A stretch of 64,000 nt of DNA, taken from contig NW_021832611.1 in NCBI RefSeq assembly GCF_006345805.1, positions 1-64,000 of the forward strand. Reading direction: 5' to 3'. This stretch comes from Octopus sinensis. Taxonomy: Eukaryota. Under the pieces are notes generated by a model. The model had not been told where the DNA came from. It worked only from the letters and a program-made list of their open reading frames with translations, and did no database searches. Both the position numbers and the translations under genes were made by a program. This document shows positions 1 through 64,000 of the stretch, one piece after another. The stretch's first letter is position 1; the number at the start of each line of letters is the position of its first letter.

Positions 1-180
1 TATTACCAATGTTAAATGTTTGTAGCTATGTTGCGCTTTGCTGATTTGAAGTTGATGAGATATTCTGTTTAGAATTAGAAGTTCCATTATTTTTGAAGTG
101 GTGCATAGAAGTGTAATTGGTCTGTACGATGATAAGTCGAGGCTGGTTTATTTGGTTTTAATTTCGTGATTTATGCAACA
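1..180 (-). mobile_element. Non-LTR retrotransposon RT fragment (APE-RT type), cut by the window edge
   Basis: Minus-strand translation SSYRPITLLCTTSKIMELLILNRISHQLQISKAQHSYK matches the RT domain 1-2 motif YRPISLL..SKI.E. Confidence 0.55.
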
Positions 181-560
181 GGCTCGAAGAATTGGAAACC
201 CTAATTTCCCGCATTTCCAAACTTGAATCCCATTTGTGCCTTTTCTTGCTCAAGAACTATCTCTTTATTCCGAAGCTAACTTATCTCATGCGCTCATTGC
301 CCTGCTTTCTCGAACAAAATTACATATCTCGTCTCGACAACATGGTCTCCAAAGCTCTTGAGCTACTTGTAAATACTAAATTCAAACCTTCAGACATGCG
401 ACGGGTTAATCTACCTATTCGTTACGGGGGCATCGGCATTCGTTCTTGGGGCGATTTATCCCTCCCATGTTACCTTTCCCCGTTGTCTGTTTCCGCTAGT
501 TTCGTCGACTGTGTTCTCTTCCCCTTCTCTGAACAGCTCGAGTTGTTGGAATGCACGGTT
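181..560 (+). mobile_element. Internal fragment of CRE-clade non-LTR retrotransposon
   Basis: Near-identical to 60120-60500 of the full-length element (ETLISRISKLESHL..FLLKNYLFIPKLTYLMRS...RYGGIGIRS). Confidence 0.85.
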
Positions 561-649
561 AATTAGTAATTAGTTTCTTTTTATTAATTAACTATTAATT
601 AGTTTCTTTTTATTAATAAAGGACTCAGTTTAAATTAATAAATTACTAT

Positions 650-3600
650 TGTTTTTTTCTAAAAACTGGATATCTAAATGGTTCATTATTGTCATTGTAA
701 GGAGATTTTATTGCTTTAAAATCTGAGTCCAAAAATATTTGAATTTTCCACAGTATAGTCTTCTAAAATATATAAAGCTTTCATAATATCACAACTTTTA
801 TTACTACTCTTGGAGTTACACCAAAGATATCTAAACATGCATTTACAACATTATTTTTCTATAAATTAATTTTATTAATGTAATAGATACCATGGAAAAG
901 TCCAAATCGCTAGGTTTAATGTTTGCTTTAGACAAAAACCTGAAGTATTGAATAAACAAATGCAACTTTTCAGGATCAAACTTTTCTCGTAATTCTAAAC
1001 ATTTTTCAAAATAAGTTTTTTCATTTTCAAATTTTCCTCCATTTGATATCCATGTTGCTTCCCTGAATTCTAACAAAAATTTTATTACATTGATGTTTTT
1101 TGATTATTTTGTGGATTGAATGTCCAATATTTATATAGTTCGTTTTCAATTGACTAGAATGAAGTAATTTAATAAAACTTTCAGTTCCGTTATATCAAAT
1201 TCTCGTTTATTTGTTTCATTTTTTTCATCAAAAATAACTAATCCAAAAATTCTCCATCCAGAGAAACCATCTTTTTCAAATTTATAATTCAGTTCATTAG
1301 TATTGAGCTATATTAAATAATTTTATTTTTTACTTCAATTTCGGCTGGAGGCCAGATAAACTCAAAAATATAGTCAGGCACGATATAATTTTTTAGCATT
1401 CGATCATCATCAAAACTAGTTGGACGACTTAAAAAATATATTTTTGATATTACTAAAATTTAAAATTGTCTAGTTCTATGTCTTCTGGTTCTGAACTGCA
1501 TTCGAATTGATCTGCTTGGTATTCTTCAGTTTCTCCCGACAAATGCGTTTCTTCCACTTCAGAAGAAATTTTTGCCGCTTGAAAAGTAATTTAATTTTTT
1601 AAACATTGAATTGACTGTTGATTAGCCGCACAAGCAAAATCTTCATTTCTGATATACTATGAATAAAAATATGTAAACTTGTCAATATCAAATAATGTTT
1701 CCATAATTTTATATTCCGGTATATTATCGGTGAAAATTTTGTTGGCATGGTTAAGAAGAGTATAAATTACTTTTATTGAGGTGTTATCGAGAATATTTGC
1801 CATATTTTGATTATTTATATTTGTAGCAAATATAAGCGCCAGATTAGCTAAAGTCATTTTGTTGCTTTCAGATACAGCGGCAACTCTAAAAAAAACTAAA
1901 AAATTTGATGAACTACTTTGTTAAAAAAAGGCAAAGAAATTGAAGGTTTTTTCTATAAACAGATGAAATAGATTTTATGACTCCTTTTATTTTTTCCAAA
2001 TCATTTTCATTTTTTGAAGTAGAAACTAATATTTCAAATTAGTTTTTTAGTAATTTTTCATAATGCATTAAAAAATCCTTAACCTATGCTTTCTAATTTT
2101 TTTAGATATTCAGATGGTAGTAATGGGCTGGACAAATTACGCAAATATTCCTTAAAAACATCACAGTAGTCCATTATGTCACAGTTGGAATAATAATAAC
2201 CTTTAAAATGGGGAAAAAATTAAAACCTGATTCAAAAAGATTTTTTAGTTTTTTGATATTTATAGCATTTCCCGCAAGACGAAAAACTCCTTCAGTCGAA
2301 ATGTTTAAAGAAGTAATTTTTTCAACACAGAAAATGAGAATAGGTGAAATCTCAAATCCAGACATCTAGTTTTATATTATACGTTTATCACCTGACAGTG
2401 CTCTTTGATAGATCCACCGAATATTTTACAATTTTCTCCCCATTTTCCAATTGAAAAAAGCTTCTCTTCGAACTTAATTAAACCTGTTCTAATTAAAAAT
2501 AATTTCTTGTCATCAAATACCCAATAATAAAATTATTTGAGATTTTTGCATTTGATTCAATAACAATTCCAGAACAAAAATTTGTTGAGATCTTTGCTTC
2601 TTGCAATCTGGCTAATGCCATTATCCTTTCCTCGAAATTCTAAATTAAATATCTAAAACCAGTCTACATTGAAAATTGGAACTAAAAGAGGTTTTAACTG
2701 TTTCCAAGGTGTTCCTTCTTTATATCCATTAAAAAGTACTTCTTCAACTGTTTTTTTGAGAGTAGACACCGACGATAACTAAATATATACTCTATGATGT
2801 TACTTTATATAGTTGTTGCTCACAAATTGAAATCTTTTCCTTATTTTTAATTAAAACTTCTGGAAATTTTGCAAGATATTCAATTTCTGATTCGGAAATT
2901 ACATTAGACTAAAATGTTTTAATTCATAAAACGCACTTTCCGATAAAAATATTTACAAAATCGCTTTTTTGAACAACTTTCGAAAAAAGATTTTATATTT
3001 TCTTTGTAAAATTCCTCGTCTTCAACAACATTGAAGACACCCGTGATTGAGGTTAGTAGAAGTGAAAATGAAGGAATTTTACTTGAGCTAAGATCAACAA
3101 CTTCTTTTAGATTCTCAAAAAAAGTGTCAAACAAGATTTGAAATCCAGCATCACTCATCTATTATGTTTAATAAGAATGTAGACAAATATGATTTCTTCA
3201 AATAAAGCGTTTATAAAAAATTCTAATCCCTGGTTGATTTTGGCAGTTTCTTGCATGAGCAATGCAAAATTGTAATATGCTTCTCTGTGATACTTCATTG
3301 AAGACTCCATTTTCTAATAAAGTATTAAAAGCCCAAAATACCGATTTTACATTCTTTTTATCCATTTTTTTAATTAACTCGTCATCTTTTTTAACTGATT
3401 TGTTAAAAGCAGTCATATAAGTTGATAGTAACTTTAAATGGTTAAAATAATATTTTACTTTGGAATGCTGATCATTAAGCTTGTTAATATATACTTGATA
3501 TTTATTCAAAATTGCGGAACACTGAATAATTATGCATAATTATACCGAAACTACAAGGAAGTCACATAAATTTGGAAAAATATCACTAATTAAGGGAAGT

Positions 3601-3965
3601 CCACATAGAGTATAATTCGAAAATGGACGAATGTATGCTGCCTGGCTATCCCCAAATGCCATCAAAGAGCAATTAAGGCCTGAAAGTTCAACAGATCGAA
3701 TAATTCTATTATAGTTACAAATTAAGTAATTATACTTTGTTTTCTCGCTATAAATACGAGATATTTTTTCCAACGAATTGGTATAATCACGGCTTGCCTG
3801 GCCACATTTGTGTAAAATTTCGCACCATTCAGTAAAAAGTAATTTGTACTCTCCATTTCTTGCAGTGATAATTTCTTTAGCCTTATCAATTAAACTCTGG
3901 ACAGCTGAAAAATAAATCCTTGAACTTGTACATTTTAAAGGAATTATATAACTATGGGTTTCCAT
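650..3965 (-). CDS. Multi-exon RhoGAP-domain protein (ends approximate)
   Basis: Exon ORFs PILIFCVEKITSLNISTEGVFRLAGNAINIKKLK (arginine-finger region) and NKMTLANLALIFATNI; further same-strand exon ORFs at 2919-3965 and 843-1076. Confidence 0.6.
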
Positions 3966-4084
3966 TATTAAGATTTGAAAATTAATTGAAGAATAATTCA
4001 GAGTTATAATTACAATATTGTAATAATAAATTTATTAAAATGAAAATTTTTTACTAAATTAAATAAAAAAACAAGATTTTTTAT

Positions 4085-4497
4085 TTATTAACAAAATGAT
4101 GGCAACTATGAAGATTTTCCGAAAATGCAAACAATGGATCAGCTTCCCCACACGCCAATCAATCTACCGGCAATACATCGAACCCTCCATTAGTTATGCT
4201 TGTGAGGCGTGGGGAAAATTTTTCAGTGAAACGAACCGCAAAAAAATCGAAAAAACTCAAGAAAGATTTCGGAAAGCACTACAAAGACCGAATGAACATC
4301 TATTCATCAAAGAAATCTTGGGAAGAAACCTTGGGTCTACAGACCCTAAAACTCCACCACCGCGCCCTCATAGAAATTGTGTCGGGACTAGGAGGAGCAC
4401 CGGGCAAAGATGAGGACCCTCCTCAGAGAAGCCGGGATCACCTGATTAATTAGTTCTATGTTTTGGATGGTGATCTTGGTTCTAATAATAATAATTG
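4085..4497 (+). mobile_element. 3' fragment of Ingi/Vingi-like LINE with (AAT)n tail
   Basis: IYRQYIEPSISYACEAWG...KIEKTQER and frameshifted EHRAKMRTLLREAGIT* are homologous to the C-terminus of the 35291-38150 element; 3' hairpin and TAA tail. Confidence 0.75.
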
Positions 4498-5249
4498 TAA
4501 CTATGAAGATTTCCAAAATATAGATTATTGCAAGTTAACATTTCAAATTTTTTTTGAGTCTAATTATTTCAAAATGATTTTTGCTGGCTATCGGTATTAT
4601 GAACAATTCACCAACAAACAACCTGATATCTTCTTAATTCAATTCCCAAATTCGATTAGTTCCCGACAGATGACTTTTTTGACTTTCAAGAAAGCCGCAA
4701 GACCTAGAGATTTGGCTATATAAGCTGAAAGACGTGAAGTCTTGCTTTTGAATTTCTCTTTAACAGTCTTTAAAATAACTTCTGGAGTAATAGAAATTAT
4801 TAAAACAATCTTTAAAAAAGACTCTGGTTCTTAACCTGACTTCAAAATTTAATTTCGTTTAGACATACTTTTCCATCAACTAAAAGGTTTTCAATTGATT
4901 CAATCAACTACTAGAATCATAGACAAGCATCTTTTATCTTAAAAATACTAGATGTCGAAGTTTTACTCTTGCAAACACATTATCAAATACATTATCAGAA
5001 AAAGTAGATATGGATACCAATAATTAATTTACCATAAGTTAAAAGCCGATATTTAAAATGAAAATTATTTATATAAATGGAGAAAATGAGCTTTAAACTA
5101 TTAATCAAAAAAATTTGATTTTTTAAAAATCAGGGTTTTACATTGCGTTATTTTCATTATATGGGCTCTTAATATCTAAATCTGATTCGAATTTACAGAT
5201 AGACTTCTTTTCAGATGATCTTGTTTACATTTTTAGAGGAAAATTTTAT

Positions 5250-5375
5250 CGTTTAACGACATCGTGAAAAGAGCACTAGATGAGGTCGGATACTACTCCA
5301 ATTTGTTGGAGTCGACCGTGGCGATAGGCAACATCCTGATGGAATGACCATTTGCCCTTTTAAATGTGGAAACAC
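5250..5375 (+). mobile_element. Degenerate CRE-clade endonuclease (RLE) fragment
   Basis: LNDIVKRALDEVGY...DRQHPDGMTICPFKCG matches LNDVVKRALESAGF...DGKRPDGMTIFPFREG of other copies. Confidence 0.55.
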
Positions 5376-5611
5376 GGAATTATTAGTAATATTAATTCAT
5401 TTAATGAAATTAGTCAAATCTAATTTTGAATTCAAATCTCTTCTAAATTTTTTAAATGCTTTTCGAAATTCTTTGAATGCCTTTCAAAAATCTTTTATTT
5501 CAAGCCAATCTTTAAATTACATTTTGAGGAGGAGACTATTTCATTGCGTTCTTAACTCGATGGGTTTGCAACCTACTCGACTACCGCAGTCTAGATTCAG
5601 GGCCTACCTCT

Positions 5612-6350
5612 TTAACAGGCATCGATAACCCGTGCCTTGTCTCGGCTTGCATGCTTTCTAAGGTCTTCCGCAACACCAGTGTATGCCTTCACCCTATCCT
5701 CCACGCCAAGCACCGCCAGATAATTTTTGAAGTATTTTGACACTATTCCGTCCCAGGTCATGACGAAAGGGACGATCTTTACCTTCGCCCGGTGGATCAC
5801 TCCCAGTTCATTTGCTAGCAAGTGGTATTTGTGAAACTTTTCCACTTCGACCTGCTTGAGAAAATTTTGGGAAGTGATCCCCACCTCGATGAGTATAATT
5901 GTGTTGCTCGATTTGTCTTGAACAAATATGCCGGGCTTGTTATTTGGGCTAGCATAATCAGTCGAGAGGTATGTATCGACTCGGATTTCCACAAATTCAT
6001 TGCTGGTAACAGATTGGACTGAATGCGTTTTTTAATTTTTTCGACTTTTTAATTCCATATTTGCGACATAGATGTAAATGTAAACATTTGACCACTTCGT
6101 TATGGCGTCTAAGGTAGGGACCATTAAGCATTCGCCCATATCTGGTAGCAAGGTGATCGACGGTCTTCTTGGACGAGTTGCAGTGGCTGCATTTATTCTC
6201 TCCTTTGCTGAAAAACAAGTTCCGGTCTTGCAACAGGCACAGATTTGCTTTTTAAGTCCGGGGAGAATTGTTTCCATTAATTAACCATCCGCAAGCCTCA
6301 TACACATCAACTTTGGTATCCTTAAACAAGAAGTTGGTTCTGGTTTAAAG
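5612..6350 (-). mobile_element. R4/Dong-like RLE non-LTR retrotransposon, C-terminal fragment
   Basis: CCHC-type knuckle CSHC...DHLATRYGRM..YLRRHNEV followed by PD..D-E-K-type endonuclease KPGIFVQDK...LIEVGIT...EKFHKY; frameshifted. Confidence 0.8.
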
Positions 6351-7096
6351 AGATTCTAGAGATCCGTAAGGGACTTATACAAAATGTTATCCTAGTGCTT
6401 CTAAGAAGAAGTAAAACCCAGAACCTTGTGTAATCTCTCTTGCCAAATATCATTTTGATTATGTTCTAAATATCATTTTAAAGCCGTTTAATTATGATTT
6501 TTTGATAAATTTACAAATTCGAACGATTCTAAACAATCATCCTTTTAAAATGTACTTTTGAATTTTGTAACAATATCTGCAATCGCGACATTATTCGAAA
6601 ATCTGAAATATTTCAATAGCTTTGGATAAGATCTTATAGACCAGAGATCGATAAAGGCTAGCTCATCAGCTTTTGGTGACTCTTTAAATTTCAAGTAGGT
6701 TCCTTCAATAAAAATTAAACCAAAATTGATAATACGCGATATTTTTAATTAAAATGAAGGGAATCTTTCAAATTTTGAAGATATCCAATAGGTGACTCAC
6801 GAAAGAAAGCTATAAAAAAACTTGTCAAAATATTTAGTTTGAGAATTAATTTTTTAAATATTGGCAACACAAAAAGGAATCCTCTTCCGGATTCTTTTTA
6901 TGAATTAAAAAATTGCATATAGAATTATGACAATTTTTGGGTTCACTATAGATGTAAACAAAGTTTTTCGCATTTGAATCAAATCAAAATTAAGAAACAA
7001 AATTGCAGACCTGAACCTAGAATCAAACCACAAATTAGAATTGACTAGTAACGACCTTATTGAACTTTTGATTTTATTAAGTTAGGTTAATGAAAT

Positions 7097-7615
7097 TCAG
7101 TATATTCGAACATTGACACCAATTTGGTTTTCTAAATTCGAAATATTAAAGACAGTCCTAAACGCGAATTTGGCGCAGGCGACCATTAAATCGCTGTCGA
7201 AAAACTTCCAAGTAACATGTAGATGCACCGGCTATATGATAAATATATCAAAAAATACTATTGTGAATATATTGGGAAGTTTCCTTTTATAGTTAAAAGA
7301 GATTTTATCGCCTCCCAATGATGGACAATTCTCCAAGAAATAACGACATGCGTTGAAAGTTGTAAAAATAGGAATGTGTTTTGCAATGACTGCTTTCGGT
7401 TTAAAATTGCTGATTCGTTGGTCTAAAAATAAAATCGCATCTATACATATTGTTAGATTTATTTGTGTCTCTAATTCTTCGCCTGCATATACAATACATG
7501 AAGTCATGTTACAATTTTTTACATCAATGCTTGTATGTACCGATCCCTTGTTACAGGGATCAAATGGTATTTGACCACAAGTCACGTTAGACAAAATACA
7601 ACTTGTTATTATCAT
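7097..7615 (-). CDS. Secreted ML-domain (NPC2/MD-2-like) lipid-binding protein
   Basis: Signal peptide, FDPC..G..SIDVKNC...CIV..GEE, NACRYFLENCP, and last exon VTWKFFDSDLMVACAKF joined by a 27-nt phase-0 intron; stop at 7097. Confidence 0.65.
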
Positions 7616-7639
7616 GTTTTATCACAAACGCGAACCTAA

Positions 7640-8300
7640 TTTTTTATTTAACCCAGAATCACCAACAGTTAATTAGGGTAATAATTAGGTGATTCCAACA
7701 ATCCTCAAGATCTTTCTCAGCTTTTCCCGATGTTGGACTCTGGACATAACGCAAGTGCGGAACGGGCGGGGAGCAGTTTTTGTGAGGAATTGAATCGGGG
7801 TGATGTGCTTCTGGTTGTTGAGGTCTTGGTCTTTTGGCAGGTGGTCCTGTTGGATGGCTAAGAAACCCTTTCCATCTTTCTTAATAAGGTGGTCAAGCGG
7901 AGTTGGGATAATGTTGTTCAAATTTGAAATTTTCGTTATGCTAGCCGCGGCTCGGCATAGTGTAGTCTCAATTTTAAGGCGGTTAAACCATGAGAGATTA
8001 GTACCCCATGCGGCGCAGGCTAGCCAATTGTTGGTTCGATGAATTGTTTGTAGAGAGTGCCGAGAGCCGGGAACTGTGTCGGTGTTACTCCGCTAAAAAT
8101 TATTTTCAGGAAGACCAGATCAAGCTGAACCTCTGCCTGTTTACAAATGCCCCGTCAAATGCAGCCAGCCACCCGGTACAATCTTGTGGAAAGATCACCG
8201 AGCAAAGATGAAGTCCCTGGTCGAGTGCATCGGGATCACGTGACGTTTATTCGGTTTTTACCGTGGTCTTGGTTAAATAAAATAAAAAATCGACACTGGT
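7640..8300 (-). mobile_element. 3' fragment of Ingi/Vingi-like LINE
   Basis: TLYKQFIEPTIG*ACAAWG...CVMSRVQHREKLRKILRIVGIT* aligns with the 35291 element C-terminus; same 3' hairpin. Confidence 0.75.
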
Positions 8301-8499
8301 GTGAGTTGGTGCCAAATTTTTTAAACAAGTTCTATTAGATACTCCCTTATACTGATTTTGACTGATAAAACACCGTTAAAATTGAAAACTGTTAAAAGTA
8401 AGAAAAAGGGGAATTATTTTAATCCAATTCAAAATATATTACAAAATAAAAATGAATTTAATCATTTTCAATATGCTGAAAAATAACAAAATGCACATG

Positions 8500-9470
8500 A
8501 TACCTGAACACTCTAGCACTTGGAATAGACTCACGATTTACAGAATCGAATGCCTTTTTAACATCAATCCATGGCGAGTAGAGATTGTTCTGATACTCCT
8601 TATTGAACATTGATAAATAAGGGCCTGTTCTTTTGCACCCTGGCATCCCTTTCCCGTTCCCAGCTGGTTATCGGGAAGTAGACCAAATGAATCCACAAAG
8701 TCCAATAGTTTTGGTTGACGCATTTAGTTACTATCTTATGAAGATTAGCCACGCACGTGATTGACCGAAGATCGTTCAAGGTTTCGCAAACGTTTTTTGA
8801 GATCAAATATGTGAATCCAGTATAAAACCATTTCCAGGAATGTAACCTCCTCGGACTATTCTGCCAATCTCCTTGCATAGGGGGCCATGCAGCGAATCCA
8901 TTTTTTTAATAAAAAAGTTGTAGACACCATCGCAGCCACTTTCCTTCCAGTCAGGGCCGCACTTGATAATGTTCAGTCAAACTCTTCACTAAATTCGGGC
9001 GTCGGAGTCTCATAATCGTCCATCGAATAGAGAATTTCGACTTTTCCACTCCAAACATTTCTCAATTCATTCGAAGTCATTAAAGTTCAATTTAACAACT
9101 CAATTTTCACATAGATTCCTATAGAACCTTCGGTGGTTTAGCGCAAAGCATTTGCTGTACTTTCGGAACTCACTCATCGTTTTGTGAACAGATATTTGTT
9201 TCATTCTAAGCCGTATTAAATATTCAATTAATGATTGAATTCGGGATAGTTCTCCCTTCTTGCATTTCTTATAGGCACATATACACAGCACATCTATCAC
9301 TTTTTTGCTTTTCGGATATCGGGAATGCTTATTTACAGTAGTTTTTCACTATTTCTGATGGTGCATTAAAGTTGTAGTTTTTTTCTCCGTAGCTTTAACC
9401 CAGTTAGAACTAGTCCTCTTTTTATACGTTAAGTACTGAAATGCTTGCTATTAGTACTGATCCATAGTGA
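8500..9470 (-). mobile_element. R4-like retrotransposon, N-terminal and RT domain 0-3 fragment
   Basis: LRSITCVANLHKIVTK, NQLGTGKGCQGAKEQALI and WIDVKKAFDSV across frameshifts. Confidence 0.75.
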
Positions 9471-9970
9471 TAGTGTTCAAATGATATTTGACACAAGTCA
9501 CGTTAGACAAATAAAAATTGTCATTGTCAAATTTAATTAAAAACAGAATTTGATGTTAATTTAATCAAAAAAATTTTACTATTGAAAAAAGTATATAATT
9601 AAAAAAAACATTTATTTTAATAAAAAATGTTTTAATTGAAACAAATAACTGTATCTACACTGGTATTTATTGGATGGAATTTTAATAATTGATTTTTAAA
9701 ACAAATTTTATTATAGTTATTAGTAATAATGATATGTAATATTTTCTTTTTAATCTATATTTATTTATGTATAATATTAAAAAATATTTTTATTTAATGC
9801 GGCGAACCTTATCAACAATGGACATTATAGCAAATTTGAATATTTATACACACTAAACCGTTCTTATTCTTCTTTGTGGTGTAATTAGAATAATTAGACG
9901 GTTTGTTAAAATTTCTTATTTATTAATTTAAGGCAGTGAATCAGTTTTTAATATAAATATTAGTAGGGAG

Positions 9971-12450
9971 ATGCCTCTTTTATGGAATAAACCATTTGTA
10001 AAACTACCCCAACCAAGTGATTTAGAAGACGAAGACGAAATATTCGTATGTTGGAGGACAGGAGAAATATTCCGTGATTATGAGAGTTACTATGAACGAG
10101 TAATATTGTGCAACAGTCTGGTGTGGGGATGTTCTTTGATTGGTGGAGACGGACTGACTTTAAGCCAGGCAGTTGCTTGTGAGAGTGAATGTCGGAGAGA
10201 AGTGGAAGAACTAACAGATCCCGTAATAAAGGGGATATTATATACCCGGAATTTATTTGATGGGACTGATAAGGAGTCGTTGGTTGACAGTGTGTTTGAA
10301 TTTGTGAGTGAAGTGCTCTTTGTGGGAGAACCAATCGAATTCCGTGACAAAGAAGGGAATGGAATACGTGGGAGAGTTAGCAGAGTGGAGAGATTGGGGG
10401 AGTACTACGCCACTGCAGATGGAATAACATATCTGGCATATTCCCCACGGAGGATGATTGAATCTGTCACCAAGAGGAGAGTTGGGCTGTGTTTAAGTAT
10501 GGATTGGGAGAATGAAGACCTGGGGAATGTTTTTTCAAATATTCGGCCAGTAGTTGAGAAGAAAGGACAGTCTAAGGAGGCCAGAATTAGAAGAATTAAA
10601 CGACTGCAGTCTCATTACTGTTCACATTTACTGACTCCTAATGAAGATCTGCTTTGCCAAACTTTAAAGCCACTTCCGGACTATTTCCCACTGTCTCCCC
10701 TCCTTAGTGAGCATTTGGGAGACATTATGGCACTTGTTTACTTTGTTGATATGTTTGATCCGTTTTTGAGGAAATTCGGAGGGGCTTTTGATATTGACTG
10801 CGGTAAGAATATGTGAATATATTATAGAATTTGTCGAAAGGGCAGTTTTGGGAGACAGAGAGCGTATGTTCACATTTACAGGAGAATTGTTGAAGGTGAT
10901 CTGGGCCATGACGGGAGTGGACAAGAAGATTGATGTCCCATTTGGTTTACTTTCTTTTATATTTGGTAGAAATGACCCACAACAACATCTCAGAATTTGT
11001 TAGAAGACTTTTCTTTTGTGTGCGGAGGATAAATGTTCTTCCCAACAGTCTGAAGCATTGTTATTGACAAAGACGAGTGTATTTTGCTCATTGGAATATG
11101 AGGACATGCACTCATTTCCTTCTGAACAAAAACTACTCCTTCTATCCTACCTTGTCCAAATTATTTCAGCACATCCACACTTTCGTCCTCATCTGGAGGC
11201 ACTCAATAAAGACATTATTGCCCTCAACAAGGAAATGGCTGCTCTCACGGCAGATGAGGCCATGAAAATGATCAAATACAACAGAACAACTAACCAGATC
11301 AATCACGTCAAAACTGTTGGCAGGAAGGGAAAATGGTGGGATGAGAGTTCGGAGGACTCCGACGATCCGAACGAATCAAGAAGGGATTATAAACTCGCTA
11401 AAATACACAAACGTAAAGAACAAATCAAGACACAACTCGACAAGTATAACAATATTCAGTTATTGGGAATGGACAGACTATATAGGAAATATTATTTATT
11501 CTCACATGCTCTCTTTGTCGAGATTACTCCCAAAGCAGTATTTCTATTACAGTCAGTCATAGAGATATCTTTCTCGCCATAAACGAGTCAGACAACTTAC
11601 GATTGATCCCCACACTGAGACTTGGCAACAATTTGCCAATCGGTTTTCTCTCAATTTCAAAGATCCTCCTCACCCTCCACTCTCTTTTCAAGATGAGTTT
11701 GCCTCACTTATCACTCCTGTTTTTGATAACCCCGTTCCTCTCGACGGACTGCCTACATGGTCTGTTATACCAGACGAAGAAACATTAACTTTGTTGATGG
11801 ACTCACTCAGTACAACTGGCGTGCGGGAGATTGCATTAAAGAAGGCATTGATTAAAAATAGAGACAACATAAAATTGTCTACTCCCATCCCAGTCCATGT
11901 ACAAACTATATCTCCCCCAGTCATCTCACAGCTGTCCTACATGTCTTCTCTACTTACTCCAGATATAACTCACCAAATTCAGAGTTCACTTGAATCTCTG
12001 TCACTTCTCCCCCACAGACAACAAGTCACTCCTCTCGCCAATGCATTCGCGACTGTTGTACAGTCTGCCATTCCACAATCCATGCTTCCACCCTTTGGCA
12101 CTGCACTCAAAACCAGAAGGGGACGTAGATCCTCCGCGAAAAGACTGTCTCCTCTCCAGGATTGTGATTTTATGCAGTCTTGGATAACTCAGTTGAAACA
12201 AGTCACAAATATTTCCCAGATTGCCACAATGCTGAGTTTATTCCAACGCCATGTTTTGTGGGACTGTCCAACCACTGTTTACTGCAAGTCTTGTCGGAAA
12301 CTCAGAAAGTACGGGCTCGTCTTAACCTGTTCTGTTTGCTCATCTTATTACCACTCGGACTGTCTTCTAGATCATCCCATGGTTGTTTTTTTACATTACT
12401 TGTAGAATAGCAATGTTCCCTGGGTGTGTAATCAATGTGTTTCACACTAA
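9971..12450 (+). CDS. BAZ1A: ACF1/BAZ1A-family chromatin-remodelling subunit (WAC, DDT, WHIM/WSD, PHD; no bromodomain)
   Basis: WAC MPLLWNKPF...TGEIFRDYESYYER..LCNSLVWGCSL; LGMDRLYRKYY; LMDSLSTTGVRE.ALKKAL; terminal PHD CKSC...CSVCSSYYHSDC...WVCNQC; short GT-AG introns. Confidence 0.9.
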
Positions 12451-14455
12451 TATATTACATTTATATATTTGTTTTATTGATACTTTATTGTGAATATAAA
12501 CGCAGACAAAACAGAATGAAACAGTATAGCGTAGGGAGATTTGTCAACGTATAAATTTGTAAAAGAGAATATGCAAATTTACTTATATGTTGGGAAATTA
12601 GCAGACTGGATAGAGATTAGAAACAAATAATATCTGTCTGGAATATTTTATAAATTATGGTTATTGCGATAAAGGACGTGTTTTTGACATATTTTGTGTC
12701 TTGAAAATAGCTAGATCTCAGAATAAATGCTTAGAGATGAAATCACAAAATATTGCTATATTTTGAAACAGTTCATCTTTAAAACAAAATCTCTCAAATC
12801 TACATCAAAATTCTGTTCTTATAAATAGAATCTAAGTAGTTATAAATAGGACAATAAAATGGGTTATCATCAAAATTGAACACCACCTAAGAGTACAAAA
12901 ATCATATGATCCTCGCAATTAATTAAGAAAATATTCTAGCGGTTCTACAAATCATAACTTTTTTGAATTGTTGTTCATTTTGTTTATGTTTTGCCAAGCT
13001 CTGTTGTCTTCTGCTCGTATTATAATTAAATCTATCCAGAACAATCTTAACTATATTTTACGTACAACAATATATTACTTGTAAATAAAAAATGTACGTG
13101 ATAAAAATTGGTTAAAAAAATATGTATCCATAATATTAGTTGTACCTTAATTCGAAATCTTAACCCATGGATTAATGACTGATTAAGGAGGTGGCTACAG
13201 GTACCAAGGCCTCAAATTAATAAATTTGTCTCACTACAAATCAATTAAATGTACTGAGAAATCAACAAAAACATCCCGCTGCTTTTTGCTAATTATAATT
13301 TCTTCATTAGCAATGTCTGGAAAATTTGTGGCCAACTTTTTAAAATTTCCAACTTTTTTTGATTTTTCTATTTCCTTTCTAGATGTAGATTTAGTTTCTT
13401 CTGGGTCTATAATAATTTTACAAACTTGATGAATTACGTCGGTGAACTGGACAGTTTATACGGGCACACTTAACATTAATCAAGGAAATGAACAGATTGT
13501 TTTAATTACCTAATTTTAAATATATTTTTGTCTAAAGTCTATTTTTTCTTTCAATGGTATATTATTGGTTTTCAAAAATGATTGAATAGTTTTCGACATA
13601 CTCAGTTTTATTTTCTATTTAAGTATTTTGTGAAAACTTTATACAGAATAGAAATACATTTGATAGATTTCAGGTTATTAGAAATCATATTTTTTGAAAA
13701 TGAGATTGGTAAATAAAATGTAAAACCAATTATTTGGGCCTTCTCACCGTTAAAAATTTGTAATACTTCATTATGAATCAAGTAATGAAGAAAAATTATT
13801 TAATGGGCATTATAAAGTCATTTAATATTGTTTTCAGCAAATCATCTTGACAGAAACTAGCATTCAATTAACTTTTCTTTATAAATAATTTATATCAATT
13901 AATTAACTTCTTTCATACTTAGAATTGACTTAATCAAAGAAAAAACTAATTGACGAGACCGTCGACTAAGAAGTACCTTGGTGTGCTGTTAAACACTTAG
14001 TCGGCTCATATTTGCGTTCAAGACCAGCCCCGACTATACATAATGAATATGTTACTTATGTATTAAACACCAATATAATAAACTAGTCATTGCAGAATAT
14101 AAGGAGTTTAATAGAAATGACTGGTAAATAGTAAATGACCGCAAAAAATAATGAGCCTCCAAAAGTATCATCATCAAACATTCAAGTAAAAATCCTTATT
14201 GAGAAAGTATAAATTTAGAAAAGAAAATATGAATTTGGTTCAAAACGTCCGTAAAAAGTGCATTAAAACTTCTAAACGAAAATTTTATTTTAACACAGCT
14301 TTTTGCTATAAATTACACCTGTCAAACCTTTATTTCAAGGTTAACTAAAAATCCGCCGTAAAATAATAACATCTGAATGAAAAGGAACATAATTAAAAAA
14401 ATGACTTACATTAACTACAATAAAATCAACAAAATCTGATAAAAAATAAAGAGTT

Positions 14456-15225
14456 CTACTTCATGAATATGCTGATATTTCTCAAAAAACCTAAGATAAA
14501 TAAAAAATAAAAAAACCTGCATTCGCAGCCGTCGGCACGATATCTTGAACAAAAGTAAAAAGAAGTTCATTTTCTAAATACTCCTTAAACATGTCAGGTT
14601 TAAATTTCAACTTAAAATAATTATTTTTTGCCATAGTCTAATAGAATAAATAAATAATATTACAGAAGATTTATAATTTTTCTCATAACTTTCCCATGGC
14701 TGAATTTCAATAATAAGAATTCCACCTGGCAACAAATCAGCATAAATTCTCTGAAATGCTATTCGAAGACCTTCGTCGCCATTCACAAGATGAATCCACT
14801 TTGTGATACTCAAAGCCATAATAACATCATATTGCTTCTTTGGAATATATCCGTCAATACTATCGATAACATAATTTTCCTAAAAATAAAAATAAAATCT
14901 ATACGTAACAGAATGATATATTCGATGGAAATGATTCATTTCTATTATTGTTGGGATTAGAAATGCTGCGTGAGGCTCTTAGAATAAGTGATTTGTCAAT
15001 ATCTATTCCAAGGATATGTCGTGGTTTGAATCTTTTAGCAATCATAATAGTAATATATCCAACGTTGCAGCCAATGTCCAATATATTTTTGTCTTTAAAC
15101 CACTCACATTTCATAAGTGATAGTCTCGGATCTTCATTATTCTGAATTCTGTATCCATAATAACGATCGTAATTCCCATATGGAAAATATTTTTTCTTTG
15201 TTTTTTTCTTATTAATATTAGTCAT
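14456..15225 (-). CDS. MEPCE: 7SK methylphosphate capping enzyme / Bin3
   Basis: [63 protein letters not shown]; ends [11 protein letters not shown]. Confidence 0.92.
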
Positions 15226-15359
15226 TTTTACGTTTAAAATTGCAACAAAATTGAATGCCACACAACCTTTATAATTATATTTTTTTAAGAAATAAAATAG
15301 TGTAAAATATAAAGTAAATTGATTAATAATTAACAAAAATAGAAAATACTATTAGTCTG

Positions 15360-15829
15360 TGCCAGAAGTATTCGTTGCCTCACGGGCAGGGGAACGATAA
15401 CGAGAATTGACCCCCGGATGAAAACTAGCCTCCTTCGGAATCAAACTCACGACTGTCCAGATCCATAGCTTATTCTTCAGCCAAACGTACATCTACGTAT
15501 ACAAAACGTGTGTGCAGCCAGTCCTCACATATGGCTACGAGGGCTGGTACGGTACGGAGGAGAGTGACTACCTGATCAAACAGTTGGAAAAGACAAGACG
15601 TTTCGCTATGAAATTGGCTTACGGAGTACAACTTGACGGAAGGTTAAAAGACTCACAAGAATCCTCTGTGCCCACGATCCGGATGGTCTGGAGAATTGTC
15701 GTCAAACATGACTACAAATTGGGGATACGCATGGAAAGAGACACTTCGGTGCCTTGTCTTTATCTCCCCGTTGATGATTTCTTCCTTGTTTTTCTTTTTC
15801 TTTTCGCTCAATAAACACTATTCTATTCT
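15360..15829 (+). mobile_element. Chimeric retro-insertion: antisense SINE head fused to LINE 3' fragment, 11-bp TSD
   Basis: TSD ctattagtctg at 15349-15359 and 15830-15840; absent at the matching site near 28190; 15360-15485 matches SINE 42258-42392; then YKTCVQPVLTYGYEGW, AATAAA and (CTATT) tail. Confidence 0.8.
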
Positions 15830-16756
15830 CTATTAGTCTGGTCAAATAATTTTATTTATGAAAATAAAATTTCCTACTTATAAAGCTGAGGATTACCGTT
15901 GAATTTTTCAAGTATGAAAGAAAACTGGATTTTTGCTAAAAAGAATTCCAAAAAGATTCAATAATTTCTCATCTTTTGAACGGGAATTTTCATTATTCAC
16001 AGCACCATTCGCTTTTAATGCTTAAATGCAGATAAAAGATTACAAATGAAATTTTTAGAAATCCAATCGTATTCTATACTAAATGCAAAATATTTGGAGG
16101 TTGGAATATCTTATTTCTTTACGCTTCTTTTTGGAAAGTTTAAACTTTAAAAAATTTTCTACCAAAATAATTTCTATGTTGGGTTTGAAAAATGTTTGTA
16201 AACAACTTTTTTTATTTATAAAATTAACAAAAACTGTTCATTGAATACAGCTCACAAATGAAAATTTATCGGCTTTAATTAAAATCGGAATTATGTCAAA
16301 AATATCAATAATTTAGAAGTAGTTTCAAGCACGATATAAAGATGATTAGATTTTCTCATTTTTGTTTTTACTATAAATTCGGCCTTAAAACGAAATTGAT
16401 TTGACACCCTTAGTTTAAATGCTAGGATAGTAAAAACCTGAGTTTCTAATAAATGTTTTAAAATTAACTTTTTGTTAATTTTTATATAAAATACAAGAAT
16501 ATTAATTGGTTTGTTAAGTTTTTCTGACAATTTAAAATTATTGATTAAATTCTAAATTTTCCCATTTCCAAAATCTGCCGTCAATTTGACGGGAACTAAA
16601 AATGGCAAATTTGAGAGATTTAACTGTATATAGATAATCTGCAATGGTAGCAAGTCCAATCCTAAAAGGATTGTTTGCACCTGAAAAAATAGTCTATAGT
16701 CCTTAAAAATTCATCTTTGACCAGTAATAAAAACCCATAAAAAGAATAAAGTTTGG

Positions 16757-17671
16757 TTAGTAAAGGAAAATTTTAATAGCTAGATTAAAGCTATAGTTTG
16801 AATCGAATTCTAAATTAATAACATAAATATTAAAACTTTTCACTGTTTTTAGATTTCATAAGTAGATATTTTTTTCTTTTAAGAATCAACATAAAACAAA
16901 TAAAAGTGATTGTAATCAAAGAAATAATTCCAATAAAGATTATATAATTTTTATTTGATTTCCATAAGGTCTCTGAAATTCACAAATGAAAAAATCAACC
17001 AGGTTTTTTATTAAATGCAACTTCTAAAAATTAAAAAAAGTAATAGCTTACGATCACTTTTAGTTTTACTCTTTGTGGCGGAAACTAAAAGTTTAAAACA
17101 TATAAATCACATGCGCTCGTCGTGGTGGTGGCTAAAATATTTAAACATATAAATCACTTGTAGTTGTGCTCTTCGTGGTGGGGACTAAAATATTAAAACA
17201 TATGAATCACTTGTAGTTGTGCTCTTCGTCGTGGGGACTAAAATATTAAAACATACAAATTACTTGTAGTTTTACTCTTCGTGGTGGTGGCTAAAATATT
17301 AAAACATATGAATCACTTGTAGTTGTGCTCTTCGTCGTGGGGACTAAAATATTAAAACATATAAATCACTTATAGTTCTGCCTACTTGTCTGCAGACTAA
17401 AATATAAAATTTTAATTTTGTTAACCCTTTTTTTTATTTATGTCATTGGAATTTGCATATTTCATTATTTCATTGTCATTATTTCTTCTTTGTCTCTGCA
17501 AAACATGAAAATTTTAAAGCAAACCCTTGGAGGGCCTGTTTGCCAATAATTAATTGTTCGTATATCTTTGATTTCTTTTGAAGCATTTGTTATTTGTTCT
17601 ATACAAATAAAAATGTAAAAATAGATATCACCTGTACATAAAATTAATATTAGAAACAATATGAAAAACAT
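16757..17671 (-). CDS. Type-I membrane mucin-like protein, short paralog (7 micro-exons, 190 aa predicted)
   Basis: Hand-spliced 573-nt open frame: signal peptide MFFILFLILILCT, Thr-rich 27/21-nt exons, TM YIIFIGIISLITITFICFMLIL + KRKK, tail FDSNYSFNLAIKIFLY*; all introns GT-AG, about 26-34 nt. Confidence 0.8.
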
Positions 17672-19439
17672 TATTCTTCACGATAAAAAACTAATTTATA
17701 TTCTTTATAATTCTAATAATTCATTTTTGGCATAGTTGTCGACCTATTATTTATGTAGTTCCGACATTAATTACAGCCGATAAATTTTCATTAAAGATAT
17801 AGACATTAGAACCTTTCTTTTATAAATTAATTATCTGATTAAAAATAAGCTTGCAGAAGTCAACAAGATGCGGAATTATTTTAACAATAGTTGAATGCAT
17901 GTTACAGTATGTCAGAAGTTAAAAAAACATTTCTCGTAATAGAATGGACGATTCCCAGAACTAACGCAAATTAACAAATTTTTTTCTATCCAGATTAATT
18001 GATAATTCTCTTAGTTTTGGAAGTTTTAAAATGATATTCACATCTAGTTACGACCATTTTGTGGGGAAAGACTTTTTTCGATCATTTGTTGAGTACTAGA
18101 GAAACCACAAAGTTTACCTAAAAAGATCGAAAAAATTGACTTCATAAAAATCTACAAAGTTTATCCAAAAAAGAAGAAAATTGACCAAAATGTAGGCCTA
18201 ATAAAAATTTGGAAGATAATTTGTAGGCATTATTTTTTAGAAACATAAATTATGTAGAATCATGTAATATTAGACTTTTTCAGTTTTAACATTTCAGTCT
18301 TTTGTCAACATTTTATTAAAAACAAAAAACGCTTCATCTAATACTCAGTGGTTTGACATTGAACCACTTGAAGCCTTTCCAAAGGCAAAAAAATTCAACA
18401 ATATGTTCTGGAAAAGTCATATTTTAGTAAATAGTTCCCTTCGACTACTATTTTTCTAAAGTTTTAGACGGAAAATTTAAATGACTCGAAAATTGACGGA
18501 AAAATTGCCAAACAAAACCTAAAAAGCTTAAAATTAATTTTTTAACATAAAAATGTATTACATTTTTATAACAGAATAATTATTTTTGAGTTGACTTTGT
18601 CAACTTTTAGTAATTACAGAATGAATGATTCAGGTTCTTATTAATGTAGAAGAAATAGTAAAGCACACACCATTTAAAGGAATGAGAGGACTCTTTTGGG
18701 AAAGATCTCTTGTTTTAAAAAAACGATAAAGTTTAAAAACTAACGAATGCATATCGTTCTTGTTCCAATCAAATACCCAACCGCCGAGTTAGACTTTGGT
18801 GGTCAAAGAGGATTAACCATTGAAATGTTATTTTCATACACATTTTTTAGGTTTATGTCGGTTTATAAGTCTATTTAAACTATACTGTCTGAGAAAAATA
18901 TGCAGGCCAATTCGGTTACTATGTTTTGTGAGAACATCTTTGCAAAGCATTACAGTTCTTTTCTACGCCAACCAAGCCTCATCTGAATTCAAAGCAATAT
19001 CGAAATTTGTTTTCTAACTAGATTATTTGGTTTTTGAATAAACGAATTTCTATCGTTCCATTATTTATATGGTTTATTGTGAGTAGTCTTGATTTTAGAT
19101 TTTTGAAAAGAATTCAACAATCAGTTCAGCAACATTTACAAAACATTCGACCAAAACAGAATGAAGATACAAGTCATATCGGCCTTAACTTTTTTAAATG
19201 ACTGTTTTTCTGAAGAAATATAAAAAAGAACTTTTGACCTATATTTTATAAGGTCGAATTGCTTGACTTAGATTTGAAACGAATCATGCTTAATATATTT
19301 TTTAAATCCGAATTGGACATCTTAGTAACAACTCAGACACAAACAATAGTCATAACTAGCTAATCGAATACAGAGACAGTGGGAAGGAGTCGTTTGTGCC
19401 GATCAGCATAGACTTCTATATCCACTAAGCTAAACGGAT

Positions 19440-19671
19440 GGACAGATCCAACTCAACGCGCAGTTGCGGCCTTGCCGACGATTCCTGAGGTTTCGAAGGT
19501 AAGGGGGGCAAACAAAAAAGAGTCCGGAATACACAGGTATTTTGTTCTCTTTAATTCTTCGGCCTGAGCACTGGCAGAATCAGGATTTGCTGCAAATCTT
19601 GGATAGCATCGTCACCTAGAAAAGAGTCGACACAGGTGACTTCCTTCCCTGAAAGAAAAAGGTTCTCATCC
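19440..19671 (-). mobile_element. CRE-clade RLE fragment at the duplication junction
   Basis: EVTCVDSF...DSASAQAEELKRTKY; counterpart at 39410-39636. Confidence 0.65.
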
Positions 19672-19680
19672 AGACGGGAC

Positions 19681-20370
19681 GGTCTTCCGCAACACCAGTG
19701 TATGCCTTCACCCTATCCTCCACGCCAAGCACCGGCAGATAATTTTTGAAGTATTTTGACACTATTCCGTCCCAGGTCATGACGAAAGGGACGATCTTTA
19801 CCTTCGCCCGGTGGATCACTCCCAGTTCATTTGCTAGCAAGTGGTATTTGTGAAACTTTTCCACTTCGACCTGCTTGAGAAAATTTTGGGAAGTGATCCC
19901 CACCTCGATGAGTATAATTGTGTTGCTCGATTTGTCTTGAACAAATATGCCGGGCTTGTTATTTGGGCTAGCATAATCAGTCGAGAGGTATGTATCGACT
20001 CGGATTTCCACAAATTCATTGCTGGTAACAGATTGGACTGAATGCGTTTTTTAATTTTTTCGACTTTTTATTCCATATTTGCGACATAGATGTAAATGTA
20101 AACATTTGACCACTTCGTTATGGCGTCTAAGGTAGGGACCATTAAGCATTCGCCCATATCTGGTAGCAAGGTGATCGACGGTCTTCTTGGACGAGTTGCA
20201 GTGGCTGCATTTATTCTCTCCTTTGCTGAAAAACAAGTTCCGGTCTTGCAACAGGCACAGATTTGCTTTTTAAGTCCGGGGAGAATTGTTTCCATTAATT
20301 AACCATCCGCAAGCCTCATACACATCAACTTTGGTATCCTTAACAAGAAGTTGGTTCTGGTTTAAAGAGA
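19681..20370 (-). mobile_element. Duplicate of the R4-like C-terminal fragment
   Basis: Near-identical to 5662-6350. Confidence 0.8.
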
Positions 20371-21110
20371 TTCTAGAGATCCGTAAGGGACTTATACAAA
20401 ATGTATCCTAGTGCTTCTAAGAAGAAGTAAAACCCAGAACCTTGTGTAATCTCTCTTGCCAAATATCATTTTGATTATGTTCTAAATATCATTTTAAAGC
20501 CGTTTAATTATGATTTTTTGATAAATTTACAAATTCGAACGATTCTAAACAATCATCCTTTTAAAATGTACTTTTGAATTTTGTAACAATATCTGCAATC
20601 GCGACATTATTCGAAAATCTGAAATATTTCAATAGCTTTGGATAAGATCTTATAGACCAGAGATCGATAAAGGCTAGCTCATCAGCTTTTGGTGACTCTT
20701 TAAATTTCAAGTAGGTTCCTTCAATAAAAATTAAACCAAAATTGATAATACGCGATATTTTTATTAAAATGAAGGGAATCTTTCAAATTTTGAAGATATC
20801 CAATAGGTGACTCACGAAAGAAAGCTATAAAAAAACTTGTCAAAATATTTAGTTTGAGAATTAATTTTTAAATATTGGCAACACAAAAAGGAATCCTCTT
20901 CCGGATTCTTTTTATGAATTAAAAAATTGCATATAGAATTATGACAATTTTTGGGTTCACTATAGATGTAAACAAAGTTTTTCGCATTTGAATCAAATCA
21001 AAATTAAGAAACAAAATTGCAGACCTGAACCTAGAATCAAACCACAAATTAGAATTGACTAGTAACGACCTTATTGAACTTTTGATTTTATTAAGTTAGG
21101 TTAATGAAAT

Positions 21111-21625
21111 TCAGTATATTCGACATTGACACCATTTGGTTTTCTAAATTCGAAATATAAAGACAGTCCTAAACGCGAATTTGGCGCAGGCGACCATTAA
21201 ATCGCTGTCGAAAAACTTCCAAGTACATGTAGATGCACCGGCTATATGATAAATATATCAAAAAATACTATTGTGAATATATTGGGAAGTTTCCTTTTAT
21301 AGTTAAAAGAGATTTTATCGCCTCCCAATGATGGACAATTCTCCAAGAAATAACGACATGCGTTGAAAGTTGTAAAAATAGGAATGTGTTTTGCAATGAC
21401 TGCTTTCGGTTTAAAATTGCTGATTCGTTGGTCTAAAAATAAAATCGCATCTATACATATTGTTAGATTTATTTGTGTCTCTAATTCTTCGCCTGCATAT
21501 ACAATACATGAAGTCATGTTACAATTTTTTACATCAATGCTTGTATGTACCGATCCCTTGTTACAGGGATCAAATGGTATTTGACCACAAGTCACGTTAG
21601 ACAAAATACAACTTGTTATTATCAT
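21111..21625 (-). pseudogene. ML/NPC2-like duplicate; last exon frameshifted as assembled
   Basis: Copy of 7097-7615 with several 1-bp deletions in the last exon (may be sequencing error). Confidence 0.5.
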
Positions 21626-21649
21626 GTTTTATCACAAACGCGAACCTAA

Positions 21650-22300
21650 TTTTTTATTTAACCCAGAATCACCAACAGTTAATTAGGGTAATAATTAGAT
21701 GATTCCAACAATCCTCAAGACCTTTCTCAGCTTTTCCCGATGTTGGACTCTGGACATAACGCAAGTGCGGAACGGGCGGGGAGCAGTTTTTGTGAGGAAT
21801 TGAATCGGGGTGATGTGCTTCTGGTTGTTGAGGTCTTGGTCTTTGGCAGGTGGTCCTGTTGGATGGCTAAGAAACCCTTTCCATCTTTCTTAATAAGGTG
21901 GTCAAGCGGAGTTGGGATAATGTTGTTCAAATTGAAATTTTCGTTATGCTAGCCGCGGCTCGGCATAGTGTAGTCTCAATTTTAAGGCGGTTAACCATGA
22001 GAGATTAGTACCCCATGCGGCGCAGGCTAGCCAATTGTTGGTTCGATGAATTGTTTGTAGAGAGTGCCGAGAGCCGGGAACTGTGTCGGTGTTACTCCGC
22101 TAAAAATTATTTTCAGGAAGACCAGATCAAGCTGAACCTCTGCCTGTTTACAAATGCCCCGTCAAATGCAGCCAGCCACCCGTACAATCTTGTGGAAAGA
22201 TCACCGAGCAAAGATGAAGTCCCTGGTCGAGTGCATCGGGATCACGTGACGTTTATTCGGTTTTTACCGTGGTCTTGGTTAAATAAAATAAAAAATCGAC
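21650..22300 (-). mobile_element. Duplicate of the Vingi-like 3' fragment
   Basis: Near-identical to 7640-8300. Confidence 0.75.
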
Positions 22301-22425
22301 ACTGGTGTGAGTTGGTGCCAAATTTTTTAAACAAGTTCTATTAGATACTCCCTTATACTGATTTTGACTGATAAACACCGTTAAAATTGAAAACTGTTAA
22401 AAGTAAGAAAAAGGGGAATTATTTT

Positions 22426-23091
22426 GGTACTTTTGTCGAAGTGGTCGCAGTTTTTTTAGAAGATAATTAAAATTAATTAATTTTTTTAGTGAAATAGATT
22501 ATTTAATTATAACCCTCTATCAATAATTTAAATGGTTATTAAAATTATTTAAAAATTTATTTACCAATTTAGTCATTTTTAGTACGCGGCATCCAAATTC
22601 CAGGACTGTAGAAGGAATTTATGTCTTTTACAATCTGTGCAAAAGATTCCTTAAGTTCTGTATTTGTTTTCGCCACATAAATTCTGAAAAAATAACTAAC
22701 TAAAAAAACCTGCGAAATAAGATCCCAGATGATGTCTTACAGCTCCTCTTTGAGCTTTATTCTTGCATTTTGCACTTCCCCGTGATTTTGAAAGGATATC
22801 CACATTTTGCAGAAAATGCACTGCATCCTCCTTATTTATTGGGAGCTGTCGGAATGATGTTGCATAAGTCCACAACAGAATTTTCCATGTGACCTATAGT
22901 GCCAGTTTATATCAATATTAGGTACATGCTCGCCATAATATTAAAAAAATTAGAAAATAAATTAGTAAAAAATTTAATAATATTTTAAATTATTGATAGA
23001 GCGACTTAAATAAAATAATATATTCCACCTCAAAAATTATTAGATTTTTTAAAAGGCCTAAAAAAACTGCGACCACTTCGACAAAAGTACC
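22426..23091 (-). mobile_element. 666-bp non-autonomous DNA transposon, Merlin-like
   Basis: TIRs GGTACTTTTGTCGAAGTGGTCGCAGTTTTTT and its complement; 8-bp TSD attatttt; empty site at about 8414-8421; internal EDAVHFLQK resembles a Merlin transposase N-terminus. Confidence 0.85.
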
Positions 23092-23189
23092 ATTATTTTA
23101 ATCCAATTCAAAATATATTACAAAATAAAAATGAATTAATCATTTCAATATGCTGAAAAATAACAAAATGCACATGATACCTGAACACT

Positions 23190-24135
23190 CTAGCACTTGG
23201 AATAGACTCACGATTTACAGAATCGAATGCCTTTTTAACATCAATCCATGGCGAGTAGAGATTGTTCTGATACTCCTTATTGAACATTGATAAATAAGGG
23301 CCTGTTCTTTTGCACCCTGGCATCCCTTTCCCGTTCCCAGCTGGTTATCGGGAAGTAGACCAAATGAATCCACAAAGTCCAATAGTTTTGGTTGACGCAT
23401 TTAGTTACTATCTTATGAAGATTAGCCACGCACGTGATTGACCGAAGATCGTTCAAGGTTTCGCAAACGTTTTTTGAGATCAAATATGTGAATCCAGTAT
23501 AAAACCATTTCCAGGAATGTAACCTCCTCGGACTATTCTGCCAATCTCCTTGCATAGGGGGCCATGCAGCGAATCCATTTTTTTTAATAAAAAAGTTGTA
23601 GACACCATCGCAGCCACTTTCCTTCCAGTCAGGGCCGCACTTGATAATGTTCAGTCAAACTCTTCACTAAATTCGGGCGTCGGAGTCTCATAATCGTCCA
23701 TCGAATAGAGAATTTCGACTTTCCACTCCAAACATTTCTCAATTCATTCGAAGTCATTAAGTTCAATTTAACAACTCAATTTTCACATAGATTCCTATAG
23801 AACCTTCGGTGGTTTAGCGCAAAGCATTTGCTGTACTTTCGGAACTCACTCATCGTTTTGTGAACAGATATTTGTTTCATTCTAAGCCGTATTAAATATT
23901 CAATTAATGATTGAATTCGGGATAGTTCTCCCTTCTTGCATTTCTTATAGGCACATATACACAGCACATCTATCACTTTTTTGCTTTTCGGATATCGGGA
24001 ATGCTTATTTACAGTAGTTTTTCACTATTTCTGATGGTGCATTAAAGTTGTAGTTTTTTTCTCCGTAGCTTTAACCCAGTTAGAACTAGTCCTCTTTTTA
24101 TACGTTAAGTACTGAAATGCTTGCTATTAGTACTG
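23190..24135 (-). mobile_element. Duplicate of the R4-like RT fragment
   Basis: Near-identical to 8500-9470. Confidence 0.75.
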
Positions 24136-24529
24136 ATCTATTGAAAAAAGTATATAATTAAAAAAAACATTTATTTTAATAAAAAATGTTTTAATTGAAA
24201 CAAATAACTGTATCTACACTGGTATTTATTGGATGGAATTTAATAATTGATTTTTAAAAAAAACAAATTTTATATAGTTATTAGTAATAATGATATGTAA
24301 TATTCTTTTTTATCTATATTTATTTATGTATAATATTAAAAAATATTTTTATTTAATGCGGCGAACCTTATCAACAATGGACATTATAGCAAATTTGAAT
24401 ATTTATACACACTAAACCGTTCTTATTCTTCTTTTTGTGGTGTAATTAGATAATTAGACGGTTTGTTAAAATTTCTTATTTATTAATTAAGGCAGTGAAT
24501 CAGTTTTTAATATAAATATTAGTAGGGAG

Positions 24530-27004
24530 ATGCTCTTTTATGGAATAAACCATTTGTAAAACTACCCCAACAAGTGATTTAGAAGACGAAGACGAAATAT
24601 TCGTATGTTGGAGGACAGGAGAAATATTTCGTGATTATGAGAGTTACTATGAACGAGTAATATTGTGCAACAGTCTGGTGTGGGATGTTCTTTGATTGGT
24701 GGAGACGGACTGACTTTAAGCCAGGCAGTTGCTTGTGAGAGTGAATGTCGGAGAGAAGTGGAAGAACTAACAGATCCCGTAATAAAGGGGATATTATATA
24801 CCCGGAATTATTTGATGGGACTGATAAGGAGTCGTTGGTTGACAGTGTGTTTGAATTTGTGAGTGAAGTGCTCTTTGTGGGAGAACCAATCGAATTCCGT
24901 GACAAAGAAGGGAATGGAATACGTGGGAGAGTTAGCAGAGTGGAGAGATTGGGGAGTACTACGCCACTGCAGATGGAATAACATATCTGGCATATTCCCC
25001 ACGGAGGATGATTGAATCTGTCACCAAGAGGAGAGTTGGGCTGTGTTTAAGTATGGATTGGGAGAATGAAGACCTGGGGAATGTTTTTTCAAATATTCGG
25101 CCAGTAGTTGAGAAGAAAGGACAGTCTAAGGAGGCCAGAATTAGAAGAATTAAACGACTGCAGTCTCATTACTGTTCACATTTACTGACTCCTAATGAAG
25201 ATCTACTTTGCCAAACTTTAAAGCCACTTCCGGACTATTTCCCACTGTCTCCCCTCCTTAGTGAGCATTTGGGAGAAATTATGGCACTTGTTTACTTTGT
25301 TGATATGTTTGATCCGTTTTTGAGGAAATTCGGAGGTGCTTTTGATATTGACTGCGGTAAGAATATGTGAATATATTATAGAATTTGTCGAAAGGGCAGT
25401 TTTGGGAGACAGAGAGCGTATGTTCACATTTACAGGAGAATTGTTGAAGGTGCTCTGGGCCATGACGGGAGTGGACAAGAAGATTGATGTCCCATTTGGT
25501 TTACTTTCTTTTATATTTGGTAGAAATGACGCACAACAACATCTCAGAATTTGTTAGAAAGACTTTTCTTTTGTGTGCGGAGGATAAATGTTCTTCCCAA
25601 CAGTCTGAAGCATTGTTATTGACAAAGACGTGTGTATTTTGCTCATTGGAATATGAGGACATGCACTCATTTCCTTCTGAACAAAAACTACTCCTTCTAT
25701 CCTACCTTGTCCAAATTATTTCAGCACATCCACACTTTCGTCCTCATCTGGAGGCACTCAATAAAGACATTATTGCCCTCAACAAGGAAATGGCTGCTCT
25801 CACGGCAGATGAGGCCATGAAAATGATCAAATACAACAGAACAACTAACCAGATCAATCACGTCAAAACTGTTGGCAGGAAAGGCAAATGGTGGGATGAG
25901 AGTTCGGAGGACTCCGACGATCCGAACGAATCAAGAAGGGATTATAAACTCGCTAAAATACACAAACGCAAAGAACAAATCAAGACACAACTTGACAAGT
26001 ATAACAATATTCAGTTATTGGGAATGGACAGACTATATAGGAAATATTATTTATTCTCACATGCTCTCTTTGTCGAGATTACTCCAAAAGCAGTATTTCT
26101 ATTACAGTCAGTCATAGAGATATCTTTCTCGCCATAAACGAGTCAGACAACTTACGATTGATCCCACACTGAGACTTGGCAACAATTTGCCAATCGGTTT
26201 TCTCTCAATTTCAAAGATCCTCCTCACCCTCCACTCTCTTTTCAAGATGAGTTTGCCTCACTTATCACTCCTGTTTTTGATAACCCCGTTCCTCTCGACG
26301 GACTGCCTACATGGTCTGTTATACCAGACGAAGAAACATTAACTTTGTTGATGGACTCACTCAGTACAACTGGCGTGCGGGAGATTGCATTAAAGAAGGC
26401 ATTGATTAAAAATAGAGACAACATAAAATTCTCTACTCCCATCCCAGTCCATGTGCAAACTATATCTCCCCCAGTCATCTCACAGCTGGCCTACATGTCT
26501 TCTTTACTTACTCCAGATATAACTCACCAAATTCAGACTTCACTTGAATCTCTCTCACTTCTCCCCCACAGACAACAAGTCACTCCTCTCGCCAATGCAT
26601 TTGCGACTGTTGTACAGTCTGCCATTCCACAATCCATGCTTCCACCCTTTGGCACTGCACTCAAAACTAGGAGGGGACGTAGATCCTCCGCGAAAAGACT
26701 GTCTCCTCTCCAGGATTGTGATTTTATGCAGTCTTGGATAACTCAGTTGAAACAAGTCACAAATATGTCCCAGATTGCCACAATGCTGAGTTTATTCCAA
26801 CGCCATGTTTTGTGGGACTGTCCAACCACTGTTTACTGCAAGTCTTGTCGGAAACTCAGAAAGTACGGGCTCGTCTTAACCTGTTCTGTTTGCTCATCTT
26901 ATTACCACTCGGACTGTCTTCTAGATCATCCCATGGTTGTTTTTTTACATTACTTGTAGAATAGCAATGTTCCCTGGGTGTGTAATCAATGTGTTTCACA
27001 CTAA
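24530..27004 (+). pseudogene. BAZ1A: BAZ1A duplicate; frameshifted in its 5' part as assembled
   Basis: About 1% substitutions versus 9971-12450, plus several 1-bp deletions within 24530-25000; may be intact if these are errors. Confidence 0.65.
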
Positions 27005-27295
27005 TATATTACATTTATATATTTGTTTTATTGATACTTTATTGTGAATATAAACGCAGACAAAACAGAATGAAACAGTATAGCGTAGGGAGATTTGTCA
27101 ACGTATAAATTTGTAAAAGAGAATATGCAAATTTACTTATATGTTGGGAAATTAGCAGACTGGATAGAGATTAGAAACAAATAATATCTGTCTGGAATAT
27201 TTTATAAATTATGGTTATTGCGATAAAGGACGTGTTTTTGACATATTTTGTGTCTTGAAAATAGCTCAACAAAATCTGATAAAAAATAAAGAGTT

Positions 27296-28061
27296 CTACT
27301 TCATGAATATGCTGATATTTCTCAAAAACCTAAGATAAATAAAAAATAAAAAAACCTGCATTCGCAGCCGTCGGCACGATATCTTGAACAAAAGTAAAAA
27401 GAAGTTCATTTTCTAAATACTCCTTAAACATGTCAGGTTTAAATTTCAACTTAAAATAATTATTTTTGCCATAGTCTAATAGAATAAATAAATAATATTA
27501 CAGAAGATTTGTAATTTTTCTCATAACTTTCCATGGCTGAATTTCGATAATAAGAATTCCACCTGGCAACAAATCAGCATAAATTCTCTGAAATGCTATT
27601 CGAAGACCTTCGTCGCCATTCACAAGATGAATCCACTTTGTGATACTCAAAGCCATAATAACATCATATTGCTTCTTTGGAATATATCCGTCAATACTAT
27701 CGATAACATAATTTTCCTAAAAAAAAAATAAAATCTATACGTAACAGAATGATATATTCGATGGAAATGATTCATTTCTATTATTGTTGGGATTAGAAAT
27801 GCTGCGTGAGGCTCTTAGAATAAGTGATTTGTCAATATCTATTCCAAGGATATGTCGTGGTTTGAATCTTTTAGCAATCATAATAGTAATATATCCAACG
27901 TTGCAGCCAATGTCCAATATATTTTTGTCTTTAAACCACTCACATTTCATAAGTGATAGTCTCGGATCTTCATTATTCTGAATTCTGTATCCATAATAAC
28001 GATCGTAATTCCCATATGGAAAATATTTTTTCTTTGTTTTTTTCTTATTAATATTAGTCAT
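27296..28061 (-). pseudogene. MEPCE: MEPCE duplicate; 1-bp deletions as assembled
   Basis: Copy of 14456-15225 with single-base losses at about 27326 and 27531. Confidence 0.65.
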
Positions 28062-28209
28062 TTCTACGTTTAAAATTACAACAAAATTGAATGCCACACT
28101 ACCTTATTAAATTATATTTTTTTAGAAATAAAATAGTGTAAAATATAAGTAATTGATTAATAATTAACAAAAATAGAAAATAATATTAGTCTGGTTAAAT
28201 AATTTTATT

Positions 28210-28232
28210 GTTAGGGTTAGGGTTAGGGTTAG
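28210..28232 (+). repeat. Interstitial telomeric tract G(TTAGGG)3TTAG
   Basis: Read directly; sits at a deletion junction relative to unit 1. Confidence 0.85.
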
Positions 28233-28849
28233 TAAAAAATTTTCTAACAAAATAATTTCCATGTTGGGTTTAAAATGTTTGTAAACAACTTTTTTTATTT
28301 ATAAAATTAACAAAACTGTTCATAGAATACAGCTCACAAATGAAAATTTATAGGCTTTAATAAAGTCGGAATTATGTCATAAATATCAATAATTCAGAAG
28401 TAGTTTCAAGCACGATTAAAAGATGATTAGATTTTTTATTTTTGTTTTTATATAAATTCGGCCTTAAAACGAAATTAATTTGACACCCTTAGTATAAATG
28501 CTAGGATAGTTAAAACATGAGTTTCTAATAAATGTTTTAAAATTAACTTTTTGTTAATTTTTATATAAAATACAAGAATATTAATATTGATATATTAATT
28601 GGTTTGTTAAGTTTTACTGACAAATTAAAATTATTGATTAAATTCTGAATTTTCCATTTCCAAAATCTGCCGTTAATTTGACGGGAACTAAAAATGGCAA
28701 ATTTGAGAGATTTAACTGTATATAGATAATCTGCAATGGTAGCAAGTCCAATCCTAAAAGGATTGTTTGCACCTGAAAAAAATAGTCTATAGTCCTTAAA
28801 AATTCATCTTTGACCAGTAATAAAAACTCATAAAAAGAATAAAGTTTGG

Positions 28850-31800
28850 TTAGTAAAGGAAGATTTTAATAGCTAGATTAAAGCTATAGTCTGAATCGAA
28901 TTCTACATTAATAATATAAATATTGAAACTTTTCACTGTTTTTAGATTTCATAATTAGATATTTTTTGCTTTTAAGAATCAGCATAAAACAAATAAATGT
29001 GATTGTAGTCAAAGAAATAATTCCAATAAAGATTATATAATTTTTATTTGATTTCCATAGGGTCTCTGAAATTCACAAATGAAAAAATTAACCAGGTTTT
29101 TTATTAAATGCAACTTCTAAAAATTAAAAAAAGTAATAGCTTACGATCACTTTTAGTTTTACTCTTCGTGGCGGAAACTAAAAGTTTAAAACATATGAAT
29201 CACATGCGCTCGTCGTGGTGGTGGCTAAAATATTTAAACATATAAATCACTTGTAGTTGTGCTTTTCGTGGTGGGGACTAAAATATTAAAACATATAAAT
29301 CACTTGTAGTTGTGCTCTTAGTGGTGGGGACTAAAACATTAAAACATATGAATCGAATCACTTATGATTGTGCTGTTCGTGGTGGGGACTAAAATATTAA
29401 AATATATGAATCACTTGTAGTTGTGCTTTTCGTGGTGGGGACTAAAATATTAAAACATATAAATCACTTGTAGTTGTGCTCTTAGTGGTGGGGACTAAAA
29501 CATTAAAACATATGAATCGAATCACTTATAGTTGTGCTGTTCGTGGTGGGGACTAAAATATTAAAATATATGAATCACTTGTAGTTGTGCTTTTCGTGGT
29601 GGGGACTAAAACATTAAAACATATGAATCGAATCACTTGTAGTTATGCTTTTCGTGGTGGGGACTAAAATATTAAAACATATAAATCACTTTAGTTGTGC
29701 TCTTAGTGGTGGGGACTAAAACATTAAAACATATGAATCGAATCACTTATAGTTGTGCTGTTCGTGGTGGGGACTAAAATATTAAAATATATGAATCACT
29801 TGTAGTTGTGCTTTTCGTGGTGGGGACTAAAATATTAAAATATATGAATCACTTGTAGTTGTGCTCTTAGTGGTGGGGACTAAAACATTAAAACATATGA
29901 ATCGAATCACTTATAGTGTGCTGTTCGTGGTGGGGACTAAAATATTAAAATATATGAATCACTTGTAGTTGTGCTTTTCGTGGTGGGGACTAAAATATTA
30001 AAAAATATAAATCACTTGTAGTTGTGCTCTTAGTGGTGGGACTAAAACAATTAAAAAAACATATGAATCGAATCATTATAGTTGTGCTGTTCGTGGTGGG
30101 GACTAAAATATTAAAATATATGAATCACTTGTAGTTGTGCTTTTCGTGGTGGGGACTAAAACATTAAAACATATGAATCGAATCACTTGTAGTTGTGCTT
30201 TCGTGGTGGGGACTAAAATATTAAAACATATATATCACTTGTAGTTGTGATCTTAGTCGTAGGGACTAAAATATTAAAACATATAAATCACTTGTAGTTG
30301 TGCTCTTAGTGGTGGGGACTAAAATATAAAAACATATATATCACTTGTAGTTGTGATCTTAGTCGTAGGGACTAAAATATTAAAACATATAAATCACTTG
30401 TAGTTCTGCTCCTTGTCTGCAGACTAAAATTAAAAAATATATATCACTTGTAGTTGTGGTCTTAGTCGTGGGGACTAAAATATAAAACATATAAATCACT
30501 TGTAGTTGTGCTCTTAGTGGTGGGGACTAAAATATTAAACATATATATCATGTAGTTGTGATCTTAGTCGTAGGGACTAAAATATTAAAACATATAAATC
30601 ACTTGTAGTTGTGCTCTTAGTGGTGGGGACTAAAATATTAAAACATATATATCACTTGTAGTTGTGATCTTAGTCGTAGGGACTAATATTAAAAACATAT
30701 AAATCACTTGTAGTTCTGCCTACTTGTCTGCAGACTAAAATATAAAAAATATATATCACTTGTAGTTGTGGTCTTAGTGATGGGGACTAAAATATTAAAC
30801 ATATAAATCACTTGTAGTTGTGCTCTTAGTCGTGGGGACTAAAATATTAAAACATAAAACACTTGTAGTTTTACTCTTAGTGGCGGGGACTAAAATATTA
30901 AAACATATATATCACTTGTAGTTGTGGATAGTGATGGGGGACTAAATATTAAAAAATATATCACTTGTAGTTGTGCTCTTAGTCGTGGGGACTAAAATTA
31001 AAAACATATAAATCACTTGTAGTTGTGCTCTTAGTGGTGGGGACTAAAATATTAAAAACATATATATCACTTGTAGTTGTGATCTTAGTCGTAGGGACTA
31101 AAATATTAAAAAACCATATAAATCACTTGTAGTTGTGCTCTTAGTGGGGGGACTAAAATATTAAAACATATATATCACTTGTAGTTGTGATCTTAGTCGT
31201 GGGGACTAAAATATTAAACACATATAAATCACTTGTAGTCTGCCTACTTGTCTGCAGACTAAAATATAAAAAAATATAATCACTTGTAGTTGTGGTTTAG
31301 TGATGGGGACTAAAATATTAAAAAATATAAATCACTTGTAGTTGTGCTTTAGTCGTGGGGACTAAATATTAAAAAATATATCACTTGTAGTTGTGATCTT
31401 AGTCGTAGGGACTAAAATATAAAAAACATATAAATCACTTGTAGTTGTGCTCTTAGTGGTGGACTAAATATTAAAACATATATATCACTTGTAGTTGTGA
31501 TCTTAGTCGTAGGACTAAAATATTAAAACATATAAATCACTTGTAGTTCTGCCTACTTGTCTGCAGACTAAAATATAAAAATATATATCACTTGTAGTTG
31601 TGGTCTTAGTGATGGGGACTAAAATATTAAAACATATAAATCACTTGTAGTTGTGCTCTTAGTCGTGGGGACTAAAATATTAAAACATATATAAATTGTA
31701 GTTGTGATCTTAGTCGTAGGGACTAAAATATTAAAACATATAAATCACTTGTAGTTGTGCTTTAGTGGTGGGACTAAAATATTAAAACATATATATCACT

Positions 31801-34800
31801 TGTAGTTGTGATCTTAGTCGTAGGGACTAAAATATTAAACATATAAATCACTTGTAGTTCTGCTACTTGTCTGCAGACTAAAATATAAAAAATATATATC
31901 ACTTGTAGTTGTGGTCTTATGTGTGGGGACTAAAATATTAAAACATATAAATCACTTGTAGTTGTGCTCTTAGTCGTGGGGACTAAAATATGAAAAAACA
32001 ATATATCACTTGTAGTTGTGATCTTAGTGTAGGGACTAAATATTAAAAAATATAATCACTTGTAGTTGTGCTCTTGTGGTGGGGATAAAAATATTAAACA
32101 TATATATCACTTGTAGTGGTGATCTTAGTCGTAGGGACTAAAATATTAAAACATATAAATCACTTGTAGTTGTGCTCTTAGTGGTGGGGACTAAAATATT
32201 AAAACATATATATCACTTGTAGTTGTGATCTTAGTCGTAGGGACTAAAATATTAAAACATATAAATCACTTGTAGTTGTGCCTACTTGTCTGGGGACTAA
32301 AATATAAAAATATATATCACTTGTAGTTGTGGTCTTAGTCGTGGGGACTAAATATTAAACATATAATCACTTGTAGTTGTGCTCTTAGTGGTGGGGACTA
32401 AAATATTAAACATATATATCACTTGTAGTTCTGATCTTAGTCGTAGGGACTAAAATATTAAAACATATAAATCACTTGTAGTTGTGCTCTTAGTGGTGGG
32501 GACTAAAATATTAAAACATATATATCACTTGTAGTTGTGATCTTAGTCGTAGGGACTAAAATATTAAAACATATAAATCACTTGTAGTTCTGCCTACTTG
32601 TCTGCAGACTAAAATATAAAAAATATATATCACTTGTAGTTGTGGTCTTAGTGATGGGGACTAAAATATTAAAACATATAAATCACTTGTAGTTGTGCTC
32701 TTAGTCGTGGGGACTAAAATATTAAAACATACAAAACACTTGTAGTTTTACTCTTCGTGGCGGGGACTAAAATATTAAAACATATATATCACTTGTAATT
32801 GTGGTCTTAGTGATGGGGACTAAAATATTAAAAATATATCACTTGTAGTTGTGCTCTTAGTCGTGGGGACTAAAATATTAAAACATATAAATCACTTGTA
32901 GTTGTGCTCTTAGTGGTGGGGACTAAAATATTAAAACATATATATCACTTGTAGTTGTGATCTTAGTCGTAGGGACTAAAATATTAAAACATATAATCAC
33001 TTGTAGTTGTGCTCTTAGTGGTGGGGACTAAAATATAAAATATTAAAACATATATATCACTTGTAGTTGTGATCTTAGTCGTAGGACTAAAATATTAAAA
33101 CATATAAATCACTTGTAGTTCTGCCTACTTGTCTGCAGACTAAAATATAAAAAATATATATCACTTGTAGTTGTGGTCTTAGTGATGGGGACTAAAATAT
33201 TAAAACATATAAATCACTTGTAGTTGTGCTCTTAGTCGTGGGGACTAAAATATTAAAACATATATATCACTTGTAGTTGTGATCTTAGTCGTAGGGACTA
33301 AAATATTAAAACATATAAATCACTTGTAGTTGTGCTCTTAGTGGTGGGGACTAAAATATTAAAACATATATATCACTTGTAGTTGTGATCTTAGTCGTAG
33401 GGACTAAAATATTAAAACATATAAATCACTTGTAGTTCTGCCTACTTGTCTGCAGACTAAAATATAAAAAATATATATCACTTGTAGTTGTGGTCTTAGT
33501 GATGGGGACTAAAATATTAAAACATATAAATCACTTGTAGTTGTGCTCTTAGTCGTGGGGACTAAAATATTAAAACATATATATCACTTGTAGTTGTGAT
33601 CTTAGTCGTAGGGACTAAAATATTAAAACATATAAATCACTTGTAGTTGTGCTCTTAGTGGTGGGGACTAAAATTTAAAACATATATACACTTGTAGTTG
33701 TGATCTTAGTCGTAGGGACTAAAATATTAAAACATATAAATCACTTGTAGTTCTGCCTACTTGTCTGCAGACTAAAATATAAAAAATATATATCACTGTA
33801 GTTGTGGTCTTAGTGATGGGGACTAAAATATTAAACATATAAATCACTTGTAGTTGTGCTCTTAGTCGTGGGGACTAAAATATTAAAACATATATATCAC
33901 TTGTAGTTGTGATCTTAGTCGTAGGGACTAAAATATTAAAACATATAAATCACTTGTAGTTGTGCTCTTAGTGGTGGGGACTAAAATATTAAAACATATA
34001 TATCACTTGTAGTTGTGATCTTAGTCGTAGGGACTAAAATATTAAAACATATAAATCACTTGTAGTTGTGCTCTTAGTGGTGGGGACTAAAATATTAAAA
34101 CATATATATCACTTGTAGTTGTGATCTTAGTCGTAGGGACTAAAATATTAATACATATAAATCACTTGTAGTTCTGCCTACTTGTCTGCAGACTAAAATA
34201 TAAAAAATATATATCACTTGTAGTTGTGGTCTTAGTGATGGGGACTAAAATATTAAAACATATAAATCACTTGTAGTTGTGCTCTTAGTCGTGGGGACTA
34301 AAATATTAAAACATACAAAACACTTGTAGTTTTACTCTTCGTGGCGGGGACTAAAATATTAAAACATATATATCACTTGTAATTGTGGTCTTAGTGATGG
34401 GGACTAAAATATTAAAAATATATCACTTGTAGTTGTGCTCTTAGTCGTGGGGACTAAAATATTAAAACATATAAATCACTTGTAGTTGTGCTCTTAGTGG
34501 TGGGGACTAAAATATTAAAACATATATATCACTTGTAGTTGTGATCTTAGTCGTAGGGACTAAAATATTAAAACATATAAATCACTTGTAGTTGTGCTCT
34601 TAGTGGTGGGGACTAAAATATTAAAACATATATATCACTTGTAGTTGTGATCTTAGTCGTAGGGACTAAAATATTAAAACATATAAATCACTTGTAGTTC
34701 TGCCTACTTGTCTGCAGACTAAAATATAAAAAATATATATCACTTGTAGTTGTGGTCTTAGTGATGGGGACTAAAATATTAAAACATATAAATCACTTGT

Positions 34801-35210
34801 AGTTGTGCTCTTAGTCGTGGGGACTAAAATATTAAAACATACAAATCACTTGTAGTTGTACTCTTCGTGGCAAAGACTAACATATTAAAACATATAAATT
34901 ACTTATACTTGTAGTTCTGCCTACTTGTCTGCATACTAAAATATGAAATTTTAATTTTGTTAACCCTTTTTCTTATTTATGTCATCGGAATTTGCATATT
35001 TTATTATTTCATTGTCATTATTTCTTCTTTGTTTCTGCAAAACATGAAAATTTTAAAACAAACCCTTAGAGGGTCTGTTTGCCAATAATTAATTCTTCGT
35101 ATAACTTTGATTTCTTTTGATTCATTTGTTATTTGTTCTATACAAATAAAAATGTAAAAATAGATATCACCTGTACATAAAATTAATACCAGAAACAATA
35201 TGGAAAACAT
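28850..35210 (-). CDS. Type-I membrane mucin-like protein, long paralog (~109 micro-exons, ~1100 aa predicted)
   Basis: Three 5' exons (signal peptide) end in phase 1 and join 27-nt exons (IPTTKSTTT, IPTTKITTT, ICRQVGRTT and others), then a 24-nt exon, TM exon and tail; some units carry 1-bp indels. Confidence 0.78.
29150..34935 (-). repeat. 53-bp tandem array (27-nt exon + ~26-nt intron) with higher-order periodicity
   Basis: Minus-strand unit TCCCCACCACTAAGAGCACAACTACAA|gtgatttatatgttttaatattttag; 53-bp period measured at 33244-33297. Confidence 0.95.
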
Positions 35211-35290
35211 TATTCTTCACGATAAAAAACTAATTTATATTCTTTATAATTCTAATAATTCATTTTTGGCATATTTGTCGACCTATTTTA

Positions 35291-38150
35291 GCGCGCGTCA
35301 TGTGGTTCACCTTTTCTGGTGGCGCCGGATACAGTCCTAAACGGTATCTAAAAAGAACCATTTGCTCCCCGCCAACCAGAGGACTTCCCCCTGGACGGCA
35401 TCTTCTCAACGTTGGCACTTACTATCGATTGTTGCTGTTGACCTCAGGTGACGTGGAACAGAATCCCGGTCCAAAGCTAACAATACAATGCCTGAATATT
35501 GACGGGATTCGAGGAAAGACGGCGGAACTTGCCAGTTTTTTGGAGGAGAACCGAATAGATATCTGTCTTCTCCAAGAGACGAAACTTTCGAAACGGATCC
35601 CTACTCCTCTTTTTGCTGGATACGATGCACTACGATGTGACCGCGAGTCGGAGCATGGAGGGGGTCTACTGACCCTTATAAAAAGAGGAATAAAATATTT
35701 CGAGAATCCCTTACCGTATACAAGCCTAAAGAAGGACTCCAACACCGAAATAATTGGAATCTCACTTATGACCTCCTACGGAAGACTTGAAATCGCCAAT
35801 GTCTACGTACCTCCCCCAGGTTCATGCAAGAAGGGCTATCGTTTTGACCTATCAAGCCTTGATAAATTGGATAACTTACTCTTATGCGGAGATCTGAACG
35901 CGAAGCATCCCGCTTGGTTCAGATATCAGACTGCCGATGCCAGAGGAAACCTTTTGATATCGCAATTGCAGAAGTTAATAATCCTTAACAACCCGAAAAA
36001 GAACACTCGAACACCCTACAACTCTAAGGACACGAGGACATCGCCAGATCTATCAATCTGCTCACCTCGGCTTTCCCCTATCATCAAATGGTCGGTCCGC
36101 TATGATCTCCGAAGTGACCACCACTCAATGATAATGAGAATGAACTGTTCTCCACATCTCATACTGAAACCAAATTTTTCTATGATTACGAAAACGCAGA
36201 TTGGAATGCTTTCGCAAATTACGTCGATTCAAGACTCCAGAACTTTCACCCTAAGAATTTTTCTTCCTTGGACAGGGCAGTGGAAAGCTTCAACAAAACT
36301 ATCATAGATGCAAGAAATTTGATTATCAGAAGAGCATGTATAAGAAGTGGGAGCTCAAAATATGACTCAAGAACGAAAAATTAATCAGAGAAAGAACCCC
36401 TCAAGAAAAGAAAGTATCGACCCAAAGTAATCATCGATCGAATCAGGGCTCTAAACATGCTTATTACGAATAATACCAACCAAGTCCAAAGGAAGAAGCT
36501 CAGCCGAATCTCTAGAGCCATGAATAAACAAGCCTCTATTTCGGCCATGTGGACGATGTTGAGACGCTTAAAGAATCCTGACGAGCGTAAAACAGAAACA
36601 TATCAGCTCAATCTAAACAATTTTATGAAACACTGTGTCAAGATTAGTCATATTCCTTATAAAAAAATGAACTCACAGTCAAGATTAAAATCAAAGCCAT
36701 CCAAAAGGCCCCGACGACTTATTTTCTTCCTGAAGAGGTGTCTGAAACAATCTCGAATCAGAAGAAAACAAACTCATGTGGACCGGATGGAATTCCGCTT
36801 ATTCTACTAAAACACTTGGGCCCAGTTTCAATAAATGCTTTAACCACGATCTATAACACATCATTATTCACGAACTCTATACCGAACTTATGGAAACTAT
36901 CAAAAATCCGGCCAATATTAAAACCTGGAAGACCGAAAACGACCCGGCTCCTATAGACCAATATCCCTTATATGTGTGCTGTCAAGAATCTTGGAAAAAC
37001 TGGTTCTAAAACATATTCGCCCTTTCCTCCCACAATCCACATTTCAACATGGATTCAAGGAAGGATTGTCAACGACCTCCTTCCTCACCACACTAACAGA
37101 TTTCATAAATGAAGGACACAAAAGAAGAAATTGCAGGAGAAATCAATTGTATGCACTATCGACATTCAAAAAGCGTTTGACTCCGTCCCAAGGAAGATCC
37201 TAATTCAAAAGATATTTGGTACAATATTTCTACACCTATGAAGCTATGGATAGCGAATTTTTTGAGCGGACGTCGTGGGAAAGTGTGCGTCGGGAACGAG
37301 AGTTCAAGATCACGCTTTTTGCCCAATGGTGTACCCCAGGGTTCTCCTTTATCCCCGACCCTCTTCAACTTGTTTCTGAATGATCTCCCGGTTCCTATGG
37401 ATAATAATGACATACTACTCTCCTATGCCGATGACATAGTTGTCGCATCAAGGGATGTAAATGTCGAATACGCGAAGGAAAGACTACAAAGAATACTGGA
37501 CGAATTATATGGATGGCTATATGAAAACAGACTACATGCATGTTCCGAAAAGTCAGCAGTCACCCTATTCACGAAAAACAGGAAGATGGGGACGAAAATT
37601 ATTGAAGTCACGCTGAATGGAGTCCCAATACCACAAAAGAAAACACAGAAGATATTGGTGTAACGTTTGACACTTTCCTCTGTTCTCACCTCATGTTGAA
37701 TCAATCGTGTCAACTTGTATAAAGAAAATCAATTTTGTGAAAGCCTTTCTTTCGAACTGTGGGAGAACTTGTCCGCCAGGGGTAGAGACCCTTTACAAGC
37801 AGTATATCGAGCCAACAATAGGCTATGCATGTGCTGCTTGGGGCTGTAACCTGGCGGCAACGAACCAACTAAAAATCGAGAAAATCCAAGAAAAATCCAT
37901 AAACATACTGAAGGACCATACCGACATGAAAATTGTCCATCGAACACTGGAGTCTCTTGTAGAGGCAAGTGGGAGGGATCGTGGAGATGGACCACAAGCA
38001 TTTCACCGTACATACAGAAAGTGTGTGGGGTCACGGTCTGAACATCGTGAAAAGATGGCTAGACTGTTGAGAAGTGTCGGAATCACCTGAACACGTTAGT
38101 TAATGGTTAAGACGGTGATTCTGTTTTTGGCTTAAATAATAATAATAATA
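35291..38150 (+). mobile_element. Full-length Ingi/Vingi-like LINE (2A peptide, APE endonuclease, RT, no RNase H), frameshifted
   Basis: GDVEQNPGP, LQETK, GDLNAKH, SDH, PQGSPLSP and YADD motifs; (AAT)n tail; empty site at about 17746-17752. Confidence 0.92.
35295..35360 (+). ncRNA. HDV-like self-cleaving ribozyme fold at the LINE 5' end
   Basis: P1 GCGTC/GGCGC, P2 TGGTTC/GAACCA, P3 ACC/GGT, GG linker, P4 ATAC/GTAT and J4/2 CTAA, in the canonical order. Confidence 0.65.
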
Positions 38151-39409
38151 TTATTCATGTAGGTCCGACATTAAAGCCGATAAATTTTTATTAAAGATAT
38201 AGACATATAGAACCTTTCTTTTATAAATTAATTATCTGATTAAAAATAAGCTTGCAGAAGTCAACAAGATGCGGAATTTTTTTAACAATAGTTGAATGCA
38301 TGTTACAGTGTGTCAGAAGTTAAAGAAACATTTCTCATAATAGAATGGACGATTCCCAGAACTAACGCAAATTAACAAATTTTTTCTATCCAGATTAATT
38401 GATAATTCTCTTAGTTTTGGAAGTTTTAAAATGATATTCACATCTAGTTCCGACCATTTTGTATGGAAAGACTTTTTTCGATCATTTGTTGAGTACTAGA
38501 GAAACCACAAAGTTTACCTAAAAAGATCGAAAAAATTGACTTCATAAAAGTCAACAAAGTTTATCCAAAAAAGAAAAAAATTGACCAAAATGTAGACCTA
38601 ATAAAAATTTGGAAGATAATTTGTAGGCATTATTTTTTAGAAACATAAATTATGTAGAATCATGTAATATTTGACGTTTTCAGTTGTAACATTTTGTTTT
38701 CAGTTGTAAGTCTATTTAAATTATACTGTCTGAGAAAAATATGAAGGCCAATTTGGTTAGTATATTTTGTGAGAACATCTTTGCAAAGCATTACAGTTCT
38801 ATTCTACCAAGCCTCATCTGAATTCAAAGCAATATCGAAATTTGTTTTATAACTAGATTATTTGGTTTTTGAATAAACGAATGTCTACTGTTCCACTATT
38901 TATATGGTTTATTGTGAGTGGTCTTGATTTTAGATTTTTGAAAAGAATTCAACAATCAGTTCAGCAACATTTACAAAACATTCGACCAAAACAGAATGAA
39001 GATACAAGTCATATCGGCCTTAACTTTTTTAAATGACTGTTTTTCTGAAGAAATATAAAAAAGAAATTTTGACCTATATTTTATAAGGTCAAATTTCTTA
39101 ACTTAGATTTGAAACGAATCATGCTTAATATATTTTTTTTATTCCGAATTGGACATCTTAGTAACAACTCAGACACAAACAATAGTCATAACTAGCTAAT
39201 CGAATGCAGAGACAATGGGAAGGAGTCGTTTGTGCCGATCAGCATAGACTTCTATATCCACTAAGCTAAATAATTTATTTTATTGATAGAATTAATATAA
39301 TAATCATTGATTATCAAGTTATTTCTAGTGTCTGTTTTTGTAATTTGTAATATTTTGATACATCAACTTCATCCTCTTAGGGCCTACGCTAAGTGCACGG
39401 ATGGACAGA

Positions 39410-39636
39410 TCCAACTCAACGCGCAGTCGCGGCCTTCCCGACGATTCCTGAGGGGGGGAAACAAAAAAGAGTCCGGAATACACAGGTATTTTGTTCTCTT
39501 TAATTCCTCGGCCTGAGCACTGGCAGAATCAGGGTTTGCTGCAAATCTTGGATAGCATCGTCACCTACAAAAGAGTCGACACAGGTGACTTCCCAAATCA
39601 GGAATTTGCCTTTCCTGAAAGAAAAGGTTGTCATCC
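39410..39636 (-). mobile_element. CRE-clade RLE fragment (duplicate of 19440-19671)
   Basis: FLIWEVTCVDSF...SASAQAEELKRTKY. Confidence 0.65.
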
Positions 39637-41965
39637 TCAAAAACAATTAAAATTACTTGAGTTTTCTATTAAGTTTAACGAATTACTCTAATTTGAAATT
39701 TTTTGACTTCTTTTTTTGCTCAAAATTTTTTAATAATTTGTGTTTTGTGATATTATTTCCCCGTCAAAAAGGGTCCTATTGTAACTAAATTTAAAAATAA
39801 TACGTTTACTGAAAGAATAACTTCTTTACAATGTCTTTTTTGTAACCATTTTGTTAACGTTTGGTTGGACTATACAAGTTTTTAATACTGTATGTACCGT
39901 GAAATAGATTGCCTTTTTTAAATTAGTAACTCAGGAAAGCAACATTTTGAATACATTTCAATTACTCTGAAAATATATTTGAGACAATGATTTTCTCCAG
40001 ACCAGCGTCTCAAATCCACTATTTTCAACTGGAGCTTTTACTTTGATGTTTATTAAAGAAATATATGCTTTTAACGGTTGACTTTGAGGTAAGACATACA
40101 TTAGCACAAACTTTTCAAATGAAAAAATCTCTTAATAATAAAAACTAGTTACCAGATTTTTCTTGTATTTTTTAGTCATGATGCGTTTTCAAGTGTAAAT
40201 TAAGACATTTAAACTTAATGGTTTCTAAATCATTTTATAAATTACACTTTTTTGGTTCCATCGTTGATTATTAGCCTGAATTCTTTCTGTAATGAACATT
40301 TTATTTGTTTGAAGATCTTGACTTTTTTAATTTAATTAAACTCTCATCAATCGAATTCTTTCCAAATAACCACCAATCTTGTATTCTTTTTGTACTCTTT
40401 ATTAACTCTGAGTTTCAAACATTATGGGTTGGTGGGGTTTTTATTAATTTCCGACGTATGGGCTTTTCCCAGACTCGAGTCCATAATGACCAGAACCAGG
40501 TTATATTTTTAATACAGATCAGGTTAAAATAGCAAGCTGACAATATTCCACGATCCCTCGATAACCTAAGCGACTAGCCACTAACTAATAAGTGACATAA
40601 TCTAAGCAAATTTTAATTCTAATCATAATCCCATGAAACCCATAGAAACAGTTGCCAAAATAGACAAACAGATTTAGCAGGTGATTACCTGGCCAATGAT
40701 AGGGTACAAAAAACCCGTATTAGTATGATCTTATTTATGTTTTGTGCTGATTCATAAAAATGCCTTTCTTAATTTGATTACTGAGAGTTGCATAGGCTGC
40801 TTTGATTAAACCTCGATTTGGTTTACCTATTTGAAGAAAACATCATTTTTTCATGAAAATTAAAACCTTTTTTTTTTATTTGTCTTTACTTTTCACGAAT
40901 CTCATATTACTGTTTTGTGGGAAGGAACCCGTATTAAGTATAATACAAAACTACATTTCCTCGATTATTAATATGATCACAAACAAATTCAATGTTTTAA
41001 AACGCGATTTTAAATTATTATTTTTATTTATTGACGTCATCTTCAGCTGTATCATAATGTTTACACTTATCCAAGTAGTACTTAAAATATTTTTTCATAG
41101 ATAGACTTCTAAAAATTTTGAGATCAGTTTTATTTTTTTATCAGTAATATAAGTAGACAAATTATTTATGTGATAATTGAAGATTTATTAATCACCCGTT
41201 ACTCGCTGAAGATTAATCTCATCCTTTTAGAGGAGAACGTAACCAACACCACTCCTTTCTCCTTTGTCTCCAAATCACTTACGACTTTTTATCCCGTACT
41301 TTCCATATTGTCTTTATGAAAATGATTTGCTCCAATTATGAAACTACTGGCTAAATTTATCTTTTCTTCAGTAATTTTGATCCTGTGCCTCTCCAAGATT
41401 TTTTTTAACACGCCTGACTGAATATAGACCATACGGTCAACACCAGTGTAATTATTTTTACTTGAGCGTAGCGTAAGCTTGACAACTCCCTGGCCAAAAA
41501 ATCGTATTTATTTCATTTCTCTACTTTGGCCAGATTTTCTTATCTATAATTATTAAAGAATCGACACGTATTTCTACATTTTGTGTAAATATGATTGACT
41601 GGACTAAGTGTCCTCTAATTTATTAACTTTGCTGATTCTATATTTCCTACATAAGTGCAAATAAATACATCTCTTCTGACATAATTGCCGTTTAGCATTT
41701 TTCACAATTGGATGCCAAGTGACCAACGGTTTTTTTTGCTTCTCATACAAAGGTTACACAGTGCTCCCTTTTTGAAAAGAACACATTCATATTCTGCAAT
41801 GGGTAATATAGTGCCTCCTACTTTCCAAAGGCACCCACTTAAAGTTTTCACATCAACATTTTGATCTTTCAGACATTTGAATAATGTGGAATGCAAAGGT
41901 TTCATTTTATCAAGCAACTCGTCCGGGTAGATTTAATTACACATAGAATAATCAGTTTTTTATAG

Positions 41966-42389
41966 ATTATTATTATTATTATTATTTAAAGACCAATACG
42001 GGCAAGCCAGTTAATTATAGTTAATCCCGTGATCGCCGATCCAAACGAGGGAGATCCTTCTGAAAGGTTCAATCCTTCCCGCAAGATCGGCCTGAGACGA
42101 CGATGTCCCAGGGTCTGAGAAGCTAAGAGTCCTTTTTCGGAAGGCATTAAGTGCCTCCTGAGCGTTGCCATATCCGAAGGAATTTCCAACTGACATGGTG
42201 GACCCCGTAACGCCACGCTAAGCCCGGAAGGTAAGAGATCCCCATTTCCAACTGTGTCGTGCCAGAAGTACTCGTTGCCTCACGGGCAGGGGAACGATAA
42301 CGAGAATTAGCCCCAGGATGAAAACTGTCCTCCTTCGGAATCGAACTCACGACCATCCAAATCCATTATCCATAGCTTAGTCTTCAGCC
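41966..42389 (-). mobile_element. tRNA-headed SINE with LINE-derived tail and (AAT)n end
   Basis: Head GGCTGAAGACTAAGCTATGG...GAGTTCGATTCC (A/B-box-like); partial copies at 15360-15485 and 51715-52005; tail encodes QTLGHRRLR...AIT. Confidence 0.8.
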
Positions 42390-42616
42390 AAAATAATTAA
42401 ATAAATTCTAATCAATTTACTTATTCATAAAAATGAAAATGACGTCTATATTTTGAGTAAGTATAAAAAAGATAAAAAAATTCTTTAAATTATGACTAAA
42501 TAAATTTGTGTCTGAAGTATATACAAGTTCTTAAGTATATACAAATTGTATAAATTCACATATAGTATATAAAAAATGATTATTTGTTATTTTCCGAATA
42601 ATTATCGCTGAGTATT

Positions 42617-43093
42617 TTACGCTTTCGTTTCGAAATCCAAATTCCCGTTTTCAGTCCTAAAATAAACATTGTTTATAATCAAAAAACAATCAAAACCAGC
42701 AGCAAGAATTGCAGTGCCTGAAACTGCTCCAATAAAAGTCCCCAATTTTAGTCCAATAAGACACCCAACAGGTCCACCGACTGCCGCACCAATAAAACCC
42801 CCAGTGACTGTAGCTCCCGAAGCTTTTAATAAAGACGCCTATTGTTTGAATTTTTTACCAATAATGTTTACTTTATGTAATTCTCTTCTTCCCTGTTTTA
42901 TATTTTGATTACAAATTTCGGTGTTTTCTTCGATTACGTTGATCTTTTCGGCACTTTTCTTTACGAAAGAATTGATATCATGAGCTATGGATGCAATTTG
43001 ATTGCATTTATTTTCAAGATCATAAATTTTCTCTTCAGCTGTTAAATCGAAGGTATTAGTATCTGAAGAAATTTCAATTTTTCGCGAATTCAT
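42617..43093 (-). CDS. STX17: Syntaxin-17-like SNARE (SNARE motif + Gly-rich double TM)
   Basis: After removing a 33-nt intron: EKINVIEENTEICNQNIKQGRRELHK|ASLLKASGATVTGGFIGAAVGGPVGCLIGLKLG. Confidence 0.75.
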
Positions 43094-43238
43094 TTAACGA
43101 ATTAATTTGAATTCATAGTAACCAACAAAATCATCCAAAATAATTGATTAAAAGTAATTTTATTTAAATAATTAACTATAATAAATTGGTACAACTTTTT
43201 ATTAATTAACAATTTTTATATTTTATATTAATAACAAA

Positions 43239-45090
43239 TCAATGTTTATGAAATCCAACCGGTTCCAGGGTAGACGGGAATCCCTCAGAATCCAAAGCCC
43301 TCTTCATTTTTTTAACTAAATAATAATCATTCAACCAACGATGATAATTAATTATTCTTTTAGTCGAAGAGAAGGGACTATTCCCCCTGAGAACGGCGAT
43401 AGAGAACCGCTGGAAAAGCCAGTCCACCTCCCGAGGATCGTGAGATTTTGGCCCCGAGCTTGCGGAAGAACTTTTCCGTCTTCGGAGCAAAAGTACCAGA
43501 CGTCTCCACCGCAATCTGCAGCACAAAAAACTTATCCAAAAGGCCGGAGTATTTTGTAAGTTTTTTATCTTCGGCCTTCTTAGCTGCGGATTTAGCCTCC
43601 AGAGCACACGAAGTTAGGTGTGAGACAGAGAATGTGTCCCAGCAGGTTGCATCCCATACGAGTGCTTTTCCACCCTCAAAAGGCAAAAGGGTCATTCCGT
43701 CAAGGCGTTTCCCGTCACCGTAGTCGAGACCTGGTGGTCTGACGACCGAATGAAATCCTGCCGAATCAAGAAGCCTTCGTATGACGTCATTCATAGCCGA
43801 ATGCCTCGGAAATCCTCCGGAACTCCTCCTGCACGATAAAGGATGCAGACCGAAAGAGTCAACAGAGCAGCCACAATGACACACGTGCGGGAACATTACC
43901 TTAGCCCGAGGTGCAGGGAGATTCCAATCCTTACCGATTCGTAATCGAGGAGGGTGCCAGATAAGGCTTTCGGGAATGCGCAAGACCAAGCTCCACTAGC
44001 CGGGGATGCTGCCGAAAGTAGGCAAGCGCAGGCGATGTTGGTTGGACGACTCGAGTAGCAGATTGAAAGTTTGCCTGCATCCTATTAGATCCCAGGCTCG
44101 CTGAGACATTCGATCCTCCGGAAGGTTAAGGCCTTGTTCCCTCAAGGCTTCAGTGAAGTGAGCCACATTTGTGTCCAAAAAAAATTCAGAAAAGGACCGT
44201 AGAATTTCCATCACAAGTGTGTGGCTCGAGGAGAAAGACGAAAGAAAAGCAGGGAAAGATAGATCGGAGCATGAGCGGATGCCGAGACCGCCGAAGACTA
44301 ACGGGAGGGTTGCCTGTCTCCAACACCTATTGTCGAAGGGGAAATTGCATATGTTTTGCAAAACACGGAGAAAAGCGTAGCAGATAAGTGAGCTTTTGGA
44401 TTGTGAAGCTGTTTCGTAAAAGGAATAATGCTGATTGTGAATCCAAATGTCCGATACGTTTAAAAACATTTTTTAAAAAGGATTCCTTATTGCGTAAGGC
44501 CGCATCAATGGAATCGCCAGCCACCGAGGCTTCGAAGATAGAAAGTTGGTTAATGGGAGTAGATTGCGCTCCCGGGATGAGATCACAAAAATAGCAGACA
44601 GCGTCTTCGAAGGTAGATTGCGAACACCTGAAGTTAGAGATTTCGAGAAAAATTCAAACTGAGGCCAATTTTCTCCAGGGCCGGAACGATTTTTATTATA
44701 TCCTGCAGAACGGTGTCTGGAGTGCCTTCGAGGTACCAGAGATTAAGTGGGGAAGATACAAGTTTGGTCACCTCAGAAATTCCAAGACAGAAAAGGAGTG
44801 GCCCCAGAAGGTCTCCCTGTTGAACTCCCGTAGCAGATGGAATAGTTTCGGATCCGAAGATAAGGGAGAATCGTTGCCCGTATGATTGGAAAGTTAGGTC
44901 AAATAAAAAAGGACAATATTCAGAGCAAGCCTCCAAAACTCGCTCCCGTTGAATGCATTTCTGATATCTAGTTTGATCAATATTTTTGGACGTGGGGATT
45001 TCTTGCATGAATCTGAGAATGTGCGGATAGCATGAACTGTAGATTCGCATCCTCCAAGAACTCCGAGAAATTTTTTTAAACGTTTCAAAT
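43239..45090 (-). mobile_element. Degenerate 5'-truncated CRE-clade element plus an older CRE fragment (43239-43320)
   Basis: KLDIRNAFN, GVQQGDLLGPLLF, LVFGGLGIRS, DGKRLDGMTLLPF...VWDATC, WLFQRFSIAVLRGN. Confidence 0.9.
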
Positions 45091-45104
45091 TTGTTATTTA
45101 TAAC

Positions 45105-46268
45105 CTCCTATTGACAAAATTCGGTCCCGTAATTTTAGATGAACTGGTAAAGGCAACGGCAGGAAGCAATGCAAAGGGAAGTTGAATACTCATCAAAGCA
45201 TTCAGAAAATCGTTAAAAATTGTCAATTTATCTAATCCATGAAATAATGAGAATTATTCTAAAACAACAATAGATTATCAAAAACAGGGAATAAGTTATT
45301 CACGAATTAATTAAGAGCCTGGAGGTCAGCTCAAAGTCGCCGCACTGCGTATCGAGTGGCAGTTTCCGCGGAGCACCGCGACCGAGATTCGCTGGAAGAG
45401 CCAGCTCGTCTCCCTCCGGTCGTTGGTCTTCCTGGCAATTCTCCTGGCAATGTCGGCAAGAAGGCGAGTCCAGATGCTTCAAAGGCGAGGGGGACAAACT
45501 CGTAAGAGTCCGAAATATTTCCATACTTCGACCTCTTAGCCTCCTCAGCCTGAGCACTGGCAGAACCCGGGTTAGTGATGGACTTCAGTAACACCGTCGC
45601 GGAGAACGAGTCAACACAAGTTGCATCCCAAATCAGGGACTTGCCTTCCCTGAAAGGGAAGATAGTCATCCCGTCAGGACGCTTTCCATCACTCCGACAG
45701 AGACCGACTGGCTCTAGAGTGGAAGGGAAACCTGCCGACTCTAGTGCCCTTTTCACGACGTCATTGAGGTGAGTGTGGCGAGGAATTCTGCCAGCACTCT
45801 TCTTGCACGAGATGGGGTGCAAACCGTTCGGAGAGATCGTGGACCCGCACCGGCATGGGTGAGGCTGACAGATGTCCAGGCCCAAGCGTATGCAAACACC
45901 AATCCGTAAGGATTCGTCGTCCAAGAGTAGTCCCGTACTAGGGGTAGGGAGTGCATTGAGCCAGTCTCCCGTATGCGGCTGGCAAGCGCAGTTTAGAGAT
46001 GCCAGTTGGACTTGTTCCAACTTTGACCGGAGTTTGCGAGCTTTCCGAATTCTCATCAGCCTCCCGCATTTGGTTGTCACTCGGTCTGGATTTTCCGACA
46101 ATTATTCTTGTAATGAAAAGTCGTTTCCAAAGTCGACACTTAATTTAAAGAAACTCCTAAAATAATTAGAAAACAAGACCTGCATGACAAATTGCCGATT
46201 ATGTTCCAGTGATTGTAGACGTTTGTCCAGCAGCCACAATCCAAATTGCCCAAATATATGTTGTTATA
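45105..46268 (-). pseudogene. NRAMP/SLC11 (DMT1/Malvolio-like) fragment disrupted by stops, frameshifts and a CRE insertion
   Basis: YIWAIWIVAAGQTSTITGT*..QFVMQ|EFL*IKCRLWKRLFITRII [CRE] HGLDKLTIFNDFLNALMSIQLPFALLPAVAFTSS. Confidence 0.8.
45261..46099 (-). mobile_element. 5'-truncated CRE-clade element with 9-bp TSD
   Basis: HTGDWLNALP, CRCG...HPISC, DGKRPDGMTIFPF...IWDATCVDS; TSD aattattct at 45252-45260 and 46100-46108. Confidence 0.92.
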
Positions 46269-47163
46269 CCCCCAGTAGAGGAATAAGATGAGTGAGTGAA
46301 AGGGACATATTTGGAGGACGTGAGTGTATGAGAGCAGGGTGGCTAACAACTGATTGTTTCGAATATCGGCAGCCCAAAGATTGACAAGTTTTGTGATGAC
46401 GTTAGCACACCAATTGACACTGTGAATAAACTCGAACACACCCGTGATTGATGTGCACACATTTGAGTGCAACTTCAGTCTTGTTGACAGTGGGGAATGC
46501 AAAAAGCAGTTGGAATAGAAATATTCGCCACTAAGTAACACTCTCCACACTCACGTTCTAATTATCTGCGTATGTTAGTCTCACCACCAATAAGACTGAA
46601 TGTCTCAGAAGTATACACAACCAATCTCCTCCTCTCCCCTCGATAACAGTATTTGAAACACAAACTCATTAAGGAAGAAGAGGAGGTTATAAACTACTAT
46701 AGGAATGCCAACTTAATCGACTATTCTAGCCACAAGAGGGTCATTGGAGACACACTCTCCCACATTTTGAGTAATGTTAATGTCCCCAGTATTCCCACTG
46801 CCTGTGGGATGCACACTCTATTTTCGTGTGCCCCTTTATTTTAGACACGTTCAAGTCCGGGTTTTTAAAAAGTATTCCCCCGTTCACGTTTAGATTGAAC
46901 TCCTCCCCCAACATGAAGTCTCAACTCAGCACTGTGTTCAAAAAACACTTGTTCTTCTCTTAGTTTGTTATTAATGTAATTCATTACACACGTTTATTAT
47001 ATTTCAGTGCTTTTAAATTAAAATAATTTCAATTTACTATTAAATTATTTATTTAATAATAAGCGGTAATTTTAATGTTTTAAATATATTCTAGTGTGGT
47101 CGTCCGCATGCTACTTTTTTTCTAATAACAAATGTATATTCTCATAATAATTTTGTATTAGAA

Positions 47164-50100
47164 ATGTTATTTCTTAAAATAATTCGATCAAGTCGAAACA
47201 CTCTTAACTTAAAAAATTTTTCATCTCGAAGAAACCCGCTAAACATCAAAATGATCCCTAAAGAACTCCACGACTCTATTTTTGGCCAAAACAGCGTTTT
47301 TTTTATTAAAAATAAAAAACAAGGTCTTTTACGAACAAGAACGTGTCATAAAAGCCCAAAAACACCTTCAAACCTTTATAAAGAACTCCAATTTAGAATC
47401 TCAAACCGCCGATGACATAACAATAAAGTTACCTGACCTTCCCGGCAAAAATATCGAGAATATGTTTTCAAAAATGGCCGAGTCTATTTCTCTTCCTTAT
47501 TTAAAACTGGCAAATGAACTATCAGAATGCCAGTCTCTCCCTTCAATGCCAAAAGAATGGAAAATGATAGAAGGTCTTTGTTTTTTTCATTTCAGGGTGG
47601 TTAAAATACAACGAGGATGGCTCGGCAATACAAGTTGATTACCCAGAAGAAACAGCTCTTGTATTTGACGTTGAGACTCTCGTTCGAGAGGAAGGTCGTC
47701 CTGTCATGGCCGTCGCACTTTCAGCAACAAATTGGTAATATTGGATATATATATGGTTAGGTATGGGTGGTGTAGTCGTTATTTAACCAATTCTGATTAT
47801 TTTTATGGATCAAGAAGGAGACTTTCTGATCTTATTCCGATGGAGACAGTGGCTGATACTGACATGGCTAAACATTCGTCTTCCATTCCAAGGCTTCTGG
47901 TAGGTCATAATGTCTCATTTGATCGTTCTTTCATAAAGGAGGAATACCTCTTACAGGTCATATTTTATATATTAATAACATAGGGGACTAAAATGAGATT
48001 TATTGACACAATGTCACTCCATATTGCTTGTTCGGGATTCACGAGTGATCAAAAAATGGCCATTCGACAAAAGTCAATAGTGGAAGATGAGACAGAAGCT
48101 GAGATTTGGATGAATTTGGGGACAACCAACTCCCTACAAGACGTCCATGCATATCACTGCAAAGGCCAACTCTTAAAAAAAGACCTCCGAAAAATATTCG
48201 TGACAGGATCAGTGACTGATGTACGTCAATCATTCAATGAACTTATTGATTATTGTGCTAATGACGTACTGGCTACATTCAGAGTATTTAGTCGTCTTTT
48301 TAAGTTGTATTGTTCTCGGTTTATTTTGATTTTATAACTTAAGATTTCCGTCGGATGTGACTTTGGCTGGAATGTTAGAAATGGGATCCATGTATTTGCC
48401 AGTAAACGAGAATTGGGAACATTTTTTGAGTCGGTCACAAAATAAATTCCTCCAAGATGAAAAGAAAATAAAACGTCTTTTATTAAACGCGGCAAACAGC
48501 GCCGTGGCAAATATCAAAAAATCTGCTGATTGTCCTTGGACCTGGGACCTTGATTGGAGAACAATTCCCTTCAAACACAAAAAAATACCCAAAAAACAAC
48601 AAATCGATCAACTTTCTGAACTATTCAAGAAGGAACGTGTTCTAAGCATGAACTATCTCAATGATTATCCACGGTTAAGTAAATCCTGGTTAAAATTGTC
48701 AGCTGGTATAGAAATATATGTGATAGTCCTCAAAGTAATGAAAGAACGACATTCTCTCCTTCGAATTTGTCACTTTCAAAGAGAATTGTCACTAAATTGC
48801 TAAAACTAAGTTTTTTTGGATGTCCGTTATTTTACCACTCCCTTTATGGCTGGGGATTTCTTGTTCCCGCGCTTGGAGTGACTGAAAGATCAGATACGGA
48901 TAAATTATATCCTTATCCTTCAAAGTATTTGTTTGTGGTTTGAATTTTTCAGATTTGCCCTTTTTAATATCGTAAAGTTTGTCTTTAATCATTCCGGAGA
49001 AAATTGTGACGATTTTTTAGAAAATATTTTCAAAAATGGGCCTGAAATACTCAATAATGTTGAGTTACGGAATAATACTTATTGGAAGGTTGTTTTAATT
49101 CATTTTATTGTAGTTAGGGAATTGGTTTGAGCGGAAATTAAGTTCCTATTATGAAAAAAGAATCCCCCTTTTACAGGATGTCGATGGGGTACCTCCATCT
49201 TGGAATTTTTGTCGTTTTTTGAGACAAGTTATAAAAATTACTCAAATTATTATAGGATTGTTCAACTCGTAAAATCAACATTGTTTTATGCAAGGAAAAC
49301 GTTGAAAAACTCAAAAACGGTCAATTAGTCTCTGAGTTTGCTCCAGAATCCACAGATTTGTTGATTTGGGCCACAACTTTGACTTATTGGCGAAATAACC
49401 TTGATAGAATTAAGTTTAACAATTAAATACATTTTGAGGTCTCAATACGTCGTTTGGTTAAATCAAAACGAGATTGCTTCCCCAACCTCCAAAGGTTTAT
49501 TTGGGGCAATACTTCCACGTGTTATTGTCTCAGGGACAGTGACGAGACGGGCAGTTGAGCCTACATGGCTGACTGCTAGTAATGCAAGAGTATTTGTTAG
49601 CTTTGATTACCATCAGACTGATCGTATTGGCAGTGAACTGAAAGCTATGATTCAATCGCCCGTGGACTATCATTTTGTTGGGGCAGATGTAGATTTGGAG
49701 GAGTTGTGGATTGCTTCTCTTCTTGGGGATGCATATTTTTCAAAAATTCATGGCAATAAGTTTTTTGTGAATTTTTAGGAAGTACTGGGTTTTCGTGGAT
49801 GCTTCATCAGGGAAGTAAATCTGAGGGGTCCGATCTCCATAGTCGCACTGCTGAGATCATTGGACTCTCTCGTTCTCAGGCTAAGGTTTAAATTTGGAAT
49901 ATTTTGTTTAGGTTTTTAATTTTTCCCGAATTTATGGTTCTGGAGTAAACTCAACTGCCGCAATGATGATGGCCTGTAATGCGAAATTGTCGCAGGAGGA
50001 GGCTTTATTAAAGGCAAATAATTTGTATCGTCAGACGAAAGGGAGACGTGTGAGGTTTACTAATATATTTAATCTTTTTAGCCTATCCAGAGATTATCGA

Positions 50101-50731
50101 TGGGTTGGAGGAAGGTATATTTCTAAATCATTTGTTAGCGAATCTGACGTCTTTAATGTGATGGAGGCAATTGCATTTTCAGAGAACCCTCGTACGCCAT
50201 TTCTAGGTTGTCTTATATCACAGGCACTGACACCGTCTGCTGTTGGTCAAAAAGTAGTTATTTTTTACATAAAATAGTTTTCTCGTTCTCGGCTAAATTG
50301 GGTTATACAGAGCTCTGCTGTCGATTTTTTGCATTTATTGCTCACAGCAACTCGTTGGTTGATGTCTGATGCTGGAATTAGTGGCCGTCTGGCACTCAGC
50401 ATTCACGATGAAGTACGATTTATAGTGCCTTCTTCTAAACGTTATGAAGCTGCATTTTTATTACAAGTTGCCCATCTTTTAACGAGGTGTGCCTTTTCTA
50501 ATTCTCTTGGAATGAGAGATCTTCCTTCTGTTGGTGTGTTTTAATATTGTATAGTGTGTGGCGTACTTTTCGTCGATAGAGATTGATCGGTGTATTAGGA
50601 AGGAACCCTCTGACTCCTGTATTACTCCTTCTAATCCATTGGGGATGTTAAAGGGCTATGGTATTCCCGATGGTGAATCACTTGGCATTGAGAAGCTTGT
50701 TGAAAAAAATAGTAATCTCAATAATAATTGA
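47164..50731 (+). CDS. POLG: Mitochondrial DNA polymerase gamma catalytic subunit
   Basis: NPLNIKMI, Exo I FDVET, Exo [36 protein letters not shown], Pol A VGADVD, Pol [12 protein letters not shown], Pol C SIHDEVR; one apparent frameshift at about 48840. Confidence 0.95.
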
Positions 50732-50816
50732 GTAGCTCACTTTGATCCATTTTTATATTTGAAATGTTTTGTTTTTTTACTCGAGTGTAATTAAATCATC
50801 ATAATTAAGGATCATC

Positions 50817-50950
50817 ATGAGTGCCAGACGGCTCTTCCAGCGAATCTCGGTCGCAGTGCTCCGCGGAAACTGCCACTCGATACGCAGTGCGGCGACTTTG
50901 AGCTGACCTCCAGGCTCTTTATTAATTCGTGTATAACTTATTCCCCATTT
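50817..50950 (+). mobile_element. Very short 3'-end CRE copy
   Basis: Nearly identical to the reverse complement of about 45280-45405 (LFQRISVAVLRGNCHSIRSAATLS*). Confidence 0.85.
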
Positions 50951-51714
50951 TAATTAAATATTTGTTAGTTAATTTAAGGATGAAATTTAATAAACGACAG
51001 ATTTTTTTAATATAGAGAATCTAAGTTTTCAACTGACACACGTCTTTTTGAAACCATTTTCCAGATATTTTTATTGACACAATTCCTGGCACAGAAATCC
51101 GTTTTAGATTGAGTGACCTTCTCTCGCTTCCTTCACCTGACAGAATTCTTCTGCTTATTCCCCTGTCGGCTATCATAAAAATCCTTTTTGTACTTTACTT
51201 AAATACTCTTAAGAGTTTTTTCCATAACTGTAGTCTGCTATACCATTTTCAAGTCAATTTATCAATTATAGAACCTTTGATTGTATCAACTACCTTTCGT
51301 GCATTCTTATGGCGTTTGTAAAACTTGCTGATATTATCATCCTAAGTTAACATTAGAGGCATTATGTTCACTTTAGCATTGTGTTTTACCGCTAGTTCAC
51401 AACACGCACGTCGTATTTGTTCATTATCTCTATTTTCTCTTGTTTCAGTAATTGCAGAAAAATTATTTCAACTTTGATCAGCATGATTATTCTTTTTACC
51501 TCATCCAGTATAAATATATGCGATTCATTTTACTGGACTTTGGTTTCCGCGTTATTAGTGTATCCACGTCTATTTTTACAAGATATTATGTTTTATTTTT
51601 ATATTTGATTACTTAAATTATTTTGTGTCAGAATTAATAATGATTTCAAACATCGCTTTTAAGTCAACCTGATTTTTATAAAATATAAATATTGTTGTAA
51701 AATGTTATTTTTAC

Positions 51715-52005
51715 AATTCTCGTTATCGTCCCCCTGCCCGCAAGGTAATGAGTACTTCTGGTACGAAACAGTTGATAAATGGGGATCTCTTGGACTTCTA
51801 GAACGAAACAGCTGAAACGCTTAGGAAGCACTCAATGACCACCGAAAAAGGACTTCTAGAACTCTCACCCTAGGACATCGTCGTCTCAGTCCGATCATTG
51901 CGGGCAGGCTCGAAGCTTTCAGAAGGATCTACTTCGCTTGCGACATGAATCGGGAATCACGATGGATTATAATTAACTGGCTTAACCTGGTCCTTTGGTC
52001 AATAA
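51715..52005 (+). mobile_element. 5'-truncated, diverged SINE copy
   Basis: Aligns to the reverse complement of about 41990-42310. Confidence 0.75.
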
Positions 52006-52739
52006 AATCTCTTTACAAATCTCTCCTACAATTCAAAACTGTTTAAAAATGATTCAAACGGTATGAATAAAAATTCGGTAGAGTTCTCAAAATTATCGAG
52101 AAGAAGCACCTTAGTAAAATTTTTAATTTTGCTAGATATTCTAACATCGTCTAGTAATGCACATTAAAACTTTAAACAAATTAAAAATACCTTGCAATTC
52201 CATCAGATCCATCCACTCGACAGCTTTTCATCAATTTTCGAATATTCCATCTCTTTGAAAATTTTCATATGGGAATTAACGCTTTTATATTCTTCGAAAA
52301 TCATTCTTAAAAATATCGTTAATTGTCCTCCTCGAAGTGTTTATTTCAAACATAAGAAAATCTAACAGCTATTCACTGACAGACAGTATTTTAATCTTTA
52401 TAACTCATTATTTTAATTTTTTGTTGAATTTTAAGCCTAGAGCCACGTTGGGTTATTTTAGGGAATTTACTGTACTTTTAATTTTTACAATTCAAAATGC
52501 TACAAACTTTAATGTAATTTAAGGATCATCTGCCTATATTTGAACATTTGTGCAAAGAAAGTTCATTTTTACAATATTGTTCTATGAAGAGTTTGAACTG
52601 TTCCTATACGCAACTGTCATGTCGTTGTAGTCGGAACACTGATTCAAATCAGGAAAACTAATTATTTTTAGTGTTTTTTTATTGTTTTAATTAAAGTTAC
52701 TATTTTAATTTTTTTATTTAAAAATCTATTAGATATATC

Positions 52740-54559
52740 ATGACTATTTCATGTGGTGATCGTGTTGAGCTTAATGGCTCCATAGGAACTGTGAAGTACC
52801 ACGGTGAAGTAAAGGATAAAAATGGTTTAAGACCGTCACTATGAAATCTATTAAGGAACGTGGATTGGTGTTGACTGGGATGACTCATCAAGAGGTAAAC
52901 ACAACGGAACATTTAATGGCCAATTCTATTTCAAAGCCAAGTTTGCATTTCTATTATAACATTTAAGCAACCCACAAAGTGGATCATTCATTTCTCCTTC
53001 AAAGGCAAATTTCGGCTTAACATTTTATGAAGCTTTAATAAAAAAATATAATTTTTATTTAACATCAAATGAAATTGAAGAGGACCAAGTCATCACTACC
53101 ATCTTTAATAAATCAATAAATTTTATTGGTGCAAAAAAATTAAAAGAATCAGCCAAGTTTTATATTTTTATATTTTATTAGAAAATATAATTTTATTACT
53201 ATTATTGATTTGTCCGACTATTATGTTAACGGTCTTGGTAAACCGGAAAATAATGAAGAAATTGATAGTTTTCTTGGCCAGACAACTCAACTGAATTTGT
53301 GCAATTCTCTGATATCAAACGGAGAGGATGTTTTGGAAATTTGTAGGAAAATTCAAAATTTAGAATTTCTTGATTTGAGTTTTAATAAGATTCAATGGAA
53401 AGAAAAAAGTGGGGAAAAACATTTTCTTGTTTCCATTGCTTTAAATTGCTGTTTTCTCGATAATGTTTCTATTCCAATGTGTATGTGGACTGGACTTGAA
53501 ACAATTTCATTGAGTCAAAATTTGATTTCGGAAATATCATATTTATCTGTATTTTATGATTCGTTGACTTCGCTTGATCTGAGCTTTAATCTTATTTCGT
53601 CGTGGGATAACATCAACGATCTTCGTTTTCTTAAAAAGTGTATTTTTTATTATTTTATTTTTTAAAATTATTTATAGATTGAATTTTCTAAATATCTCTT
53701 CGAATCCTATCCGTTCAATTAAAATCCCCAAAAATGAAGCTGGAATATTTCCAGCCTTATCTGTACTTTATCTTAAAGATTGTCCTATTGATGATGTTAG
53801 TGTCTAATAATGCATTTTATATAGATATGTTCATTTGAGGAACTAAATTTCCTTCCAAAATTGAGGGAATTGTGTTGTGATTTTGGTACAATTAAAAATT
53901 CTCAGAGACCATTGCTAATTTCTATATTAACCAATATAAAGGTCCTCAACAGAATAGAAATTACATTCAATGAACGATTTTTAGCTGAAGCTGCAAACAA
54001 GAGCCGTTTTGACAGCAATAAATTCAAAAAAGAATCACAAAAATGCAATAGTTTGGATTTAAATATTTTTTATTCTACCAAGGTCCTGAAAACGGGCTTA
54101 CCGGGAGCTCAATAATCAAGAAAACAATCGCGGAGGATTTAATATGTTCATATTTTATAATATTTGTAGCATTAAAGATTGTAAATGAAAATTCTGGGAA
54201 GGAGTTGGTGAAGAAATTCCCATGTTATTTTTTGTTATTTATACCATTTTAAATAGGTCTAATTGAGATATGCAGATTTAAAATGTTATTGAGGAAATTG
54301 TTTGAAATACAGCGCAAGAATGTACTTTCTATTTTCTTATTTGACAAAGTTTTCTTTTTTATAGAAATATGAAAGGATTTGGGCAAAATGGTTGAAATTG
54401 ATGACGATACGCAAAAACTGGATTATTATAATGTAGAAAATGATTCTACTATTTACCTCAGATATTAATTCATTTTTTAGTAACAACAATTTTTTAATTA
54501 ATTTTATAAACTTTTTTAAAATCATTATTACAGTTCTTAAAGTCATGAAAAAGTGTTGA
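52740..54559 (+). CDS. TBCE: Tubulin-specific chaperone E (CAP-Gly, LRR, UBL)
   Basis: GDRVELNGSIGTVKYHGEV..WIGVDWDDSSRGKHNG; LRRs LEFLDLSFNKI and LTSLDLSFNLISSW; LDNYNVENDSTI near the C-terminus. Confidence 0.9.
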
Positions 54560-54659
54560 TACTGCACAAGGTTAATTTTAATTATTTCTCTACTGTGTTT
54601 TCTTAATTTAAATTCTTTAAACATGTTGCAACATTTTTTGATATAAGAACTATTCTAGG

Positions 54660-55020
54660 ACATGGTTAGATAATAAGGATATGGTTAGTTAGTTAGTAGC
54701 GCCGAATTGCCCGACATGCAGGGAGCTAGCGACTATTAAGCGACGCAAAGGCTGGGCCGGTCGCTCCCAGAGATCCCGAAGCGCTGCGCGTGGTAGCGAA
54801 ATTTCTGGTGGTCTAGGACAGGAGAACAAGTGGTGGACGAAGATTGAGTAAAGGTTAATAAGTGGAGATGTCTGGATGTTGCTATTCACGTAGCAACAAA
54901 AAGACCTACAATCTTTTACCCATTAGTGAATTGATCATCTGATTCGCTCTTGGCGGCTATTGAGTAGACACAAAGCCGTCGCTCGCACCCGTTGCTTCTG
55001 TTCTCTGATGACATTGAAAC
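54660..55020 (-). mobile_element. 3' fragment of another Ingi/Vingi-type LINE
   Basis: VHHLFSCPRPPEI...RDLWERP resembles the Ingi/Vingi C-terminal knuckle (HLF.C...DLW..P); (CTAA)n-like tail. Confidence 0.45.
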
Positions 55021-55179
55021 AAACAAGGACATTTTCTTTTATACAGTTTTTAGTTTAAAAATCATCTATAGATCTCTTATCGAAAACTCAAATCTATCCA
55101 GTTTTAGTTTAAATCATATATAGATCTCAAGTTTAAAACGTAAAATAAAATTTAAAATTAATTATTCTTCGCTTATGTA

Positions 55180-56420
55180 AGCATGTCTGCTCTCACAGGC
55201 AACGCCCGCAAATCAAGATGGTTTATCGAGCGGATATCCCTTGCGATAGTACGCTCTAATTCAGGGGTGGCCAACCTTTTTCACCGGCGAGCTACTTTTC
55301 ATTTTGCGATTTTTTGGAGATCGACTTATATATTTTAATATCAAAAATTTTATTTTACAATTAAAAATTAATGCGATTTTTGGCATTGTAATTCACTTGC
55401 GATTATTTCAAATTCTGGCTCGTATAAGCTTATTGCTATTCTCATGCAATCCCCAAGATGGTCATCCGTTAAACGTGTCCTGTATTGAGATTTTATCATT
55501 TTCATACTTGAAAATGATGTTTCGGATAAATATGTGCTTCCAAAGCATGAAAGAATTCGTTGATACAAATCAATCAAAATTGAATATTTTTCCTGAGACA
55601 TAAATTTCCACATGTTGACATTTGAATGTAATTTTAAAGTGATGTCATTTTTTAGATTTATAATTTCTATTTGACTTTTTCTTCGATCAACGTCAAAATC
55701 TTGCTAAATTGAAAAACACGAACATGCGTAAAGATCCTTTTTTAACTGCGAAAGAAGATTTTCAGAAATGCTTTCAGCCCTTCTGACAATTGACTGTTTT
55801 GAGAGCTGAAGCTCTTTGATGCAATTTGAAATTTCCTGTTTATTTTTCATACCATCAAATAGTGAATCGGCAGCTTCCAAAAAACAAGATTTTAAAATTT
55901 CCCCATCAGTGAAAGGTTTTTTGTGTTTTACGAGGAGACGAGTCACTCGCAATGATGCAATTGTTGCAGATCTGGACGAATTAATAAACTTTTTCAAAAT
56001 TGTATGTTGTGAAAAAAAAGATTTTTTTAATTGTTCAACTTTCTCTTCCCGTAATAAGGAATTTAAAGGAAAGTGTTTGTTGAACTCGGGATGTAAAGAA
56101 TTAAAATGCCGACAAAGATTTCCCCTTTTTGGTAATGAAATGATTTTATTGCATAGCATACATGTGCATCGTAAAAATATAGTCTTTTTCCCATTTGGCA
56201 TTAAATTTATATGATTTGGACTTGTTACACCTCATAACAAGACACGTGAAAAATACTTACTTTAATATTGATAAATATTTTTTTTATAATAATTTAAACA
56301 CAAAAAAAATAATTAGCAATTTATATATCGAGCGATCGACCACGAAACATGCCGCGATCGACCGGTTGGCCACCCCTGCTCTAATTCTTTCTCGATCACG
56401 TCGGCTTCCCGTCCATGAGG
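55180..56420 (+). mobile_element. CRE 3' fragment split by the hAT element
   Basis: Rejoined flanks read SRWFIERISLAIVRSN|SFSITSASRP*. Confidence 0.7.
55262..56378 (-). mobile_element. Internally deleted hAT (Buster/GTF2IRD2-like) transposon
   Basis: 15-bp TIR CAGGGGTGGCCAACC; 8-bp TSD ctctaatt; BED-like CMLC..RHFNSLH, KPFTDGEILK, and dimerisation FGSTYLSETSFSSMKMIKSQYRTRLTD. Confidence 0.92.
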
Positions 56421-56429
56421 CTTAGTTTC

Positions 56430-57400
56430 GGATTACTTTTTTTATGTATATAATTGTTTGGAAAAAATTTCCCAATTGCCAAAAAATTATTTTGTCACTT
56501 TTTGGTTCTTTTCATGTGAACTATCTTGGTATCTCCACCTGAAAATTCTACAATAACGCGGTTATTAGGTAAGATTGATTTGATCGTGGCAGTATCACCA
56601 TAAGCACTTTCAAATTTTTTCAATAAAAGAGCCGGATTCGTTCCATAATCTTTATGGATCCTTATCTATACATAAAATTTATTTTAGATACCTTATCTTC
56701 AACTGAAAATGAATATTTTGACACATGAAAACTCCATTTTTTAATTCATTTTTTGGAAATAGGGCTATTCAAATTTGGGGTTCAAAATTAAAATCAAAGT
56801 CTTGTTGTTTTTTTATCACATTTCTCATTTCATCGAGATTCTCTGCATCCATGTCATCCGGAATTGCAGTATTAAACCCGTTAATTCCTCTGTATTTTAT
56901 AAAAGGAGACTTCCCTAAGAATAAAAATAAAATAGATACCAGTTGATGAATGTACAGTAAGGTTATAAAAATAGACAGCTTCACTTATGTGATTTGTCCA
57001 TTTTTATATCTTTCACGCTTCATCATTTTTAATAAGGATCTTGTTAAGGTTTAATTAAACCTTTCCACAATTCCTTGGCTTCTGGAGTTATTTGGCCTGC
57101 TGTGGACTTGTTTAATCTTGAATCTTTTGCACAATTCATGAATATGTACATTTTAAAATTCAGTCCAATTGTCAGACACGCAGTGAGTAATATTGTGAAT
57201 ATTCTTGCAATGGAAAGCCATTTCCTCTTCATTATCCAAAGTAATTACAAGCCTCGGACTTTTATCTTTCCTTTAAAGATACAGCTTTCCAGAAATCACA
57301 CAAAAATTTTCAGCTTTTTTGCTGAGTTGATATCTCTGTTGTTTTTATTTAACGGCAATAGGTACAACATTCAAAATGTCCACAATATAATTATATCAAA
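56430..57400 (-). CDS. Putative multi-exon gene, product unknown
   Basis: Several exon-like minus-strand ORFs (SPFIKYRGINGFNTAIPDDMDAENLDEMRNVIK; KWLSIARIFTILLTACLTIG) with short GT-AG gaps; no family recognised. Confidence 0.3.
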
Positions 57401-57659
57401 AAAAAATTATATTCATCAATATTCTTATCAAACAAACGAGGCATTAAACATCATGCTTAATTTATTGTTTTTTAATGATAATGGTTAACCATTGAAAAAA
57501 TAAAAATCCATAATATTATTAATTTTTTATAATAAGAAATTATTGTCATCTAAATATTTTTAATTAAAATTTTAAAAATTTAAAGCTATGGTACCATGAA
57601 CCGCGAGGTTGGAACCCTTACGTGCCAAATTAATACCATGCTTTTTAATTAACCCATAC

Positions 57660-58080
57660 TTTTGTACAACGGAGGATCTGGGGAATATCTGAGTCTGAAT
57701 CACAATCTCTTGATTCATCATAGAAGACAGTTAAGAATTGTTATTGGCTCACCTTGCCAAGAAATCGAATCCACCCTATACAATATCTGCACAGCAGACC
57801 CGTCAGTGTGGACATTACGAAAGCACGTTTGCGCCTTTGGTCCACATTCTACGATCGACCAGGATGTTTATCTAACTGGGCAATGGAATCATATTAGCAA
57901 AGGAAACAAAGATCTGCGTCCCGAGACCCCACGAAATACATTACCTATTGTTCTCAAAGGACTACAACCATTAAAATACAACTGAAAAATGGAGACGAAA
58001 AATATACTCTCAGATATTCATCAACCGCACAGCATGGAAAATTATGACGAAAGATATTTTCAATGATTGGTTAACATTGA
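57660..58080 (+). mobile_element. Possible decayed pogo/Tigger DDE transposase fragment
   Basis: LPIVLKG and AWKIMTKDIFNDWL resemble DDE_1 motifs; no TIRs found. Confidence 0.3.
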
Positions 58081-58298
58081 AAAAACTTAAATAGTTTTAA
58101 ATTAATATTATGTTCCTTAACAGTTTTAATAATAATATAATAACGCATGGGGCATGTGACATAATGTATTGTTTTTAGAAAATTTAATGTTACTGACTTG
58201 TTAATATACATCATATTTATAATAGATTTATGACAATTAAAACTTTGTCAACTCTATTATGATACCAATTTTAAAGTGATTTCTATGACAACAGACGA

Positions 58299-61200
58299 TT
58301 TTTTTATTTTGCACGTTGTTGTTGTGGTGGTGCACTTTTTCTTTTCATTTGTTCTTTTGTAATTTGGTATTCAATAATTCATTGTTGTAATTGTCATCTA
58401 TCTAATAATTATTCTCTGTTTATTCTTTTTCTGATCCTATGTCTCCCTGCCAAGTGCGAACCTACGTGCCCTCGGAAAAAGGGAAGTTATTGTTCTTCGT
58501 GCCAACTCTACTTCCACCTCTCCTGTGTCGGCTTATCGAAGATCAGCTTGGCAAGCATCGCAAACTGGAAATGTTTTCGCTGCTCTTCTACTCCTCTGTA
58601 CATCGAGGCCCCGACTCTTCCCAAAATACCTAAGGACCGGTCTTGTTCCAAAGCTCGCGAATTTCTCGTACTTTTGTCTCGTTTTCGGAAATCGAAGTCT
58701 ATCCCATTCCTAAATCGGCCAGGATCCAAGTTGCTAACTCCTTGGCTCTGGCTATTGAGCGGGCTCTGGCCTTGAATTCTTGGAGCGATTGGCTCAAGTT
58801 TCTCTCATTTGTCCCTGTCTGTCTGGGCAGCCCTTTAAACGGCACTCTTCGTGGTGACCGCTTGTTCGTCTCGCAGCAAATTAAAACAAACTGCGAGTTT
58901 TTCAACAATTCAGAATTTGATATGAGCTATTTTTCCCTTGATGCTGCTGAAAGGATCCCTCGTCCAATTCGGAGCACTCAGGACATTTCTCGAATGGTTC
59001 GCAGCAAGCTTATCAAGGCGACGTTCGGAGTGCAGTACGTGTTATTTCCTCGAACACCACAATTGCCCCCCTTCTGACAAAATCCTCGACCAATTGCGCT
59101 CTAAACACCCCGGATGATCTATCTGAAATCCCAGATCTGGTGACTGATTCTATATATCCCGTCTCTTCGACGGAAGTAACTGCCGCCCTCAGCTCTTTCC
59201 CATTCAGTAGCAGTGGGGGTATCGATGGCTCGAAACCGATTCATATAAAAGATCTGATTTCCCCTGTTACTGCAGAGGGTGGAAGACGCTTATTGTTGGC
59301 CATCACTTCCCTCTGCTCAAGAATCATCTCTGGTACGATCCCTCCTTTCGCTAGGGACGTACTCTTTTCCACAAATCTGACTGCTCTTAACAAAAGTGAT
59401 GGTGGTGTACGGCCTATCGCTGTGGGCAACATCTTCAGACGCCTGGCTGCTAAAATTATTTGTCAATCAGTGGTTCCGAAAGCAAGTGCTAAGCTTATGC
59501 CATTTCAACTGGGCGTGGGCGTGAAAGGAGCCTGCGAAGCAGCCGCCCATTGCATACGGCAGCTGTCTTCTGCAAAATGTACTGAAATCCCATTCCTCCT
59601 TAAAATTGATGTCAAAAACGCGTTCAACTCGATTCGGCGCGATCATATCCTTGAAACTGTCCGATGTCGTTTCCCTGCCTTATACCCGATCGTCCATCTG
59701 TCTTACGCCTCCCCCAGCTGTCTCTTGTTTGCCGACAATGTTATTATGTCCGAAACTGGTATTCAACAAGGCGACCCTCTTGGGCCCCTTTTATTCTCAC
59801 TCGGTGTTGATCACATTGCCCGCCAATTGTCCTCCGAGGTAAACATTTGGTACCTCGATGATGTTACTCTCGGCGGGGCTTTGGAGACCGTCAGGAATGA
59901 TATAGAAAAAATTATTTCTGGTTTTGCCTCCTTTGGGCTCGCTTTGAATGGATCCAAATCCGAGCTGATATGCTTGTCTGCGAGCCCTTCGGAATTCAAA
60001 CTTATTTTTTCCACCTTATCTCACCATATTGAAGGCCTGGGCATCACCCAGCTTGATGACCTCATCATTCTGGGTTCCCCAATCAATAGCAAGGCTACTA
60101 AGAAGGCTTTATGTGACAGGCTCGAAGAATTGGAAACTCTAATCTCCCGCATTTCCAAACTTGAATCCCATTTGGGCCTTTTCTTGCTCAAGAACTATCT
60201 CTTTATACCAAAGCTAACTTATCTCATGCGCTCATCGCCCTGCTTTCTCGAACAAGATCACTTGTCTTGTCTCGACAACATGGTCTCCAAAGCTCTTGAG
60301 CTTCTCGTAAATATCAAATTCAAACCTTCAGACATGCGACGGGTTAATTTACTTATTCGTTACGGGGGCATCGGCATTCGTTCTTGTGTTGATTTATCCC
60401 TCCCATGTTACCTTTCCTCGTTGTCTGCCTCTGCTAGTTCCTTCAACTCTGTTCTCTTCCCCTCCCCTGAACAGCCCGAGTTGTTGGAATATACGGCGGG
60501 TGTCAACATGTGGATTTCTCGTGGGCTTAAAATCCCGGACGCCCCCTCAGTTCAAAAGAACTGGGATGATATACATTGCTCCCATGTACTCGAAGACATC
60601 CGCCTACGTGCTGACCAATTTCAGTTGGCAAGCATCAATTGTGCCTGTCAACCCCACTCGGGCGATTGGCTTGACGCTTTGCCGATTTCCTCGGCTGGAA
60701 TGTTGCTGGACGACGAATCTGTCCGCATCGGAATCTGTTTACGGCTTGGCATAGAGATTTGCCAGCCGCACCATTGCAGATGTGGACAACTCATTGACAG
60801 GAGAGGTTTACAGTCTCTCTCTTGTCGCCTCAGTGCCGGCAGGATCCCCAGGCACGCCTCATTGAATGACGTTGTGACGCACGCTTAACGCCGCTGGATT
60901 TCCCTCGATGTTGGAACCGATAGGACTAGACCGTGGAGATGGAAAACGCCCCGACGGGTCGACATTATTCCCGTTCAGGAAGGGAATGGCACTCGTGTGG
61001 GATGTTACCTGCGTAGACTCATTTTCTCCATCATCGCTGGTTGACTCCGCTTCTCGTCCTGGATCTGCATCTGCCCTTGCCGAATCTAGGAAAACTGCAA
61101 AATATGCCTCTTTGACCGATTCCTGCTGCTTCATTCCCCTGGCTTTTGAGACCAGTGTGATAATTGGACTTAAAGCCCTCAAACTCCTCTCAGAGATTGG

Positions 61201-61361
61201 TTCAATCATCTCGAGGAGGAGTCACGACAGTCGCGAAACGAGCTGGCTTTTTCAGCGGATATCGTTCGCGATATTACGTGGAAATTGCCTGTCCATCCGC
61301 TCGGCGACTCATCTAAATTAGTTAATTTCTCTTCTCTATTTTTCTTGTTTTTTAAAAAAAA
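58299..61361 (+). mobile_element. Full-length CRE-clade RLE non-LTR retrotransposon (~3.06 kb) with a few frameshifts
   Basis: TSD aacagacga (58290-58298 and 61362-61370); poly-A; PKSARIQVA, RPIAVG, KIDVKNAFN, QQGDPLGP, WYLDD, CRCG, RPDG...VWDVTCVDS. Confidence 0.95.
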
Positions 61362-62328
61362 AACAGACGAGCTCTTAGATCATGAGCAATGTAAAAAATA
61401 TAACCTAAATTAATACAAATATTCGAGAGTTATTTATAAAATATCCATTAAAGAAATGTCGAAATCATTTCTATAATCACAGGAACTAATTTATGACGGA
61501 AAAACGATTTTGAATCTCAAATAAATTTGACTGCAATAGCATCTACAGTTGTTTTAACCATTTTAACCAAAAAGTATATTGTGCTCGACAAATATTTTCT
61601 TGCACAAGAAATCCGATGGAATGTATAACGAAATAATTAGGACATTGTTCTATTTAACTTTCCCATTAAGGAAGCACGATATTACTGAATTAGTAGGAAG
61701 ACGACTGAGGAATTGAGTGGAGTGACTGTAGTTTAGTTTGTTCGTACAAACAATCAAAATCAATGTTATATCGATCATCATTCATCAACAACAATAAAAA
61801 TCATTGGAGAATTTAATACCTGGACATAGAAATAGCTTTAATATTAAAAACTAAAACTTTGAAACTCCAAGAAAATTTTTTTTATTTCCAAAAGAAAGGA
61901 CCAGGAGTGTCGATTTTTAAAAAAATTAGTAGTTCTATACTTAAATGGGATGTAAGACTACCAGGAGCCAACAATAGCACAAAAAACGAATTCTCGTAAA
62001 TTAGATATAGTCAATACGGCAGTGCGGTTTTGTGGTTTGTTAAACATATTTCACCTCGCAGAAAATTTCCAATATATAGATCTGTTATTCAAATAAATTT
62101 AATCTTAAATATGGCGTCAATTATTTTATTATAATAATTCTATTTTAAGATATTTTGTTTATTCCTAATTGTTATTTTATCAATTAAGTTCAAATCGTCA
62201 TATTTGCGCTTTTAAAGAAATTTTAAACTAGTTCTGAATCAGGTGTGTATTTTAATATATAATTAATTTGCCAAAATGAATCATTTATGATTCACATCAA
62301 TACATAAAATTTATATAGATTGACCCAG

Positions 62329-64000
62329 ATGAATCAATATTTAAGTCCATTGATCTCACATAAAGAAAATCAGCAGCTCATATACTGTATGGGGAGAGGA
62401 AGAGAAGTATGTAACCTAATAATACGTGATTTAATATATAGATAATATATTCTACTATTGCTCAACTATATAATGTAAACAACGATATACCTCGTTCATG
62501 GAGACACCAAGCAACAGGAGTAATTTGTTTAGTGAAAAATCATATTGGAAAATGTTTTGTTTTGGCATTTTATAATCTTAAATCAGTATTTTTGTCAAAT
62601 TCATCTCTAAAGTGTGAACTAATTCTGAAACAAGATCTTTATTATAAAATGCCTTATTCTGAACAGACACAGTTTCTTCATTCTTTTGAAACTAAAGTTT
62701 GACTTATTTTTTATATTGATTTGACCTAATTTCTTGAATTTTGGTCAATATGCTAATAGATTACTTTGATTACTTTGTTAGGACTCAGTTATCGGATTGA
62801 ACTTTGCCTTTGAGCAAGACGCGAAAAAATTTATTAAAAACGTTCAAACCAAGCTCGAAATGATCCGCAATATACGAGGTAGGAATATTATTTTATTTCA
62901 ATATTTCTATGATTCAATATTATACATTACACTATCATTTTATTTCATAATTTAATTTTTAGAAAAAGGATTTTACAATATCGACTCAACAAGTTCTCGT
63001 TTGTGTATTTCATTTACTTATTTTTAGCTGAATCTACCACAAGAAAAAGCAAATCTGTAATTGAAAAATTTAAAAAAGGTTTATATTAACATATTTAAAA
63101 CATCAGATTTAAAAAATAAAAGTCGTAAAATTTCATTCTTTGGAAAAAAAGATACAAGTAATAATGTTTAAAAGAATTCTAGATGATTTTGATTATGGCA
63201 ATTGTCTGATTTCTGAACCGAAGGATCCTCATGTTGTTTTACACTATGGAGAATCTGTAAGTCAAATTGTAGCTTTATTTATTTTAAAGGGGATTGTACT
63301 TGATGAAAAAGCTAAAAATAAATTCAGTGAGATAGGATATACTGATGATCAACTAAAAGACCCAAAAATCGTACAATCGCTCATTTCTTCTATTTCTAAT
63401 TGTAAAGGAAACCTAAATGAAATAAAAAATACTGCTCCCAAAAAAACTAAAAAAAGTAATAAATAATTTTTCTACTTCTTAGGTTCTAAATCAAAGAAAA
63501 AAGAAAGCCAGAATTTAGTTAATTTTGACGATATAGTAATCGGAGAACCACGTAATCCAATGTAATTTCAAATGGAATTTTTTATACTATTAGACACACA
63601 GGGGAAGCGGACTTGACATTAAAATATGGCATGAATTTTGGTATGTAAATATATGAAATCATTAATTTTAGATAATGGCTCAAAATATTGTTTTAATAAG
63701 ATTGGCGATAATAACGTTAAAAGTAATGAATAATATATTATTTTTAGCTGAAATGTCTATTCCTGTCGATTTTGAATCGATTAATGACATGTCATCAAAT
63801 ACGCCATTAAATAAGAGTTCATTGTCAGGTATGAAGTCTGTTTGAAACATCAATTCAGATTCACAATTTAATATTCATTCGAACATGCAACCAAATTTTA
63901 TGCCTCCTCCGTTTGTTCCCGATAAATTTTTTAGATCTGAACAATTGGATATATCAAATAATTTATCACAAAAACCCTTGCCATCGTCATCTCAAATAAT
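62329..64000 (+). CDS. WASP/N-WASP-family protein (WH1 + CRIB), runs off the window
   Basis: HKENQQL, IAQLY, W..GVICLVKN, LKQDLY..M.Y...FLHSF, GLNFA.E..AKKF; CRIB-like ISEPKDPHVVLH; SEIGYTDDQLKD. Confidence 0.85.

What the first reader, a model, noticed from the sequence alone, without database searches (positions are those of the whole stretch)
16757..17671. Short paralog with 7 micro-exons shows a ~15-fold expansion of the ectodomain
Unit 1 holds the same gene with a clean 573-nt spliced frame (190 aa) and only 7 micro-exons (six of 27 nt, one of 21 nt, all multiples of 3), versus about 109 in unit 2. Ectodomain length is therefore set by exon copy number. This gives either two paralogs or two alleles of very different stalk length, as expected for a length-polymorphic surface antigen (inference).
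Basis: partly seen in the sequence, partly recalled or inferred. Interest (0 to 1): 0.7.

Follow-up and report, generated by a model that had tools for sequence, protein, structure and literature searches.

The report
Short paralog of micro-exon mucin gene
A small gene for a membrane-anchored, threonine-rich (mucin-like) protein is built from seven 27-base mini-exons split by 26-base introns, and its tandem duplicate 12 kb away carries about 110 of the same 53-base exon-plus-intron units, so stalk length is set by repeat number; this is an unusual gene architecture, but so far supported by sequence alone.

Summary
Seven are micro-exons (six of 27 nt, one of 21 nt), all phase 1.

The product has a signal peptide, about 48 aa, a 61-aa stalk (48% Thr, PTTKSTTT units), a transmembrane helix and a KRKKY tail. 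No homolog or Pfam family was found.

The second copy (35210-28850) has 110 units of 53 nt. The two copies lie in a real-looking tandem duplication of about 14 kb joined at a non-homologous junction, so they are paralogs rather than alleles.

Both copies keep all non-array splice sites. The TM/tail part shows Ka/Ks 0.19.

Caveat: the long array is not a clean frame as assembled. 17 interior exons are 25-26 nt, and the first stop falls at codon 462. The window's duplicated flanks show many 1-nt homopolymer indels, so these are probably consensus errors.

The host genome is most likely a dicyemid, because housekeeping genes here also have 26-40-nt introns.

"Length-polymorphic surface antigen" is untested. 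This is a new variant of the VNTR-mucin and micro-exon-gene theme.

The parts
17632..17671 (-). Short copy exon 1 (40 nt): ATG at 17671, hydrophobic signal-peptide-like start MFFILFLILILCT
   Evidence: Kyte-Doolittle mean 1.89 over the first 19 aa. Conserved in the long copy at 35210-35171.
17525..17598 (-). Short copy exon 2 (74 nt): EQITNASKEIKDIRTINYWQTGPPR, with an N-x-S sequon
   Evidence: The flanking introns are 33 and 29 nt, both GT..AG. 80% aa identity to the long copy.
17426..17495 (-). Short copy exon 3 (70 nt): RQRRNNDNEIMKYANSNDINKKK. It ends in phase 1 and so sets the frame of the array.
   Evidence: 40+74+70 = 184 nt, which leaves phase 1.
17058..17396 (-). Short micro-exon array: 7 phase-1 exons (17396-17370, 17343-17317, 17290-17264, 17237-17211, 17184-17158, 17131-17111, 17084-17058) separated by six 26-nt GT..AG introns. 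It encodes the 61-aa Thr-rich stalk.
   Evidence: The stalk is 48% Thr, 11% Ser and 13% Lys.
17000..17023 (-). 24-nt phase-1 exon (KVAFNKKP) between the array and the TM exon; possibly optional
   Evidence: Identical in the long copy at 29116-29093. Skipping it keeps the frame (510/549-nt alternatives).
16844..16972 (-). Exon encoding the transmembrane helix IIFIGIISLITITFICFMLIL and a KRKKY stop-transfer tail
   Evidence: Hydropathy 2.83 at aa 141-161. 93% aa identity to the long copy. Ka/Ks 0.19 for the C-terminal part.
16757..16809 (-). Last exon (53 nt, KFDSNYSFNLAIKIFLY, stop TAA at 16759-16757) after a 34-nt intron
   Evidence: The same stop and frame are conserved in the long copy at 28902-28850, whereas the intron-retained readings end at different stops in the two copies.
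28850..35210 (-). Long paralog. Exons 35210-35171, 35137-35064, 35034-34965; 110-unit array 34935-29151; exons 29116-29093, 29065-28937, 28902-28850.
   Evidence: Nominal product if every unit were intact: 3354 nt, 1117 aa. As assembled, the frame is open through unit 35 and then shifts.
29151..34935 (-). Long micro-exon array: 110 units of 27-nt exon plus about 26-nt intron. It has higher-order blocks of 6, 10 and 3 units, and a Cys-bearing unit (ICRQVGRTT) recurs about 12 times.
   Evidence: TRF 109.3 copies, 84% matches. Unit parse and exon types.
5662..19671 (.). Tandem duplication unit 1 (about 14.0 kb; BAZ1A-like gene, Bin3/MePCE-like methyltransferase exon, short mucin-like gene)
   Evidence: Self-BLAST; junction analysis.
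19681..39636 (.). Tandem duplication unit 2 (about 20.0 kb; same genes, long array, extra retrotransposon). A 9-nt filler lies at 19672-19680.
   Evidence: Substitution divergence rises from 0.11% at the left end to 3-4% around the mucin-like gene.
35288..38148 (+). Non-LTR retrotransposon (APE + RT) present only in unit 2, 77 nt upstream of the long copy's ATG
   Evidence: Pfam Exo_endo_phos_2 / Exo_endo_phos. The empty site in unit 1 and the (AAT)n tail are seen. Alignment breaks.

Best explanation
The interval holds a real, lineage-restricted gene on the minus strand for a small type I membrane protein with a mucin-like stalk. Its parts are a signal peptide, a roughly 48-aa N-terminal segment, a Thr-rich stalk, one TM helix and a short basic cytoplasmic tail. 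The stalk is encoded by a minisatellite whose 53-nt unit is one 27-nt phase-1 exon plus one 26-nt intron. Because 53 is not a multiple of 3, the array is coding only after splicing. Gain or loss of whole units by unequal exchange or slippage, seen as 3-, 6- and 10-unit higher-order blocks, lengthens or shortens the stalk by 9 aa per unit without touching the frame. A tandem duplication of about 14 kb produced two paralogs that now carry 7 and about 110 units, i.e. a stalk of 61 aa against about 990 aa. SHOWN: the gene model; the splice-site and frame conservation in two copies; purifying selection on the TM/tail part; the unit counts; and that housekeeping genes in the window use the same ultra-short introns. 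INFERRED: that the introns are actually spliced; that the protein is O-glycosylated and at the cell surface; that the frame breaks in the long array are assembly errors; and that the genome is a dicyemid's.
For: (1) An exact 573-nt frame with 12 GT..AG introns of 26-34 nt. (2) Unspliced arrays are closed in all six frames. (3) The phase set by the N-terminal exons (184 nt, phase 1) is the only one that reads the downstream exon as a TM helix. (4) All 12 non-array splice sites and both stops are conserved in the second copy. The C-terminal Ka/Ks is 0.19 (4 nonsynonymous, 5 synonymous changes) and the N-terminal Ka/Ks is 0.79. (5) Among exon variants, the phase-1 frame gives 43% synonymous single-difference codons and no stops, against 13% and 24% in the other frames, with 1 and 9 variants containing stops there. 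(6) Recurrent exon variants are 27 nt in 10 of 11 types, while recurrent intron variants are 23, 24, 25, 26 and 31 nt. Length is therefore constrained in exons and not in introns. (7) The POLG gene in the same window has 26-, 27- and 40-nt introns at conserved protein positions. Such introns are documented only in dicyemids and myxobolid myxozoans (PMC13644364, PMC6543705, PMC6736024). (8) The duplication junction is non-homologous with a 9-nt filler. (9) No short-copy exon sequence occurs in the long array.
Against: There is no transcript or protein evidence. No homolog was found in 5.8 billion proteins, with or without the stalk, and no Pfam family passes its cut-off, so coding status rests on two recently diverged copies only. 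The long copy's frame is broken 17 times as assembled, and it has a retrotransposon 77 nt upstream of its ATG. The N-terminal exons evolve almost neutrally. It is untested whether a spliceosome can remove about 110 consecutive 26-nt introns spaced by 27-nt exons.
Confidence: 0.68

Rival explanations
1. Only the short copy is a working gene. The long copy is a decaying or runaway-expanded pseudogene whose frameshifts are real and whose promoter was hit by a retrotransposon.
For: Seventeen of the 110 exons are 25/26 nt. The first stop is at codon 462 and there are 23 stops in all. A non-LTR element lies 77 nt upstream of the ATG only in this copy.
Against: The frame-breaking changes are all deletions, and all but one pair are singletons. 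In units 36-100, indels outnumber substitutions in exons (23 against 10) and in introns (58 against 8). That is the same signature as the 14 homopolymer indels against 3 substitutions between the duplicated flanks, and as the different frameshifts in the two BAZ1A copies. The first 35 and last 10 units and all flanking exons and splice sites are intact.
Confidence: 0.2
2. The two copies are two haplotypes (alleles) of one locus that the assembler placed in tandem (false duplication). The finding would then be an allelic length polymorphism, not a paralog pair.
For: The left 2.7 kb of the units differs by only 0.11% substitutions. The probable source assembly merged PacBio and Illumina assemblies and needed haplotype merging (PMC6736024).
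Against: There are no Ns in the window. The junction joins unrelated sequence through a 9-nt filler, so there is no shared repeat on which an assembler could mis-join. Divergence reaches 3-4% with five insertions or deletions of 0.6-2.9 kb between the units. The short copy's micro-exon variants are all private.
Confidence: 0.12
3. The 53-nt arrays are non-coding minisatellites. Either the whole array lies in one intron, giving a stalk-less 129-aa membrane peptide that is also in frame, or there is no gene at all.
For: All exons around the array are phase 1, so skipping the array keeps the frame. No homologs exist. Concerted evolution could by itself keep GT/AG and the 27/26 partition uniform.
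Against: Exon length is fixed at 27 nt in recurrent variants while intron length varies by non-multiples of 3. There is an excess of synonymous differences and no stops specifically in the frame dictated by the signal-peptide exons. Every unit keeps GT and AG (105 and 109 of 110 in the raw parse). The composition is that of a mucin-like PTS domain.
Confidence: 0.1
4. The short copy is a collapsed assembly of a longer array.
For: Tandem arrays can collapse in assemblies.
Against: The neighbouring 5.8-kb array was assembled uncollapsed in the same contig. The short array has ordered, distinct units with private variants and orthologous first and last units.
Confidence: 0.05

Closest known systems
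Schistosoma mansoni polymorphic mucins (SmPoMuc)
   Same: The 9-aa mucin repeat is encoded by a 27-bp exon that is itself tandemly repeated with its intron. Repeat number varies between genes (1 to about 20 genomic copies). The genes are clustered paralogs, in a parasite (PMC2576457).
   Different: The SmPoMuc genomic unit is about 1 kb (27-bp exon plus long intron plus GA microsatellite), not 53 nt. SmPoMuc proteins are secreted, with a conserved C-terminal domain of 13 further exons and no TM anchor. There is no sequence similarity, and the phylum differs.
Schistosome micro-exon genes (MEGs), especially the membrane-anchored, O-glycosylated MEG-11/-14/-32.1
   Same: Both have a signal peptide and short symmetric exons of 6-36 bp that are multiples of 3. 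Some MEGs have a membrane anchor and predicted mucin-like O-glycosylation. Frame-neutral exon skipping is possible (PMC5825161).
   Different: MEG micro-exons are mostly non-repetitive and are not described there as arrays of identical units. Here only 36% of the short copy's CDS, but about 89% of the long copy's, lies in micro-exons. No homology was found, and MEGs are schistosome-specific.
Vertebrate membrane-tethered mucins and sialomucins with VNTR stalks (MUC1, CD43, endomucin-like)
   Same: Type I topology, a Thr/Ser/Pro-rich extended stalk, and stalk length set by tandem-repeat number (topology and examples from general knowledge).
   Different: Vertebrate mucin VNTRs sit inside one large exon (PMC13345508 abstract). 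Here every 9-aa repeat is its own exon. There is no SEA, EGF or other domain.
Other exon+intron tandem amplifications: LPA kringle IV-2 copy-number variation, spider Flag silk iterated exon/intron modules, collagen 54-bp exons (own knowledge, not checked here)
   Same: Protein length is changed by amplifying a genomic unit that contains exon(s) and intron(s). Introns are homogenised together with exons.
   Different: Those units are hundreds of bases to 5.5 kb long. A 53-nt unit giving about 1 intron per 53 nt is, to my knowledge, not described.

Membership tests
Mucin-like type I membrane glycoprotein (functional class, not a homology family) | N-terminal signal peptide | tested here: inconclusive
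   There is a hydrophobic start, MFFILFLILILCT, with mean hydropathy 1.89, conserved in both copies. No dedicated predictor was available.
Mucin-like type I membrane glycoprotein (functional class, not a homology family) | Pro/Thr/Ser-rich tandem-repeat domain | tested here: met
   The stalk is 48% Thr, 11% Ser and 5% Pro, in 9-aa units such as IPTTKSTTT.
Mucin-like type I membrane glycoprotein (functional class, not a homology family) | Single C-terminal TM helix followed by a basic stop-transfer sequence | tested here: met
   aa 141-161 IIFIGIISLITITFICFMLIL, hydropathy 2.83, followed by KRKKY. Ka/Ks 0.19.
Mucin-like type I membrane glycoprotein (functional class, not a homology family) | Dense O-glycosylation and surface location | not testable with these tools
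   Needs biochemistry, lectin or antibody staining.
Schistosome micro-exon genes (MEG) | About 80% of the CDS in symmetric exons of 6-36 bp (PMC5825161) | tested here: inconclusive
   Short copy: 207 of 573 nt (36%). Long copy, nominal: about 89%. All micro-exons are phase 1-1.
Schistosome micro-exon genes (MEG) | Sequence homology to a described MEG family, or schistosome origin | tested here: not met
   No protein hits at all. The genome has 26-40-nt introns in housekeeping genes, and its BAZ1A is only 36-40% identical to any database protein. It is therefore not a schistosome.
SmPoMuc | 27-bp exon 2 repeated in about 1-kb genomic units, plus a conserved 13-exon C-terminal domain | tested here: not met
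   The exon is 27 nt, but the unit is 53 nt, and the C-terminal part is a TM anchor of 3 exons.
Pfam PF01456 Mucin-like glycoprotein (trypanosome) | Score above the gathering cut-off (34.7 bits) | tested here: not met
   15.8 bits, E = 0.014, a compositional match over aa 71-132.

The most novel reading that the evidence does not exclude
An 'exon-intron minisatellite'. A 53-nt unit (27-nt exon plus 26-nt intron) is amplified to about 110 copies, giving a 6.4-kb gene with about 115 introns, roughly one per 53 nt. Its roughly 990-aa mucin stalk exists only because an ultra-short-intron spliceosome removes every unit's intron. Unit number, and possibly frame-neutral exon skipping, tunes the height of a surface glycoprotein in a dicyemid-type parasite. 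It would be the most compact known case of protein-length variation by exon+intron repeat number, and a natural substrate for asking how 26-nt introns flanked by 27-nt exons are recognised.
Probability: 0.4. Interest if true: 0.7.

Novelty: new variant of a known kind. Interest (0 to 1): 0.5.

Why it matters
If the arrays are spliced as predicted, this locus shows that a coding VNTR can be built from units whose length is not a multiple of three, with splicing restoring the frame. It would also show that such a unit can shrink to 53 nt in a lineage with the shortest animal introns.

It gives a ready-made test substrate for intron definition at the physical limit: 26-nt introns separated by 27-nt exons, about 110 in a row.

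It is also a candidate surface-coat gene in a very poorly known parasite group. The short paralog is the clean reference copy that makes the long, error-prone array interpretable.

Tried and rejected
(1) My first gene model ended at TAA 16830 (510 nt). A second model lacked the 24-nt exon (549 nt). Both are in frame, but the 573-nt model is preferred because its last intron, exon and stop are conserved in both copies, while the intron-retained readings stop at different places.

(2) Schistosome origin or SmPoMuc/MEG membership was my first guess from the 27-nt exons. I rejected it. SmPoMuc units are about 1 kb, no schistosome protein matches, and BAZ1A is at most 40% identical to anything in the databases.

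(3) Myxozoan origin was considered because of the <30-nt introns (PMC13644364). It is disfavoured. The 18 best BAZ1A hits looked up include no cnidarian (those with names are all bilaterians). The window is TE-rich with long intergenic DNA. An apparently intact POLG argues specifically against Henneguya, which lacks a mitochondrial genome (its loss of mtDNA-replication genes is my own knowledge).

(4) Protein homology searches with the full protein and with the stalk removed both found nothing. Pfam gave only sub-threshold compositional hits.

(5) Rfam and tRNA scans of the window found nothing.

(6) A metagenome scan with a 40-nt unit pattern gave 0 hits.

The single representatives job was therefore spent on the BAZ1A ORF, for taxon placement.

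(8) Regex and greedy array parsers failed on variant donors and were replaced by consensus-alignment parsing.

(9) A test for faster evolution of the 5' exons than the introns (13/184 against 2/91 substitutions) is not significant (Fisher p = 0.16).

Full report
OBSERVATION

The interval lies on the minus strand of an AT-rich stretch (GC 0.26 for 16001-18000). There are 13 exons of 40, 74, 70, 27, 27, 27, 27, 27, 21, 27, 24, 129 and 53 nt, totalling 573 nt and 190 aa. They are separated by 12 GT..AG introns of 33, 29, 29, 26 (six times), 34, 27 and 34 nt.

Tandem Repeats Finder sees the 53-nt period at 17053-17381 (6.3 copies) and at 29146-34912 (109.3 copies). The unspliced arrays are closed in all six frames.

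Two shorter in-frame variants exist: 510 nt and 549 nt. The 573-nt version is preferred because its last intron, last exon and stop are conserved in the second copy.

THE PRODUCT

The 190-aa protein begins with a hydrophobic leader (MFFILFLILILCT). A 48-aa polar segment follows, with an N-x-S sequon and an RRQRR/RKQRR basic cluster.

Next comes a 61-aa stalk that is 48% Thr, 11% Ser and 13% Lys, made of units such as IPTTKSTTT. After an 18-aa linker (K VAFNKKP ETLWKSNKNY) lies a 21-aa hydrophobic helix (aa 141-161, hydropathy 2.83) followed by KRKKY and a 25-aa tail.

That is the layout of a small mucin-like type I membrane protein. O-glycosylation and surface location are inferred from composition, not shown.

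No Pfam family passes its cut-off; the best is the trypanosome 'Mucin' model at 15.8 bits against a cut-off of 34.7. Two searches of the 5.8-billion-protein collection, with and without the low-complexity stalk, returned nothing.

IS IT REALLY CODING?

Six lines of evidence, all from sequence:

(i) The phase left by the three 5' exons (184 nt, phase 1) is the one in which the downstream 129-nt exon reads as a TM helix. All micro-exons are multiples of 3.

(ii) The second copy keeps every non-array splice site, the ATG and the stop.

(iii) Between the copies the C-terminal part has Ka/Ks 0.19 (4 nonsynonymous, 5 synonymous changes). The N-terminal part has 0.79.

(iv) Among exon variants of both arrays, the phase-1 frame has 43% synonymous single-difference codons and no stops. 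The other frames have 13% and 24%, with 1 and 9 variants containing stops.

(v) Recurrent exon variants are 27 nt in 10 of 11 types. Recurrent intron variants are 23, 24, 25, 26 and 31 nt. Length changes that are not multiples of 3 are therefore tolerated in the introns but not in the exons.

(vi) Ultra-short introns are normal for this genome. The POLG gene at about 47300-50750 has 26-, 27- and 40-nt introns exactly where the conserved protein sequence is interrupted.

There is no transcript evidence. That is the main weakness.

THE PARTNER COPY AND THE '15-FOLD' CLAIM

The long copy (ATG 35210, stop 28850) has the same flanking exons and an array of 110 units (34935-29151). That gives 110 units against 7, about 16-fold. 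The nominal product would be 3354 nt, or 1117 aa.

The first unit (the Cys-bearing VCRQVGRT) and the last two units (the 21-nt exon and SATKSKTK) are orthologous in both copies. The difference therefore lies in the core.

The long array has higher-order structure. There are blocks of six units (types 5,6,7,6,3,4), blocks of ten units, and towards the 3' end three-unit blocks with a 31-nt intron variant. This is the footprint of unequal exchange of multi-unit blocks. The Cys-bearing unit recurs about 12 times.

As assembled, the long copy is not a clean frame. Seventeen exons, all in units 36-100, are 25 or 26 nt. The frame shifts at unit 36, the first stop is at codon 462, and there are 23 stops.

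I think most of these are consensus errors, for five reasons:
- They are all deletions.
- All but one pair are singletons.
- No exon is 24 or 30 nt.
- In units 36-100, indels outnumber substitutions in exons (23 against 10) and in introns (58 against 8).
- The same signature is seen outside the array. The leftmost 2.7 kb of the duplicated units differs by 3 substitutions but 14 one-base homopolymer indels, and the two BAZ1A-like copies each carry different frameshifts.

Real decay cannot be excluded. A non-LTR retrotransposon sits 77 nt upstream of the long copy's ATG.

PARALOGS OR ALLELES?

Self-comparison shows a head-to-tail duplication. Unit 1 is 5662-19671 and unit 2 is 19681-~39636. Each carries a BAZ1A-like gene, a Bin3/MePCE-like methyltransferase exon and the mucin-like gene.

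The junction joins the right end of unit 1 to the left end of unit 2 through a 9-nt filler, with no shared repeat. The window has no Ns.

The units differ by five insertions or deletions of 0.6-2.9 kb. Substitution divergence rises from 0.11% at the left to 3-4% around the mucin-like gene. None of the short copy's micro-exon sequences occurs verbatim in the long array.

This favours true tandem paralogs. The divergence gradient suggests either gene conversion in the left part or a duplication formed between diverged haplotypes; this is inference. A haplotype mis-join remains possible at about 0.1 and needs reads to exclude.

THE ORGANISM

The BAZ1A-like WAC ORF finds only 36-40% identical proteins. 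Those with names are all bilaterian, including Lingula, Strigamia, Bulinus, Priapulus, Tegillarca and Gordionus. No close relative is therefore in the databases.

According to PMC13644364 and PMC6543705, introns under 30 nt occur among animals only in dicyemids and myxobolid myxozoans. The Dicyema japonicum assembly is 36.7% GC and 49% repeats, was built from PacBio RS II plus Illumina, and needed haplotype merging (PMC6736024). This fits the TE-rich, indel-noisy window.

A dicyemid is my best inference, not a demonstration.

COMPARISON WITH KNOWN SYSTEMS

The closest analogue is SmPoMuc of Schistosoma mansoni. There a 27-bp exon encoding a 9-aa mucin repeat is tandemly repeated with its intron, but the unit is about 1 kb and the protein is secreted.

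Schistosome micro-exon genes share the symmetric micro-exons, the signal peptide and, for MEG-11/-14/-32.1, a membrane anchor with predicted heavy O-glycosylation. Homology was tested and not found, and the genome is not a schistosome's.

Vertebrate mucin VNTRs lie within a single large exon.

The locus works like these systems but is a member of none. A 53-nt exon+intron unit, about one intron per 53 nt, is to my knowledge undescribed.

VERDICT

The short copy is a clean, probably functional paralog and the best reference for the family.

The 16-fold difference in unit number is real in the assembly. 'Length-polymorphic surface antigen' remains a hypothesis.

Novelty: a new variant of the VNTR-mucin and micro-exon theme. 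Interest is moderate (0.5), limited by the absence of expression data and by assembly noise.

Noticed in passing
window 35288-38148 (+); motif at 35450-35473: A non-LTR retrotransposon (APE endonuclease plus RT) whose ORF begins with a 2A-like 'ribosome-skipping' motif, DVEQNPGP. It ends in an (AAT)n tail. It is present only in duplication unit 2, and the empty site is visible in unit 1 near 17748.
   Followed up: partly
window 5662-8420 vs 19681-22425, and 9971-12405 vs 24560-26990: The assembly carries many 1-nt homopolymer indels: 14 indels against 3 substitutions in 2.7 kb between the duplicated units. The two BAZ1A-like copies are frameshifted at different places. Any ORF call in this window should allow for consensus errors.
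   Followed up: yes
window 47736-47761, 47957-47983, ~48306-48345 (+): The DNA polymerase gamma gene has 26-, 27- and 40-nt GT..AG introns interrupting conserved exonuclease motifs. This places the genome among the very few animals with introns under 30 nt (dicyemids or myxobolids).
   Followed up: partly
window 5662-39636: Substitution divergence between the two tandem units climbs steadily from 0.11% (left) to 3-4% (right, around the mucin-like gene). This suggests partial gene conversion, or a duplication formed between diverged haplotypes.
   Followed up: partly
window 29151-34935 (-): A Cys-bearing unit (ICRQVGRTT, with its own 25-nt intron variant) recurs about 12 times at block boundaries of the long array. 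A long product would carry a regular series of unpaired cysteines, whereas the short product has one.
   Followed up: no
window 17426-17495 / 34965-35034 (-): A basic cluster, RRQRR (short copy) or RKQRR (long copy), lies in the N-terminal segment and resembles a proprotein-convertase site. If cleaved, a peptide of about 25 aa would be released from the stalk.
   Followed up: no
window 17000-17057 (-): All exons from exon 3 to the TM exon are phase 1. The 24-nt exon, any micro-exon, or the whole array can therefore be skipped without breaking the frame. This leaves room for isoforms with different stalk lengths or none at all.
   Followed up: partly
window 43239-46101 (-), 58643-61321 (+), 170-552 (+): Several further reverse-transcriptase elements (RVT_1) carry a Cys/His-rich C-terminal region (…CQPHxCRCG…LSC…). 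They are 43-47% GC against about 30% for the surrounding DNA.
   Followed up: no
window 55704-56201 (-): An ORF with a weak Spin-doc/C2H2-type zinc finger match (E = 0.0036, below cut-off), possibly a domesticated or decayed transposase fragment.
   Followed up: no

Follow-up and report, generated by a model that had tools for sequence, protein, structure and literature searches.

The closest known genes to the locus described here are MEG-14 and SmPoMuc of schistosomes. MEG-14, a protein of the Schistosoma oesophageal gland, has a signal peptide, T/P-rich repeats encoded by micro-exons and a single C-terminal transmembrane (TM) helix of 22 aa. Heavy O-glycosylation is predicted for its hydrophilic central region, and the protein is located where parasite and host meet. 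SmPoMuc of Schistosoma mansoni, a parasite of a mollusc host, encodes a 9-aa mucin repeat in a 27-bp exon that lies inside a tandem exon-plus-intron genomic unit; its introns are more homogenised than its exons, and the repeat number differs between tandemly clustered paralogs. Each of these features has a counterpart at the present locus, where the signal peptide, the mucin character and the role at the host interface are predicted ones. The schistosome analogy drawn in the initial annotation of this DNA was therefore apt and is closer than it was put there, since MEG-14 has the same layout and SmPoMuc carries the 27-bp exon within a tandem repeat.

We analysed a stretch of 64,000 nt (the window) that belongs to contig VCDQ01013128.1 in the assembly of Octopus sinensis. 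It contains an array of 53-bp repeats. We read each repeat as an exon plus an intron, and the array as part of a micro-exon gene that belongs to a dicyemid, a parasite of the octopus kidney; we give this reading a probability of roughly 0.6.

Source organism and intron size

The POLG gene of the window served as a control for intron size:

47574-47595, plus strand: POLG intron, 22 nt
47735-47760, plus strand: POLG intron, 26 nt
47957-47983, plus strand: POLG intron, 27 nt

Before these GT..AG segments were removed, the POLG exonuclease gave two partial hits of 40 and 102 bits; after removal, a single continuous match to PF18136 was obtained (positions 2-282 of 282, 299 bits). We regard the ultra-short introns predicted in the window as real. 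The array introns had been said to be of the same size as those of POLG, and the restored exonuclease domain bears this out. AT-rich DNA easily yields hydrophobic pseudo-peptides and GT..AG pairs; the test on POLG also produced over 200 splice paths that were spurious.

Introns so short are known in animals solely from dicyemids and myxozoans. The dicyemid Dicyema japonicum, whose host is O. sinensis, has a LINE-rich genome with 36.7% GC and a mean intron of 38 bp, and in Dicyema sp. the median intron is 27 bp, with two thirds of introns shorter than 30 nt. Because POLG on a contig of the O. sinensis assembly carries introns of 22-27 nt, the DNA of the window probably comes from a dicyemid kidney parasite and was assembled into the octopus genome. 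An intron size of about 26 nt is normal for the source organism.

Structure of the 53-bp array

29117..34935, minus strand: array of 110 units, each with a 27-nt phase-1 exon and a 23-34-nt GT..AG intron

TRF detected one array of 5.8 kb (29146-34912, period 53, 109.3 copies, 84% matches), and parsing of the minus strand gave 110 units, each with a 27-nt segment followed by a GT...AG segment of 23-34 nt, in agreement with the approximately 109 units counted in the initial annotation. The exon part measured 27 nt in 88 of the 110 units and 21 nt in one; 107 units had a GT donor and 109 had an AG acceptor. The intron parts typically had the form GT..TTTTAG and were roughly 26 nt long, which was also the mode (63 units). 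Altogether, 88 units were fully canonical and 22 were defective as assembled.

Each array exon encodes nine residues, mostly IPTTK[S/I]TTT. The peptide types were IPTTKSTTT, IPTTKITTT, IPITKTTTT, ICRQVGRTT, IPATKSKTT and IPTTNSTTI, and their units formed higher-order repeats (abcded(e) and abf, with ghe at the 3' end of the array). The repeat domain consists of 50% Thr, 9% Pro and 4% Ser. As originally observed, phase 1 was the sole phase open across all unit types: phase 0 is stopped by TAG in the ICRQVGRTT type and by TAA in the IPTTNSTTI type, and phase 2 by TAA or TAG in the IPTTK types. Taken alone, an open phase 1 within the unit types is weak evidence because only 2% of random substitutions create a stop in this phase.

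Canonical array exons were symmetric (27 nt, one of 21 nt, phase 1-1), the exceptions being 18 long-copy exons that measure 25-26 nt. Length variants recurring in at least two identical units were all intronic (23, 25, 26 and 31 nt), with the exon part constant at 27 nt. The duplication of GATTC (gaatc on the plus strand), described earlier as intronic, was found in seven units and each time within the intron part. The depletion of array indels in exon parts relative to intron parts was only about two-fold. Base composition switched sharply at the proposed boundaries, from A 41%, C 36% and T 14% in exons to T 56% and C 1% in introns, and the same trend was seen in the exons and introns outside the array.

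Flanking exons and predicted product

35234..35248, minus strand: overlapping pair of TATAAA motifs, 24-38 nt before the long-gene ATG, kept in the short paralog (17695-17709)
35171..35210, minus strand: exon 1, 40 nt, encodes MFSILFLVLILCT, a hydrophobic start resembling a signal peptide; end phase 1
35138-35170, minus strand: intron 1, 33 nt, between exons 1 and 2
35064..35137, minus strand: exon 2, 74 nt, with the sequon NES (NAS in the paralog)
35035-35063, minus strand: 29-nt intron before exon 3
34965..35034, minus strand: exon 3, 70 nt, ends in ...NKKK plus G, phase 1
34936-34964, minus strand: 29-nt intron after exon 3
29093..29116, minus strand: 24-nt exon KVAFNKKP, phase 1-1, between the array and the TM exon
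29066-29092, minus strand: 27-nt intron after the KVAFNKKP exon
28908..29065, minus strand: last exon, ETLWKSNKN, TM helix YIIFIGIISLTTITFICFMLIL, then KSKKYLIMKSKNSEKFQYLYY and the stop codon
28865..28870, minus strand: ATTAAA, candidate poly(A) signal, ~40 nt past the stop codon and conserved in the short paralog (near 16772-16777)

The TATAAA motifs are a candidate core promoter of the long gene. Its 5' exons encode a signal-peptide-like start (MF[S/F]ILFL[V/I]LILCT, mean Kyte-Doolittle hydropathy 3.2) and then a 48-aa N-terminal segment; as predicted, these three upstream exons end in phase 1. The last exon encodes a TM helix of 22 aa (window score 2.83, Kyte-Doolittle), a basic stop-transfer (KSKK or KRKK) and a tail of roughly 20 aa, which in the long gene has a YxxPhi-like motif (YLIM). 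Micro-exons make up ~90% of the long-copy CDS (~110 x 27 nt + 24 nt in roughly 3.3 kb), and the array introns are ultra-short, with GT..AG ends and mostly less than 30 nt.

At the level of sequence, the predicted product has the make-up of a membrane-tethered mucin: a putative signal peptide is followed by Ser/Thr/Pro-rich repeats, one TM helix and a tail that is short. At this level the architecture proposed in the initial annotation holds, and the short paralog strengthens it. Two details of that proposal were not borne out as put: the array does not pass straight into the TM exon, because the 24-nt exon (29116-29093) intervenes, and it does not exit in frame as assembled, because the frame of the long copy closes after 263 aa.

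Short paralog

16830..17671, minus strand: short paralog, 12 exons and 11 introns, intact ORF of 177 aa

The best support for the proposed gene model is the short paralog. It shares the 5' and 3' exons with the long gene and has seven array exons. Its exons measure 40, 74, 70, 27, 27, 27, 27, 27, 21, 27, 24 and 143 nt, and its 11 introns are canonical and 26-34 nt long. The ORF reads through a predicted signal peptide, seven mucin micro-exons (207 of 534 nt, 39% of the CDS), a TM helix and a KRKK tail. The spliced CDS of 534 nt had no internal stop, which was equalled in 0 of 20,000 shuffles; the unspliced sequence had 18-21 stops per frame. Across 592 nt of shared 5' and 3' exons and introns, the two paralogs differed by no indel at all, and the sole exon length variant common to both was the in-frame 21-nt exon.

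Substitutions between the paralogs retain hydrophobicity in the signal peptide and the TM helix (S>F, V>I, T>I). In other respects, evolutionary evidence of coding constraint is weak. Flanking and array exons together showed 14 nonsynonymous and 7 synonymous changes; exons were more diverged than introns (94.7% vs. 97.8% identity, Fisher p = 0.12); and among the array exon types there were 13 synonymous and 23 nonsynonymous changes, with 26% synonymous expected by chance.

No homolog was found at E <= 0.01 among 5.8 billion proteins, and this search likewise revealed no detectable homology to any schistosome MEG family. The database appears to be without dicyemid data because the best identity of POLG there was not above 42%. 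A Pfam search of the mucin product returned no family match and no SEA domain. Public annotation has no gene called over the array locus; the initial annotation, for its part, had missed the 22 defective units among 110, the short paralog and the probable dicyemid origin.

Frame breaks in the long copy

The two mucin genes lie in a tandem duplication:

5662..19434: copy 1, with an unknown gene, a BAZ1A-like gene (plus strand), a methyltransferase (minus strand) and the short mucin gene (minus strand)
19681..39270: copy 2, with the long array and a LINE; many 1-nt homopolymer deletions relative to copy 1
35288..38148, plus strand: non-LTR retrotransposon (APE endonuclease and RT), head to head with the long gene

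As assembled, the spliced frame of the long copy is open for 263 aa only and first breaks at a 26-nt exon at 33822. Besides the 18 exons of 25-26 nt, the donor is missing in three units and the acceptor in one. If these defects were real, only the short paralog would work, and the long array would be a satellite-like runaway expansion in a decaying duplicate, giving no full-length mucin and at most a truncated product of ~267 aa, or nothing. Such decay would fit the 22 defective units and the early closure of the frame, the frame-breaking deletions across the whole of copy 2, BAZ1A included, the LINE, which is absent from copy 1 and sits ~78 nt upstream of the long-gene ATG, the lack of strong indel depletion in the exon parts of the array and the nearly neutral ratio of nonsynonymous to synonymous changes between the paralogs. 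We nevertheless consider it doubtful, given the nature of the defects. Outside the array, the main difference between the two copies is the loss of single nucleotides from copy 2, chiefly within short runs of A or T. These deletions are one-sided: 30 of 34 gaps were bases missing in copy 2. In two segments compared, with 0-3 mismatches per 1-2.7 kb, gaps exceeded mismatches by 14:3 and 5:0, which is the profile of long-read consensus errors and not of mutation. The worst zone of the array had 49 singleton indels, mostly 1-nt deletions, against 23 substitutions, and none of these indels recurred across higher-order repeat copies. Array defects clustered in the middle (32450-30270), whereas the first 47 units were 96% intact and the repeat order was undisturbed. 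The TATA-like motifs and all exons and introns outside the array are intact in the long copy as well. Because copy 2 has 1-nt deletions even in a conserved exon of BAZ1A (the WAC exon is broken by five of them), the frame- and splice-breaking defects of the long copy are probably, for the most part, uncorrected long-read assembly errors.

Proposed expression and rod length

In a working long gene of the dicyemid, splicing by intron definition would remove ~114 introns from a 6.3-kb pre-mRNA, and the mRNA would encode a type I membrane protein of roughly 1,100 aa. Its ectodomain would be a threonine-rich rod, presumably O-glycosylated, with a Cys/Arg-containing spacer repeat about every six units, and the protein could form a surface coat of the parasite in host urine. 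Since the array exons measure 27 nt, apart from one of 21 nt, and are phase 1-1, the length of the rod would change through unequal crossing-over or the skipping of exons, and the frame would be kept. The tandem paralogs with 7 and 110 exons show that a change in predicted rod length has happened.

It is also conceivable, but in our estimation unlikely, that the gene is real and the units of its array are not spliced one by one: most of them would be skipped, or the array would be taken out in stochastic blocks or as a single long intron. The products would then be short and heterogeneous, like that of the 7-exon paralog, whose existence suggests that a short rod may suffice, and the length of 110 units would have little meaning for the protein. 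Donors and acceptors are nearly identical and all units are phase 1-1, so any pairing would be in frame; SmPoMuc transcripts differ widely in repeat number; and the mean of 38 bp in D. japonicum, above the median of 27 bp in Dicyema sp., implies some longer introns. However, with two thirds of introns below 30 nt, an acceptor at 26 nt should be expected to beat one at >=79 nt.

A plain non-coding satellite, in which the signal peptide, TM helix and splice sites were coincidences of AT-rich sequence, would agree with the absence of a homolog or annotation in the searches above, the weak constraint statistics, the ease with which spurious GT..AG paths arise and the satellite-like higher-order structure, but is very improbable in view of two diverged copies with a common skeleton of 12 exons, all splice sites and the open frame kept and no indel, the result of the shuffles, the exact switch of composition at the boundaries, the confinement of length variants to intron parts and the agreement of intron sizes with verified introns nearby.

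Comparison with known systems

Schistosome MEGs are defined by a CDS made up mostly of very short exons, not longer than about 36 nt. The long copy has such a CDS, and the micro-exons of its canonical units are symmetric. MEGs also have a longer first exon for a signal peptide, a secreted or surface product and transcript variants that arise by skipping of micro-exons; at the present locus the N-terminus is hydrophobic and signal-peptide-like. MEG-14 differs in having introns of hundreds of bp, vs. about 26 nt here, and far fewer repeat exons, in belonging to a different phylum and in that its micro-exons lie outside any satellite-like 53-bp tandem unit. As in SmPoMuc, the 27-bp repeat exon lies within a tandemly repeated genomic unit. 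The SmPoMuc unit, however, is ~1 kb long, with microsatellite separators and no more than ~20 copies, compared with 53 bp, no separators and ~110 copies here; SmPoMuc also has a conserved multi-exon C-terminal domain (a 3' part of 13 exons), in contrast to two 3' exons with a TM anchor, and no homology was detected between SmPoMuc and the present mucin.

The flagelliform silk gene of spiders (Flag) resembles the array in its iterated exon-intron modules, which are in concerted evolution with introns more homogenised; the underlying work is reportedly that of Hayashi and Lewis in 2000. Flag differs in its kb-scale modules, silk product, introns of normal size and lack of micro-exons. Vertebrate MUC1, a membrane-tethered VNTR mucin, has type I topology and a short cytoplasmic tail, and the number of repeats in its Ser/Thr/Pro-rich rod is highly variable. 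The predicted protein shares this topology, rod and short tail; unlike it, MUC1 has a SEA domain, and its VNTR is contained in one large exon without an intron per repeat.

Ordinary AT-rich satellite DNA is similar in its head-to-tail units, here of 53 bp, its higher-order repeats and the jump from 7 units in one copy to 110 in its neighbour. The array does not fit the non-coding satellites, defined as arrays without embedded gene structure: each unit holds a complete exon, donor and acceptor, and in both paralogs the predicted signal-peptide and TM exons flank the array in frame. The probable dicyemid gene would be an extremely miniaturised version of a micro-exon/tandem-exon mucin gene.

Proposed gene structure in two tandem copies

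Self-comparison of the window revealed a tandem duplication, 5662-19434 (copy 1) vs. 19681-39270 (copy 2). Copy 2 carries the predicted mucin-like gene with the array of 53-bp units, hereafter the long gene. Copy 1 contains a second, much shorter version of the same gene. This short paralog is the key new evidence for the gene model and had been missed in the initial annotation, which was made from the sequence alone.

Mucin-like genes in the window and their predicted splice junctions
16830-17671 (-): short paralog, second gene copy, located in copy 1, only seven array exons
35210-35171, 35137-35064, 35034-34965 (-): 5' exons of the long gene, reading MFSILFLVLILCTEQITNES...NKKK and ending in phase 1; introns of 33 nt and 29 nt between them and a further 29 nt before the array
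24-nt exon, then last exon 29065-28908 (-): 3' exons of the long gene, reading KVAFNKKP-ETLWKSNKNYIIFIGIISLTTITFICFMLILKSKKYLIMKSKNSEKFQYLYY*
AAGAAAAAGG|TATGCAG: predicted junction of exon 3 with the first array exon
ACAACTACAA|TCCCCAC: predicted junction between array exons
AAAACCTG|AGACCCT: predicted junction of the 24-nt exon with the transmembrane (TM) exon

Removal of 11 predicted introns (26-34 nt) from the short paralog left an intact ORF of 177 aa. It reads, in order, a putative signal peptide, an N-terminal segment, seven repeats (VCRQVGRTI-IPTTKSTTT-TTTTKSKTT-IPTTKSTTT-IPTTKSTTT-TTTTTSA-FSATKSKTK), KVAFNKKP, a TM helix, and a KRKK tail. The unspliced gene contained 18-21 stops per frame, and none of 20,000 shuffled versions of the spliced coding sequence was stop-free. 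All non-array exon/intron boundaries were common to both paralogs, with no indel over 592 nt. Substitutions within the signal peptide and the TM helix kept hydrophobicity, and an N-x-S sequon was kept despite an E>A change. Both paralogs had TATAAA twice, 24-38 nt before the ATG, and ATTAAA approximately 40 nt past the stop codon. The upstream exons of the long gene were confirmed to end in phase 1, as had been proposed before. A class I SAM-methyltransferase-like ORF adjoins each mucin copy downstream (27735-28097 and 14899-15336, both on the minus strand).

Units, composition, and phase of the array

Tandem Repeats Finder reported a single array at 29146-34912, with a period of 53, 109.3 copies, and 84% matches. 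Acceptor-anchored parsing of the minus strand delimited 110 units, and the previous description of the unit as an exon plus an intron proved accurate for the unit types.

Parsed array units (n = 110)
Exon part of 27 nt: 88/110
Exon part of 25-26 nt: 18/110
Exon part of 21 nt: 1/110
Donor lost, exon end undefined: 3/110
GT donor present: 107/110
AG acceptor present: 109/110
Fully canonical: 88/110

The intron parts were 23-34 nt long, with 26 nt in 63 of the 110 units. Exon parts consisted of 41% A, 36% C, 9% G, and 14% T; the corresponding values for intron parts were 28% A, 1% C, 15% G, and 56% T. Phase 1 alone was free of stops in every 27-nt exon type, in agreement with the initial annotation: phase 0 is interrupted by TAG in ICRQVGRTT exons, and phase 2 by TAA or TAG in exons of the IPTTK types. 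Length variants that recur in the array were confined to introns, and the GATTC duplication noted earlier was found in 7 units, in every case within the intron. At 29117-34935 (-), the unit types form higher-order repeats of strict order, abcded(e) interspersed with abf, and ghe is repeated five times at the 3' end. A super-repeat of ~30 units gave 74% identity at a shift of 1584 nt. Neighboring units almost never shared a type (lag-1 identity 0.02).

Frame breaks in the long copy

The architecture found in two copies speaks for the gene interpretation of the initial annotation, but the in-frame exit from the array into the TM exon did not hold for the long gene as assembled: its spliced frame is open for 263 aa only and is then broken at a 26-nt exon at 33822. 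The array defects (18 exons of 25-26 nt, three units without a donor, and one without an acceptor) were unevenly distributed over three zones.

Zones of the array and their 27-nt exons
34935-32450: zone A, 45/47
32449-30266: zone B, 28/41
30265-29146: zone C, 15/21

Outside the array, most differences of copy 2 from copy 1 were deletions of 1 nt, largely located in short runs of A or T; 30 of the 34 gaps between the copies were bases absent from copy 2. One segment of 1,051 nt showed 0 mismatches and 5 gaps between copies, and another of 2,759 nt showed 3 mismatches and 14 gaps. The BAZ1A WAC exon is intact in copy 1 (9971-10816, +; Pfam match) and broken in copy 2 (24530-25370, +) by five 1-nt homopolymer deletions and four substitutions. 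Such a one-sided excess of deletions fits the profile of an unpolished long-read consensus, not that of mutation. Singleton changes in zone B comprised 49 indels vs. 23 substitutions; the indels were mostly 1-nt deletions and did not recur among copies of the higher-order repeat. The order of unit types in the array was undisturbed. Based on the deletion profile of copy 2, the singleton array indels, and the undisturbed unit order, the defects of the long copy are probably assembly errors.

The long copy may otherwise be genuinely decaying. A non-LTR retrotransposon (LINE) lies next to it, and this element is absent from copy 1.

35288-38148 (+): non-LTR retrotransposon (APE endonuclease and reverse transcriptase, RT), head to head with the long gene, 78 nt upstream of its ATG

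A further RT ORF is located at 59140-60888 (+), and a 383-bp repeat (91% identical) occurs at the window ends (170-552 vs. 60108-60490).

False duplication of two haplotypes in the assembly, which would make the 7- and 110-exon arrays allelic, is less likely, because the junction of copy 1 and copy 2 must be spanned by a read. The duplicated block contains at least three recognizable genes (BAZ1A-like, methyltransferase, and mucin). Copy 1 alone contains segments 12712-14426 (~1.7 kb) and 15359-16148 (~0.8 kb). The copies diverge in a mosaic manner: the BAZ1A part shows 0.1-0.7% substitutions, and ~3 kb around the mucin gene (~16.2 to 19.4 kb) show 2.5-5%. Gene conversion, fast evolution, and balancing selection are candidate causes.

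Source organism and ultra-short introns

By exact sequence match, the window is the beginning of contig VCDQ01013128.1 (427,924 bp) in the Octopus sinensis assembly GCA_006345805.1. The POLG exonuclease domain is divided between ORFs in the window. It gave one continuous PF18136 match (2-282 of 282, 299 bits) only once GT..AG segments of 22, 26, and 27 nt were removed, so that the parallel drawn earlier between the array introns and those of POLG was upheld.

47282-48337 and onward (+): POLG gene, introns of 22, 26, and 27 nt verified

The POLG fragment had at most 42% identity to any database protein, with animals as the best matches; therefore, the lineage bearing it is very fast-evolving. 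Among animals, introns this short are known from dicyemids and myxobolid myxozoans only, and dicyemid introns have a median length of 27 bp. O. sinensis hosts Dicyema japonicum in its renal sac; the genome of this dicyemid is LINE-rich, with 36.7% GC and 49% repeats (Lu et al.). The window has a GC content of ~30-35%, contains LINE endonuclease and RT ORFs, and its gene structure is not octopus-like. We infer that the contig is very probably dicyemid DNA co-assembled with that of the host. A ciliate or apicomplexan source was ruled out, as ORFs are intact under the standard code and an animal-type POLG exonuclease and a BAZ1A-like gene are present in the window.

Public annotation here calls only two genes over 21 kb and is thus evidently unable to model such introns. 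At a second locus of the assembly, on a 509-kb contig (VCDQ01001009.1, 369041-390174), NCBI labels an identical LINE ORF 'uncharacterized protein LOC115229065 [Octopus sinensis]'. From this identity, parasite sequence seems to have been annotated as a host protein; no mention of such annotation in this assembly was found in the searchable literature. Long ORFs in series occupy 43239-46550 (-), the most GC-rich stretch of the window (GC 0.40-0.47), and a Pfam scan of five of them gave no match. The leucine-rich-repeat ORF at 53210-53665 (+) may correspond to the gene initially named TBCE.

Searches and tests of coding

The 177-aa protein of the short paralog had no homolog at E <= 0.01 among 5.8 billion proteins. 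This result is uninformative on expression, since the POLG control indicates a database without close relatives (dicyemid data). Pfam search with both conceptual proteins yielded only sub-threshold compositional matches to T. cruzi-type Mucin (E = 0.14) and TMEM154, and Rfam search over 15.5-39.5 kb found nothing. Exact search of metagenome contigs with the array unit gave 0 matches. The 21-kb second locus, reached via the identical LINE copy, had no such tandem exon-intron array, and literature search brought up no publication on dicyemid mucins or on arrays of tandem exons.

Exons were 94.7% identical between paralogs and introns 97.8%; exons were thus more diverged (Fisher p = 0.12). Non-array and array exons combined had 14 nonsynonymous and 7 synonymous changes, which is roughly neutral. 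In a codon-position test, a minimum spanning tree linking the exon types implied 36 phase-1 substitutions, 13 synonymous and 23 nonsynonymous (26% synonymous expected; not significant), and only 2% of random substitutions create a phase-1 stop. Near-neutral or exon-biased divergence is also reported for SmPoMuc and like parasite surface genes and does not discriminate between the readings here. Since selection statistics were roughly neutral or not significant, the putative coding function is argued from architecture: two diverged copies share an exon skeleton, the introns are canonical and match the intron size of this organism, base composition switches exactly between exon and intron parts, and recurrent length variants fall in introns only.

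Predicted product and its implications

Transcription would begin at the putative TATA-containing promoter, and intron-definition splicing would excise ~114 introns, each roughly 26 nt long, from a pre-mRNA of 6.3 kb. The product of the long gene would be a type I membrane protein of ~1,100 aa, with an ectodomain of ~990 aa (50% Thr), one Cys/Arg spacer repeat (ICRQVGRTT) per higher-order repeat of ~six units, and a tail with a YxxPhi-like motif. Its likely role would be that of a glycocalyx or an adhesion coat covering peripheral cells; these cells are bathed in host urine and endocytically active (Lu et al.).

As all array exons are phase 1-1, the frame would be kept both by unequal exchange and by exon skipping. 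The presence of 7 vs. 110 exons in neighboring copies documents change in array length. We estimate the probability that the living parasite has an intact long copy whose units are spliced one by one, with one intron per 53 nt, at about 0.4. To our knowledge, no more intron-dense gene has been described, should this be the case. A 27-nt exon flanked by 26-nt introns is probably smaller than the spliceosome's own footprint, and the gene would provide a natural test of the spliceosome on such exons, repeated ~110 times. As the coding repeat is at the same time a satellite, unequal crossing-over could vary a surface mucin rod from 7 to 110 repeats. The surface might thus change rapidly, in convergence with schistosome micro-exon and polymorphic mucin genes.

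If confirmed by RNA, the locus would show that a repeat-masker "satellite" can be a protein-coding gene invisible to standard annotation, and its protein would become a candidate for a dicyemid surface molecule in contact with host urine, a poorly known biology. The micro-exon/tandem-exon mucin strategy of schistosomes would then extend to a second, very different lineage of mollusc parasites, suggesting convergent solutions for a variable glycosylated surface. The analysis also flags sizeable parasite contigs within a widely used octopus reference assembly.

Comparison with known systems

The schistosome analogy proposed initially fits well: MEG-14 has the same protein plan and micro-exon encoding, and the 27-bp exon of SmPoMuc also lies within a tandem genomic repeat. 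The SmPoMuc repeat is ~1 kb long and present in up to ~20 copies, with introns more homogenized than exons. The spider Flag gene, cited in the work on SmPoMuc, shows the same kind of concerted evolution in its exon-intron modules. No homology to MEG-14, SmPoMuc, or Flag was detected by the search of 5.8 billion proteins or by Pfam. The difference from all three is one of scale: here, an entire exon-plus-intron module of only 53 bp recurs ~110 times, in an array that resembles a satellite and has higher-order repeats.
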